NCBI RefSeq assembly: GCF_000181795.1
Contig: NW_003526941.1
Location: forward strand, 10,417,068-10,481,067
Source of the DNA: Trichinella spiralis
Taxonomy: Eukaryota
Length of the DNA: 64,000 nt
Reading direction: 5' to 3'
The number at the start of each line of letters is the position of its first letter. The stretch's first letter is position 1. Below are positions 1 to 64,000 of the stretch, one piece after another. Both the position numbers and the translations under genes were made by a program. The notes beneath the pieces were generated by a model, which did not search any database, was not told the DNA's origin, and worked only from the letters and a program-made list of their open reading frames with translations.

Positions 1-648
1 TCAGTATAAACTATTTTTTATTATCCATATAATTTTGATACGCAGTGATAGCATTTCCGTTTATTTTTAGTAATCTGCGATGCTTCATGTTAATAATATT
101 TCATTTTAGGTAATTTTAGGGAAAAAATTTGCATAACAATACCATATTACGTAGTAATATGAAGTGTGTAAATAGAAACGTAATAAATTTCATCGTCTCG
201 TTTCATAATGTTGCTCGTATTGTTTATTTTAGTGCGCTATTACTGATGGAAAATTAGGTTGTTCTTCATGAAGCAAAGTAAATAGTCATTTGCATGATTT
301 TCTTATTATATAATTGTCCAAGCACATCGATTTTATTATGTTATTCAGTTCACTCCAATGCTATGAATCTAGCACGTGGTCAACTATAATTCCGCTCTTC
401 AACACCATCCATGAATAACTGGTAAGTTGGATTTGATATTTTGGTGGTGGCATGCTATGCATGTTACTTGACTTATATGGTGAATGGTAATTGGCGGGTG
501 TCTTTCTCGTGTAATTATTGCTAAGTTTTAGATACATCAGATGCTGAAGACGAAGAAGTATCTATTTCTGTTTTTTATTTATAGATGACTGCATTAATAT
601 AGTTCACTTTTAGAATTTACATTATTTTATATTCACATCAATGAATAT
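1..648. repeat. Left arm of a long inverted repeat (truncated by the window edge)
   Basis: 1-47 (tcagtataaactattttttattatcc...) is the exact reverse complement of 6601-6647. Pairing continues to about 648 (caatgaatat) with 6001. I saw only isolated mismatches in 1-480 and more in 480-648. Confidence 0.97.
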
Positions 649-1140
649 GAAACAACCAAATTCTGAAAACTAACTGAATATGGTAACTATGCATCATGAT
701 GAATATGCCTTGCTTTTTACTTGAATTTTTCTGTTAAATTTAGGTTGAAGGTTGCAGTGCTATTAGCGCCACATTCCTTTCATTCTAACTGCAGCACTAA
801 TGTTAAATTATCATGTATGTGATATCATAGATTATGTGCCTTTGATTCAATTCTTTTTAGAATTGAAAATTACATTTGCCTTGCAATTTGAAAATTTTGA
901 AAATGCCCAGATGCAATCTATTATCAGTGAAGTCAGGTAAAAGCTGTTGAACAGTGGTTGTTGGAGTTGATGACCTAGCGTTCAAAAACCATATGACAAA
1001 AAACAGTAAGTGTTGAATTTGTTTAAATAGATAGCAAGACGTTCTGCGTATTAGATATAGGTGGAATTTGGTGACTTCTGTAATTACAGATTACGTCATC
1101 AGCTGAGTTTTTATGGTGTTTCTTTTGCTCTGGGCAACTT

Positions 1141-2190
1141 GGTAAGTCATGTTCACATCATTTCGTTCTAAATTTGCCATCACAAACATCCGTAAGTAAT
1201 GAATTTGCTCCTGACTGCATTTGGATCGTACAGTGTTTGGTGCAGTGACGTTTCCAAGTTGTTCTAGTGTGGTTTCACTTACCATAAAAGTAAGATCGAA
1301 TGGATTGTAATTGTAGCAGATTTCGCTGAGTCAGCCGAGCAGCGTTCGTACAAATCCTGACAAGGTATTGGTGGTGCTTGTTGCTGTCAGTGCGTTTCAA
1401 ATGTGATATGACAAAAATTAGTGAGTAGCTTTTGATTATAATAGCTGTGGATTACGTCATCCCATGAAGCTTGTACCGTTTGCAACCCGTGATCGCATGG
1501 AGGTAAAGGCGTTTCCTAGCCGTCCCAGTGTGCCTTTGCTTATCACAAATAGTATCGTTCATCAGTAAGTATTGAATTTGATTAATTAGCTGGAAAATGC
1601 GAGTATTGAGAGATTGAATTTGAATATCTATCTGAACATGAATACATGAATATCTATAATAACATATACATCATAAGCTGAACTGTTTTCAAGTTCCTTT
1701 CGCTCTGGTCACCGTGCTTAGTCATGTTCACATCAGTTCGTTCTAAATGTGGCATCACAAACATCCGTAAGTATTTAACTTGCTCCTGATTGCAGTTGGA
1801 TGCGTAAAGTGTGCACATTTTATCCATGACAGCATTACATTAACATCAAGCGAATTCGACGTTTCCTCTGATGGCCCTCTGAGTTGAAGTTGACGCGGTG
1901 ACGTTCATCATTGGTACTAGTGTGGTATCACTTATCATAAGAGTTAGAAAGAAATAAATGATTGTAATTCTAGCAGACAACGTTGAGACAGTCGAGTAGC
2001 GCTGGTGCCCGTGTAGATCTTTCGTCAGTGCGCTTCCAATGTGAGATGACAAAAATTAGTAAGTAGTTTTTGTTTATAATAGCTGTGGATTACGTCATCC
2101 CATGAATCTTGTACCGTTTGCAACCCGTGTTCACATGGACGTAAAGGCGCTTCCTAGCCGTCCCAGTGTGCCTTTGCTTATCACAAATTC
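1141..2190. repeat. Diverged tandem duplication, period about 580-640 bp
   Basis: 1145-1230 (agtcatgttcacatca...cacaaacatccgtaagta) recurs at 1720-1805. 1386-1550 (gtcagtgcg...gtggattacgtcatcccatgaa...gtgcctttgcttatcacaaat) recurs at 2024-2188. Confidence 0.9.
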
Positions 2191-2610
2191 ACAAAGTTAA
2201 ATGAATAGAACAGGTATGTCGATGTACATCCCAGCATTTTGTTCCTGATAGCAATTTGTGAATATTTTAGTCGCAGCCGATGGCACTCAAATTGCGTTTC
2301 ATTCGGTTCTGATGTTTTTCTTTGTCACGCAAGGTAAGGAAGAATTGCATTATTTTTTGTAGGATAATTGTCTTTAATGTTTTAGTGCGTAACTGTGAAG
2401 ACGAGAGCCGCATCTTGAATGATCTCCATCGAATAACGTATTATGCTGCTGTTATTCGTCTTCAATTACTTTTTATAATATGGCTGTAATTTGGTATATA
2501 ACTATATTCAATTATGAATTTTAGAATCATGGCATGTTTATATTAAATTCTTCATTTAGAGCAGTAGAGAGCGTAAAGTACTGGTACGTAGCATCAAGGA
2601 AAGTGGACAA

Positions 2611-2880
2611 AGTAATGCAGGTAAGTACAGTGGAAGCGGATATATTAATGTGATTGCGTACAGGTAATTGGATTGCAGGTAAGTACAATAACGTAGGGTG
2701 CAGGTGAGTAAAATGTGCAGGTAAGTATATAAAGAAGAATGATATCGTAGATTTAAGAGAGATAGCGGAGAGGTAAAGGTAAGTATGAGGTGAAACTCTA
2801 CGCTGAGTGGAGTACGGGAAAGCGTAGTTAAGTAGTAAGGTAAATGCAGAACATGTAAGTATCGAATTGCAGGAGTAAGA
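2611..2880 (+). repeat. Purine-rich array of 5'-splice-site-like motifs (CAGGTAAGTA and variants)
   Basis: caggtaagta at 2618, 2676, 2718; caggtaattg 2661; caggtgagta 2701; aaggtaagta 2776; aaggtaaatg 2837. Confidence 0.8.
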
Positions 2881-3440
2881 AGCCTGGGGATGAATTATGT
2901 AAATTTTCGAAAAAAAACACCTGAGGAAATGCCCTGGGCATAGCCTGAAAGCAAATAAAAATTTGCATATCCCCCTGAAGGCAAATATTGTGCATTAAAA
3001 TGCTTCAGGCGTAGCCTGCGGGAATATGCAAATTTTTATTTGCCCTGAGGCATAGCCTGAGGCGATGCCTGCGGCTAAATTTCAAAAAATTTCAAAATTT
3101 TCAAAAAATTGCCTGAGGCATAGCCCCAGGCGTAGCCTCAGGGCATATAAAATTTGCATATTACCCTGAGGCAATTAAAAATTTGCATAAAAACCCCCTT
3201 AGGTCAAATATTGTGCTATAATTTGCCTGGAGGATAGCCTAAGGGCATATGCAAATTTTTATTTGCCCTGGGGCATAGCCTGAGGGCAAAGCCTGGGGCT
3301 ATATTTTAAAAAATTCGAAATTTTCAAAATTTTGCCTGAGGCATAGCCTAAGGCGTAGCCTGAAGTCAAATAAAAATTTGCATATTGCCCATAGGCGATT
3401 AAAAATTTGCATATTTTATTAAATAAATCGCCTCAGGCTT
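2881..3440. repeat. Quasi-palindromic tandem repeat (~190-223 bp units) built from GCCN3-4GGC and ATTTGCAT motifs
   Basis: gcctgaggcatagcc at 3111 and 3334 (period 223); a shorter unit starts about 2920. A perfect 20-bp inverted repeat links 2951-2970 and 3024-3043. Octamers at 2961, 3026, 3152, 3181, 3249, 3376, 3405. Confidence 0.92.
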
Positions 3441-3479
3441 TTTAAAATTTGTAATTTCAATGTGCACATCTACATAATA

Positions 3480-3895
3480 TACCGTACCATTCACAACTTA
3501 CCTTCACAATTATACTTGCCTTCACTCTATGCACTACTTACCTTTCCACTTATACCTACCTTCACATTACTTACCACTTACCTTCCCCTATGCAGTACTC
3601 ACCTTCACAATTATACCTTCACCCTAAACACTACTTACCTTTGCACTTTTACTTACCTTCACCCTAAACTCTACTTACCTTTGCACTTATACTTACCTTC
3701 ACCAAAAACACTACTTACCTTCACACTTATACTTACCTTCACAATTATACTTGCCTTCACCCTATGCAATATTTACCTTCACACTACACACTAACTGCCT
3801 TTACCTATGCAGTACTCACCTTCACATTTATACTTACCTTCACACCTATTCTTACCTGACTTACCCTTAACTATTTATCTTCATACTTACCCATA
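3480..3895 (-). repeat. Pyrimidine-rich minisatellite (~18-22 nt unit, tacttaccttcac); reads gtgaaggtaagta on the minus strand
   Basis: tacttacctt at 3632, 3650, 3672, 3690, 3712, 3730, 3831 plus degenerate copies. It is the inverted counterpart of 2611-2880. Confidence 0.9.
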
Positions 3896-6000
3896 GTCTG
3901 CTTCCTTGTCTTTTTAGACTTAGACTTTTTAGACACTACGCTATTTACTTAGCCATGTTGCCTTTAACTGACTCTCTGAATCCATAACTAAAATGAATTC
4001 TTACATAAAAAAATGAAATCCTGAAAACACTGTAAACAATAATTATAAAAAATTATAAAAAGCAATTATGAAAAAATTATGAAAAGCAAAATTATAAAAA
4101 CCTGAAAAACTAAAACGACAAAATTTACACTTTTCAACTTTCATAGCTTATAAAAGTAAAATGTACATACGTCGCCAAACTGAGCGGCATCAACTGGTGG
4201 TAGTGCTTTGTGATGACGTATTTATCGACGTGATTACGAATCTTTGTGAAGACACTACATGTTCAATAACGGATAGCTACCAAAGAATACAGCAATTTCA
4301 TTCATCTATAACTAAACTTAATTTGATTCTGAAAATATTTGCAAAACAAGTGTGCTGAAAAGTAAAGCATGTTAAACAAAATTGATATGAAACAGCCATA
4401 TTATAAAAAATTAATTGAAGACAAATAACAGTGCATCGTCGTTCCTTAATTACTAAGTATACAAATTTGTAGAAAAACTACTTGCTAGTCATACAACATT
4501 TGTCCTTCAGGATGCAAGCATCTGAACAGCTACGCGCTGAAATTTTCAATTAAACATCCTAAGCATGTGATAAGCAACACCGCAGTGTAAATGAACACTA
4601 TCACTCATCAATAAACAAAATCTCTACTTACAAAATACTAAAACTTACCTACTCACATAATACTTTACAAAAATACTCACCAAACGCACTGAAGGCAACA
4701 CGCACTACCAGACTTGTATGATGTATCCGAAAACCAGTGCAAATCGACTATATTCACGATATATGCTACTATTACAATCATTATTTAATTATATCGTACT
4801 CCTATAATAAGTGAAGTCACACAGGTTTCTGGACCAATACTGGGTAACGTCATTGAGCCAACCTATACTAACGCAGGAGTATGAACGTATATCTGTTCGA
4901 TGTCGATGACGTAATCCATTCCTATAATGGGCAAAATGTGTACTTATTTTTGTGATGGCACATTTAGAACGCATTGTGATAAAGGTGACATACCATGTTG
5001 GCAAGAGCAACAGGAATTCCAAAAAGTTTCAATTATGTTGACGCACACTATTTAATTCGATAACAAGAAGCACACAGGATCAAATATAAGTGGAATTAGA
5101 AGACATTAATAATAGTAACAGATTACAGATAGTCAATTACTTACAGACTTTTGTACATCTTTTCAATCCATTGAAAGAAACCTGAACCACCATTAGAGAA
5201 AGACATTCAAGTTTATAGAAATAATTCCACTGCACTGACACAACCCATTGCTATAACAAAGTGCATAAAATTCATTCTTACTGTAACAATGAAGAAAACC
5301 AGAAAGCGGAACTGTTGAGACACATGATTGATCAATGTAGAAACATGAACACAGCAATAGTCAAACTAAAAAATAGATACTAAATAACACAGCAAAATGA
5401 AAAATTGGATAACAAAATGAATGAAATTCAAATATCATCGTGATGCACTGTTATTCGGCTTCAATCACTTTTTATAATACGGCTGTTTCTCATAAGCACT
5501 ATTTCAACCGCTATCATGAGTTCATATAAAGCACACGCAACCTAATATATAGAACAGAAATAAATATAGTTGCATTACCTCCTTGATGATATACCAATGA
5601 AGACAATTCAGAAAAAAAATTGAAATTATTTAATAAACAATTAGTGTCATACAAACAGAATATTTTTTACCTACACTCTTTCCAAATATTGCATTGCATT
5701 ATCTTGTACATCTAAAAAGCTATATTTCTAATGTAAAATTCAAATTTAAAATTAACTAAAATCAAAGGCAACGAATCTACAATATTACTTACATTGAACG
5801 TACGAATACAATAACAGACGTGCTGCTGATGGCGTTGCTAACTTACAATCCAAATATCTCGCAAATAATCATTTTGCGCACCTGCTTCTTAGCCATCATT
5901 TTTATTGAAATTTCACGGGAATAAACAAAATTGCAAATCAACTGCAGATGAAAATAATTATGATGCATAGTGGCATCATCTTCTCATGATAGGATTTTTT

Positions 6001-6647
6001 ATATTCATTGATATGAAAATAAAATAATGTAAATTCTAAAAGTGAATCATATTAATGCAGTCATCTCTAAATAAAAACAGAAATAGGTACTTCTTCGTCT
6101 TCAGCATCTGATGTATCTAAAACTTAGCAATAATAACACTAGAAAGACACCCGCCAGTTACCATTCACCATATAAGTAAAGTAACATGCATAGCATGCCA
6201 CCACCAAAATATCAAATCCAACTTACCAGTTATTCATGGATGGTGTTGAAGAGCGGAATTATAGTTGACCACGTGCTAGATTCATAGCATTGGAGTGAAC
6301 TGAATAACATAATAAAATCGATGCGCTTGGACAATTATATAATAAGAAAATCATGCAAATGACTATTTACTTTGCTTCATGAAGAACAACCTAATTTTCC
6401 ATCAGTAATAGCGCACTAAAATAAACAATACGAGCAACATTATGAAACGAGACGATGAAATTTATTACGTTTCTATTTACACACTTCATATTACTACGTA
6501 ATATGGTATTGTTATGCAAATTTTTTCCCTAAAATTACCTAAAATGAAATATTATTAACATGAAGCATCGCAGATTACTAAAAATAAACGGAAATGCTAT
6601 CACTGCGTATCAAAATTATATGGATAATAAAAAATAGTTTATACTGA
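6001..6647. repeat. Right arm of the long inverted repeat (partner of 1-648; probably continues past 6647 with a partner outside the window)
   Basis: Direct reverse-complement match to 1-648, checked by eye. Confidence 0.97.
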
Positions 6648-9600
6648 AAATAGTTACGAAAATAAAATTCTTTTCCAGATTTATGGAAAATTGAACAGTT
6701 GTCATGAAATTTTATGATGATAACTGCGACAGAAATTTTATAATATACAATTTATCTCATCACAGATTTTAACAAGTACGCATCGTAGACATCATGATGG
6801 TAAGTGGCTGCACCAGTGGGTATGCTACTTGAAAGCTTATTTACTATTAAAATTTTGTTTAAACTGAACTTTTGCTTACACCTTATGATGATTTATAGTA
6901 AACCCGCAAACATGGTTGAGCTCTGCATCAGCGCGCCACATACAATGTGGGAAAAACTCTAATCGCAGAAATTAAGTAACTCAACGATTTGCAATAAATT
7001 CAAGAAACTTATGCGGGTGATAATTCTGTATTGGATTTTATGAAAAGAATAAAACAAAAGAATCACGAGTAGCCTGGATTTGGTTATATTGCTAGTCGAT
7101 AACAATTATGAGAAATTAGATTTATATGAGATGAAAACAGCTAAGTGCTGTTCATTCAACTCGAAACAGGGGGTGGGCAGCATTTTCAGTTGAATGCGAT
7201 CTCTGTTCAGCTTAGTATTATTACGAGCTCAATGATGGGGATCATTAGAAAGGAAAGGAGGGCGGGACAGCATAGCAGGAAGGATTGAGGGAGAAGATGA
7301 AGGATGGAGGAGGTGGAAGTTGTCATATGCGTTCTTCCACTCAATCTTCGCGTATAATATTCAGGCGTTCCTTCATTTATCAATACTGGCAACATTGATG
7401 GGCATTGAGTTATTTTCTCAATGACAGAAAATAGGTGCATCTGTATAAGTCAGTGCTATTGGCGGTACAATGACATAATAGAAACTTTAAGGGGTCATTT
7501 GAAAAATGAAGGGAACGTTACTGCCATTCTAAAAGTATCAAAGGTGGTAGTATAAAGGTGTGTTCACTAGCTAACAGCAGCTTTCCTATGTCATGCTGAA
7601 ACAATGTTGTGCACGATTTGAGCAGTGACAAGCATTTAGGGGTGCAATAGTGCCACTGCAGTATCCTGGTGACAGACATTTCCTTTAAACATCTGGGCAA
7701 GTATGTTACCTTAGCAATAAACATTACAGTGGGCAGTAAAGATAATGCGGGAGGGGTTCAACTGCTATGTCAGAGTACTACTTTACAAATGGATTTGTAA
7801 GGACTATTGAAAATTATAGCAAAATATACCATTAGTACTATTATATAATGGCTTGGCCGTAATAAAGTCTCGAATATTATTTGAACATCATTACTGAAAA
7901 ACAACGCGCTAGTTTCCATTCAAAAAGACTAAAATCAAACAACTACGAAAAGCTTAAAAAGCGCGCATGTTTAGTGCAGTGTGCCAAGAGAAAGAAAGAA
8001 AACATTGTATGAAAAATAGCAAATATATGAAAATTCATACCTGTCAGGGATAACGTATAAAGCAAACGTAGAGTCAAACACTTTATAACTGATGTTCGTG
8101 GTTTCTTCATATTTTTAGTCTAACAATCACAACGTATTTGTTGAACTGAACCATGAAAATGACTGAATAACGCAACGCAGTAAGTAATTAGACCGCCCTT
8201 CAGCAGCGAACATTTATACTATAGTGCAGTTCTCTCAATAAACAGAAATTTATATAAGGAACATTGCTACCGCATTTGAATAGCACAAAGTGCACGTAGC
8301 GGAATGCCAACGGCAGTGCTTACCATCATATTAGCATAAAGTTATTCTGCTGACCTAGAAATGCATGTATGCCTTGAAAACGTATAATAACAATCTAATG
8401 AGTCAACACCAAAGATTATAATAATCAAAGCCACTATCTATCACAAATAATATTGTGGCGTAAATTAAAGAAGTATAAAATAGTGTCTTACGTAAATGGG
8501 GCTGCACTGGCACGATAATAATATGTCGCAATATTCAGCAAAATTCATTCATTAATTTAAAGGAACTGATTGTTTAGTGAACATTTCAATCAGACTTTGA
8601 TCAACCACTTTGAAAAGAAGAAAAATGAATGCCTAAAACAGAAGAATGGCAAAACATAACATTTACTTAAAACACAAGCATAATGAATTGATAATTTATA
8701 TAATGCACATACTGGGTTGAAGTACTAAAAATTGTGCACCACGGTTGTCACTTTAGTCAGTGTGGAACCGGCAAAATTGTTATCTTATATGCATGGACAA
8801 AGTACAGAAGCAAATTATTAAAAATTTATAGATCTTGCCCCCTCAAACTTTACAAGAGTTTGCACTCCCCCTTGTCTGAGGGAAGGGAGCTTCACGCTCC
8901 AGGATGGGGCCCATTTTTGGTCTCTCCATCCTCCACCTGTTTTAAATATTTCAAGTCCCACTCCCGGCATGATTCTATGCAACCTACCTACCTACCATCC
9001 GTTCATTCGCTCGTGTTAGCTACTGCAAAGGTGATTTTCGAAACACCATATTTTAATAATAAATAAACAATGCGTACAGAGTGTATTTCATCATACTTAA
9101 TTGTACAGAAATTTGATGTTCATTAAATCACCAATCATCTCATATGGAGAATTCATAGAGAATATATTGGGAAATTATACTGAATATCGATTCTCAATTG
9201 CAGTGGTAAGTGATTAAGACTTAGAAATGAAAAAATTGCCACTTACTGCTAAATGCGTTGTCGTCTCATTGTTGATGTTCATGCTGTTTGAATGTTGATT
9301 GAAAAATTACTTTTCAGAAATTATTCCAAAAAATAATAATGAATAAAAAGCAAATCTAGTGTTTGGCGTTCAATGTTGGTCTTCAGTCAATTTTCCAATC
9401 AAAACGCAGTGCATCCAGCCACGGACGGGGTCAAACTAAAATTATTTCCAATATGTCAATAAAGCAAATCAACTCGCATGCAAATTTTCATTTTATTCAT
9501 TGCTGCTGACAAATGTGACTAGTGCATATTTTTCCTTGGGCTTTATATACTTTGGAAGGCACCTTGTTTAGGAGAAAATTTTATTGTAGCCCTGCCAAAC

Positions 9601-11971
9601 ATAGAAGCAATTCTCATTGCAGAAACTCTCATTTCATCTTTGTTACTAAGTATAATTTAAATGCTAAAAACAATACAAGAAATGAAATGTATACTTATTT
9701 TATATGAAATGCTCACTAGTAAGAAGACAGAAAAAGTAATAAATAATTCGTCGAAATAATTCAGATAAAGACAAATTCATTGACAATAGCAGTCATTTTA
9801 AAATGCAGAAATGACCTTGAATTGACATTTGAAATTCAGTCAAAATATAAACTATCTGACAAAAAACGCCATAACAAAAACACTAATTTAGTAAAAACAC
9901 GCCTCCGCATCTCGCGGAACTTGAGAATTGAAAATTCAAAAATGACCTACATAAATAGATCTCATTGCAAAAGGTTTTCAATGAAATAAATTATTAGCGC
10001 GCTATCTGTGCGCTCTGACTAACAAAAATTTACCAGACAAATAAATAGTGTAATTTATCTTACCCCTCTGATGATTTACAATTAAAAAGAAAATAATACA
10101 AACTGGAAATAAAGTAGAAAATTTTTCTGCATGAAAAGTGATATTTTTCTGATTTGCATAACAGTGAACATTGTGTGCTCAGTACTCTATTTGATCTGTC
10201 CTGTTCACAACGAAATTTAAAAATAAAGCACAAGTCCAAATTGAAAACTTCACCCTATTCTACAGTTAAATGTACATTTCTTCGCAAAATAGCCAATTTG
10301 AATATCAATGTTTCTAAACAACTAAATTAACTATAAAAAAATAAGAATTCTGTTTTACATGTTTTTCAAATATCAGTGCACATTAAAGTAAAAAATTATC
10401 AAATACTTAAATAAAAAATATACATGCATTATTTCATAAAAATCAAAAAAAATATCCTAAAGTTCAAATTTTACCTCGATGTAGTTTCTTTCACTTGTAA
10501 TTTTGTTGCGCAACGCTAAATCGAATGAAAAATCAACCAAGGCCACACACCGCATTGCTTTTCTCTGATTGGTCTGTTACTTTGCAACCTTCTTATCGGT
10601 GATCTGGCTATCAATATACTGTATAATACAGTACTTTTGTTAATTTCATATCTGTAATTTTATTTTTACAATATTATTTCATTTTAACCATGAAACAATG
10701 CAATAATAAACGAAAGGCACAGGTGTTTTGGATGTTACTTTACGATATTGAATGCAGGAAAATTGCCATTGTATGTGCACTGCAAGACAAGTGCGCCAAC
10801 ATCCGTTGAATTTAAAGCCACGTAAGCGAACGTGTAGCGGACGAATAAAACTTTGCGTACATTTTCTGGTCAACAATTTTCTGCTATTCAGAATATGAGT
10901 TGTGTAAACGAAACGTCTGTTCGATACATGTCCAACAGGAATAATTAATAACAAAGAACAAACTGACCAAAATGCACACAGTCCTGAGTGAGAGACACCT
11001 AGTGAAGATGGTATAATAAATGTAAGCAGGCTCTATCAACAAGTTTCAAAGTTACTGTCACGCCTGTTCTACTACCACTGAAAACTTCCGTATAAATATT
11101 CATCACAGCTGACGGCGATATCTTAATAATAATGTTTGTTAATTTTACTCAAGTTATTTGAAATATTTTTTAAAAATGTAGATACAATGCTGGACATTTT
11201 GATGAATAGAAGCATCCTTTTTAATTATGAATTATTGAAATGTGATAATAGAAATACAAATAAATTGAAGTGAATTTTGAAAAGAAAAAAACCTGAGAAA
11301 GAAACGAGAGAAAAGAATGGAGTAGAATGTGAGAAGCGGAAACAAAGAGGGGCATAAAATGATTTGATGAAGAAAGCAAATTTTGAAAAAATTAGAAAAT
11401 TGAAAAGCAAAGAAAAAAAAACAACACAGCAAAACAGAAAGTTAGCGAGGAAGGAGCGCAGTAGCGAGAACATTAATGAGCAGACATTTTCATATTGGCC
11501 AAATAAGCAGCAACAAATTACGTCAGCACAGAAAACTAGTGAACAAAAAATCACTGACAAAAATACACTAGCTTGTATAATAATAATAATAATAATAATT
11601 GTGCACATAGTGATGATATTGTAAAAAAGATGCGTCTTTATTGCTGCTTATTTGCATAAAGACAACAGAAAACTAGAATTATTTATAGAATTGCACAGTA
11701 GATAGATCATGAGAAACAGAAAAAAAGAAATTTGATACTTGCAGTACAATAAGCTTGAACAATAATAATAATAATAGCAACAGGTTGATAAGGCATAGTT
11801 TTTTGAGATGAATAATAATAAAAGTAAATAAATTGAATTAATTGGAACAAATGAACAAATGCAAAAAAGAAAAAAATAACTGTACTTTGATGAATGAAGA
11901 GAAAGTGGAGCAGCAAAAGTTGATAGGAATAAAAAAGTGATATATAATTTAAGAGCAATATGCACGCACAA

Positions 11972-14900
11972 TCAGCGGACGACGCTTTGCAACGACGCCG
12001 GAGCCAATGATACGTGCATCTGAGCGGTCGAGCTAGCACCAGCGTAACAATCGTTTATCGAATTTTCGTGTAGCTTTTGCAACGATAAATGGCAAGACGA
12101 AGATGAAGACGACGTATCACCATGGTAAGGCGGCGGTGGAGGCATCAAAAATTGACACTGGAGCAAACTGGATACTGAACCACAGTCGGATACCGAAGCG
12201 CTTGCTACTTCGACTGTTTCTGTTGCTTTGGTCGTCTGTGGTGGCGGCGTTGGCGGCGGCTTTTGCAACTGCAGATGACGATGCTTCTTCTGCTGTTGCA
12301 CAAATGATTCGTGCCAGCTAAGTGGACGCCCAGTGATCGGCGGTTCGAAGGTTCCAAATTGCGAAACTGCTGCCTGCTGATCAGCGGTCATCGCTTCTTG
12401 GCAACAGTACTCGCCCGTGATGTCGTCGTCTAAATTTCCGGCCATCGACAAACGCCTCGACACAGGCACTGACCACTGTCCCGCGGCACTGCTGCCGGTG
12501 CTGTCCAGTTCGCTAATGCTGCAACAGTTCGCCGACGACGAATGCAACGACTGATCACTGCACAGAGCTCGAATTAAAGGCAAATCCGCCGCCTGGGCCT
12601 GGATCATGCTCTTCACACGATCCAAGTCGATCGCGGGCATTTCGCAGTGCTCTTCTTGACACGCATCACAATAATGCGTCGACGTTGACGAACATCCACT
12701 GTCCTGGTAACGGTTAGCTATTGTAGAAGGGAGCAATTCAGATGAGGATATTGACACCGCCTGGCCCAGTCCCAAATTGACAGCATGTTTAGCACGCAGT
12801 CGGCTGAAACTGATCTCACGACCTGAACCCAACGCTCCACCGTGCCGATAAGAAGAAGTGGAATCCTGCAAACTTTGCGTCCTACTGACAATAGCTGAAC
12901 CGTGTAAAAAATGCGACGAACAACCACCACCACTACTAGCTGATGAATTTAATTCTTTACATTCCGCATAACTGCAGGGTATTGTCGATTTATACTGTTG
13001 CTGTTGTTGCTGTTGTTGTTGTTGATGATGATGGTTAACGTAAGCTGCTGGTGTATATGCAGCTAAATCACATTCGGCTGTCGTTGTTGTTGTCGGTCCG
13101 GACAAATAAGCGGATAATGATCTTTCTCGATAAAAAGAGTCGTTTGAAAATATATCATACTTCTTGTAAGGTCGTCGACAATTTTCATCTGACATCGCGC
13201 AACTGCCGATCGATGACGACAGACGAGCGTCCAAACCAAGCCCGGGCTCGCTTTGAGCCTGCTGCAACGGTTGCCGTAGCTGATCATTCCGCTGTCGCAA
13301 ATATTCATTCTGCTCATTATTATTATTATTATTATTATCATTCCATTTGCACTGCACCGATATGCTGCTGGTTGCCTGATTTAAAACGAAAGGATCGACA
13401 CAGGTGATCGTTGTCCAACGTTTGCCGTGCTGACGTTCAGCTTTTTGCCTGATCGCCTGTTCATAGTTGGGCAGTGAGCTGTTGCTGTTGTCCACATGAA
13501 GCGGCGTTGAACCGTAAGCTGACGACAATGCGTGAGAAGGCAAATTGGACAACGATACGGACTGCAAACATTCGCTCGCGGTACTGGTAACCATTGGTCC
13601 AGCATTTACCGGTGCCATACGCCTCTGATATCGGCTGTCCATCATCGGATAATTAACAGATGCCGTAGTACACTGCTGTTGTTGTTGTTGCTGCTGCTGC
13701 TGCTGCTGAGGCTGTTGTTGTTGTTGTTGTTTTGGCTGAGCACAGCAGGACGCATCTTGACAACTTCCAGCTGACGCTGAAGCTAATTTGTTGCTACCCA
13801 TTCCACCGGTTGGTATCCAATTCATGTAGGCGCGTTGCGCCAAGTTGCAGTTTCGGTCCGCGGTGGGTTGACAATCGGCGTTGTTGAACAACGTCCGTCT
13901 CCGGATGTCTGAAATGTCGACCAGTGAATTTTTCACATTCAAAGCTAGCTGTTCACGGGTGCGCAGCTGACACCGGCGCAATTTTTCCTCCAGAGTTGCC
14001 AACGCGCTGGGCAAAATTGGATGCTGAATTTGGGCAGAATTCTTCACGGCACAATGCACCGGTTCGACATTATTGCTATTGTTGCTGCTGGCCGTTTTCA
14101 ATTTTGTATTATTACGGTCGGTGGTATCCGCCGCAACGCTTTCCGCGCAGGAACAAACCGCCTGCGATGTTGAACAAAATTCTCCCACTTCACCAGAACC
14201 GTCCGTAGACGAAGTTTCTTCTTCATCCGCATAAGTTTGCCGACTGACGAACGACACCTCGCTTCGGGCCGAATCACTGTGCACCAGTGGCACTTTCCCA
14301 TTGGCAGAGAAGTCAAATTCCAACAAGTCCGGGTCTGAGAGAGAGCGAGCATTCACAGGGATGTTCAAACGATCCTGTCGGTGACAAAGCTCACCATTGT
14401 CGTTTTCACTGTCATCAGGCGCCTGCTGCTTGTCCGACACAATGCCGGATGTAGTGTTGCTGCTGGCGTCGCTCACCAAACTGACACGTTGACCGGTAGC
14501 ATTGGACAAGTTGCTGAAATTTACAAAAAAGTTACACTCCAACACTGTAATATTGTCCAATAACTGTTCAATAATTAATTTATCATGAAAAATATCAATT
14601 TGAAAACAATCATTCCACTGTTTTCACAACTACTTCTCCACCACTATTATTCATTTCACACAGTACTACTACTACTACTTTGGTTGGTTTAGAAAATCTT
14701 TCCATAACAGATGAATATGTATAATTTTAAATTTTTGAAAAAAAAAAGAAAAACTACAAAAATAAACCAACTTCACATTCAACTATAACCAACTGAAAAT
14801 TCTCATTCCATCAAATCAGACTTTTCATCCACAACTAATTTATTTGTACGTGAACATCAAATAATATTATGGAAGTAAATTATACAGTTTTTGATACTTT

Positions 14901-17900
14901 TATTGGCGTGATAAACTATACATAATATATATAAAGTGAATTTAAGAAAAATTTTTTAACCATTTAAATTCCTCAATTAACGTCGAACTTAAGAAAGCGA
15001 TCAATTTACAACTGAAAAATCAGTGCGTTGATACTGATGCACAATGTAGAATATACGTAGAAATGAAATTGTGATCAGTGCCAGTGATCAGATAAAGCTA
15101 ATAACACTTATTAAATGAACACAACATTAATAATTAAGTTTAAATTAAATTTGAAATTAATGTTAAATATATTGAATAACAAAAGTTGCAAGTGCAATGC
15201 ACAATGTTCACAATATGCAATATTTATCCACTGCCACGACAAGTGAGAGAGAAAATGAGAGAATGATAGTTGTTAAAAAAGTGTTAGCCTTTATGAGAGT
15301 GTTGTCGCTGCTTCAAGCCCTAGTTCAGTCAAGTAATGCGTTACACGCTTCTGTCAATACGCAAATACTGGGTGACACTATCTACCAAGAATGACATCAA
15401 CCGGTTCAAAATTATCTACAAAGATGAACAACACTGGACATTGTTGACAACTGACAACTCAACCTTTGGAATTTTTAAAGTTGACAAATTTTTTGAAATT
15501 CATAAAATTCTAAATCTAATAAAACTAATGTAAATATAAATATAAGAAAAAAATTGGTCAATTATATAATCAATCGATTTATACGTACGGAAATATTTTG
15601 TCACATCCGTTACTGGTAATTTTACCATCGCTTGATTGAATCGACGTCTCACCATTACTAGTAGCAGTTGTACCATCAATTACGCCGTATATGGAACATT
15701 GTTTTTGTGCAATTTTACCATCTGTAAAAACAACAAATAAAACAGACTGTAAAATTAAAATCACTAAGTTTCTTCATCTTTTATAATAATTTTTCTACAT
15801 ATATATATATATATTATAATAAAATAGATTTTACGTGACAAGTTCGTTAGCAAGGTTGGGCAAGTAAGTATATGCAGCTAGTGCATTGCTCTGTGTTGTA
15901 GATAGAATGCACAGTTGAAATGCGTGCACTTATTTTCCAAAAGATGCAAAATTTTCAATTCAAAACTTACCACCACCATCTTGACAGTAATTGCCATTGC
16001 CAAGCGAACCAATGTCGACGTGCAACTTCATCAAATTCTGATGAAACATGCGACAAAAGTGGAGCAAATAGCGAGACTTTTGATCGCTGGATGTGTAAAA
16101 GGTGAGCTTGCGACCGTCGACGGAACAGATGAGAAATTTTCTTCGCTGAATAAAAAATAAAGTTAAATTAAATTAATAATAATAATAATAATTTTATAAT
16201 TTTACGTCAAAGGAAAGCTTGCTGATCCGTGCCCACTGGAACGAACCGAGCAACGCACGCGGATTGTCCTGCTTGGGTTCGAAGACGTCGATCCCAGCCG
16301 GTCCAATGCCCAGCAATATTGAATCGAACTGTTCCGATTTGGTTCGCTTCAGACGATACAGATGGACATTGACAGCCGACAAGCCGGTGCTGAGCTCTTC
16401 GCAAAAGCGATACCGCGCCTCCTGAGGATCCATGCCTTGACAGTCTCGGTGAACGGTCGGCGTGTGTCGACGCAGGAAGTGAACCCCGCGATATTCGACC
16501 ACCCAAGACGGAAAATACAATTCCGGTGAAAAGTAAACCGTACCGGCAGCCGTGTTTTCGTTGTAATCGCCAAAATCAGCTTGCAAAGCCAACGCGGTCG
16601 CCTCATAGCACTGCTCTTCGCGTACCCACTCAGGAGACCAGTAGACACGTAAATTTTCTCGCAACTGCATATAATAATGAAGCAATGCTATTGGACAACT
16701 GAAAAAAAAGAAAATTAAAATACCACCACAATTATCAATTTTGTACGTTATATAAGCTTGCAAAAAAAGTATTAGACCACAGTGATTTTTTCTCAATTTC
16801 CACACAGTTTTTTTTTACTTATTTATTATAATTTGATTAATTATTAGCAGTGATGGAATAATATTTTCATTCATTTATTCATTCATTCATTCGTTCGTTC
16901 GTTCGTTCATTCATGGGCAAATTTTTTCCTTTTTTGCCTTATTAAGTCAACCCAATTCTATCAAACAAATGTACTGAGAAACTGGAAAATTACGGTGGTT
17001 CCATTTTAAGATTGTTCACCTTCAACAATTGGAAAATTTATTCACCACCAACTCCAGCTGATGACAGACAACTAACTGTCTTGCATCAATCTTAACAACA
17101 GATGGAATCTCATCGTTTCCAGCATGGAACAAACAGGATGATGCGCGTCGAACAATTCTTGCGATGAAAAATTATACAATTGCAACCGCTATTTCACCTT
17201 TCGGCTCATTTGCAATATTACAAAACATGTATAGTGGGATAAAAATAAAAATTATAATCAACTGCCAACCTGATTCACAATACATGACATTGTACGAAGA
17301 ATTTTCCACTTGACTATAAATCAACTTCACCAGCAATAATAATGCATGCATAAATTATCTCAGCCAGCTTTAATCGTTTTGACTTGCAATAATACTTTCT
17401 TTGGTTTTAGCAAAACCAGAGTAAAACTGTAACTTTTATTATTTACTGCACAAACGCTTAACTCAAAACATCTAGCGTCAACTAAACTAACTACACGTTT
17501 TCCATGCTACATCAATCAAGAAATCACAGCATGTTTTTGAATTCCAAAAATAAAAATTTCCTTGCCAATCTGCTGTGAAAAAGTTGAAATTAAATGAAAT
17601 ATACCATGAAATGAGAACAAAATTGTCAAATGTTTGCTTGCGTACACACCACCCACATATCCCACTTGCAGTTTGCAGTTTTAAGTTGAAAAAAAACATA
17701 AAGTTTGGTTCATGCTAAACTTAACGTAAATAAATTCCCTGTGAACAACAACAGTAACAATAAATAAATCATCTGAAAATTGTTCATGCTATTATTATTA
17801 TTATTACTATTATTAATTTTCAGTCCACAGGCTATTTCAGTGCTGATCATGTGTAATATTTATTTATCATAAGGAAATTGTCACAGCCTGATTCGTCTCG

Positions 17901-19826
17901 ATAATAAGTATAATATATATACAGCAGAAGAGATGAAAATAAAAAAGAGATGAAAAATCAACAAGTGCTAATAATGTTGGTACTAATTGCTTTACCGATG
18001 ATTAAATGCAAAAAAAAATTCCCCAATGTAATGCATTTATGAATGCAATATAAAGAGTGAAAAGTTGTAAGATTAAAAATTTGAGAAAAAAGTAATATAA
18101 ATATTATTTCTTCTAATGTGCCAAAGCCGTTGGTTCACAAAGCAATAAAAAGCTGAAAAATTAATAATGATAAATTTATTGAAAAAATAATCGTCGTATA
18201 TCATAACTAAGTAGCCTGAGATCGCTCTTGAGAGAAGCCCAAAAAAGTATTTTTTTTCCTGTGAAAAATTTTCCAAGACAGTAGTTTCATTTCAAAGCAT
18301 GAAAATGTTCTCAAGTTGCAAGTGGATCGTCACCGAGCGCATCACTTACGTAACATAAAATCACAGAAGCGCGACAGAATTAATCGGACGATGGCCCAAT
18401 ATTGTCCCACTGAACCAATCGATCGTTTATGGTCAAATGATGTCAATTGGCACATTGCAGGACAGATACTAGCCAACACTGACCACCAGTAGTAGTCTGT
18501 TCTGTTCATCATCATAAGTATACTACAGATAAAATGAAAACTGATGTGTTACTATTATTATTATTATTAGATTATTATTAGGTTGTTGCTGTGTCCGTAT
18601 GTGAAAATTACAAGTTTCCCCTTTGCCACTATTAAAATTGCCAGCTATTAAAAAGCTTAATAAAGAGACAAAGTGGTGAAGCAGTACCATGAATAGTAGT
18701 ACAACCGATGGAAATCACTAATGCAATAGACAGGAAATCGAATGAAATGGAAATTAATAAGCATAATTAATTATGAATAAAAATTCTTTCCTATTCTATA
18801 TGATTGTTGTTCCACGACGTACTGATTATTACTTTTAAGGCTACACCACGTACATCTTCCAGGTAGGTCATTATCAATACGAAATAGAACTTGTCAAGTT
18901 TTGACCAGAAAAAATGAAAACCCAATATACTTTCCAAAAATATTTCTGTCATTCCGAAAGAAAGACAGGCGCAGATTGTACTAGATGACGCATGTTCAAT
19001 GTCAACTTTAGATAAACTACTGCACTGCAGTATACAGATCAATGTAGAGAGTAGGCAAATATTTATCCAATATATATATACAGAAGCGCAAGCAAACAAA
19101 CAGAAAAAAAGTTGAAGAAGAAAAAGATAAAATTGTTAGAAAAACTTTCAAAAATGACATGCTTTTATCAGCAATAAAAATAAAATTTTTCACTTACCTA
19201 ATTATGCGAACAGCATCCACGTAGGTGTGAACCCGTAAATACAGTATAACTGACGGCTGACCGAGCATATCCGTACCCTGAAAAAAAAAGAAGAAGAAAT
19301 TACCATATCGATACATATTATAAGAACAGAATACTGACCGAACCGCCGGATTTGGACCAATTTTTTGGCGTACATTTGGAAAATTTTTGAGATAGTTCCA
19401 AAAACCGATACTCGTTTTCAATGCGCACGCACAAACCAAACAGTCGCGGCATTTGGGTGCCAATGTGGGCGCAGACACAGTCGAATATATCGGCCACTTT
19501 GCAGCGTACCTGTGATGAACATAATTGAATGAATGGACCCAATCAACGACGGATTTATAATATGGAAGCGATCATAAATTGCAACTGTCTTCACTCACAT
19601 CAACAGCAACGTAAAGATGCTGGCCGGTGAGCAACTGCACATCGACATATTTCATGCCAGAAGTGAGCAGGTAGTTGGTCGACCGTGAGACGAACACCGG
19701 AACGCCGGCAAACGGTCCAGACGCGCAAAAACGTCTGGCCGTGGCCATGGACGTGGAGCATCGACTTTTCGAAGCGACCAAACCCGCCAGCGGTGACGAG
19801 CCACCAGTTGGACATTCGAACGGCAT
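11972..19826 (-). CDS. ex: FERM-domain Hippo-pathway protein, Expanded/FRMD6-like
   Basis: Hand-spliced exons 19826-19599, 19509-19339, 19277-19198, 16698-16206, 16145-15971, 15721-15585, 14563-11972; all GT-AG and in frame. FERM segments YVDVQLLTGQHL, LFGLCV, LYLRVHTYV, YYMQLRE..ALALQADFGDY, YFSPELYFP, FQWARISKLSFDRRKF..KLTFYT..KSRYLL resemble FRMD6/Expanded. The long Ser/Gln-rich tail has LPNY, DLPLIRALC and PPPY. The 15721-15585 exon is the least certain. Confidence 0.85.
16868..16913. repeat. Compound (ATTC)n/(GTTC)n microsatellite in an intron
   Basis: cattcatttattcattcattcattcgttcgttcgttcgttcattcat. Confidence 0.85.
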
Positions 19827-20286
19827 TGCGGCTTTTGCCTAGCTTTTATCCAACACTCGTTTTACGGCCGACTGAGAAATCCAAGCCAACACAGAAAACA
19901 AATGCGACCATTGCCGGCTCATGCTGCTGCTTCCATTTTCTACAATAAATGAAGCAGATGAATTTGAGTGGGGTAAAAAAATGGGAGAAAATTATTTCAA
20001 TGCAGCCGCGTCCGGTATGCAAACAATATTCCATATAGCCTAGCAACTTGCCGAGTATGCGTAATAATTTCGAACGTGATGAAGATATTACAAAAGTAAA
20101 ATGAAGTGAATAAGATGGAAAAGTGGAATAAACGATAAAATTGTAAGAAATGTGGAAGGCGGAAAATGGCGAACGTGACATTCCAAACTACGCTCTCGAC
20201 ACTACTACCAAACGCACGAAAGTAAAGCAAACTTCTTCTTCTTCTTCTTCTCAACACACAAACATATGAAGAAGAAAGAACCTGAT

Positions 20287-20352
20287 TGCTGCTGCTGGTG
20301 CTACTACTACTACTACTACTACTACTAACTGCTGCTGCTACTACTACTACTA
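20287..20352. repeat. (TGC)n/(TAC)n trinucleotide microsatellite
   Basis: tgctgctgctggtgctactactactactactactactact...gctactactactac. Confidence 0.85.
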
Positions 20353-22516
20353 TTAAGCGCCTTGTACGAGAGAATCCACCTGGCATTTTTCTTCTGCAGT
20401 ACTGCACACAAGACTGACTAGCCCGCCGCAAGCAAGCATCCGCGAGCGTGTTTCACATTCCACACCACAATTCAGTGTCCAAAAAACCTCACCAAGCGTA
20501 ACAATTCTTACTGTAGTACATGAACAGAAAAACAACAACAGCTAATGGTTGGTGCAAGTTGGAAAAATTTGGAAAAATATTCCGATCAAAATGTGTGACC
20601 ACCACTTGGGAAGTTATGTAAAAAGAAATTCACTTCTTTCCAATATAACAAGAAAATGAACACTTCCAATTATTTACCAGAATACACGTTGTTGAACAAT
20701 GAAAAAATTGTTCTACTATTATTTTTTCATATTCTTCTTCTCAAATAATATACATTGATGTATGTGTATTTTGTAAGATAAACAAAGTATAAAGCAGCAG
20801 TATATATGAGAACAGACCAGCATCGCGAGAGCGGTTGAAGGCTTTTTAATTTTATAAAACTTTACCACTTACTGAGCTAACCCCAATTCGTCGACATCAC
20901 TGGCTGACAAGAGCGTGTTTTTACTGCCTCTGGCAGATGCGCTCGATTGGACGTTTAAGAATTTCAATAATTCGACCAGTTGCAAAGCACAAACGTACAC
21001 AAACATACAACGCACACATCCCATACATTTATGCGTATACCATATGTGTATATATATATAGAACAGTTAGTTAAATGTAGCTCTATTGGAATCTAATTCA
21101 AATCAGCTATTGGATTTGAACAGTCCCCTCGAGAGGAAAAAATGTCAATCAACTAAAAATTGAAAATTAAAAAGAAGAAGGATTCAATCTGTTTATTGCT
21201 ATTCTTCTGGGTGGGGTCAATGGTGGACAAAGTGGGTGGAGACGTATCAAAATCGACAACTCCTAAATTGACACTTGCCACGCCACGGAACCGACAACAC
21301 CACGACAAACTGCTGCTAGATATATACGCCGTAAACGGACAATCGACCACAACGAAAAACTGTTCCAACTGGTCACAATCCTCCTTTCACTACTGATTTA
21401 ATTCTGACAACGAAACTGGCACCATCTGACGACCTTCAAATTTGCTCATTGCAGAGAGAGAGAGAGCAAGAGAGAAAGAAAATTCAAGGCGACAACGACA
21501 ACAGTAAAAGCGCGTTCGGTTCGACGCAAAGGACAATGGCTTGACGCGCTAATTACCACAACAATAATATATAAGCAGAAAAACACGAAAGCCCACAGAA
21601 CAACAACTGGACACAGAAATCCAGTTCAATACATCACCATCTACTTCCATTCACTAATGCATAATAGCCGATTGAATATCTACCGTGAAAAAACACCCAC
21701 CCATCCGCACATACATACCAACGGTGTGACCATTCGTCGTCTTAAACATCTGAACAGTAGTAGTAGCTTCATCAGAGCCATACATCATTACACAATCGTG
21801 ATCAATTTCACAGAAATGACATCAAGAATCATTTGGTTGTTTTCATTTTGGTAAAATTAAAATTAAACAGAAAAATAATATAACAATTGTTAAATCAGAA
21901 TAAAAGAAGAGTATGAATAATCGGAGCGCGTTTGCAAAATTGTAAAAAAAATTTATTGGTCGCTTATTCATGCTAAAATAAAATAAAATATAATTTGATT
22001 TCATTTCAAACAGCTTTTTTTCCCTTTACTCTGTCCGTTAGTGCTTTCGGAGATGAATGGTGCAATTTCAAAGAAAAATAAAAAAGCAAAAGACGTTTTC
22101 CGATGAACAAATTTTTCACTTTAAAATGCAAAAGAAGAATAATTTTTATGTTCAAAAAAAGTGCAAACGTAAATTTTCCATCATTATTCTTTCTTTGCAT
22201 ATGTGCGCATAATACTGAACGAAAAATTAGCTGTTTTTATATGTCTGTGAGAAAATGTAAAAGTTGTAATAAAAATACGAAGAAGAGAAAGAAAAGCGAC
22301 AAGCAGTCTGCGTTGTCTGGAAACGCTGCATATAATAATATACATGCAATTAGCACGCGTGCTAAACTAACCAACTAATCGACTAAAAATCTGCACACAG
22401 CATTTTGTTCCCCCGTGGTGCAAGTGCATTTCAGCGGACATGCTGGCTGGTATGTGTTCTTTGTTTCGAAACAAATTGCTCGAAGAAAACTGAAAACACG
22501 CAACAGACGAGACAAG

Positions 22517-22564
22517 AACAAGCAGGCAAGCAAGCAAGCAAGCAAACAAACAAACAAACAAACA
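22517..22564. repeat. Compound (CAAG)n/(CAAA)n microsatellite
   Basis: aacaagcaggcaagcaagcaagcaagcaaacaaacaaacaaacaaaca. Confidence 0.85.
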
Positions 22565-25500
22565 ACTTTACGTCAGCTAAACATTCATGCTAATTATTTT
22601 CAATCGAACGTCCAATCTTGGATGCCTGAAATTATTCCGACCACGCCGACTGCAACCAATGTCAAAAGAAAATCTCATTTGTCAAACAAAAGTGACGGAG
22701 AATTTCTTTTTAATTTTTTGCTTTAAATAAATGAAATGAAATAAGTAATTTCAACTTTTATTAATAATCAACATTAATAAATAAATAAATCAGTGGAAGG
22801 TAAAATTATGAAAATGAGAAAAAAAAATAATGTGAAGTGAATGGTGCCGATTAAAAAAAGTTGCAAATCAATAATTTATTTCCATATTGGAAGAAAATAA
22901 GCGGCGGCATTCACGAAATTATAAAAGAGCAAGCAACGCGCAACTGACGTGTGACAATAATAAATAAAGCTATGCTATATCGATGGAACATAAAACTGGT
23001 CAACAAAAGTGCAAACATGCTGACGAAAGAAAAGATATGCCTACAAAAACGACAAGAATGCACCAATCGTCGTTAAATAAATTGAACAACTACGCAATAT
23101 CTATCTCTCTCCGCTTTGCTGTTTCATTCAAGACGTGATGTTGTGTTAGAAAAGGCAAACGATAAAACTTTTACACAACCCAAGCAACTTTGCCAATTTT
23201 CAAGTTTCAATGGAAATTCCTGTCTGCCTGTCTGTCTGCCTGTCGAAAATTTCTTCTACTACCACTATACTATTATATATTACATGCCCGAACGAGACAA
23301 CACAATTCCCAGTTAACAATATTAATCAAAAGCCAAAAATTTTTCATTAAAATTAAAACATAAGTAAATCTTCTTCAATCAAATGAGACAGACAATCATA
23401 TGAGACCATCAACAGCAAAGCAACTTGCTGTGATAATATTTGCATAGCTTTTATCAATGATCAATCACTAAATAACAAAAAAAAATATACCTCACAAAAG
23501 AACAAATTTGAGCAATGTTGTTCAATAATTAATTAAATTATTATTATCAGAAAAGTTGAATTGAAATGAAATTTTAAAAAAATGGAAAATTGCATTCGGT
23601 GATTCGAATACTCGAAATATGAAATAAATATCCGAAATTCCACCATACCACTTACCAAGGGAGAGAGAGAGTTAGGGGAGAGAATAATATAATAAATAAA
23701 TAACCGACTGAATGCGCGTGCCGAAAATAATTTCACGCCAGCGTGAAGTTAAGCAATCGAACAAACACATTCCATCCAAAAAGTTATCGCCAAAAGCGAC
23801 ATGAAGCCGAAAAGGAAAGCAAAAAAAAGCATACGAAGAAAATAAAGTGAAAAAGCAAACAACACACGTCAAAAAGGTGTGAAGCAAAATAAGAAGAAGA
23901 AGAAGATAAAATTCCATTCGACTAAAATTTCTTTTCTTTTTTCTTTGCTGAAACTCGGAAAGGGTGAAAAGCTAATGAAAAGAAAAGCTTCTGACTAACA
24001 AAACCTGCGGCCTTTTTCTGCAGAAACTGTTTTGCAAAATATTAAAAAGCAAAAGCAAAAAAAACCAAACGAGACATCACATCCTGCTGTGGTAAAATGG
24101 TAATTGATCCTTTACAAATAATATACTGGCAATAATAGTAATAACGACGATGACAATGATATACAAAGCTCAATGAGAAAGTATAAAAATTTAGCTTTAA
24201 ATAATGAAAAAATATACACGTGCAGATGCATGAGTAACTCTGATCAATTTTGCAACAAAACAAATGGATTATTTTTATCAAAATGATAAAAAAAAGTTAA
24301 TTTTTCAAATTGTTGCTTGTTAAGTTTCCGTTTAAAGCATTCCAACTCTACCTGCAGACTTGAATGAATATTATTATTATCAGTATTATTGATAATTACA
24401 GGAAAGTGATGAAGAAGAAGAAGAAAAAGATGATGATGATGAATACAGAACAAGCCAAACTGACAAAGCAAGCCGTTTGTTGGCGACAGATGTGCAATGA
24501 AGCAGGTGATTGAAAAAATACATTGTCGTCAGACGTCAACGTCGACCTTTCCGTTCCGCATGCCGTTTCACTGACTCATCAGCGATCAACTTTTATCAAA
24601 CTGGAAATTCGTGCAAACTATCGAATCAAACAAAGAAAAGAGAAACGGAGAGAAAAAGACAAAGGAATAGAGGGGGAGCGGGGAAGAGAGAAAAAAATAT
24701 TACCCAACAAAATTAGCATTACCAATAAAATCGTCAAGAAAAAAGCGACAATTATTACAACATCCGGAATGTTATTACTCTGCCAGTGACAATGTACTGT
24801 TGCTTGCTGATCGACACCATCGGACGTTGAAATAAATCTGAGACGCCAAACAGTCTACCTGACAGTGTGTCTGACGCCACGGCCGTGTCTGACTGACTGG
24901 CTGGCTCGGTCGAACTGATCGTAATTTTGCTCCTTTTTTAAATTTAAATTTCAAATTCAGCTTTCGAAAACTTCATCACAAACAATAGCTTCGACGTCAA
25001 CGGCTACTAATTATTATTCAACTTGTCTTTTCTCACTCTTCTCAGGGATGTTTTTCTGATCGAACTTCCCCCAAATGGAACATCCACATGGTCGATAAAA
25101 GCAGAACCCACCTCAACCAAATCACCACTACTGGAAGCAAACTGTCCAACTTTCCATTGAACAACTTGCAAATTCAACTGCAAGATTATATTTTTCTTTC
25201 ACCAAATTTTTGAACATCACTTCCACAGTCAAAGTTAACATCAATATGACATGCTTTGTAAAATAAATGATAAAATCTTTTCAACCGTCCATGCAAATAT
25301 AAATAAAGTGTTGTTCATCTTCCACCTCTTTGTAAAGTGCATTTTTCCTTCCCTTTGTTGGAAAACAATGCAAATGTTGTAGAGAAAAGTACTGTTTTCA
25401 GGCACAGGACAAAAATTACGCAATAAATTAACGTCACTGCGTAGGTGAACTATTGGAAGATACTTTCACAATGTAGATAAATAAACAAATAAACACACAC

Positions 25501-28500
25501 AATGCTGACTGAACTTTCTATCCATCATTATCTGCCAACGTAATTCATCATTAAATAGTTAACACAAAGAAAACAACAGTATATATATATATACATCATA
25601 TACACGTGCATAGTGTTGTTTTTATTTTTCTTCAACTTTTTCCAATCATGATCATCTTCTAGGTTGAGGAATTTCGTTTATCACCACCACACCAATGCAT
25701 ACACATTGTCCAGTAATAAAAAGATATAAGTTCAAGGTCAATAGCCAGTTATCAAATAATAATAATAACAATAAAATTCCGTATAAAGCTAAAGATAAAC
25801 CCCCCCCCCTATTACAGAGATATAGAGATAGAGATTGTTGTTGTTGTTTTTTTGGCATTCGCATATTTTTTTCATTTTGCACAATATCCAATTCTATATC
25901 AGTTGTTTGAAATTCTTGAAAAGAAAAAGTGAAATAAAAACCATAAACACAATCCAAATGATAAAAATCACTGACAAAATTATAGATATAAAAATGGGAA
26001 TTTTTAAAATTGAAATAGCAGTGGAAAAAAAAACACTGGTGTGGTTGTTGTTGTTGTTGCAAAATTATAAACACAAGGGGAAAAAAGACGAAATGAAAAG
26101 CTCAGTAAAACTAGCAACGATCACATCTATTATCATAATTATTATCCAAAATCGAGGGGGGACAGTTCAGATGAAAGATATGAGAAAAGAGAATGACAAA
26201 AAATACTCAATCAAGTCGAATAGTGTGGCAAGATGAGTTTCTCAAGATGACAACATGCAACCTGACTGAACAGGCGCCTACGAAAAGAAGCAAACGGAAA
26301 AAGTCACCAAACAAAGTGTGGATGTGAGAAGCCGACACCTGGTGATTGTTCGAAAAATTGATGCGCAGGAAATCGTACTGTAAAAAGCAAATTTTCCAAC
26401 ACTTACAGACGTACATTCAAACAGACGTCAACGTCACTCACTGGCTGTAATTATATATATATATATTTACGCATCGCTGAATCTTGTGTGTGTGTGTGCG
26501 TGCAACGCAACATATACCGACAAATAATAATCTGGCCAGGATAGATGCCCAGGGATTCAGATAAAGTGCTCTGCATGCGCGTGAGAATTCTTCAATCAGC
26601 GATGAAAATAGAATATCGAAACCGATCAACCGATACCGCAACCTTGTTCACTTTGCAAACCAGTCGTGAATAAAATGCTTACATCACTACACACATATTG
26701 CCGCCCTATATTTCAACCATGACAAACATCAAAGCCATGCAACTTATCTTAAATATTCCAACAAGAAAAAAGAAAAACAAGAAAAAATTTCAATTTTCAT
26801 ATTACTTTTGAAATGATGATTTCAAGACCATTCTTTCCCAGCAGGATAAAAAAGTGACAAGTAGTACGTGCAATCAACGACAGAGCTATAGATATTTTTT
26901 AAACAGATGTTAACCAATCACGACCACAATTTACAATGAAAAACCAATGCAGATATTAAAGTCAAATTTTATGATAAAATTAATATAAATATAATTAGCA
27001 TCATGATCATTCATACAAACAGTGGATTAGTGTTACTTTTGATATGTTTGTGTGTGTGCGTGGGGAAAAAAAGCAAATAACTTTCCTTCTGTACATACCA
27101 GACAGTCAGACAGACAGTGCGCGTGCTATGGGCTTAATGAAGAGAATAATTTTCCAATTGTACTAATGAAAAATAGAGTTAATAGTTGAAAATTCCAGAC
27201 GCGCAAGATGAGCAAGCTGTGCGCATTTTTATTCAAACGAATAAAACTACTGTGTGAATAAGAAAATAGTAGGCGAGGAGAAAGATAAAAAAAGAAGAAG
27301 AAGAAGAAGATAAATTGGATATGCAAAATGAAGCATCCATCCCCATCTGCCGCGCAGATTGGAAGAAAACAATGAATGCTGCTGATGAGCTGGAGCAGTG
27401 TGGTGATGGTGCTTTTGAAAGTTCTAAATGAGAAGAGCAGCTGCGGCCCGAGGTCGGCAGCAAAAACGCAAGCCGTTCAAGCAGAACTGACAGAACTCAA
27501 CGGGGGTCATGCATTCCAATGGCTCCAAACGGTGCACAACTATGCCCGGTATGAAACCCACTACAATTACAACGCCGGTCACTTTTTTCTTGCACCACGG
27601 GTGGGTCAATGGGCAAAGGTCAGCAGCAAAAAAAATGAAGAAGAAATTTTTAATAACCGTTCATGCGTCCAGTACGTTGCACAAGCAGAAACCGATGACC
27701 GCGTTCCTGGCTCTTTATCATCTGGGAAACGACGCATGATTGCGATGAAACCGAATGCCGAACAGTTTTTTAGCCTTCCAAAAGCAGCTTAATCCATACC
27801 CCCAAGGCTTCTTTCTTAATAGCTTCAGAACCAAAAAAAATAATAACAACAAGAAGAAAAATTCTCATCAGATCAAGGACTTGTGCCCAAAGTGGCCGGA
27901 AGCCGAGAACAAAATGCCAGGACACGTTCCAAGACAATTGGCCGACCACTTTGACCAGCAGGACGCTCAGCCTTCCGTGTGTGTTCACGCTTGGTCAAAA
28001 GCCGCTTAACCGAGCCGCCCACCTCATTATTTCCAGACTGGTTGTTCCATTTCCAGGAAGGGATAAAATTGTTGACTAATAAGAAAAAAGCACTTGTACA
28101 CACTCGTGAATTTTTTTCAAAATAACAATACTAATCATCTTTAATATATTACTAGTCTATTTATTGGTATTGTTATTCGTGTAGAAATAGAAAAAAAAAT
28201 CCAAGATGCATCATCATCAATATTGAAGATACCAGAATAGAACTTTATGATTATTATTATTTTCAATGAAAACTGAAAGTAATAAATGCAGACACAGTAG
28301 TCAATCATTTCTTTTTGGACGATCAGTGTAATTTTTGAAACACTACCTCCACACTACTACTTTCACTAGCTGCAAACTTTCTTCCACTGATGCAACGAAA
28401 GAGTAACTCAGAAAACCCCTTTTACAAATCATTGACAATAAATATAAATTATGAAAAATTAAAAAAAAACGAAAGTCAAATTCGTCGTCATTGCCATCGA

Positions 28501-31455
28501 TCGGTTGGTTATTTGATATGTGAGAAAAATGGTATGACGCGTGAATATGCATTTGATCGTAAAAAAATTGATTAGCTGATTGCTGATCACCGTGCGTTGG
28601 TCAGGAAAATCTAGGCACTGCCGATGTGCAAGCATGGTGCAAATATTTGATTTGCAAATGTCACTTGACACTTGGATTCTCTCGCCTGTCAGCTATTTTC
28701 GCTCGTAACTATTCTTAGCCAAAGTGCATTCTTCAGTTTATCGAATTCCAAATCTCAAGCCTCTCCGTCTCGCGTAAATTATTACGCATCTGTTTCAAAT
28801 AATAAAATAATAAAACAGTTCATCCAAAAGTTTCATCTATCCCAAACAAATACTGCTTTACATTTGATTTTTGAAACATGCGAAATGCAGACAAACAGAT
28901 GCCAAAAGTGAGTGCATATTTTAAACTATTTCATCATCTTTTGGTGACATTAATTTGCCCAAGCGTGAAAAAGTTCGCCATTGTAATAACCTCTCCCCCA
29001 GTCGTCGACTTATGCATTCGTAAAATATTCGCCACGTTTTGAAACTAGCCTCCAGAAAGAATTTCTAAGAAAACTCAGCTTTAAAATAAATAAATAAATG
29101 AAGTAAAATTCAACAAGCCAATATGAACTTTACGTTCAACATATGATATGTTGTTTCTACCATGACAAACCTGTTACTACCACCTTGAACTACTGCAAAA
29201 ATGACAAGCAGGTACAGAAACAATTAACAGCTGTCACTTACTGTAAGATGATTTTTTTTCCCAAGAAGTCCATCACTCGAATATTGTCAAATAGCCCTAT
29301 TAGAATATTAAATACGAAGCACAGTGGACTTTTCACGAACAGATATTGAAATTTACCGAAAACATTCAGTTAATCACGTTTAAAAGTTAATGCAAATAAC
29401 AAAATGAAAAACCAGCAGGGCAAATCAAGTACCCTGTGTAAAACTGAACATACTGAAACACGCTGAAAATTATAATTTGTACAAAATTATCTAACAAATG
29501 AACAAAATGCTTACGAATAATCAATGATGCTTCAGTGATAAAAAAATAATAATAATAAAAGAAGAAACCGTTTTCAGTTGGGAGAAAAAGCAATCGGCAG
29601 ACTGTAACAACTATGGGACATCAACAATAATGTTAATAGCAAAAATAAAAAAATGACTTACCTGAATAAAAAAAGTGCATTCATTCATAGGCAGGTATTT
29701 CTTGTTGCTTTTTCAAATTGACGTACAACAGAGTCGTCGATGAGAAATTACTAACAGTAGTAACAGTAGCAGCAGCAGTAGGTAGTGGGAAAAAATGAAA
29801 GCATTTTGGCTTTTTGCTTCTGTCCAGACAACCAGCCGAAAGCCAGCTAAACAGACAGACAGACACACAGCCAGCTAGCTAGCATGCCACTAGTGGTAGA
29901 TGATACAGTTGGAAGTGATGAAAATTACGGCGTCCAGGCAGCGTGTCCAAGAGTCCGGTGTCGACAACGGCCTGACCCACATAAAAAGCAACGTTGGCCA
30001 GGCTTACAATGTGGCCACTTGGCTGACCGTCACTTTCAATAAAACAAACTGACCGCTGGTCGAGCACCGTTGACCCACGGCCGGACGCTCTTTACGACAG
30101 CAATCAACGTTGACACATCTTGCCTTCAATGGTGTTCGTTCGTCCACAATTCGAACTGTCCCCATCTGTCGGCATGCTCTTCTCTGTGCTGCATGCCGCC
30201 AACAGTTTGAGGAGGAAGGAATTCGCCTTGTAAAATGGCATGACGGTCATTTTGGACAACCGGCTCGCTCGACCCCCAAAACAAAACAAACATCATCGCG
30301 TATAATCGGATAAGCACTGCCAAAAAGTCATTTTCCAATCAAAACTGACTTTATGCCTTCTACACCACCAATCGACCACATGATGCACGGAAGTTTATAC
30401 AACGGGTGCAATTGAGATTTTGCAATCAAATTAATGAGCTGAAAATTATTTTTTTCAATCAAAAGTCAGTATGCTCATTGGTCAGTATCAAAATACATAA
30501 ATAATAATAATAAATGGCAAAATAAAAAGCACTCACCTATTGTTTGTTATAACAGTGGCTAGAAATGGATAAAGAGGAATGTGATAGATGGCAAAATGGA
30601 AAGCAACTAAAATGAAATAAAAAATGCGAATGTTCTTCCAGTGAAATTTTGACATTACTTAAAATATTGATATGCTAAGTTTGGCATTTTGATTAAAGTG
30701 ACCACACCCATTTGTTCTTGAAATTGTGCTAAAACAGAAAATGAAATGAATAAGATAAGATATTTTTAAAAAAGGAGAAAATAAAATCAAGAATAACAGA
30801 AAATAAGTAATAAAAAAAGCAACAACGAGAATAAATCGACCGACAGTGATAATCAATTGCCGGTCGGTCGGCTTTGTACATTATTTATGATAATTATTAT
30901 AATGATTATTGTATCGAATGTCATGAAGCACTGATATCATGAAGCGCTGATTGATTGTATCGATTTGACCAAATGAGTCAATGTGAACTGATAAATTATG
31001 CCATTCTCTTTTTCCCATTTCCAACGTACTAGGTGAAGTTTCATATTGCCCAGTCAGAGTTCTTTATTCTTTTAAAATGGTGCTAACTGTTTCTCAGATT
31101 ACTTATCATCATCAACTTGTATGGGGAACAAATAAACTTCTGAAATATTCATCAAACAAAAAACTTTAAATTAAAACATATTTTAAAGTTTAAGTTGATC
31201 ATAAGTTTAAAGTCCAAGTTTTCATATACAATGTACAGCAGCACATAGAGTCAGTTGTAGCTTTCATTCCGTTCAAATTCACCACCCGCACCGACGTTGT
31301 TCGTTTGGTTGAAGAAGAAACAAATAAAATAAAGAGAAATAACCCATGCAAAGCGATAACATCATCAATTATTACTATTATTATTATTATTGCCGCCCAA
31401 ATCAGTAAAGCACATAGATATAGACGAGCAAAGTCAGCAAAAGCACAACAAAAGA

Positions 31456-31713
31456 ATGCCAAAGACCAATCAAACTGTAACCATTGAAGATGATGATTGG
31501 AAAGCGATAATAATGTGTTCGATTTGTTGGAAAAGTCCCCAAGAAGAGGAGAACAGCTCCTTGTCCATGTACAGCACGAAATGTGGACACGTTCTTTGCG
31601 TGGATTGCAAAATTATATATTTTCCCGATAAGCACTCACAAAAACCGTGCCCAATGTGCCGTACTACGGTCAAGAAATCATCCCTCACTCGACTACATCT
31701 CAACATTTGCTGA
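31456..31713 (+). CDS. Intronless 85-aa C3HC4 RING-finger microprotein (putative E3 ligase)
   Basis: ATG at 31456. CSIC...STKCGHVLCVDC...CPMCR gives a complete C3HC4 ligand set; AATAAA at about 31846. Confidence 0.85.
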   Translation: MPKTNQTVTIEDDDWKAIIMCSICWKSPQEEENSSLSMYSTKCGHVLCVDCKIIYFPDKHSQKPCPMCRTTVKKSSLTRLHLNIC

Positions 31714-33009
31714 ATGTGTTTGAACTAGTATAGTGGTCGCTTTCATCAGCTCCGTATGCTGTTCAGTCATCGTTTAAGTTCAGTACCACCAGTAGTTGTC
31801 CATTCAAATTATATCTCATGTGAAAATATATGAAATCTTATTTTGAATAAATAATTTATGTCACAATTTGAAGAAACAACATTATCAATTAATAAATACA
31901 TTTTTTCACCATTGTGTACATACCTATTTCCTCATGCATGGCATGTTCGACCGTGTTGAACTGAGCTTGAATTGAATGAATTTTAGCAAATATACGAAAC
32001 AGCTCATAAGTCGTCAAAGGAAAACTATTAAAATGGTTTCTCTATAATCGGCTTCATCATGGAATATTTCTCTTGTTTTGCTTTGCTGCTACCTAATAAA
32101 AGTACTTTCAATAACAAAAAATAATTCAAACAAATATACAACCGCTACCTTTGTTATTTACAGTAGTTACTGATGTTACACCTATATAGTACAACAACAA
32201 CAACAACAACAGCGTTGCTTCCTTCCGAACAAAAATTTCATCTTCACAAATTGAATAAATCCTTAATCATTTAAATATACCCAAATAAAATAAATCAAAT
32301 TCACATACGTTCATGCAAATTCATTTTTGTTTTGTTTTGTTTTGATTTTATTTATATATATATATATGACACGCCGCTTTTTTCCCTGTTTTCTATGCTT
32401 TCATACGTTTGCAACTAAACATACCCTATAACATAACAGCAGGTAATAAATGAATAAAAATATGCATGTATATAATAACAACAACAGCAACAACAACAAC
32501 AACAACAACAATAAACAAAGAAACAAACAAGCGTATTACTTGTACATAGTGTGTCAAAAAATTTGCCATAAAAGGAAATTTACCTCTGCTAAATGTTGAA
32601 AAGTGAAAGTAAAGTTTTTTTTTCCGTTTAACAATGAACCTCAATTGAAAAAACTGAGGCACTAGAACAACATGTGCATTGATTGTGTTTGGCAACGAGA
32701 AGATGGTGTGATGATTGTGATCGTGCAAGGGATGAGACGGCAACCGCGTGCAAGTTCACTGCTTGAACATGGATTTCGTGTTTCCGGTAATGAGATCCGT
32801 CCGTGTGGTGATACCGAGCCACGCCCAATGACTGGTGAACTTGTCTGGTGGAAAGGAAACAAATTTTTGCACACACTAATTTGCAAAGCGAACTCCTTTT
32901 TTTACACTGTCCATTTTGTACCTGTTGAAATTATGAACAAACTGGACAAATGTTTCCGCATTCCAAACAAGCAATAACATCAAAGCACACTTGCAAATTT
33001 CAACCACGG

Positions 33010-36000
33010 TCAACTGCTATTGCCCACTTTGCGCTTTCGAATTTGAAACAAATCTGGAAATGGATCTTGATTTATGCTTGATCTATAAAATAAAAAAACA
33101 AATAAATAAATAAATAAACTCCAATGTTTTTCTTTTCAATCAATCAACAATCTCTATTTAACTTACTCAAATGCCCTGATCCAAGATTGTTTCTCCTCTG
33201 CCGACGATGCCGCCATTCTGTAAGTGGTATGCTTGCCTGCAATTAAGCATTATTGAAAAATGTCGGATCTTGCAAACAAAGTCAAAGTGGAATCAATCAC
33301 ATCAAACCTTCGATCACTTTTCCTTCGGAATCAGTTTTACAAGCTTTAATAAAATTGGAATTTGTCGAATAAATTTCAAAACAGTGAGCCCGTGTTTTGT
33401 CCTGAACTTCTCGTATTTGTACATTTTCCAACGGAATAATGCCACGTGGTTCTTTTTCCTAAAATTTCATCTTCATAATAATAATAATAATACAAAGAAG
33501 AAGAAGAATCCTATATACCGTTTTATTTTCAAAATAATAAAGGCAATTATCACTGAGAATAAACCACCGTCTTTTCCATGATTTGTAACGACCCCCTAGA
33601 AAAAATGTAAAAAAAGAAACATTATAAAAATTATCTTCCATATAAATTCATTATAATTTGAAGAAATTCAAAAAACTGACCTTGCTTCCAAAGCCAGCCT
33701 TCACGATCCGGATTGAAAAACGTATGCATAAACTCTTTGCCGCTGTCCTCTGGAATTTTGAAAGGTTCAGTACGTATGCATTCATAAAAGCTCTGAATAA
33801 AACAAGTGAGAATTAAATTAATTCATTATTAATTAATTTTCAAAATTCACACCGCTAGCAATTCTCTTGGAATATCCTGTCCAACATCAACATCACGCGT
33901 TCTCAACACAAACTGCTCCAGTGTAACTTTTTCCTTGACATTCGGATTGTGCAAACTCGTGTTCAACATAATTATCGCAAAACTGACCACGTAACAAGCG
34001 TCTGAAAAGTGCAATTTAAAACAAAATTATAATTCATCACACGATCAATTTTTCAGCCCTTCTTCTCACCAGTGGTGCGAAATATACCCGGATTCATGGC
34101 ACAATAACGTTTGGCGAACGAGTCCATCATGCGGTCGATTTTCTGCGCTTCGCCGGGCAGTCTGAACGACCAAAGAAAATGCCTGCAATTTCAAAGACCG
34201 ACCATTCAATCGATTCAAATCGTATAAATAAAAACGGTTCAAACAATTCCAAACAGAGTTACAGATATTTTGATCAGTAATGTGAAAAAAATTTGTCCGC
34301 ATTATCTTTCAGACCACTACTTTTATTTTTAAACATCATCTCGAGCAGTAATAAAATTATAGTGTAATTAGAATGAAATTAAATTTACCTCAAGGCTTCA
34401 ACAAGTGAGAGACCGGAAAAATCTTGCAAATCGACAAATTTGCCCAACACTTTGATATTAAATTCATCCCGATCGCCAAGATAATCACCAATGACCGCCT
34501 TGCTCAGACCTTCGCTTCTGTACAAAAATTCCGCAACCGATTCTGCCGACTCGCCAATGAGACCATGTTCAATCAAAAATTCAATACCCTTTAATAAATA
34601 ATAATAATTTTATAAATGCAATATTGTTTTAAATTTTATTTTTACCTTTTTTGCATTCATGTTGAACTTCTTCTTGCCAATGGCTAGTTGTTTCGTTTTC
34701 GAACTGGCTCGCCTGAAAATAACATTTTATATAAAGCACAAAAAAATAATAAGACAGCAATAGTACAAAAACTGGTGCTCATTTAATAATGATGATAATA
34801 ATCAATTTTACTCACTCTTCATCAATCATGTCCAACGTTTCTATTTCAGAGTTGACTTCAATCATCTCGGTGCGGATTTGCTGCAAAACAAACAAATAAA
34901 CAGATAAATAAAATTCAGCATATCAACGATTATTAAAAACAAAAATAAAAAGAAAATCTCCCAATATAACAGCGAAAAATAATCGAACTATGCGCTTGAA
35001 TGCTTTCAGCCTCTGTGTCAGAAGCGAACTGATGATGTGGGATTTCCAATCCAAAAGTTTGGATGAGATCGATCGAAAAGCAGCGATATATTTTTACCAT
35101 GAAATACATGTATTTCGTATATACATTACTTATACATTTATAACATAAACTTCAATAAGCCGAGCAATTAATGCAACACCAGTAGCAGCATAAATAAAAA
35201 TCGAATGCTTTTTTCGAGCAAATAGCTAAATAAACATGCACTGGCAGCGAGGATAATTCAAATATGCAACTAATATGATTCAAATTTTAAGCAACCAGAG
35301 AAAAGATGATTGCACTTCGCAATAAAAGTGCAAAATAACGGAAAAACAACATTTAAACCATTTATATGCAAACTAATAAAAAATACATGCATTCAAAGTT
35401 TCGAAAAAACTATACACGCAATGAAACTCTCAAATGTCTCATAAAATCAATCTGCCGTTATGACGAAATGGTGAGCAAAAGCGTTGATTATTTTCCTCAC
35501 TTATTCTACTTCTACTACTACAACTATACTGCTAGGTTTTCACATAAAAACATACGACAACTTCAACTGAAGAAGATTAAAAATTAAGCATGAATAGCCA
35601 GCCAGCCAGCCATCCACTCTGCATATCCCATGGAGATCAACACCAGCACAAACACTAACATACACACATGGATAAACGGAAAAAGCTGCAACAACACTTT
35701 TCTTCTTCCATCTGAGTGACGTTGAAAGAAATCGACCAGAAGCCAATCGAAACAACCCTCCACTGCCCAAAAACTCGATTACTAGCAATTGGATAAATAA
35801 TCAAATTAAGATTTAATTTAATTAAAACTGGCCAAATATATAAATAAATAATTAATTAATTAACTGCTTTTATATAACAAAAACAACTTGCAAATAAGCA
35901 GCAGTTAAATAAGTTGAAGAAGAAAAAATGCAAAAAGCACACAAACTGTTGTGCAACATATTAATTTTTTCCAAATTTCTTACTTTACATGAATATACTT

Positions 36001-37721
36001 TACTGATAAAAAATTTCTATTTGAAAAATAAATGATGAAACAAATTTAAAATCAACATTTCATCCAAATTTAAAACCGATATTATACTCAAAATAATAAT
36101 AATAATAAACAATTCAGTTAGGTAGTTGTTACATGTACTTTGAAAATGTGTTGACTGATAAAAATGCTTATTACGTTATTTGAAAAATTCACATCTATAA
36201 TGTAATAAATAAATAAATAAATAAAAAGCCGAAAATTAAAATTTTTAGTTTTAAAAATTAGTTGGCCTTTAAACCGCTCTTTAAATGAATTTTAAAGTAA
36301 AACAACCATTTCTTTCATTTAACCAATCCAAGTAAGCAAACTGCTAGTGAAAATAAATAACCGACTGCTAAGCTGTTCGCTGACCATTTAAAATTTTAGC
36401 TGAACTGCTCAAATTCTGAAGCCCAAAAAGAAGATTAAGTTCCAGAAAATTCAAAAAATTTCAACTGATGGCAAAGAATGTTGGAATTATTCTCTGTTCC
36501 TGTTGTCAGAGACCAATTTATAAACATATGAAAACGTTCGCAACAAAATGTGGCCATCTATTCTGCTTCAACTGTGCTAAAGTTTACTTCAAATTCAAAC
36601 AAAAGCCGTGTCCCATCTGTACAAGACCAGTCACCAGCAGGACAATGATCTCAATCTACTTGTAATTTTTACTTTTTTTATTCCATTTCTTGTTTGTCCA
36701 TTTACACACCAATTTTATTTATCAGTGTTCATTAAAAAATTACATTGCCATTCGATCATTTGGATTGATTATTAAAAAAAAAGGAACAGATTCTTCACTT
36801 GCAGCAGAAACAAACAAACCGTACAATGTCAAATATTTTCTAATAATTCAAACAATAACCCATCTGTATTTATATAAACAGCGATTTGCCAATTTCAATG
36901 GAAAAAATAATAGCAATTACATGGTAATTAAATAATTTTTAAAATAATTCTCCTTCAATCAACACTTGCAGAACAGGAATTTTTCAGAATTTCAATGCAA
37001 ATAACAGTCACTTTAAGAAAGAGTATATCTATTATTAAGCAATGCATTATCAATTCATTTTTGAAAATACAACGCACAAAATCACGTGCTAAGAGTTATA
37101 ATTCAACACATGTATTTCACAAAGTGACACGCGCTAAAACTCTTACACAAAATCAAAAATAAAAAATAGCATTACTTTGCAAATAACTTAAGAACTGTTC
37201 ACCTACACTTAAAGAACTGCCTAATTTGTGTGAAGAACTACAAAATTCATACTGGAAGTTGCTATAATGCTGAGAGCAAAAAAGAATAAATATTAAATCT
37301 CGCTTAATATTATTTCATTTCGATTTCATAAATTTCGCCAACACAGCAAGCATGCAATAAAAGGTCATATTAAAGTAATGCAGAGAATGAAGGTTCACCA
37401 ACAATTGTACCAGGTAAAAGAAAGCAAAAACAAAAATTACCTCAATTTCTTCCAACAATTCAGCTTTTCTCTTCCTTATTTTGATCAAAAGCTCCCGCTC
37501 CTCTTCGGTTAAATCTGAAAAAAAACAGTAAAAAGACAACTGAACTTCAAATATTCAAAATGTCATCACTGATTGAACAACAATGTGAAGTATGACAAAT
37601 ATCTTGCATAATAAATCAAACAAAATTGCATTACATCACAGCTACTAGTAATAAATGAAAGCAGCATTATTAGAAATGATAAAAGAAATAAAATAATACC
37701 ATCCATTGAAAATGTATTCAT
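33010..37721 (-). CDS. grp-1: Cytohesin/GRP1 Arf-GEF (coiled coil, Sec7, PH, polybasic tail)
   Basis: Exons 37721-37700, 37514-37441, 34880-34816, 34712-34646, 34588-34389, 34182-34070, 34001-33853, 33792-33681, 33595-33519, 33458-33308, 33236-33167, 33082-33010. Motifs [100 protein letters not shown]. Confidence 0.96.
36468..36665 (+). CDS. Intronless 65-aa C3HC4 RING-finger microprotein nested antisense in cytohesin intron 2
   Basis: [13 protein letters not shown]...[12 protein letters not shown]...QKPCPIC...ISIYL; all eight RING ligands present; lies within intron 37440-34881. Confidence 0.85.
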   Translation: MAKNVGIILCSCCQRPIYKHMKTFATKCGHLFCFNCAKVYFKFKQKPCPICTRPVTSRTMISIYL

Positions 37722-37998
37722 TTTTCGCTTCAGTGAGCTACGCTCCAACACATACAACATTCACGCAATGCGTCGCCGTTACCTTATAATCAGGAGTACT
37801 GTAATTTTCAGGTACAAACTGTATTCATAACATTACTGTAAGTGAATATTTTTTCAAAATGATAGTTTATTTTTGCATCAGTTTCAGCAGTATCATATTG
37901 TATATGCAATCATATTGTATATAAAAATAAAAAATATTGGAAGAGTACAATTTATTTATTATGCAAGTGCAACTAAAAAATTCAGCAGTTGACGAATT

Positions 37999-39361
37999 TT
38001 ATTTCAATAACGATTTCAGCCATTTCACTTGAGATGTAACTTTCGTATAGAAGCCAGGATGTTTACTATCACCACAGCCTTTTCCCAAGCTGACAATTCC
38101 CATCAACGTGAAAGTCTTTTTGTCTTTACAAACCAATGGTCCACCTGAATCACCCTAAAATAGACGAATGGAATTGAAATATTTTTCACATTTATAAATT
38201 GACATAAGAACGCACATTGCAAGAATCTCTATCACCAGCTTCACTTCCTGCACAAAACTGCTTTGTAGAATCAAATTTTGGCAAATTGCACTTGCTGTCT
38301 GAAAATATGTCCACATCTACTTGTTTCAGTGTTTTACTTGTGGCGCCATTTTCTGTAAAAGAAGGAATTTTTGAATTAAAAAAACATGCGATTTTAATTT
38401 TATTTTTAAAAAATTCTCACTTGATGTAGCACCCCATCCAGTTACATAGCATGTTTTTGGCAATTTGTCATCCTTTTTCGGCAAACATATTGGCGATATT
38501 TGCGGAGAATAAGCAACTTCTCTTTCCAATTCCAACACTGCGATGTCATTGTGCAAAGATCTAACGTCATATCCGTTCATGTGCACCTGCTTTACTTTAA
38601 CCTTTTGGGCAGAAGCTTCTTGTGCATCTATATCATGCGCTCCAAGTGTAACGGTAATTTTATCGGGAGACACAACCTGGGAGCTGTAAATGAAGTTTAT
38701 TGCAGATACAAGTGACAAAAGAAGATGATGAAACAATTAAAAGAAAAAAGAACAAACAGCATGTGTAAGCTTGTGATATTACTTTAAAGAAAGAAATCGA
38801 AAAATGTATAAAAATTTAAAAATAAACAGAAACACTTTAATTACCCTTGTTGTACACAGTGAGCCGCTGTGACTACAAATGCACTAGATGTGCCTGATTT
38901 ACCAGGCAACAGCGCACCGCCGCAACTTCCAGCACCGTTTCCAATTTGAATAGAAAGATGAGCTTGCCATGGATATGAATGGGGAACGGCATCACTACCG
39001 CCTACAATACGATTAGCCCCACCGGGTAATTTGGGTTCAATTTTAGGTATACCACATTCCTTTTTTGCCTAAAAATAACCATTACAAATTTGAAACGATT
39101 TGAACAATTTTTTCTTTTGGTACACAGGCTAAATATTATTAAATAAAATACGTTATACTTTTATTTTTGAACAACGACAAATCGGATAAGCAGGAAAAAA
39201 TTACTCACAAGTATTTAATAAAAAATCTCGCTTAATTCAAAATTTATTATTTAATAAAAATTGAAGAAGAACAAAATTCCCCTTGGTAAAAATCTTAAAT
39301 TGCCTACTTCAGAAACTGCAACTGCAGCCAACAAAACCGCAAGCAGCTGAAAACAATGCAT
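37999..39361 (-). CDS. Secreted S1A trypsin-like serine protease
   Basis: Exons 39361-39308, 39068-38845, 38683-38421, 38352-38216, 38154-37999. Signal peptide [19 protein letters not shown]; activation site R|IVGG; TAAHC, NDIAVL, DSCNGDSGGPL (triad intact; Asp at S1 position). Confidence 0.96.
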
Positions 39362-40608
39362 TTCTATTTCAATTCTTCAGACAAGATAATAATTTTTCAT
39401 CAGCTTATAAACAACTTATAACTACACAATCGTTCGGATGACGTTCTCGAAAATAAATAAGTAATTCTATGCAAGCAGTGAAATATTCAAAGGTGCATTA
39501 TTTGTTCAGAATTCGTTGTTTGATAATCATTGTATTCATTTTTGGTGAAAAGAAAAGGCAGTTCATTGGAAAACAGAATAATAAAACAGTAGCTAAACAT
39601 CGAATAAAAACAAAACAGATAACAGATAATACCGTTCACATGCAAAACAATGTGTAAATACGGATAATATCAATTGAATTTTTACAAAAACAAACAATAT
39701 GAGAAGAAATTTTAATAAAGATTAATTGAAATGGATCATAGATATAAAAATTAAAAAATTAATAAACTGCTTACAGAATAGATATAAACCTGTGTTTGAA
39801 TAAACAAATGCAACAGCTTAAAAAACGAACTCGAGAGAAATTATTCTACTGATTTGCATTAATCTAGTGCAAATTGGAAAAATAATTGATCAAGCACAGC
39901 ATGCTGCTGGAAAATGCAAAATTGGAATTCAGGTTTGTTGATTTTATCGTAGAAGAAGACAAATTAAAAAGAAATACAAACCTCTACTGACGCTTAATTT
40001 CTTCAGCATTTCAGAAAAATGCAATGGGCATGTGAGATTCGTTAATTTTTTGAAACAAAATATTCACCTAAATAATACAGAATAAAAATGAAAGACTATC
40101 TATCTATCGAAAAGAATTTCAGTCAAAAGAGTGCAATATGAGAAACATCACTACAAAAAATTGATGCATGCTTATTCTTTGCAAATTTGTGGTTGCCAAT
40201 GAATCGAAGAGAAAATGAAACAGAATTCAACTGAATAGTATTCAGTTCCATTTGAAATTTGCTGTCAAATCAAAGAAATAAAATTTGAAATTTCAAATAC
40301 TTTACTCAGGCACAGCAGAGCTATAATATGATGAGCAAGTAAACTGATAAAAGTTTGCCTTCTTCACTTGGATAAAGGCAACAATTCTCACAATATTATC
40401 CCAACAAAGAAAGCACGAAATGCAAATTCGACCTTTCTGAAAAGTTCACTCATTAAAAATTAATAAACAGATTTCACTAATATTCAAATAAATTAATTAT
40501 CCAATTGAAAGAGAAATGAATATCAATCAGTTCAAATACGGCAACTTTTAACAATTTCAACGCGATGAGAAGAAACAAAACAACTGAAAAATGAAAATGA
40601 ACTGAAAT

Positions 40609-42830
40609 TTAAATGCAACCCCCAAATAGTCTGCACAGTGAGACGATGGATTCGCGCAAGTCTCCATTTATATAACAATACAGGACGCCATAGAAAGCTT
40701 CGATGATATCGGAAAAAACGTACAAAGTCATTCGAACAGTGTACATGGAGATAGTTCTGGTCACGAAGCATCCCCAGAGCAATGGCAAGCCTCGGAAAAT
40801 GAACTCTGAAAATACAATAATTGACAAACGACTTGTCACTGCCAAATAATCGTTGGCAAAGCTCCAAGTGGTACAGTGGACCTCTTTCCGACGTTTGACA
40901 TACGCTCTGAGCAGAGCCATGATGACAATTGCTACAGCGGCAAACAGCCCAAACATATGCATATACTTTTGAAATTTTTGATGATACCATGGTACCGCTG
41001 ACCAGTAAATACAGTTCTGCTTTATCATACAATCTGAGCGCAGTAGAAAAGTTTCTATCCAAGCTCCGATCACATAGAACAAACTCAACACGTAAACTGA
41101 TATTACGCCAAAAGTGGTCACCTTTTTCATGTTTTTCACTTCCAACAGCACTGCACACATGCGATCCACGGCCAAATATACAAGCAAAAATGGTCTCAGT
41201 ATGTAATTGAAGTAGCTTAACGTTACATCTGGATGCGTGAGAAGGCATTCTTTTACAGGAACCATAGGAAAATAGTTGCGCTTTCGTAAATTGCTGAAAC
41301 GGATTCCATTCAACAAATAGCCAATTCCATTCAACTGTAGAGCAAAAAAATAAGCTAAAAATGTCTGCATAAATTATAAAGAAATTTCTTAAAATTCAAA
41401 TGCAAATTATATATGTATATTTACTTATTCATTTATTTATTATTTGTTCATTATATTTTTATTCAACTAATACAAATGCAAAAATTTAGATCGATTTCCA
41501 ATTTCTCAGCTACCAATCTATTATAACTGTGATATAATTGTATTTTCTATAAACTACGTATATAAGAAATTAAAATGATCAAATTAAAATTTCAATTATT
41601 TCACATTAAAACTAATTTCTGAAAATGAGTTAAAATGTGATTTATCTATTTTGGTTGCTTTACTTTTAGTATCAGAATTGAAATGGAAATGCAATTATAA
41701 ACCATCTCAAAAATATCATCAAATCATTGGTTACTGGCCAGAGGTGGAAGGTTTCACTCCAGCCAGCTGAAAACTACAAACGCAGTGCAGATATTACAGC
41801 GAAGGAATAATATTTCCAATTTCAACGTTGGCAATATTTCAAAAGGAAAAAATTCTCATGAGAACACTGCAATGCGATCTAATTCTTTTCATAATCAAAG
41901 CCGAAGCTTAATTAAAATATTATTTGCTCAGAATATTAGAAACGTCAAACCAGAAGAAGACCGTACAATCAATAAAAAGCCCCTCCAACGCATTTCAACA
42001 ATATTAATTAACTCTATTTTTCATCTTTCATACGTTTTACTTATAAAATTAGATATCTTCACGCTGTTGTTAAAAAAAAACAAAACACTGATAAAAAATA
42101 TAATTAAGCTGAAATTCAATCAATTTCAAAAAGCCCTTTGATATTTAATCAAAAAATGAACAAATGATTTCTTCACTTCTGCTCGCTTTTGGCATTTACT
42201 TTTGACAGTTCTCTTCTACTAACAATATAAAGCTGTAAAACAAGTTATAAATTAAAAAATATTAAACATTATATTGAAAAAAATTCTTTCAAAATAAATA
42301 ATTTAAGCAAAAATCGTCAGCCGTTGGCAAAATTAGCTAACTAAATAATCGCAATATATAAACGCTAATGTCTGTCTACTTTTAAATGGAAAAATTAACA
42401 ACTGCACAAGCAGCAAATTGCATCACATTACCATAATTATAATCGAATTAATTGTTAATTAGCATTTTGTTCACTTTTATCCAAAAAAATGAACAGTAAT
42501 AAGTTTAAAGTTTCATCCACTTCCCATTTTTAAATGTACAAGATGAACATTCCATTCCCTTTCGGTTCTGTTTCAAGAAAAAATAATTACATTGAATTTG
42601 TTTGAGATTGAATTGAATCATTTCAAAAATAAAAAATCTCACATACCTGCTAGAAGAATCATTTCTGCGTTGAATCGACGCCTTGACAAGAAAACTGTTT
42701 CAATGAAAGTTACCGCTGAAATGGTCAAAACACCGCCCACTTGTCGTACAATCGTAACAAATGATGCAGACTGCATGGGCAGTTCGAAATGGTCCGTCAC
42801 GTTCACCTTGTAAAGACTTTTCTCCACCAT
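40609..42830 (-). CDS. Seven-transmembrane serpentine/chemoreceptor-type GPCR
   Basis: Exon 42830-42647 (G|gtatgt) splices in phase to ttttag|41354-40609. About 310 aa with several hydrophobic helices, a DRY-like LAVDRM at the end of TM3 and a YCYINGDLR TM7/helix-8-like end. Confidence 0.75.
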
Positions 42831-43836
42831 TTCTGATTTCTATCTAAAAACCATATAAATTTAAACATATATTAGAAAAAAAACGGTCATATTCTATTCA
42901 TATTTAAAACGTTGGTGAAAAATTGAACCATGTCACACTTGATGACGTTTACCGATCACATATGCAAAATACAGAAGTAATGAAATCTGCAAATAGCAAA
43001 TGATAAGCGACGTGAAAAAATTACCATCAATATTTTTCGCCTTGTTACAGCCGCTTTAAATGATGATTCATTATTCCAGACAAACGGCAGCAGAAACAAT
43101 TATATTGAAGAAGAAGCACAATGCCGCCTATGTGATAAAAATGTCCACACATCAGAAGAGATTTGGTTCTTCTTGTCGTAAAAATGGTGCTTCTTTTCAG
43201 TCGACATTTCACCATCAAGTTGCCTTGATCCCATTGGAAAATAGAAATTTACCAAAAGTGTATTTTTAATAATTCAAAATACAAACTAAAACAAACGCAG
43301 AATTCACTGTTTGTACAACTGTAACGTAGGGGAGTGTAAAAAGTCAACGGTCACAGGCAATGTTCTTCTCAATAAACAATAATTTAATTTCAAGCAACCA
43401 ATAGTCAACTATGCTTTACTGAAGCCTTCATTTGCCAGAAATAGAAAATCGTTCTTCTTTTTATAAAGCAAAACCCAATCCACGTTGTTCATACAACTAA
43501 TTCAGTTCAGCAGCAAGTATGAAATTATCTCATTACAAAACTTCCAACTAAATAAACTAATAAAATGGTGATTATCGCCATATTCGAAAAAAACCAAATA
43601 ATACAATCATACATCCAAATGGACTATTCTTCTTAGTATTGTGACAGTGAAAAATTATTTAACTACAAAAAAGAGAAGAGAAAAGTAATAAACCGACATA
43701 TAAATTTGTGATTTTATTAAAATCAAACATGCCAGTCGATATAAAAAAATATAATACAGGAAAAAGTGCATGTTAAATGATAAATGTGCAAATTAAAATT
43801 TTGTTTCATTAATTAGTATAGTATGCAAAATAATAC

Positions 43837-47680
<3,844 letters not shown>

Positions 47681-48138
47681 TATTGAAAAACAATGATAAA
47701 AAGTGAGCCAACTTCGTTGGGATAAAAAAGTGATCTTCAAGTAACAAAACAGTAAGATTTTATTGAAATAAGTAGAACGCATTTATTTAAATTTCAAATA
47801 TTACAAAGTCATTTTATAAAGTAGATTAATTTATTAATTATTATAATTTCAATTTTAGTATAACATTTCAAATATAATATATTTTCAAATGTGAAATAAA
47901 GAAAAAACAATTCTTATTTTTTACAAAAAGCATATCTATTTGAAGTTGAAATGATTTCCTGAATACATTTATAGCATTGAAAATTTGTTGCAAAAAATTG
48001 TTTATCTTAAATTCACGTTCAAGTTTTACCTGCTTGCTTATCTAATGCATAGCTTTAGGGACATATAGTAATGCAGCTAACATTGTCATAACTAACACAT
48101 ATTAGTCGTGAATGAGATTACGCAACTAAAGTGAGCGG

Positions 48139-50572
<2,434 letters not shown>

Positions 50573-50944
50573 CGAAAATAGTAGTGTTTCGTTTACTTGG
50601 AATAATTTTCTTTCGATTTTATTTAGTCTGAGCTGAATTGACATGAATTCTTATCGAATAATGGTGGGCGCGATTTATCGTAATCGTAATGCAACAAGTA
50701 CTAAATAAACATTTCAGAGTAAGCTTTGTGGTTCCATTTGAAAACTGTCAACCGTTTATCATACAATGAAGAACTGTTGAATGGTTTGGTTGAAGTTAAT
50801 ATGTGTACATACAGGCAAATTAAATTTAGATAAACGGAAAATATCACAAACTATTTAAACGCATCAACAAGAACGTAACCGATAATTGCAGCAATCTTTT
50901 TTCTTTTGAAAGTTGTGCAGAATTTTTCTACAGAATTTCTGAAA

Positions 50945-53360
50945 ATGATTGTTGCTGTTCTCCTGTTCACTCTGTTCTTACAACATTCCTACTCGGCATA
51001 TTATGAAGATCGATTTGGAACATTTCTAGGCAACGTGGACAAATTGAAAAATAAATTCGAAACAGATTGGCAGGTAATATAACAATAATGGAGCTGGTAA
51101 TTAATTATTGCATGGTGAGAATTATTTCTATTATTATTTTTTGTATTGTATAATAAACCTTGTTCATAATAAACTACTTATTGTCCCAATCATCTGTTGA
51201 AAGCAAAATCCTTGAAGAAAACAACAATAAAATCATATAATTACCTGTTCTTTATAACTTTGTCGACATCGATGGTTGAACGTTGTTTTTCTTTCTTCAG
51301 TCTGATTGTGACATTTCTTCATAATCAATTATGGATCACATTTTCAACAGCTAAAATAACCGTCACTGTTAAAAGAAAATATTTATTTGTTTGATATGAT
51401 AAATTAACGATGCGCAGCAGTGTAACGTAACAATTTAGTCGAGTTGCATTACGATAAAATAAAAGCAAATATTTATTTACATAGCTGATGCAACTCCATG
51501 TAGCAACTGTAAGTTTTGTTCGTGAATATATTTTCGAAATAAATTACTTATTTTCATGTTTCCTAATTATAATCATTATCAGAATAATGCCGAGAAGAAT
51601 GAAACTGAAATGAAAAACAAAACAAAACACTATCCCCATAAGCAGTTTGCCATAATTATTCCAATTGAACCTGACTTTCAATTTTCTACAGAATACTGAA
51701 AATGAAGAAAAATACAATTTCAGTAATTGTGCAAAGCGTTTTTTACTTTTTTCTGCAAAATAAGCTCAGCAATACAATCGATTGCATAATTTAAATATCT
51801 AAGCAGTATTTTTAAAAAGTTAAAAATCAAACATTTAAATTACAAGATGAAGTATTGTTCTATGGTAAAACCGATAACATTTTGCGTTCTTTTTCAATGT
51901 AATGAATAAGACATGCAAAAAAAACTAGAGAGCAGAAGAATGCACGTTTGCATTTAAAAAAACACCAACCCAATGAGACAAAGTTACGTACCGTTAGAAA
52001 ATTCAGTAATCAAAGTCCTATTTATAATATGTAAAATAGCTTTTTTCGTTTTTTTTTCATGAACAATACAACAAGAGTTAATGTAGCCTTTGAATGAGGA
52101 TAAAAAAATGTTTTTCATACAGTTTGGTTTGAACGAATATTTCAAAGGCATGTCGAAAGAGGATATTCGAATTCGTGTCGACGGTTTGTCAAAACAATTG
52201 GCAAAATTTAAATTGGCCAACAAAAGAGAAAACGCAATTCGAAATCAACAGAATTATACAGATGCAAAAAGTGAATCATTACCTTTGGAAGAGCATTTCG
52301 ACGCTCGTGAAAAGTGGCCAGAATGCAAGTACATTGGCTTCATCAAAGACCAGTCAACTTGTTCCTGTTGCTGGGTTAGTGGAGATTTTCTTTACCACTA
52401 TGATCAGTGGAAAATTATTTTGCTGTTCGATTTTTCTTCCTCCTCTTCTCACTGGTTGTTCATATCCACATTTAAGGCCATGTCCAGCGCTTCGGTGATG
52501 ACAGATCGAACTTGTATTGCATACAAAGGTGAACAGCAACCATTTCTGTCCGACGAAGAGCTGACTTCATGTTGTACAAGTTGTGGATATGGGTTTGTGC
52601 CGCTATGAAAATTTATTTTAAAAAGAAAAAAAAAGTTTTTCTTCTTACACCACATTTCAGATGCAACGGTGGTTTTCCGCTGTTGGCGTTCAAATATTGG
52701 AATGAAATTGGTGTGCCTACCGGTGGACCGTACGGTTCCAAATCAGGCTGCAAGCCATTTTCCATAGCACCGCCAACCAGCAGTTCGACTGCAGCACAGA
52801 CACCTCTGTGTCAACTGAAATGCATTTCTGATTACAAACGCAAACTGGACAAAGACCGTTATTATGGTATATATATATATATATATAACAATTAGGCAGA
52901 CTAACCAACAGACTAATCTTTTATTCCTAATCGTTATAAAAGGTGAAAGTTACTATCTGATTACCAGCTCTAATCAGCCTGTGAAAACCATTCAACGTGA
53001 AATTATGGATCATGGTCCGGTAGTGGCTGCAATGGAAATTTTTGAAAGTTTCTTGTATTACAAATCCGGAGTCTATTCTGCAAACAAGCGTAATGATGAT
53101 CCGTCGCTCGGTTTACACGCGGTAAAGCTGATCGGTTGGGGTGAGCAGAAGAGAATACCCTACTGGCTTGTCGTCAACTCTTGGAACACCACCTTCGGCG
53201 AACAAGGTAAACCGATCTAGTACAAATACAAAGCATACGTAACCACCAACAATGAAATCAATAATTTGAATATTTAAAATTAGGTTTATTCAAAATTCGA
53301 CGCGGTACCAACGAATGCGGTATTGAAAATCTGCACGTCACAGCTGGCCTCGCAGAATGA
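50945..53360 (+). CDS. Secreted cathepsin B-like (C1A) cysteine protease
   Basis: Exons approx. 50945-51073, 52123-52374, 52478-52592, 52661-52867, 52943-53206, 53284-53360. Signal peptide MIVAVLLFTLFLQHSYS; FDAREKWPEC, DQSTCSCCWA, GCNGGFP, HAVKLIGWG, YWLVVNSW, RGTNECGIE. Confidence 0.94.
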
Positions 53361-53684
53361 GCAGGCAGGCAGGCAGGCGGGCAAATTACACGAGAACAAA
53401 AACGTTTCTTCCGTTTTTTTCTTCCTACTTCAAACACAATTAATATAATAAAAGATGCTGTAAATGAAAAAAGAAAAAGAAAGAAAATTCCCAGAGAAAC
53501 ACTCGACAAATAAATTTAGACAACAATTGTTTATTCACTGGACAGAGGGATAATAAACATAAAAGGTGGATTACTCTAATTTCACTACTATAATTTTTGA
53601 TTTGCTTTTTTAATTCCAAACACACAAGCACATATACATACACATAGATAGTGTGTATTGATTGATGTATAGATATGCAAAGCG

Positions 53685-53686
<2 letters not shown>

Positions 53687-53716
<30 letters not shown>
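53687..53716. repeat. (GT)n microsatellite between the convergent cathepsin and ZSWIM8 3' ends
   Basis: Run of tgtgtg... Confidence 0.9.
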
Positions 53717-53719
<3 letters not shown>

Positions 53720-53863
53720 ATAAGAAAAGAGTTGTTTGTGTATAGTGAGAGAGAAAGAGAGTAGTAGTATATGTAATGGTATGAGGGTATTATTGCGTAC
53801 TGTGGGCCATCATCAGCCTTAGTGCCAAACAGTTAGCAACTGAACAATGAAAACTTTTCTTCA

Positions 53864-56800
53864 TCATTTGATCGCGTTGACAATTTGATACCAAATATCT
53901 TTTTTGCATTTCTGCTGTTTACGCAACGTCTGCATGAAATTATGAAACTGACTCTCGCCGTCCGGCAAATAAGAGAACGCGGTTTTGGCCGTGCGAACCA
54001 AAGTGCACAAATCTTCGACGTCGTTGGCCAATATACGAGGCAAGCTGATCTTCTGCAACGCCACCCGGTAGAACGACGTCACCGTACAGCTGACCAAATT
54101 GTAAAAATACGGATCACTGTAGACAGGGGGCAAATATGGAGAAATGGCGGACGGGACGGAGGCGATCTTATTGGTCAAGAACGACGCCACGTCGGCGGTC
54201 AGTTCGTAAAAAATGAACGGACTGACCACGTAACGACAAGCTGCACTGCAGAAGCTCTGCACGTATTCCAAGCCCAACACTCTGCACACTTGCAGTAGCC
54301 ATTTCACGTCGTCACCGTAGGGCGGATTCGGAGAAAATTTCACATAGGTACGGTCTTCGGCATTTCGACGTTCCATCGTCTTCATCGCCAACATGCCGAC
54401 ACGGTACGCGGCGTGCAGGTAAAACGACGAGTTGCTGCTTTCCCGTTCCACAGATGTGCTGCCAGATGTATTGCCGTCAGTGGCTGCGACGACCAGATTG
54501 ATCGTCGGATCCGGTATGCCAAGCGACAAAATCGTCGGCGTTGTCAACTGGCCAGTGGGACCCAAATAGGCAGACATGCCAGGTCTGATCAGACCACCAC
54601 CTGGAATGGTCGGCGCGGGCGTGGTCAATCGCAGCCTCGGATTGACGCACATGTTCGAAACGTCGGGCCAGCAGATGGTCGGCGGTTGAGGTTGGTGAAA
54701 CAACGCCTGCGCGGCTGGCGCCGGCTGAAAAGGGCTATTCGGTAGCAACGGTACGTCGCGGAACACGTTGTAGCCAGTCTGCAAGCCGACTTGAACCGAA
54801 CCGGGCTGAGGCGGGGCTATTCGAATCAGCGGCGGCAGAACTGGATTGCCCTGTGGAGTGAGAATTGGAAACTGGGGCTGAAAGACATTGTCCGGTGTGG
54901 GAAACGCTGTACCGTAGCACATCAGCATCTGAGCCTGCTGGGCGTCCAGCATACCGTACGGATGACCGTGAGACGACAACGCCCCACTGGGCGTGGAAGG
55001 CATCGCCCTTTGACCGACCGCAGGTTCCACACCACCGGCAGGTGACGAAGTGGACGACGACGGTCCGGCCGAACTGAATGCCGCCGGCGAACGCTGCTGC
55101 GGCTCTTGCATGGGGCTGCCAGACGGACCCGAGCTGTCAACGTGAGCTGACCCTTCCGCAGTCGAGGTGGATTTTTCCGCATCCAACGCCCTTGTGTACA
55201 TTTCGTACCAAGTCTGCGCCACTTGGAACACCACATCCGGATAGATATCACTGGCCGCGGCCACTTGTTCAATAACAAGACAAGCACGTTCCAACATATT
55301 CTGGCCCTGGTCACGACACTGGGACAGTGCTCGTTGAATTTCGGCAGGACTGAGCCGGTGGGCGTAGTTCAACGCTTCCAAAGCCAACAACGCGGCCAAA
55401 CCCACCATGGTCTGATCGTGAGCCTGCGACGCTTTGTCCGCAATTGAAGCCACCTCGCTTGGCGTCAAATGATTCTGCCAGCTGTTGAACAAATAATCTA
55501 TTGCCGGCGGGCCAATTTCAGTCACTTGACTGCTGATCCAAGAGACGCAAGACGAATACGTTCGCGTGTACCAATTTGGCGAGATCTTATTGTGCAGTCC
55601 GATCGCGTGCAGGCCCACTTGAAATGCGAACAATTGCAACGGTCTGCAAACTGAAAAAAAAATGCCCAACAGTAAAAATTCACAAAACAAAAAAAATACA
55701 TAGTTCCTATGACTATGAAAAACCATTCTCTTCCACGTACCAACATTGGGTAGCGCTTGAATTGCGGCCGCAGGAGTGATAAATATTGCAGAAGAATGAG
55801 TTCCACCGGCTTCAGTTAAAATACGTTTTGCCAATTCCATCATAAAATGCACATGCGCTTCTGATGGTAAATCTGGATCTTGAATCCTGAAATGGAAGTG
55901 TTTTCAACGACGTTGACAACTGTACATAATTTCAAAACAAATTTCATTTTAAAAAAATGGATTATTTAGTCAAATTGTTCAATCAATAAATTATCAATAA
56001 ATTTAATCTGAAACTGATTTTTCTAATGAAAAAAAGAGAACTATTTATATATACCTTTGCGTTGAATCAGAAGGTGTGGATCCAGACAGTGCGGCATCAA
56101 TTACGGAATTTGGATCAGTGTTCAGTGCGAATGCCACATCAACGCTTATATCATAGTTGAGCGCCTGTACTGTACCGATAGTGTTGGCCAAATTGTAGCG
56201 CATGTTTTGATAATAAGAACCGGTGGTGTCCAAATAATTGCTCGGATATCGTTGCCTCGATTCGTCAATTACCGAAATCCTTTGATCGAATGAATTTTCG
56301 TCCGTCTGCATCCAACCGCCTTGAGTTCGCCTTGGATCATTTCTCAAGCTGACGTTTCTCACTTTTGCAGTTAAAGTATCAACAGAACTTTTAAAATTTT
56401 CAGAAGTTGTCCTATCCCCCCCACTGCCACCTCTCGATGAGCTTTCAGCACCAGTGTTGAAACCGTTTTCCGCAGAAAACGACTGATCATTTTCCTCACC
56501 ATACAGTATAAGTCTGACTTGAGATAAGATCGTATCCGGAGGATCAACCAATGATGCACCACCACGTACTGTAAAAAACAAATAAATTAAAAATCAGGAT
56601 AAAATACAATAATAATAAAAATAATAGTAACAATACCAGCTTCAACAACTCCAAGTCTGTCAGTTTGATAACGAATTTCGCAATAATTATTTTCCAACAA
56701 AGCATTCAACATTATAGATAAAACGTCAGTGTTGGTTTTGTAATGGCTAAGCAAGCTGAGTAAGAAGTCACCACGTTTTCGTCTCAACGATTCGAACAAC

Positions 56801-59800
56801 AACGGATGCTGAACTTCCGAGGCAGTGGACTTCATCATCAGCACGGCCACGGCCATGGCAAGACCAAGTGGTTCGTCGTCGGGGATTCCCAGCCAGCTGG
56901 TCTCGGAATTCAGCAGCAACGTGTGGACAATGTAGACAGCCAACGAGACCGGCAGCACGTCGCAACAACGCGGCTGCGCTACTACCTGGCGAACCAACTG
57001 CTCAGCTTTGCTCCGCACGATTTGCATTTCTGAAACGCTGATGGGCAGTTGCTTCATCCTCGACAGCACTTCAGCTTCCAACGCGCTCAGCTTCACCTCG
57101 AGCACTTTGGAGACGGCGCATGGACGGTTCAATTCCAACAAGAACATGCCCAAATTGAACGCCAATTCCCGCAACGACGCGTCCTGGGCGAACACTTCCA
57201 ACAAGAACAGGCCGCGTGAAAAAGTATCCAACGCCATGTCGGTCACTTCGATCGTCTTGGGATCGATAAGCATCACCATTTCGGGAATTTTCTTCTTCTT
57301 CCTGCCCGACGAAGCGTTATTGACGACACTAGCGGCAGGGGCGTTCGAAGAACTCGACGCGCCGGCGCTCGAAGAAGCAGCTACCCCAGCGGCAGATCTG
57401 GCCAAAGAGATCGGCGGTGGAGTGGGCTTCATCAAATCCGGCGGTGATGCAATCATGGACAACGCCAGGTAACTGGCCAACGCCTTTGCCATGGCGTGGT
57501 AGCCGTACGTGTGCAAGGCGCGGCAACGAACGAAACGGACCCAGTCGCGATCTTTAGGTACGTCGAGCTTGGCCAAGTCTTCGGCAACGAATTCGAGTGT
57601 AACTCTGATGGACTGCTTTTGTAGGCGATCCGCCAAATTGGACGCATCTTCCTCGTTGTCCCAACGACCAGTGCACTCGTGGTACAAGTTGGCAATTTCG
57701 CACAACTGCGTGTATTCTTGAAGCACGTTTTCCAACATCGGCGATCGCAACGGTCGCGGCTCGCTTTCCACTTGGGAGTGCAATGATTCTTGATTGGTGC
57801 CCGTGTGACCGCTGCTGCTGCCTGCAAATAATATCGGATAATGTTGTGGATAGGAAAATTTCTGTTGCTGTTTCGTTTTCGACTGCTCTTTCCAAGAAGC
57901 AAAAGATTCCATACTTTGGTAATAGCGTGCCAACAGTATGCGACTTTTCGGACGACGCTGCGTAGCTATCATATCATCCTTCATATCCAGACCAGGTATC
58001 GACCAATCCGACCAGTCGAGGTAGCAAAGTTGAATGGCTTTCTTGAAGCCGGTAAAACTCTGCGCTATAAACGGAACCATGCCTGGATTCGAAATCGACA
58101 AGGGCGCGGAAACGTGCATCCCGTCGACAAATACGGGCGGCATCCTTGGCTCGTAGCGTTCGAAAATGGCGCTGATTCGTTCAATGATTGAAAAATGGTA
58201 ATTGTACAGCTTGTCAGCCAAAGCCAACCGCTGTCGGCTAGTTAAAGTCATGTTCAAAACTGCCATCTCCCAGGTGCTCACCAACTCGTCCATCAACGAA
58301 GCACAGCCGTACCGAGTACTGAACTGCTGACAGCTGGTGCTGCAGCTGAGTCTGGAGTTAGACGTACTCGAAGATAACTGGTAAAAACTGTGCACCACAT
58401 TGTAGCTGCCGTTCAACGAATGCGCCACATTGGTCAGGAACCACGAACAAGCAACGTACATATTTTTCAAACAAACATCCGTAATCAAGCTCAGCAAAGC
58501 GATCGCATTGCGATCCTTCCGGGCGAACATGCCGTGCACGATAAAAATCAAATTCCACAATCCTTCTGGATCGTGACAACGCAATGGCCTGAGCAAAGCC
58601 TGGTATTCACAAGACACCGGCGGAGTGTTCACCGACAAATGACTGACATCACTGATTATAGTGGGCGCTGGTTCACAAAATTTATTCAAAATTTTATCAA
58701 TGTTGAATCGCAGGGGTCGATCTTCGAAATACCAATTACCCCTATCAGCAATAGCAGCACCAGCCGTAGGATCCGGAGCACCGCTGTGGGCATTTATTGC
58801 CGCATTTTGGTCCAGAAGTTCGTCCAAAATCGTCTGAGCCAGAGACAGCACTTCCTTTGGTAAATAAGTGATCAGATGTTGGGAAAATTTTTGCAACTGA
58901 ACACGATGCAGTCGAGAAAGCGATTCAGAAATAGGTGGTCGTAAAGGCACCTGAGTACTCTGAAATACATGCGCGTAAATAAATTAAAACCAGCATAGCA
59001 TAACAATACCAACTGTTAATTAAACCTTAAATAAATAATTCATGCTACATATTTTCAGTATTAACGTAGAGCTCATAAATTCGTTTTTAAAACACCATGC
59101 AGCACAATACAACTATTAGACACTCGTAATTTAATTGCACAAAATACACGTGGTTGTTTATTTTAAATTTAAATTTTAAACAAATATATAAATATATGAA
59201 ATGCCATTGTGTAAATACCGAAATATTCTTCAGAGTATAGCAAGCATTTCATTTCACAACTTTTTATTAATATTCAAACTTGAAAATCATCATCTATACA
59301 GTGTAAGCAATTCTGAATCATAAATAAAAAAAAGGTCAATCGATTGCACGAATTTGGACATTCTCTGTTAAATGTTGCTCCATTTCAACAAATTTACTAA
59401 TTTATCATTAAATTACCGCTTAAAAATTACAAATGGAAAATTTAAATATCGGCGAGTTCCATTCTAGGTTATTGGGCTTTCATATCAACTCAAAAATCAA
59501 AGCTTCAAAGTAAAATGAGAATAACAATGAAATAAAAATTAAATTAAAAAAAATAATACTTACTTTGTAAATGCGATATAAGCAGACCGCAATAACATGA
59601 CAACACCAAGGTGATTTTGGAGAACAAGTACAAGAGCACAAAATGACTTTCTGACGATCAAATGTCACAGAAACGTTATAAGAGCGAACATCTGGAACTG
59701 TTGCGTAACCATTTCTATATGCCAAATTCATATCCACTACTGCACTTAGATGAAAACCTTACCAAACAAAAAAACAGTAAACTATATTTCATTTAAATGC

Positions 59801-60358
59801 ACAGAATATCAGACAGTTTTACCGATTTGCATAGGGCTGCGAATACAGTTCATGTCGTACAAGCTAATGCCTTTCGCAAACTCGTCATATCGGCCATTTG
59901 AAAGACAAGCATACATACGAATGTCGCTACTATTTTCTGGAAAACTCCAAAAAGCGATTCTTTGTTGCAACTGTTCCGGAACTGGGGGTTTGAAGTTTTC
60001 CACCATTTCAAAAGGAATATTCTTCGCCACTGTTTTGGCTGATAATTCGACCAACGATAAAGTATTACCTAAAAGCAAGCAAAACTTTTAAATAACAAAT
60101 GTTGAAAATCAAAAAAAAATTCTTACTCATTTTTTCGCCAGAAATTCTAAAATTCGGAAACAATGATCTGGACTCTTCAACGGAAAATTCGTCAGTATAG
60201 AAACGACCACTCCAACTTCGATAGTTATAACAAGATGAAGGAGGCCGAGTTGACCAAGAACACAATGAGTCATCTTCAAACCGCTCCGAGTCTTGCCACG
60301 ATGCATCCTCCTGGTCATACTCATCAAAAAGGTCCAAGTCCGCTCCCGGTTCTAGCAT
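53864..60358 (-). CDS. ebax-1: ZSWIM8/EBAX-1 cullin-RING substrate receptor (SWIM zinc finger, BC-box)
   Basis: DSERFEDDSLCSW, LVELSAKTVA..IPFE, PPVPEQLQQRIAFWSFPEN, SWIM CSCTC...WCCHVIAVCL, RPPISESLSRL..QLQKF, AHFMMELAK, GLHAIGLHN...PNWYTRTYSSCVSWI, AYRVGMLAM, PPYGDDVKWLL. Exons approx. 60358-60130, 60069-59823, 59757-59564, 58960-56637, 56568-56055, 55886-55740, 55649-53864. Confidence 0.95.
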
Positions 60359-62219
60359 CGCTAATTGACCGGTCTAAATTAATAAAATATTGATTATCAA
60401 TGTGAATTCATAGGTTGCATTGATGATTTTCATTCAGCAGAAAAAATGAATGTTCAAAATAAAATCCATACCAATGCAATAGTATATATGCATTATAAAC
60501 AAAAAGTAATCTAATTCTATCAGTAAAAGTTCGCTGTAATTCGAGTAACTAAATTTCGGTGCTGATCAATGTTGAAAAGACCAATTACTCACATCAGTCT
60601 GCCAAAATAGTCATTAATATATTGTACAATCAAACGTCTATAACAACAACAACGAAAAAACGCATCATTTCAACTAAAAGTAACAAAAAGCTGGCAAAAT
60701 GCTATCTTCCACAAAAAAATATCACACGTTCAATCTATATTTTCAAAACATTTTCAACATAATTAAAGTAAACCAAGAAAAAATATTCCTCCACCAAAAA
60801 ACCAGAATTATTTCAATCTATTTACTAACATAATTTCAATTATACTGTTCACAATATGTCTTGAAAATGAATGCAACATGCCAACGTTCGATTACTATTT
60901 CAGGTTTTTTCATCATCATTTTTTTACAATTACTGCTTAAATGTTACAGATATTTTCGAATATTTACTTATCGAAAGAACAAAATTATTCAACATAAATA
61001 AGTAACCAAAGCTGTTTTCAATGCCATATGAAAAAATTTCATGAGTTTACATATTTAATAATTATCAATGCAACCATTCCTTTCTAATTATTAATAAGCA
61101 TGTATCTTTTAATTTAAATTTCCCTTACCAAATAAACTAATGCAAATAAGGTCTCGAACAACTGTGCAAAGTGTAAAGAAATAACAAATTTCAGTAGTTA
61201 ATGATTGTTAACAGTTAAATGAAACTTTCACTAAATCGAAGTTGCCTTTCTTACCGGAGAAATTGAAAAAGCAGGAGATACAAACTTATTTCACCATTAC
61301 CATATAAATAACAATAACTCACTGACAACCTCAATCAATTGCGGTTTGACAAATAACAACTACGGTAAAGTTTACAGTAATTTAAGCTTCAGGTTTAATC
61401 AGAATTTAAGCACCGAATTATGCTTTAAAAGCCTTTGCTAACATGTATTTCGATTGGATAATTGCCTAAATATATTAAGATTGTTTAAAATCAGCATTCT
61501 GTTTAATATTTTTTATTTTTCAGTCTGATAAGCTTCTTTTATCAAATCACTTTAGTTCACTTTCTAAGTTGATTTCTGTAGCATTTCGGGAAAGTAGACG
61601 CAAATATAAACGAACATATGTGTACATAAATTTGAAAATTTATAATTTTTCTTCATTTCACCTTCTATTTTTCACTTTATTGGGGTAATTGAAACACTCG
61701 GTAAACAGTGAAAGAATTAGCAAAATTCCAAACAATTTTTATTAATCTTGCATTATATTAATCTTACTGTAGTTTCGACATTTTCAATACGTTTTGAATC
61801 GGCTAAATTTTACTAATAAATAAGTATGTATATTTTTTTTAGCTTTCAATTGGAAAATGCATCCAAAAAAATTTTTTTAACTAAAATTTGCAACACTGTT
61901 AAACTCAGTTTGTATCATCAAACTCTGTTGATTTGCAACTTCGGCAAGCGAGTTTTTACGTGAATTTCAATTGCAGGCGAAAATGATGCTTCACATTTTC
62001 CATATATGAACCTTTTTTCAATGTAAATATATTTCAGTTACTGTTTTGCCGTTACGTAGTGGAATTCTACTTGAAGTTTCAGTTTTGCTTATTATTGTTT
62101 TCCAAACATTTCTCTTTGTATGTATCTTTTATCTGAAAAGCAAAATGTTTTAGCAACTTTTAACGCACAGCACTGAACACTCACAGCATTCACAGAACAT
62201 TTTTGTAAAAAACTTGAAA

Positions 62220-62651
62220 ATGCTATCCATGTTGGTGCATACGTTTCAAAATCGCGGAGTATTTACCATGACAAAATTGATGCCAGCCAGTGTTTTCGTT
62301 TCGACAGTCCGTTTTAAAACGTTGTACGACATGCATTTACGCGGTGGACCGCCGGCTCGAAGGCCTCAGCCGAAATCTCCAATTTCTGGTCATCCACAGA
62401 TGAGGGGTGTTGTTTTGAAAGTGTTGATCAAAAAGCCAAAAAAGCCGAACTCGGCAAATCGAAAATGTGTACTAGTTCGACTAACCAATGGTAAGGAGAC
62501 TGTCGCCTGGATACCTGGCGAAGGGCACAATTTACAAGAGCACAGCCAAGTTTTGGTCGAAGGGGGCCGAAAGCCGGACTTGATTGGCGTCAAAATACGA
62601 GTTATTCGTGGAAAGCTTGACTGCGCCCCGGTGATCAAAACGCCAAAGTGA
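62220..62651 (+). CDS. mrps-12: Mitochondrial ribosomal protein S12
   Basis: Intronless CDS with [12 protein letters not shown] and [12 protein letters not shown] (S12 signature) plus an N-terminal targeting-like extension. ATG at 62220 (alternatives 62229, 62268). Confidence 0.96.
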
Positions 62652-62695
62652 TCCATCCATCCATCCATAAATCCATTCTCTAATCTATGGTTTTC

Positions 62696-62849
62696 AATAA
62701 AGAAGATTTTTTGCATGCATTTTTGCTGTTTTGCTAATTTATTTTATTCTATTATATTTCGTCGAAAATTTCAAATATTTTGCTACGTTCATTCCAATTC
62801 AATCTTCTCACGTGATGTTTTTTTTTCCGTTTCAGTAGAGCATTTTCAG
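62696..62849 (+). promoter_or_regulatory. Putative intercistronic region: poly(A) signal, U-rich tract and unpaired 3' (trans-)splice acceptors
   Basis: AATAAA 62696-62701; T-rich tract 62818-62826; tttcag ending 62835 and ttttcag ending 62849, just before the crls-1 ATG. Confidence 0.6.
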
Positions 62850-62855
62850 TTCTAA

Positions 62856-64000
62856 ATGCAAATGTATTATAATTTGCAATATCAACTGTTGAAAAAATAC
62901 ACATGCCCAACATTTTTCAATGTTCTACGCTATGCGAAACGAAGCTTATGGCCATTTCATTTACCAAAAAGAGAAACACGACCACTGGGCACGATTCCCA
63001 CCAATCGCAAGGTATTTTTGAAAAGTCATCTTCTGCCATTGACTGACTTTTTTTTGGATGGTCGTTGTTTGCATGTCTAAGCACTGCTGTCATGTTGTTT
63101 CTTTTTCTACTGTAGGATAGTCCGTATACGTTGCCGAATTTGTTGAGCATTTGTAGAATAGCTGCTTCACCAGTACTCGTCCATTTGATTATTAACGGCC
63201 ATTTCAGCTACACGTTGTCTCTGTTCACTGTGGCCGCCACAACTGACATTGTAAATAAAACATCTTTTACAAGATTGTGGTCAGTGGTATTAATTTTCAT
63301 TGTTTTACAGCTTGACGGCTACATTGCCCGTCGATTCCCAACTCAACGTTCCACCTTCGGTAGCATTATTGATCCACTTGCGGACAAAATTTTAGTGGCT
63401 AGCATGTTCCTGTCGTTGACTTATTGTCAAATGATACCTGGTATATATATATTTGAAAAGCACAGTACAAATAAATCGAGAAATAACAATACAAACAGTT
63501 CACTTACGTTTAAGCACTTCTCACGATCGTTGTCATCGCAAGGGACGTGTGTTTGATTACGACTGGTCTGTATCTTCGCCTGTCTACCATGCGGTCGTTT
63601 GATCAGTCGTTGGGAAGCGTTTTCCACTTCTCCACACAGACGGTGAAAATTACACCCACCATACTGAGCAAAGTGACGTCAAGCCGTGATTTGAAAATAA
63701 ATTTATTTATTTATTTCATTTATTCATTTGTTAGATAAACACTTTCATGCAGTTCGCTCTTGTCACCGCTACATTGATCAAACCGATTGGCAATTACGAT
63801 TTGCAAACAACGCTGAATGTACTCAGGTGATTGACGTAGGAATAAATGTAGTCGTTTTTTTTCCGTTTTACCGTACGGTTTATTTTTTTTTCAGTTGGAT
63901 CACCGGCTTCACGACCGTAACTTCTGGAATACAGTACGCCTTTTCAAAAACCGCTTTTCAAATGCAACAATTTCAAAAAGAGAAAACAAACTCAACATAA
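62856..64000 (+). CDS. crls-1: Cardiolipin synthase (CDP-alcohol phosphatidyltransferase)
   Basis: Exons 62856-63011, 63116-63250, 63311-63440, 63515-63672, 63735-63827, 63895-64000 (TAA 63998-64000). YTLPNLLSICRI, TDILDGYIARR...GSIIDPLADK, RDV, PTILSKINT..Q, TTVTSG.QY. Confidence 0.92.

What the first reader, a model, noticed from the sequence alone, without database searches (positions are those of the whole stretch)
1..6647. Multi-kb foldback/inverted duplication organised symmetrically around a palindromic motif core
Seen: 1-648 is the reverse complement of 6001-6647, putting the axis at about 3324, inside the GCCN3GGC/octamer block. Diverged inverted homology continues inward (828-876 vs 5730-5780; 1164-1186 vs 4948-4971; 2446-2487 vs 4394-4432). 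The splice-donor arrays next to the core are also mirror images. No protein-coding ORF, transposase or RT is visible. The architecture is arm > donor array > core < donor array < arm. Inference: an undescribed foldback-type or non-autonomous repeat family, two convergent copies of a spliced non-coding unit that could form a long dsRNA hairpin, or a chromosome-structural element.
Basis: partly seen in the sequence, partly recalled or inferred. Interest (0 to 1): 0.85.

Follow-up and report, generated by a model that had tools for sequence, protein, structure and literature searches.

The report
Mirror-image non-coding repeat pair in Trichinella
A Trichinella (parasitic roundworm) genome holds a 6.6-kb mirror-image pair of a non-coding unit whose copies point at a palindromic centre flanked by clusters of splice-donor motifs; it likely belongs to a dispersed repeat family, is likely transcribed and spliced inwards, and its function is untested.

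Summary
Bases 1-652 are the reverse complement of 5997-6647 at 98% identity. Weaker inverted homology (69-76%) continues inward. AGGTAAGTA occurs 4 times on the + strand left of the centre, 8 times on the - strand right of it, and nowhere else in the window. The centre (2900-3450) is strongly self-complementary.

The window is from a Trichinella nematode. No coding frame or Pfam domain was found in the region.

Arm identity is 100% over the outermost 323 bases and decays inward. The repeat starts at window base 1, so the arms probably continue upstream, unseen.

Contigs of three runs (RNA only by the tool's guess) show four short GT..AG joints on the + strand of the left half. GTAAGT polarity flips at the centre. 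This fits two convergent spliced units.

A frame from the arm matches "hypothetical proteins" on 278-512-base contigs in five named Trichinella taxa, several per genome. This fits a multi-copy family.

Best reading: an inverted pair of an unclassified, spliced, non-coding repeat unit, with homogenised outer arms. Transposition as one unit, hairpin RNA and any role for the donor clusters remain untested. I could not rule out misassembly. Moderate interest.

The parts
1..652 (+). Left outer arm, cut off by the window start. It is the reverse complement of 5997-6647. It carries an intron at 180-232 and a GTAAGT at 422.
   Evidence: 100% identity over 1-323 and one mismatch in 1-469, then 96%, 94% and 90% per 50-column block. 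Joint 179>233 with GT..AG ends in 3 of 3 RNA-type runs.
653..2560 (+). Left interior. It is a diverged homologue of the right interior, with a tandem duplication of about 600 bp and introns at 1006-1089, 1192-1267 and 2334-2385.
   Evidence: The GT..AG joints come. The GTAAGT sites at 1006 and 1192 come.
2600..2880 (+). Left cluster of consensus 5' splice-site motifs (TGCAGGTAAGTA type). The spacing is irregular and the cluster is not a clear tandem repeat.
   Evidence: AGGTAAGTA at 2619, 2677, 2719 and 2777; 9 GGTRA sites; best autocorrelation only 0.39.
2900..3450 (.). Palindromic centre. It holds a 223-bp direct repeat (2982-3189 / 3205-3413, 83%) built of small palindromes. It contains GCCTNAGGC 5 times, several octamer-like ATTTGCAT/ATGCAAAT motifs, and AATAAA on both strands.
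   Evidence: The fold gives -214 kcal/mol against -146 +/- 7.6 for shuffles, z = -9.0.
3490..3895 (-). Right array of 5' splice-site motifs (GTGAAGGTAAGTA type), a minisatellite with a 40-nt period (18 + 22).
   Evidence: AGGTAAGTA 8 times on the - strand; 22 GGTRA sites; lag 40 = 0.55, with no 4-nt period.
3896..5996 (-). Right interior, with patches 69-76% like the left interior. GTAAGT occurs only on the - strand (4626, 4643, 5139, 5787, 5841).
5997..6647 (-). Right outer arm. Homology stops at 6647 only because the window begins at base 1.
4389..5489 (.). Nested piece bounded by 49-nt inverted repeats (4389-4437 / 5442-5489). A related single copy lies at 2449-2487 in the left half.
   Evidence: I9, I13, I18, D11. 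One search shows loose ends of DNA-type contigs at 2449 and 2485.

Best explanation
Window 1-6647 holds two mirror-image copies of a non-coding unit that point at a palindromic centre; the unit likely belongs to a dispersed repeat family of Trichinella and is likely transcribed and spliced towards the centre.

Shown by the sequence or by calls:
- the inverted repeat;
- its identity gradient, from 100% at the outside to about 60% beyond base 651;
- the strand switch of GTAAGT at the centre;
- the lack of any coding frame;
- the strongly self-complementary centre.

Inferred:
1. The pair arose by inverted duplication of one repeat unit at a palindromic minisatellite.
2. The outer arms are kept alike by gene conversion between them, and they run on upstream of the window.
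3. Each copy is transcribed inward, loses several short introns, and ends in the centre. The first sense-strand AATAAA signals after the donor clusters lie there.
4. The clusters of consensus 5' splice sites have no evident partner acceptor just before those signals. They would bind U1 snRNP and would either hold the RNA in the nucleus or damp the poly(A) sites, so that some transcripts read into the opposite arm.

The locus is most likely selfish or neutral repeat DNA rather than a host gene.
For: Inverted repeat. Identity gradient.

Strand polarity:
- GTAAGT 12 on + and 1 on - left of the centre; 0 on + and 19 on - right of it.
- About 0.2 per kb per strand in the other 57 kb (10 on +, 13 on -).

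Splicing: of the 15 joints listed (84 more were not shown), 4 have GT..AG ends on the + strand of the left half. These are 179>233, 1005>1090, 1191>1268 and 2331>2384. Two are in 3 of 3 RNA-type runs and two are in 2 of 3. None is in the DNA-type run X2. Two start exactly at GTAAGT sites (1006 and 1192).

Sense-strand AATAAA is nearly absent from each half (left: 182, inside an intron, and 1953; right: 6461 and 5901). It appears in the centre at 2954 and at 3415/3258/3035, and it is frequent on the antisense strands.

No coding capacity:
- no Pfam family for 10 of 10 ORFs of 70 aa or more;
- the longest sense-strand frames are 58 and 79 aa;
- even a permissive search over splice paths gives at most 437 and 401 coding bases;
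- the array period of 40 is not a multiple of 3.

Family: the frame 361-561(-) matches 6 database proteins, 85-90% identical in the alignment. They carry 11 NCBI accessions from T. murrelli, T. sp. T6, T. patagoniensis, T. spiralis and T. britovi, all on contigs of 278-512 bases. At position 1282, 8-14 RNA-type contigs and 16 DNA-type contigs overlap.
Against: - The RNA nature of runs X6, X9 and X14 is the tool's guess. The joints have short sides (20-30 letters) at a 90% likeness threshold.
- The same many-contigs-per-position pattern covers the flank 6648-9000, which shows no repeat inside the window. Read-laying therefore does not single out this element as multi-copy.
- No second copy lies in the other 57 kb of the window.
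- The outer ends were never seen, so 'pair of two units' and 'one unit with long terminal repeats' cannot be told apart.
- Perfect arm identity in a multi-copy repeat could be inflated by assembly polishing.
- CpG is not depleted in the arms or interiors (observed/expected 0.86-1.05), so there is no sign of long-term methylation of a silenced repeat.
- No transcript end, read-through or small RNA was observed.
- AGGTAAGTA-bearing tandem repeats are not rare elsewhere, so the motif could be incidental.
Confidence: 0.5

Rival explanations
1. It is a foldback-type, non-autonomous DNA transposon that moves as one unit. On this view the arms are its long terminal inverted repeats, the arrays are their inner sub-repeats, and the centre is the loop.
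For: - The inverted arms are long, at least 652 bp.
- Tandem or clustered repeats sit at the inner side of each half.
- There is no ORF.
- The arm sequence lies on several tiny contigs per genome in five Trichinella taxa.
- The two arms of this copy are identical, while other contigs laid on the arms differ by about 7% (table 8, records 13 and 14).
Against: - The outer ends and any target-site duplication could not be seen, because the left arm is cut by the window start.
- The interiors are only 69-76% alike in patches. That is unlike terminal repeats and more like two old copies.
- The identity gradient rising outward suggests the repeat continues beyond the window rather than ending there.
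- No transposase relative was found in the window.
- The halves look like multi-intron transcription units, which is not a known trait of foldback elements (recalled).
Confidence: 0.2
2. It is a hairpin-RNA locus. A transcript started in one arm would read through the centre into the other arm and fold into a stem of at least 650 bp. Dicer would cut that stem into siRNAs that silence the whole repeat family.
For: - The arms are complementary at 98%.
- Strong 5' splice sites lie directly upstream of the central AATAAA signals and could damp them. This mechanism is recalled from U1 telescripting and papillomavirus late-RNA work.
- The antisense strand of the far arm is rich in AATAAA, so a read-through RNA would end there.
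- T. spiralis silences transposons with Dicer-type 23-25-nt siRNAs and lacks piRNAs (PMC4323106, passages read).
Against: - No contig or joint was seen that links the two halves across the centre among the rows shown.
- No small-RNA data could be examined.
- PMC4323106 reports that T. spiralis siRNAs are spread evenly and that dense clusters are virtually absent (passage).
Confidence: 0.12
3. It is an assembly or polishing artefact. Either the inverted arm at the start of the sequence is misjoined, or its perfect identity results from consensus polishing of a multi-copy repeat.
For: - The repeat touches base 1 of the window, and identity is exactly 100% over the outermost 323 bases.
- Even the best-holding run has only 0.43 of the sampled 31-letter words.
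- No listed contig bridges an arm/interior boundary with 31 or more letters on both sides (table 8).
Against: - A foldback chimera would join the arms directly. Here 5.3 kb of asymmetric sequence with old, colinear 69-76% homology lies between them.
- Identity decays gradually rather than stepwise.
- The mirror polarity of splice motifs and AATAAA holds over the whole 6.6 kb.
Confidence: 0.08
4. It is a pair of convergent protein-coding genes with very small exons.
For: The donor density is gene-like, and there are short GT..AG joints.
Against: - The longest sense frames are 58 and 79 aa.
- The best permissive spliced path is 145 aa, and it uses introns that do not match the observed joints.
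- No Pfam family was found.
Confidence: 0.02

Closest known systems
Foldback-type transposons (Drosophila FB; C. elegans Tc4 with about 770-bp terminal repeats). Recalled, not compared by sequence.
   Same: Both have long inverted arms, repeats at the inner side of each arm, a central loop, no coding capacity in most copies, and multiple copies.
   Different: - The ends and any target-site duplication were not seen here.
- The halves are diverged (69-76%) except for the outer 652 bp.
- Each half looks like a multi-intron transcription unit.
- The inner repeats are consensus 5' splice sites.
Hairpin-RNA loci and Mu killer-type inverted duplications of a transposon. The hpRNA concept is as cited in PMC3212509 (passages). 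Mu killer is recalled.
   Same: An inverted duplication of part of a repeated element could give a long double-stranded RNA.
   Different: No transcript spanning both arms and no small RNAs were shown. The loop is 5.3 kb, and the evidence points to convergent rather than single read-through transcription.
Large palindromes kept alike by arm-to-arm gene conversion (primate sex chromosomes). Recalled.
   Same: The outer arms are nearly identical, identity falls towards a distinct spacer, and there are old traces of homology inside the spacer.
   Different: The arm length here is unknown (at least 652 bp seen). The sequence appears to be multi-copy and non-coding, and no testis-type gene content was seen.
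5' splice-site motifs that cause nuclear retention and decay of unspliced RNA through U1-70K/ZFC3H1 (PMC9074902; only the search listing and the start of its abstract were seen).
   Same: Intact 5' splice-site motifs lie in the last part of a transcript without an evident partner acceptor.
   Different: Here there are 9 to 22 motifs in clusters on both sides of a palindrome. The setting is a nematode repeat, and nothing was tested.

Membership tests
Foldback-type / long-TIR DNA transposon | Long terminal inverted repeats that form the ends of the element | tested here: inconclusive
   The inverted arms are at least 652 bp at 98%. The left arm is cut by the window start, so the termini were not seen.
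Foldback-type / long-TIR DNA transposon | Target-site duplication flanking the two ends | not testable with these tools
   No sequence upstream of base 1 is available, and no genome is held for this window.
Foldback-type / long-TIR DNA transposon | Many genomic copies that share the same termini | tested here: inconclusive
   An arm frame recurs on several 278-512-base contigs per genome in five Trichinella taxa. The structure of those copies is unknown.
Foldback-type / long-TIR DNA transposon | A transposase in autonomous relatives | tested here: not met
   No Pfam family was found in any ORF of 1-6647, and there is no transposase in the 64-kb window. Autonomous copies elsewhere could not be sought.
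Hairpin-RNA (hpRNA) / Mu killer-type locus | Inverted-repeat arms able to pair | tested here: met
   652 bp at 98% complementarity.
Hairpin-RNA (hpRNA) / Mu killer-type locus | One transcript that contains both arms | tested here: inconclusive
   No joint or contig across the centre appears among the rows shown. The contigs are only 150-270 bases long, and 84 joints were not listed.
Hairpin-RNA (hpRNA) / Mu killer-type locus | Dicer-sized small RNAs from the arms | not testable with these tools
   No small-RNA run was available.
Gene-conversion palindrome | Arms nearly identical, with a distinct spacer between them | tested here: met
   One mismatch in 1-469, then decay to about 60% beyond 651. 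The spacer is 5.3 kb.
Gene-conversion palindrome | Multi-kilobase arms | not testable with these tools
   The arm runs off the window at base 1.
Foldback chimera (assembly artefact) | Arms abut at the axis, with uniform identity and no diverged spacer | tested here: not met
   5.3 kb lie between the arms, with colinear homology of 69-76% and a gradual identity gradient.
Known RNA families (Rfam 15) | A match at the gathering score | tested here: not met
   There were 0 matches in the window. Only sub-threshold miRNA-hairpin-like hits fall in the centre: 35.8 bits against a cut-off of 100.

The most novel reading that the evidence does not exclude
The unit is a self-silencing device of a repeat family. 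Clusters of perfect U1-binding sites placed just before the poly(A) signals of a palindromic centre force polymerase to read through into the opposite arm. Each inverted pair then makes a hairpin RNA of at least 650 bp, which feeds the Dicer/RdRP siRNA pathway that replaced piRNAs in Trichinella. This would be a natural use of U1 'telescripting' to make double-stranded RNA.
Probability: 0.1. Interest if true: 0.8.

Novelty: new variant of a known kind. Interest (0 to 1): 0.45.

Why it matters
About 7.7% of Trichinella genomes is 'unclassified dispersed elements' (PMC4740406, passage), and this locus gives one such element an anatomy. It is a multi-intron, non-coding unit arranged as a mirror pair around a palindromic centre, with clusters of consensus splice donors on both sides.

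If the donor clusters act through U1 snRNP, the family would be a natural test case for how unpaired 5' splice sites control RNA fate. The setting is an animal that silences repeats with Dicer-made siRNAs and DNA methylation instead of piRNAs (PMC4323106).

If they do not, the locus is an ordinary inverted repeat of junk DNA that also breaks short-read assemblies.

Tried and rejected
- **Whole genome:** none is held for this window. Copy number, outer ends and target-site duplication could therefore not be examined.
- **Earlier findings:** there was nothing on this genome, this sequence or this motif. A word search for 'Trichinella' returned only operon notes from other genomes.
- **Sequencing runs:** no RNA holder is listed.
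They say nothing about conservation.
- **Depth:** depth differences between bins were not used to rank expression or copy number.
- **Rfam:** nothing at gathering score. Only sub-threshold miRNA-like hairpins fall in the centre, and I rejected them as chance hits on palindromes. No tRNA was found.
- **Spliced-leader RNA genes:** I considered this idea because Trichinella has 15 leader types (PMC7668243, passages). I dropped it because the donor motifs are 6-52 nt apart, too close for genes of about 100 nt.
- **Array frame 3423-3794(+):** no relative among 17 candidates.
- **Coding potential:** rejected.
- **CpG depletion as a mark of methylation:** none in arms or interiors.
- **Metagenome scan** for three AGGTAAGTA 6-14 nt apart:
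  - By my lag-4 test, 74 of the 114 are (TAGG/TAAG)-type tetranucleotide repeats, and 40 are other repeats, many with periods of 15-23.
  - One locus (L070) has opposed arrays 1.25 kb apart, but they are of the tetranucleotide type.
It does not show that they are enriched or related.
- **Literature:** searches for Trichinella with 'inverted repeat'/'transposable', 'repetitive element'/'copies' and 'palindrom' found no description of this element. The supplements of PMC4740406 and PMC4323106, which hold the repeat annotations, were not read.
- **Motif names:** AP-2 for GCCNNNGGC, the POU octamer for ATGCAAAT and the CRE-like TGACGTAAT are recalled names only.


Full report
**1. The observation**

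The inverted repeat is real.
- The repeat finder reports arms 1-575/6073-6647 (99%) and 572-657/5992-6077 (91%).
- blastn aligns 1-652 with 6647-5997 at 98.0%.
- The axis, (1+6647)/2 = 3324, falls in the GCCNNNGGC/octamer block.

Inward, blastn finds colinear inverted matches:
- 813-876/5730-5794 (75%)
- 1110-1189/4946-5025 (76%)
- 1267-1397/4682-4822 (69%)
- 1388-1461/4905-4976 (73%)
- 2449-2487/4392-4431 (92.5%)

These matches are not exactly symmetric. The left half carries a tandem duplication of a unit of about 600 bp (1092-1226 ~ 1667-1801, 82%; 1386-1550 ~ 2024-2188, 93%).

The nonamer AGGTAAGTA occurs 4 times on the + strand at 2619-2777 and 8 times on the - strand at 3535-3831. It does not occur in the other 57 kb of the window. 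None of this is chance.

**2. The outer limit is the window, not the element**

An end-to-end alignment of the arms shows the following:
- 100% identity over bases 1-323;
- one mismatch in 1-469;
- then 96%, 96%, 94% and 90% per 50-column block;
- about 60% beyond 651.

Identity therefore rises outward, and the repeat touches base 1. The arms very probably continue upstream of what I can see. No whole genome is held, so I could not look.

**3. The organism and the neighbourhood**

The window carries animal genes: ZSWIM8, MCM5, a FERM protein, aldehyde dehydrogenase, a papain-type and a trypsin-type protease, and ribosomal protein S23.

The MCM5 exon is 88-89% identical to clusters named for Trichinella sp. 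T9 and T. nativa. It is 78% identical to T. papuae and T. zimbabwensis, and 56% to Trichuris. The genome is therefore a Trichinella, probably of the encapsulated group. The composition (about 35% G+C) agrees with the 32.5-33.7% reported for the genus (PMC4740406, passage).

**4. Two convergent, intron-rich, non-coding units**

- *Donor polarity.* GTAAGT lies 12 times on + and once on - left of the centre, and 0 times on + and 19 times on - right of it. The rest of the window has 10 on + and 13 on - in 57 kb.
- *Poly(A) signals.* AATAAA shows the opposite bias. The sense strand of each half has only two (left: 182, inside an intron, and 1953; right: 6461 and 5901), while the antisense strands have many. 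The first sense-strand signals after the donor clusters lie in the centre (2954; 3415, 3258, 3035).
- *Joints.* I laid the contigs of four runs of 'organism A' on 1-9000. Four of the 15 listed joints (84 more were not shown) had GT..AG ends on the + strand of the left half:
  - 179>233 (skips 53), in 3 of 3 RNA-type runs;
  - 1005>1090 (skips 84), in 3 of 3;
  - 1191>1268 (skips 76), in 2 of 3;
  - 2331>2384 (skips 52), in 2 of 3.

  None of the four appeared in the DNA-type run. Two of them start at GTAAGT sites found independently (1006 and 1192).
- *Caveats.* The RNA label of these runs is the tool's guess. The joints have short sides (20-30 letters) at 90% likeness. Most other listed joints are non-canonical and look like length variants between copies.
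- *No coding frame.*
  - 10 of 10 ORFs of 70 aa or more in the region have no Pfam family.
  - The longest sense-strand frames are 58 and 79 aa.
  - A permissive search over GT..AG paths reaches only 437 and 401 bases, using introns that mostly disagree with the observed ones.
  - The frames that stay open through the arrays lie on the antisense strand, and the array period (40 = 18 + 22) is not a multiple of three.
- *Exon conservation.* Blocks conserved between the two left units and the right unit coincide with the exons defined by the joints, for example 1090-1191.

**5. Arrays and centre**

The right array is a minisatellite with 22 GGTRA sites, mostly GTGAAGGTAAGTA. Its autocorrelation peaks at lags 40, 18 and 22.

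The left cluster has 9 sites, mostly TGCAGGTAAGTA, in otherwise unrelated sequence with no clear period (best lag 20, value 0.39). The motif is kept while its surroundings are not. This is the best hint that the motif itself matters. An old, decayed minisatellite is the alternative.

The centre (2900-3450) has these features:
- It consists of a 223-bp direct repeat built of small palindromes.
- It folds far better than shuffles: -214 against -146 +/- 7.6 kcal/mol, z = -9.0, with 0 of 100 shuffles as good.
- It holds all five GCCTNAGGC of the window and a concentration of ATTTGCAT/ATGCAAAT.

Calling these AP-2 and octamer sites is recall, not a test.

**6. A repeat family?**

Evidence for a family:
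- The frame 361-561(-) of the arm matches database 'hypothetical proteins' of 38-41 aa. They come from:
  - T. murrelli (locus tags T05_875, T05_11039, T05_10519);
  - T. sp. T6 (T06_9634, T06_11621, T06_328);
  - T. patagoniensis (T12_14249);
  - T. spiralis (T01_7623);
  - T. britovi (T03_116).
- Each lies on a contig of only 278-512 bases. Several tiny contigs per draft genome are what a multi-copy or palindromic sequence gives in short-read assemblies.
- These copies join the sequence at window 376 directly to 267. They therefore lack 108 bases that both arms of this locus have (read).
- In one search, 8-14 RNA-type contigs and 16 DNA-type contigs overlap position 1282, at 90-99% likeness. 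All of them carry T where the window has C.

Evidence against over-reading this:
- The same many-contig pattern covers the flank 6648-9000, which has no repeat inside the window.
- The other 57 kb hold no second copy.

I take 'multi-copy family' as likely, not shown.

**7. What it most likely is**

I favour an inverted pair of one unclassified, spliced, non-coding repeat unit (confidence about 0.5).
- The old 69-76% homology of the interiors shows that the inverted arrangement, or the two copies, is old.
- The near-identity of the outer arms and its gradient fit ongoing arm-to-arm gene conversion, as at the inner boundary of larger palindromes (recalled).
- The palindromic minisatellite at the axis is a plausible seed for a fold-back duplication (inference).
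- Each copy would be transcribed inward and end in the centre.
- The donor clusters lie just upstream of those signals and have no evident partner acceptor. They would bind U1 snRNP.
- From work in other systems, such motifs cause nuclear retention and decay (PMC9074902, listing only) or damp nearby poly(A) sites (recalled).

Which of these happens here, if either, is untested.

**8. Rivals**

- *A foldback-type transposon moving as one piece* (0.2) cannot be excluded without the termini. The diverged interiors and the outward-rising identity speak against the arms being terminal repeats that end near the window start.
- *A hairpin-RNA source* (0.12) is attractive, because T. spiralis relies on Dicer-made 23-25-nt siRNAs against transposons (PMC4323106, passages). 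However, no RNA crossing the centre was seen, and that paper reports siRNAs spread evenly without dense clusters.
- *Misassembly or polishing artefact* (0.08). The 5.3-kb asymmetric spacer with colinear old homology, and the gradual identity decay, argue against a chimeric foldback. The perfect identity of the outer 323 bases could still be inflated by polishing, and no listed contig bridges an arm/interior boundary with 31 or more letters on both sides.
- *Protein-coding genes* (0.02) are rejected for the reasons given in section 4.

**9. Comparison and novelty**

The locus shares its architecture with foldback elements, hairpin-RNA loci and gene-conversion palindromes. It meets the defining tests of none of them with the data at hand (see the membership table).

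Three literature searches found no description of such an element in Trichinella. I did not read the supplementary repeat annotations of PMC4740406 and PMC4323106, and they may list it as an unclassified repeat.

A metagenome scan shows that tandem repeats carrying AGGTAAGTA exist in many unknown genomes. By my test, 74 of these are tetranucleotide-type repeats and 40 are other repeats, many with periods of 15-23. I could not run a control scan, so this only tempers the claim that the arrays are unique.

I rate the finding a new variant of a known kind, of moderate interest. The anatomy is unusual and testable, but no function is shown.

Noticed in passing
window 4389-5489 and 2449-2487: 49-nt inverted repeats (4389-4437 / 5442-5489, 88-95% alike) bound a 1.1-kb piece of the right half, and a related single copy lies at 2449-2487. 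DNA-type contigs have loose ends exactly at 2449 and 2485. The roughly 37-nt motif therefore probably occurs elsewhere in other contexts, like the end of a small MITE family.
   Followed up: partly
window 268-375 (and its mirror 6273-6380): The copies of the arm annotated in five other Trichinella genomes join 376 directly to 267, so they lack 108 bases that both arms here contain. The missing stretch has no canonical intron ends on either strand, so it is a copy-to-copy indel.
   Followed up: partly
window 6648-9000: The flank is covered by many RNA-type contigs. It has a CT..AC joint at 8218>8271 (a 52-nt intron on the - strand) in 3 of 3 RNA-type runs. It also has a 447-nt skip, 6720>7168 (TA..AC), in the same runs but not in the DNA-type run. 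A - strand transcript may run from here into the right arm. No Pfam family was found in its ORFs.
   Followed up: partly
window 11975-14623 (-): An 883-aa open frame with CAG/CAA (glutamine) runs, about 50% G+C, and no Pfam family. It is probably one large exon of an uncharacterised Trichinella protein.
   Followed up: no
window 1088-1100, 1449-1461, 2087-2099, 4905-4917: The 13-mer GGATTACGTCATC (a CRE-like TGACGTAAT core; the name is recalled) is kept in all three copies of the inner unit on the left and in the one on the right. TGACGTAAT/ATTACGTCA occurs only once in the other 57 kb.
   Followed up: no
whole window: AATAAA occurs 218 times on the + strand and 82 times on the - strand, and AT skew is positive over most of the window. 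Most recognisable genes (ZSWIM8, MCM5, FERM, trypsin) lie on the - strand.
   Followed up: no
L008, L016, L045, L048, L052, L059, L071, L074, L099 (metagenome loci): These are minisatellites with periods of 17-23 nt in which every unit carries AGGTAAGTA plus a complex spacer, from unknown organisms. L070 has opposed GGTAAGT-rich arrays 1.25 kb apart, but they are of the simple tetranucleotide type.
   Followed up: partly

What the first reader, a model, noticed from the sequence alone, without database searches (positions are those of the whole stretch)
2881..3440. Dense, regularly spaced array of AP-2-type palindromes and POU octamers at the symmetry axis
Seen: about 15 GCCN3GGC/GCCN4GGC palindromes (e.g. 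2931, 3042, 3055, 3067, 3111, 3123, 3135, 3237, 3265, 3278, 3291, 3334, 3346, 3387, 3430), often in runs spaced 12-13 bp apart. Seven perfect ATTTGCAT/ATGCAAAT octamers occur in inverted pairs, separated by A/T-tract spacers (ttcaaaaaatttcaaaattttcaaaaaatt). Known: GCCN3GGC (GCCTGAGGC) is the TFAP2 consensus and ATTTGCAT is the POU octamer. The GCC/GGC arms stay fixed while the N positions vary, which looks like selection for protein binding rather than simple slippage. Inference: a homotypic enhancer or bidirectional promoter, a transposase-binding subterminal array, or an origin/pairing-type element.
Basis: partly seen in the sequence, partly recalled or inferred. Interest (0 to 1): 0.8.

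Follow-up and report, generated by a model that had tools for sequence, protein, structure and literature searches.

The report
Palindromic repeat hinge in Trichinella genomes
The motif array is real, but it is the centre of a non-coding, fold-back-shaped repeat found at many places in Trichinella worm genomes, so it is likely selfish repeated DNA, not a one-off gene switch.

Summary
All 15 GCCN3-4GGC sites and 7 octamers are at the stated places. Composition-matched simulations give about 1 and 0.25.

The array is five copies of a ~100-112-bp monomer in alternating orientation. It sits at the centre of a decayed ~6.6-kb palindrome. It is flanked by two minisatellites of perfect 5' splice-site words that point inward.

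The host is a Trichinella nematode. The locus is not unique:
- 920-1351 contigs per run, from four coded organisms, lie on the first 9 kb at 80-100% identity.
- 24 annotated "hypothetical proteins" of eight named Trichinella species are translations of the monomer, next to varying modules of this locus.

Within the locus the GCC/GGC arms and a 19-nt block around the octamer vary far less than the centres, linkers and A/T spacers.

Best reading: this is the middle domain of a modular, foldback-type (Tetris-like) dispersed repeat. Its conserved palindromic words are likely protein-recognition or hairpin modules. Splice joints read towards the centre, which argues against a divergent promoter. 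No binding, chromatin or small-RNA data could be obtained.

The parts
2881..3440 (.). Central array: five alternately inverted monomers. H1 2896-2997 (+), H2 2998-3093 (-), H3 3093-3204 (+), H4 3205-3317 (-), H5 3317-3440 (+). Each monomer has a half A/T spacer, three GCC-N3/4-GGC words 12-13 bp apart, the block GCAAATAAAAATTTGCATAT, and 1-2 further degenerate GCC..GGC words.
   Evidence: alignment A1; direct period ~221 bp: 2941-3189 vs 3162-3413 at 82%; inverted matches at 71-78%; single-strand DNA fold z = -10.5.
3077..3110 (.). A/T spacer with phased TTTCAAAA units (period 9-10). It is the centre of a local palindrome (arms 3031-3092 / 3094-3155).
3303..3333 (.). Second A/T spacer, centre of the local palindrome around 3316.
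2600..2880 (+). Left minisatellite of consensus 5' splice-site words (GCAG|GTAAGTA). AGGTAAGT lies at 2619, 2677, 2719 and 2777, plus degenerate units. The words read towards the centre.
3480..3900 (-). Right minisatellite (period 18-20/40) of (G/A)AAG|GTAAGTA words on the - strand. It holds 10 AGGTAAGT, 13 of the window's 20 ACTTACC. The words read towards the centre.
1..652 (+). Outer left arm of the large inverted repeat. It runs off the window start. It carries AAAATTTGCATA at 124 and an intron-like joint at 180-232.
   Evidence: (98.0% to 6647-5997).
5997..6647 (-). Outer right arm, the reverse complement of 1-652.
1077..2188 (+). Two tandem ~640-bp units of the left arm (1077-1550 and 1653-2188, 79-81% alike). 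Partial inverted counterparts lie in the right arm at 4733-5025.
1006..1089 (+). GT..AG joint (84 nt skipped) in contigs of 2 of 4 runs. Similar joints lie at 180-232, 1914-1973 and 2334-2385. They are intron-like and on the + strand, so the RNA would read towards the centre.
   Evidence: table 5. The end letters were checked by eye.

Best explanation
The array is the middle (hinge) domain of a non-coding, modular, foldback-shaped repeat that is dispersed through Trichinella genomes, and it likely persists and spreads as selfish repeated DNA and not as a single-copy gene switch.

Shown:
- A ~100-112-bp monomer (A/T half-spacer, three GCC-N3/4-GGC words, a 19-nt block holding the octamer, and further GCC..GGC words) is repeated five times here in alternating orientation.
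- Other copies carry the same monomer in direct tandem or in inverted order.
- Monomers sit next to varying combinations of the modules seen in this locus.

Inferred:
- History of this copy: an inverted duplication made a ~221-bp palindrome, which was later duplicated in tandem. The basis is 71-78% identity for inverted matches against 82% for direct matches.
- The nested palindromic words (GCCnnnGGC, GCAAAT-N4-ATTTGC, A/T-centred 60-bp arms) likely promote hairpin or cruciform formation and template switching. That would generate the direct and inverted rearrangements.
- The words are kept either as recognition sites for a dimeric DNA-binding protein that acts on the element, or as stems.
- Spliced non-coding transcripts that enter from the arms would carry the splice-donor minisatellites into the hinge and fold back on themselves. 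That would be a plausible Dicer substrate in a nematode clade that lacks piRNAs.
For: Structure:
- Monomer alignment.
- Direct and inverted self-matches.
- Large palindrome, 1-652 vs 5997-6647 at 98%, with symmetric but decayed inner modules.
- Single-strand DNA fold of -135.7 kcal/mol against -77.4 +/- 5.5 for shuffles; 0 of 100 shuffles did as well.

Multi-copy and genus-wide:
- 1351, 1111, 920 and 1058 contigs from runs of four coded organisms lie on 1-9000 at 80-100% identity. Up to 14 distinct contigs cover one position. Depth is highest at 3001-3300 and 3601-3900.
- Two contigs 'go back' 427-440 bp inside the array, which indicates longer tandem forms.
- A contig of organism A at about 84% identity bridges the left splice-donor array and the start of the array (records 26-27).
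- 24 of 24 retrieved NCBI hypothetical proteins map to 2905-3417 by tblastn. They come from eight named Trichinella species and mostly from different contigs.
- They hold 30 monomer instances, spaced 34 aa (102 nt) in direct tandem in some and inverted in others.
- Their flanks match other modules of this locus: 2569-2830, 3948-4305, 418-462, 6772-6941 and 7285-7350.

Non-coding: no Pfam family on 20 ORFs of 1-14.6 kb, and there are stops in the monomer frame in the window.

Analogy: Tetris of Drosophila virilis is non-autonomous, with long inverted arms made of a flanking domain, ~220-bp tandem repeats and an inner domain around a non-coding middle domain, and it has many rearranged forms (PMC4079207: abstract and sections 10 and 17 read).

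Constraint on words: arms 0.22, octamer block 0.16, centres 1.4, linkers 2.0 and A/T spacer 1.17 minimum substitutions per column.
Against: - No termini, target-site duplications or empty sites could be examined. The left arm runs off the window and no genome is held.
- No transposase partner is known. Mobility is therefore inferred only from dispersion and rearranged forms.
- Protein-level copies are biased towards conserved, open-frame copies. Some may be spliced gene models, so adjacency of modules in a protein is not proof of adjacency in DNA.
- The runs are contigs of uncertain kind ('RNA?' is a guess). Copy number was not calibrated against a single-copy gene.
- The uneven conservation of the words fits a host transcription-factor platform as well as it fits element-level selection.
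- Among the 30 cross-species instances, the centres of two GCC..GGC words are as conserved as their arms. Substitutions there do not concentrate in the N positions.
Confidence: 0.55

Rival explanations
1. Cis-regulatory platform. The array is a homotypic cluster of binding sites for host AP-2-like and POU/homeodomain-like factors. It would work as an enhancer or bidirectional promoter, either for this locus or as a repeat-borne enhancer at many loci.
For: - Exact matches to GCCN3/4GGC (15 sites) and to the octamer (7 sites). The AP-2 consensus is stated in PMC6418405 (passage).
- Arms and the octamer block are much less variable than centres, linkers and spacers.
- The monomer is almost invariant at the amino-acid (codon position 1-2) level across 30 instances from eight species.
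- AAAATTTGCATA recurs in both outer arms, at 124 and 6513.
Against: - The 4 GT..AG joints listed in the left arm lie on the + strand, and 14 of the window's 17 AGGTAAGT words flank the array pointing inward. The detectable RNA structure therefore reads into the centre, not out of it.
- Conservation spans a 19-nt block, not the 8-mer.
- Sites abut with 3-bp linkers.
- The element is dispersed and rearranged like selfish DNA.
- No chromatin, binding or start-site data exist here. Whether the genome encodes AP-2 or POU factors was not tested.
Confidence: 0.15
2. Selected hairpin-RNA locus. The palindrome is kept because read-through transcripts fold into long double-stranded RNA that Dicer cuts into siRNAs. 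These would silence the dispersed copies of the same family. On this reading it is a host defence locus and not merely one more copy.
For: - Very stable fold of the array (z = -10.5). The RNA fold of 2560-3560 pairs the two splice-donor arrays across the hinge (no shuffle control).
- Intron-like joints suggest the arms are transcribed towards the centre.
- Nematode clades without piRNAs are thought to rely on Dicer products of dsRNA against repeats (passage of PMC9071541).
Against: - No small-RNA data could be read. The supplements of PMC3212509 are unreadable, so it is not known whether its candidate small RNAs map here.
- The inner arms are only 71-81% alike, which makes poor siRNA-grade duplex outside the outer 652 bp.
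- Other copies have the monomers in direct order, so the hairpin form is not a constant feature of the family.
Confidence: 0.12
3. Two ordinary element copies lying tail to tail. On this reading the 'array' is simply their abutting subterminal transposase-binding repeats, with no special hinge.
For: - Each arm carries the same ordered modules pointing inward.
- Short conserved words repeated in direct and inverted order are typical of subterminal regions of some DNA transposons (recalled, for example En/Spm and Ac; no call).
Against: - Five monomers alternate in orientation instead of forming two blocks.
- The direct 221-bp repeat at 82% identity is younger than the inversion.
- Other species carry monomers in tandem inside ORF-length stretches.
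- No terminal inverted repeat, target-site duplication or transposase gene was seen in 1-12 kb.
Confidence: 0.1
4. Assembly artefact (a fold-back chimeric long read) or a chance cluster.
For: The palindrome touches the window's first base.
Against: - Identity falls towards the hinge (98% outside, 71-81% inside). That is the opposite of a chimeric-read palindrome.
- Independent runs of four organisms and annotated proteins of eight species hold the array.
- Simulations never reach the observed counts.
Confidence: 0.01

Closest known systems
Tetris and other foldback (FB-like) transposons of Drosophila (PMC4079207; abstract and sections 10 and 17 read)
   Same: - Non-coding element with long inverted arms built of modules: an outer flanking domain, internal tandem repeats (~220 bp in Tetris, ~221-bp and ~640-bp units here) and an inner domain around a non-coding middle domain.
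- Few 'complete' copies and many rearranged copies.
- Tandem repeats whose number varies between copies.
- Present in several related species.
   Different: - Here the ~221-bp unit lies in the middle domain and is itself a palindrome of two monomers.
- The arms carry minisatellites of perfect 5' splice-site words and intron-like joints.
- Target-site duplications, true termini and any link to Mutator-type transposases were not testable.
- The host is a clade I nematode, not a fly.
AP-2 (TFAP2) sites GCCNNNGGC and POU octamer ATGCAAAT (AP-2 consensus: passage in PMC6418405; the octamer and the GCCN4GGC variant are recalled)
   Same: Exact letter matches, 15 and 7 of them. The palindromic GCC/GGC arms are conserved while inner letters vary within this locus.
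   Different: - Sites sit in a dispersed repeat, abut at 12-13 bp, and are part of larger palindromes.
- The conserved word around the octamer is 19 nt.
- No evidence of binding or of regulatory output.
Hairpin-RNA (hpRNA) endo-siRNA loci of Drosophila (Okamura et al. 2008, seen only as cited in passages of PMC3212509)
   Same: Long inverted repeat, probably transcribed, predicted to fold back strongly.
   Different: - The arms are mostly too diverged for perfect duplex.
- The family is multi-copy.
- No small RNAs are shown.
Palindromic AT-rich repeats (PATRRs) and other cruciform-prone palindromes (recalled, no call)
   Same: A/T-rich centre flanked by complementary arms. Size varies and the structure is rearrangement-prone.
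   Different: The arms here are made of G+C-rich short palindromic words plus a conserved 19-nt block. The family is dispersed and carries further modules.

Membership tests
Foldback-type transposon (FB/Tetris-like) | Long inverted arms around a non-coding middle domain | tested here: met
   (1-652 vs 5997-6647 at 98%, inner modules 71-81%). No Pfam family on the ORFs.
Foldback-type transposon (FB/Tetris-like) | Modular arms with internal tandem repeats of variable number | tested here: met
   Copy-number variants appear (joints that go back 427-440 bp or skip repeat units).
Foldback-type transposon (FB/Tetris-like) | Dispersed, multi-copy, with rearranged forms, in related species | tested here: met
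   (920-1351 contigs per run, four organisms). (24 proteins, eight named species, mostly different contigs, varying neighbouring modules).
Foldback-type transposon (FB/Tetris-like) | Defined termini with target-site duplications; insertion polymorphism | not testable with these tools
   The left arm runs off the window. No genome is held. Contig DNA of relatives is not retrievable.
Foldback-type transposon (FB/Tetris-like) | An autonomous partner encoding a transposase | not tested
   None was seen in 1-14.6 kb of the window. The genome was not searchable.
AP-2 / POU homotypic enhancer or bidirectional promoter | Matches to the GCCN3/4GGC and ATGCAAAT consensus, enriched over chance | tested here: met
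AP-2 / POU homotypic enhancer or bidirectional promoter | Conservation confined to the factor's contact bases | tested here: inconclusive
   Arms are more conserved than centres within the locus. However, the octamer is embedded in a 19-nt conserved block. Across 30 instances from other species, the centres of two words are as conserved as the arms (biased sample).
AP-2 / POU homotypic enhancer or bidirectional promoter | Transcripts diverge from the element | tested here: not met
   The 4 GT..AG joints listed in the left arm are on the + strand, so they read towards the centre. 14 of 17 AGGTAAGT words flank the array pointing inward. Contigs cannot show starts, so outward transcripts are not excluded.
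AP-2 / POU homotypic enhancer or bidirectional promoter | Protein occupancy, open chromatin, reporter activity | not testable with these tools
   No such data are reachable.
Satellite / minisatellite DNA | Head-to-tail tandem monomers in long arrays | tested here: inconclusive
   There are 2.5 copies of a 221-bp unit here. Contigs extend the tandem by one more period. Direct 102-nt tandems occur in other species. Kilobase-scale arrays are not shown.
hpRNA / endo-siRNA locus | Transcript spanning both arms and small RNAs from the duplex | not testable with these tools
   Only the fold is shown. Small-RNA tables are unreadable.
Spliced-leader RNA gene cluster (considered for the GGTAAGT arrays) | ~22-nt leader, splice donor, then an Sm site (AT4-6G) 20-50 nt downstream, per gene of ~100 nt | tested here: not met
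   Units are only 18-20 nt apart. The criteria come from a passage of PMC7986045. There was no Rfam hit.

The most novel reading that the evidence does not exclude
The family is a self-marking RNA trap. Convergent, spliced non-coding transcripts carry minisatellites of up to about a dozen maximal-strength U1 snRNP binding sites (AAG|GTAAGTA) into a hairpin-forming hinge that also holds AATAAA words on both strands. Stalled splicing complexes and blocked 3'-end formation would keep the RNA in the nucleus. The fold-back would feed Dicer, giving a piRNA-independent way to recognise and silence this repeat in a nematode clade that lost piRNAs. The conserved GCC..GGC and octamer words would be the stems and protein handles of that RNA/DNA structure.
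Probability: 0.08. Interest if true: 0.75.

Novelty: new variant of a known kind. Interest (0 to 1): 0.4.

Why it matters
- Annotation. At least 24 'hypothetical proteins' in the public records of eight Trichinella species appear to be translations of this non-coding repeat. They could be flagged as such.
- Repeat biology. The family seems undescribed in the papers I could search. Searches listed no Trichinella paper on such an element. Repbase and the supplementary repeat libraries of the two Trichinella genome papers were not visible to me. It combines three features not usually seen together: a hinge of nested palindromes with conserved words, monomers that occur both direct and inverted, and minisatellites of perfect splice-donor words.
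- If the conserved words bind a protein, or the splice-donor arrays bind U1 snRNP, the family would be a compact natural system. It could be used to study how a nematode without piRNAs recognises its repeats, or how repeats spread regulatory sites.
- Palindromes of this kind are also breakpoints for rearrangement. That is relevant to structural comparison of Trichinella genomes.

Tried and rejected
- tRNA scan: none.
- Rfam at gathering score: none in the window. At E<=1 on 1-12 kb there were only three sub-threshold miRNA-precursor hits on the array (35.8 bits against a gathering score of 100, and weaker). They reflect hairpins, not membership.
- Pfam on 20 ORFs of 1-14.6 kb: nothing above chance.
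- Own genome: not held.
- Earlier findings of this scan: nothing by place, by sequence or by words.
- Metagenome scan with a 24-letter word of the monomer: 0 matches.
- Sequencing-run search: no RNA holder listed. The runs laid are contigs of guessed kind.
Copy number relative to a single-copy gene therefore remains unmeasured.
- Supplements of the T. spiralis small-RNA paper could not be read. Whether its candidate miRNAs or siRNAs map to this family is unknown.
- Spliced-leader genes as an explanation of the GGTAAGT arrays: rejected, because the units are 18-20 nt and lack the leader-plus-Sm-site layout.
- A real repeat protein: rejected. The window's monomer frames carry stops. The annotated ORFs are short and heterogeneous, and they run through monomers of both orientations.
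- Telomere-like reading of GCCTAAGGC (nematode TTAGGC, recalled): only 4-nt half-sites agree, so it was dropped.
- Caenorhabditis pairing-centre motif arrays (recalled): no way to test chromosome position or the binding proteins, so the idea was not pursued.
- Strand bias of CCTGNGG (12 on +, 3 on - in the array): explained by the odd/even monomer history, not by strand-specific selection.
- Literature: searches. One search failed on term format and was not repeated.
Full report
**The observation**

Region 2881-3440 was read directly. A pattern count gives GCCN3GGC at 2931, 3055, 3067, 3111, 3123, 3291, 3334, 3346 and 3430. It gives GCCN4GGC at 3042, 3135, 3237, 3265, 3278 and 3387. ATTTGCAT occurs 5 times and ATGCAAAT twice in the region, which is 7 of the 29 in the window. 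All 5 GCCTNAGGC words and 12 of the 14 CCTNAGG words of the window are here.

In 5000 first-order Markov simulations with the region's own composition, the mean was 1.0 GCC..GGC site (maximum 7) and 0.25 octamers (maximum 5). The observed values are 15 and 7. Tandem Repeats Finder reports periods of 12-13 for the GCC..GGC runs and 9-10 for the A/T spacers at 3077-3110 and 3303-3333.

**Anatomy of the array**

The inverted-repeat list shows local palindrome centres near 2997, 3093, 3204 and 3316. Cutting at these centres gives five pieces. Taken in alternating orientation, they align with each other (alignment A1: 149 columns, 44 invariant).

Each monomer of about 100-112 bp consists of:
- half an A/T spacer;
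- three GCC-N3/4-GGC words, 12-13 bp apart;
- the block GCAAATAAAAATTTGCATAT;
- one or two more degenerate GCC..GGC words;
- in H3 and H5, a second copy of AAAAATTTGCATA.

The 'octamer' is the right half of a GCAAAT-N4-ATTTGC palindrome. AAAATTTGCATA is invariant in all 7 copies. It also occurs once in each outer arm of the large palindrome, at 124 and 6513, giving 9 occurrences in the window in all.

Self-BLAST gives a direct repeat, 2941-3189 against 3162-3413, at 82%. Inverted self-matches are at 71-78%. I infer that the inversion that made a ~221-bp palindrome is older than its tandem duplication. The excess of CCTGNGG on the + strand (12 against 3) follows from this odd/even history.

As single-stranded DNA the 560 nt fold at -135.7 kcal/mol, against -77.4 +/- 5.5 for 100 shuffles (z = -10.5).

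**The 'arms fixed, N variable' claim**

One search counted, over the three tandem words of the five monomers, the variable columns and the minimum substitutions per column for each class:

| Column class | Variable columns | Minimum substitutions per column |
|---|---|---|
| GCC/GGC arms | 4 of 18 | 0.22 |
| Centres | 8 of 10 | 1.4 |
| Linkers | 6 of 6 | 2.0 |
| A/T spacer | 12 of 18 | 1.17 |
| 19-column octamer block | 2 of 19 | 0.16 |

For arms against centres plus linkers, Fisher p = 1.8e-4. The same holds in the four direct-repeat pairs. Arms differ at 0-4 of 18 positions, and centres plus linkers at 4-7 of 16.

There are caveats. The five copies are related, and the classes are defined by the motif. 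The pattern is real within the locus. It fits recognition by a dimeric protein, and equally fits short stems with variable loops.

**Surroundings**

The array is the centre of a larger symmetry:
- 1-652 is 98% the reverse complement of 5997-6647. The left arm runs off the window.
- Inner modules are mirrored at 71-81%.
- The left arm has two ~640-bp units (1077-1550 and 1653-2188). The right arm has partial counterparts at 4733-5025.

The immediate flanks are minisatellites of consensus 5' splice-site words. GCAG|GTAAGTA lies on the + strand at about 2600-2880. (G/A)AAG|GTAAGTA lies on the - strand at about 3480-3900, with a period of 18-20. Of the 17 AGGTAAGT words in the window, 14 lie in these flanks: 4 on the left on the + strand and 10 on the right on the - strand. 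All of them point to the centre. AATAAA occurs three times on each strand inside the array.

There is no tRNA. There is no Rfam family at gathering score; at E<=1 there are only sub-threshold miRNA-precursor hits on the hairpins. There is no Pfam family on the ORFs of 1-14.6 kb.

**Host**

The window carries ZSWIM8, MCM5 and FERM-domain exons. The MCM5 piece is 88-89% identical to MCM5 of Trichinella sp. T9 and T. nativa, and 55-56% identical to Trichuris. The window is therefore nuclear DNA of a Trichinella species, a clade I nematode. No whole genome is held for it.

**It is a repeat family**

Twenty public runs hold part of 1-7000. Their kind is mostly unknown, and no RNA holder is on record.

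Four runs from four coded organisms were laid on 1-9000 at a threshold of 80% likeness. They gave 1351, 1111, 920 and 1058 contigs. Only 138-326 of these per run are at 99% or above; the rest lie between 80 and 99%. Single positions are covered by up to 14 different contigs. Summed depth peaks at 3001-3300 and 3601-3900 in all four runs.

- Two contigs 'go back' 427-440 bp inside the array, which indicates longer tandem forms.
- Several contigs skip units of the right minisatellite.
- Contigs of organism A at about 84% identity bridge the left minisatellite and the start of the array (records 26-27).

Of the 15 joints listed (out of 206), five are skips in the left arm. Four of those have GT..AG ends on the + strand and lengths of 52-84 nt (intervals 180-232, 1006-1089, 1914-1973 and 2334-2385). 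I checked the end letters. They look like short introns of an RNA reading towards the centre. However, the runs' RNA status is a guess, and contigs cannot show strand or ends.

Copy number is therefore unmeasured.

**Independent confirmation from named genomes**

An ORF over 2527-2994 (- strand) found two NCBI hypothetical proteins, one from T. patagoniensis and one from T. spiralis. Searching with the T. spiralis protein found 23 proteins, itself included. In all there are 24 proteins:

| Species | Proteins |
|---|---|
| T. spiralis | 2 |
| T. nativa | 1 |
| T. britovi | 6 |
| T. murrelli | 3 |
| Trichinella sp. T6 | 4 |
| Trichinella sp. T8 | 3 |
| Trichinella sp. T9 | 1 |
| T. patagoniensis | 4 |

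They lie mostly on different contigs. All 24 map by tblastn to 2905-3417 of the window. They contain 30 instances of one monomer translation...SGYAPGQIKICIFPQATPKAFYCTIF..., which is almost invariant. In that reading, A-x-G are the GCC-nnn-GGC words and QIKICI is the octamer block.

In some proteins two instances lie 34 residues (102 nt) apart in the same orientation. In others an inverted monomer lies between them.

Their other parts match different modules of this locus:
- the left minisatellite region, 2569-2830 (six proteins or more);
- 3948-4305;
- 418-462 of the outer arm;
- 6772-6941;
- 7285-7350.

One N-terminus spells the sequence that one search reported as the loose end before 8854.

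There are caveats. The sample is biased to conserved copies with open frames, and gene models may be spliced. In the window the same frame has stops, so I read these 'proteins' as translated repeat. In this sample, variation is not concentrated in the centres of the second and third words (28-30 of 30 identical). It does occur at the centre of the fifth word (K 22, Q 6), at a linker (T 23, M 4, I 2, D 1) and in the first word.

**What it most likely is**

It is a modular, non-coding, foldback-shaped repeat. Its parts are the outer flanking arms, larger tandem units, short-unit minisatellites, and a middle domain made of a ~102-112-bp monomer that can be duplicated directly or in inversion.

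The nearest described thing I could read about is Tetris of Drosophila virilis (PMC4079207: abstract and sections 10 and 17). Tetris is a non-autonomous foldback element. Its arms have a flanking domain, ~220-bp tandem repeats and an inner domain around a non-coding middle domain. It has few complete copies and many rearranged ones.

What is shown is the structure, the dispersion, the rearranged forms and the uneven conservation. The following are inferred:
- mobility;
- template switching at the nested palindromes as the source of direct and inverted duplications;
- protein recognition of the conserved words;
- fold-back of inward transcripts into Dicer substrates. The review passage in PMC9071541 says that nematode clades without piRNAs probably rely on Dicer products of dsRNA, and that Trichinella has 5-methylcytosine.

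Termini, target-site duplications and a transposase could not be examined.

**Rivals**

- A host or repeat-borne enhancer with AP-2-like and POU-like factors stays possible (0.15). In its favour are the letter matches and the conserved arms. Against it are the inward orientation of all detectable RNA signals, the 19-nt width of the conserved block and the selfish-DNA distribution.
- A selected hairpin-RNA locus (0.12) lacks any small-RNA evidence. The small-RNA tables were unreadable.
- Two tail-to-tail copies with subterminal binding repeats (0.10) does not fit five alternating monomers, nor the tandem monomers seen in other species.
- An assembly artefact is excluded, because identity falls towards the hinge and independent data hold the array.

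**Novelty and score**

Searches listed no Trichinella paper that describes such an element. The two Trichinella genome papers I opened treat repeats only in bulk (passages). Their supplementary repeat libraries and Repbase were not visible to me.

I rate it a new variant of a known kind. It is foldback-like, but with a palindromic-monomer hinge, conserved TF-like words and minisatellites of perfect splice-donor words. Interest is 0.4. The finding is real and tidy, it is useful for annotation, and it has one unusual feature (the inward-pointing U1-site arrays). No functional evidence is available.

Noticed in passing
window 2600-2880 (+) and 3480-3900 (-): Minisatellites of maximal-consensus 5' splice-site words hold 14 of the window's 17 AGGTAAGT. 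All point to the centre of the palindrome. As RNA read inward they would be arrays of strong U1 snRNP sites. Read outward they mimic the U1 5' end (recalled sequence).
   Followed up: partly
window 8854-8971: A G+C-rich ~118-bp segment has very high summed depth. It has the same two loose-end sequences on either side in several of the four runs. The sequence that precedes it in other copies is spelled by the N-terminus of a T. murrelli hypothetical protein that continues into the array monomer. It is probably another module of the same family.
   Followed up: partly
window 8218-8271 (-): A CT..AC joint skipping 52 nt appears in three of four runs. It is intron-like on the - strand, to the right of the palindrome, and would read towards it.
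   Followed up: no
window 11972-14560 (-): An 862-codon open exon is rich in poly-Q, poly-N and Ser/Thr runs, with no Pfam family. It probably encodes the disordered C-terminal part of the FERM-domain protein whose FERM exon lies at 16194-16805.
   Followed up: no
window 53864-58950 (-) and 43837-44670 (-): Large exons of ZSWIM8 (TPR and C-terminal domains) and of MCM5 (AAA-lid and C-terminal domain). These are ordinary single-copy host genes, and they served to place the window in Trichinella.
   Followed up: partly
window 4033-4100: An A/T-rich tandem repeat (AATTATAAAAA, periods 11-24) lies just outside the right minisatellite.
   Followed up: no
NCBI records behind P0122-P0145: 24 annotated 'hypothetical proteins' of eight Trichinella species look like translations of this non-coding repeat, so they are probably annotation artefacts.
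   Followed up: partly
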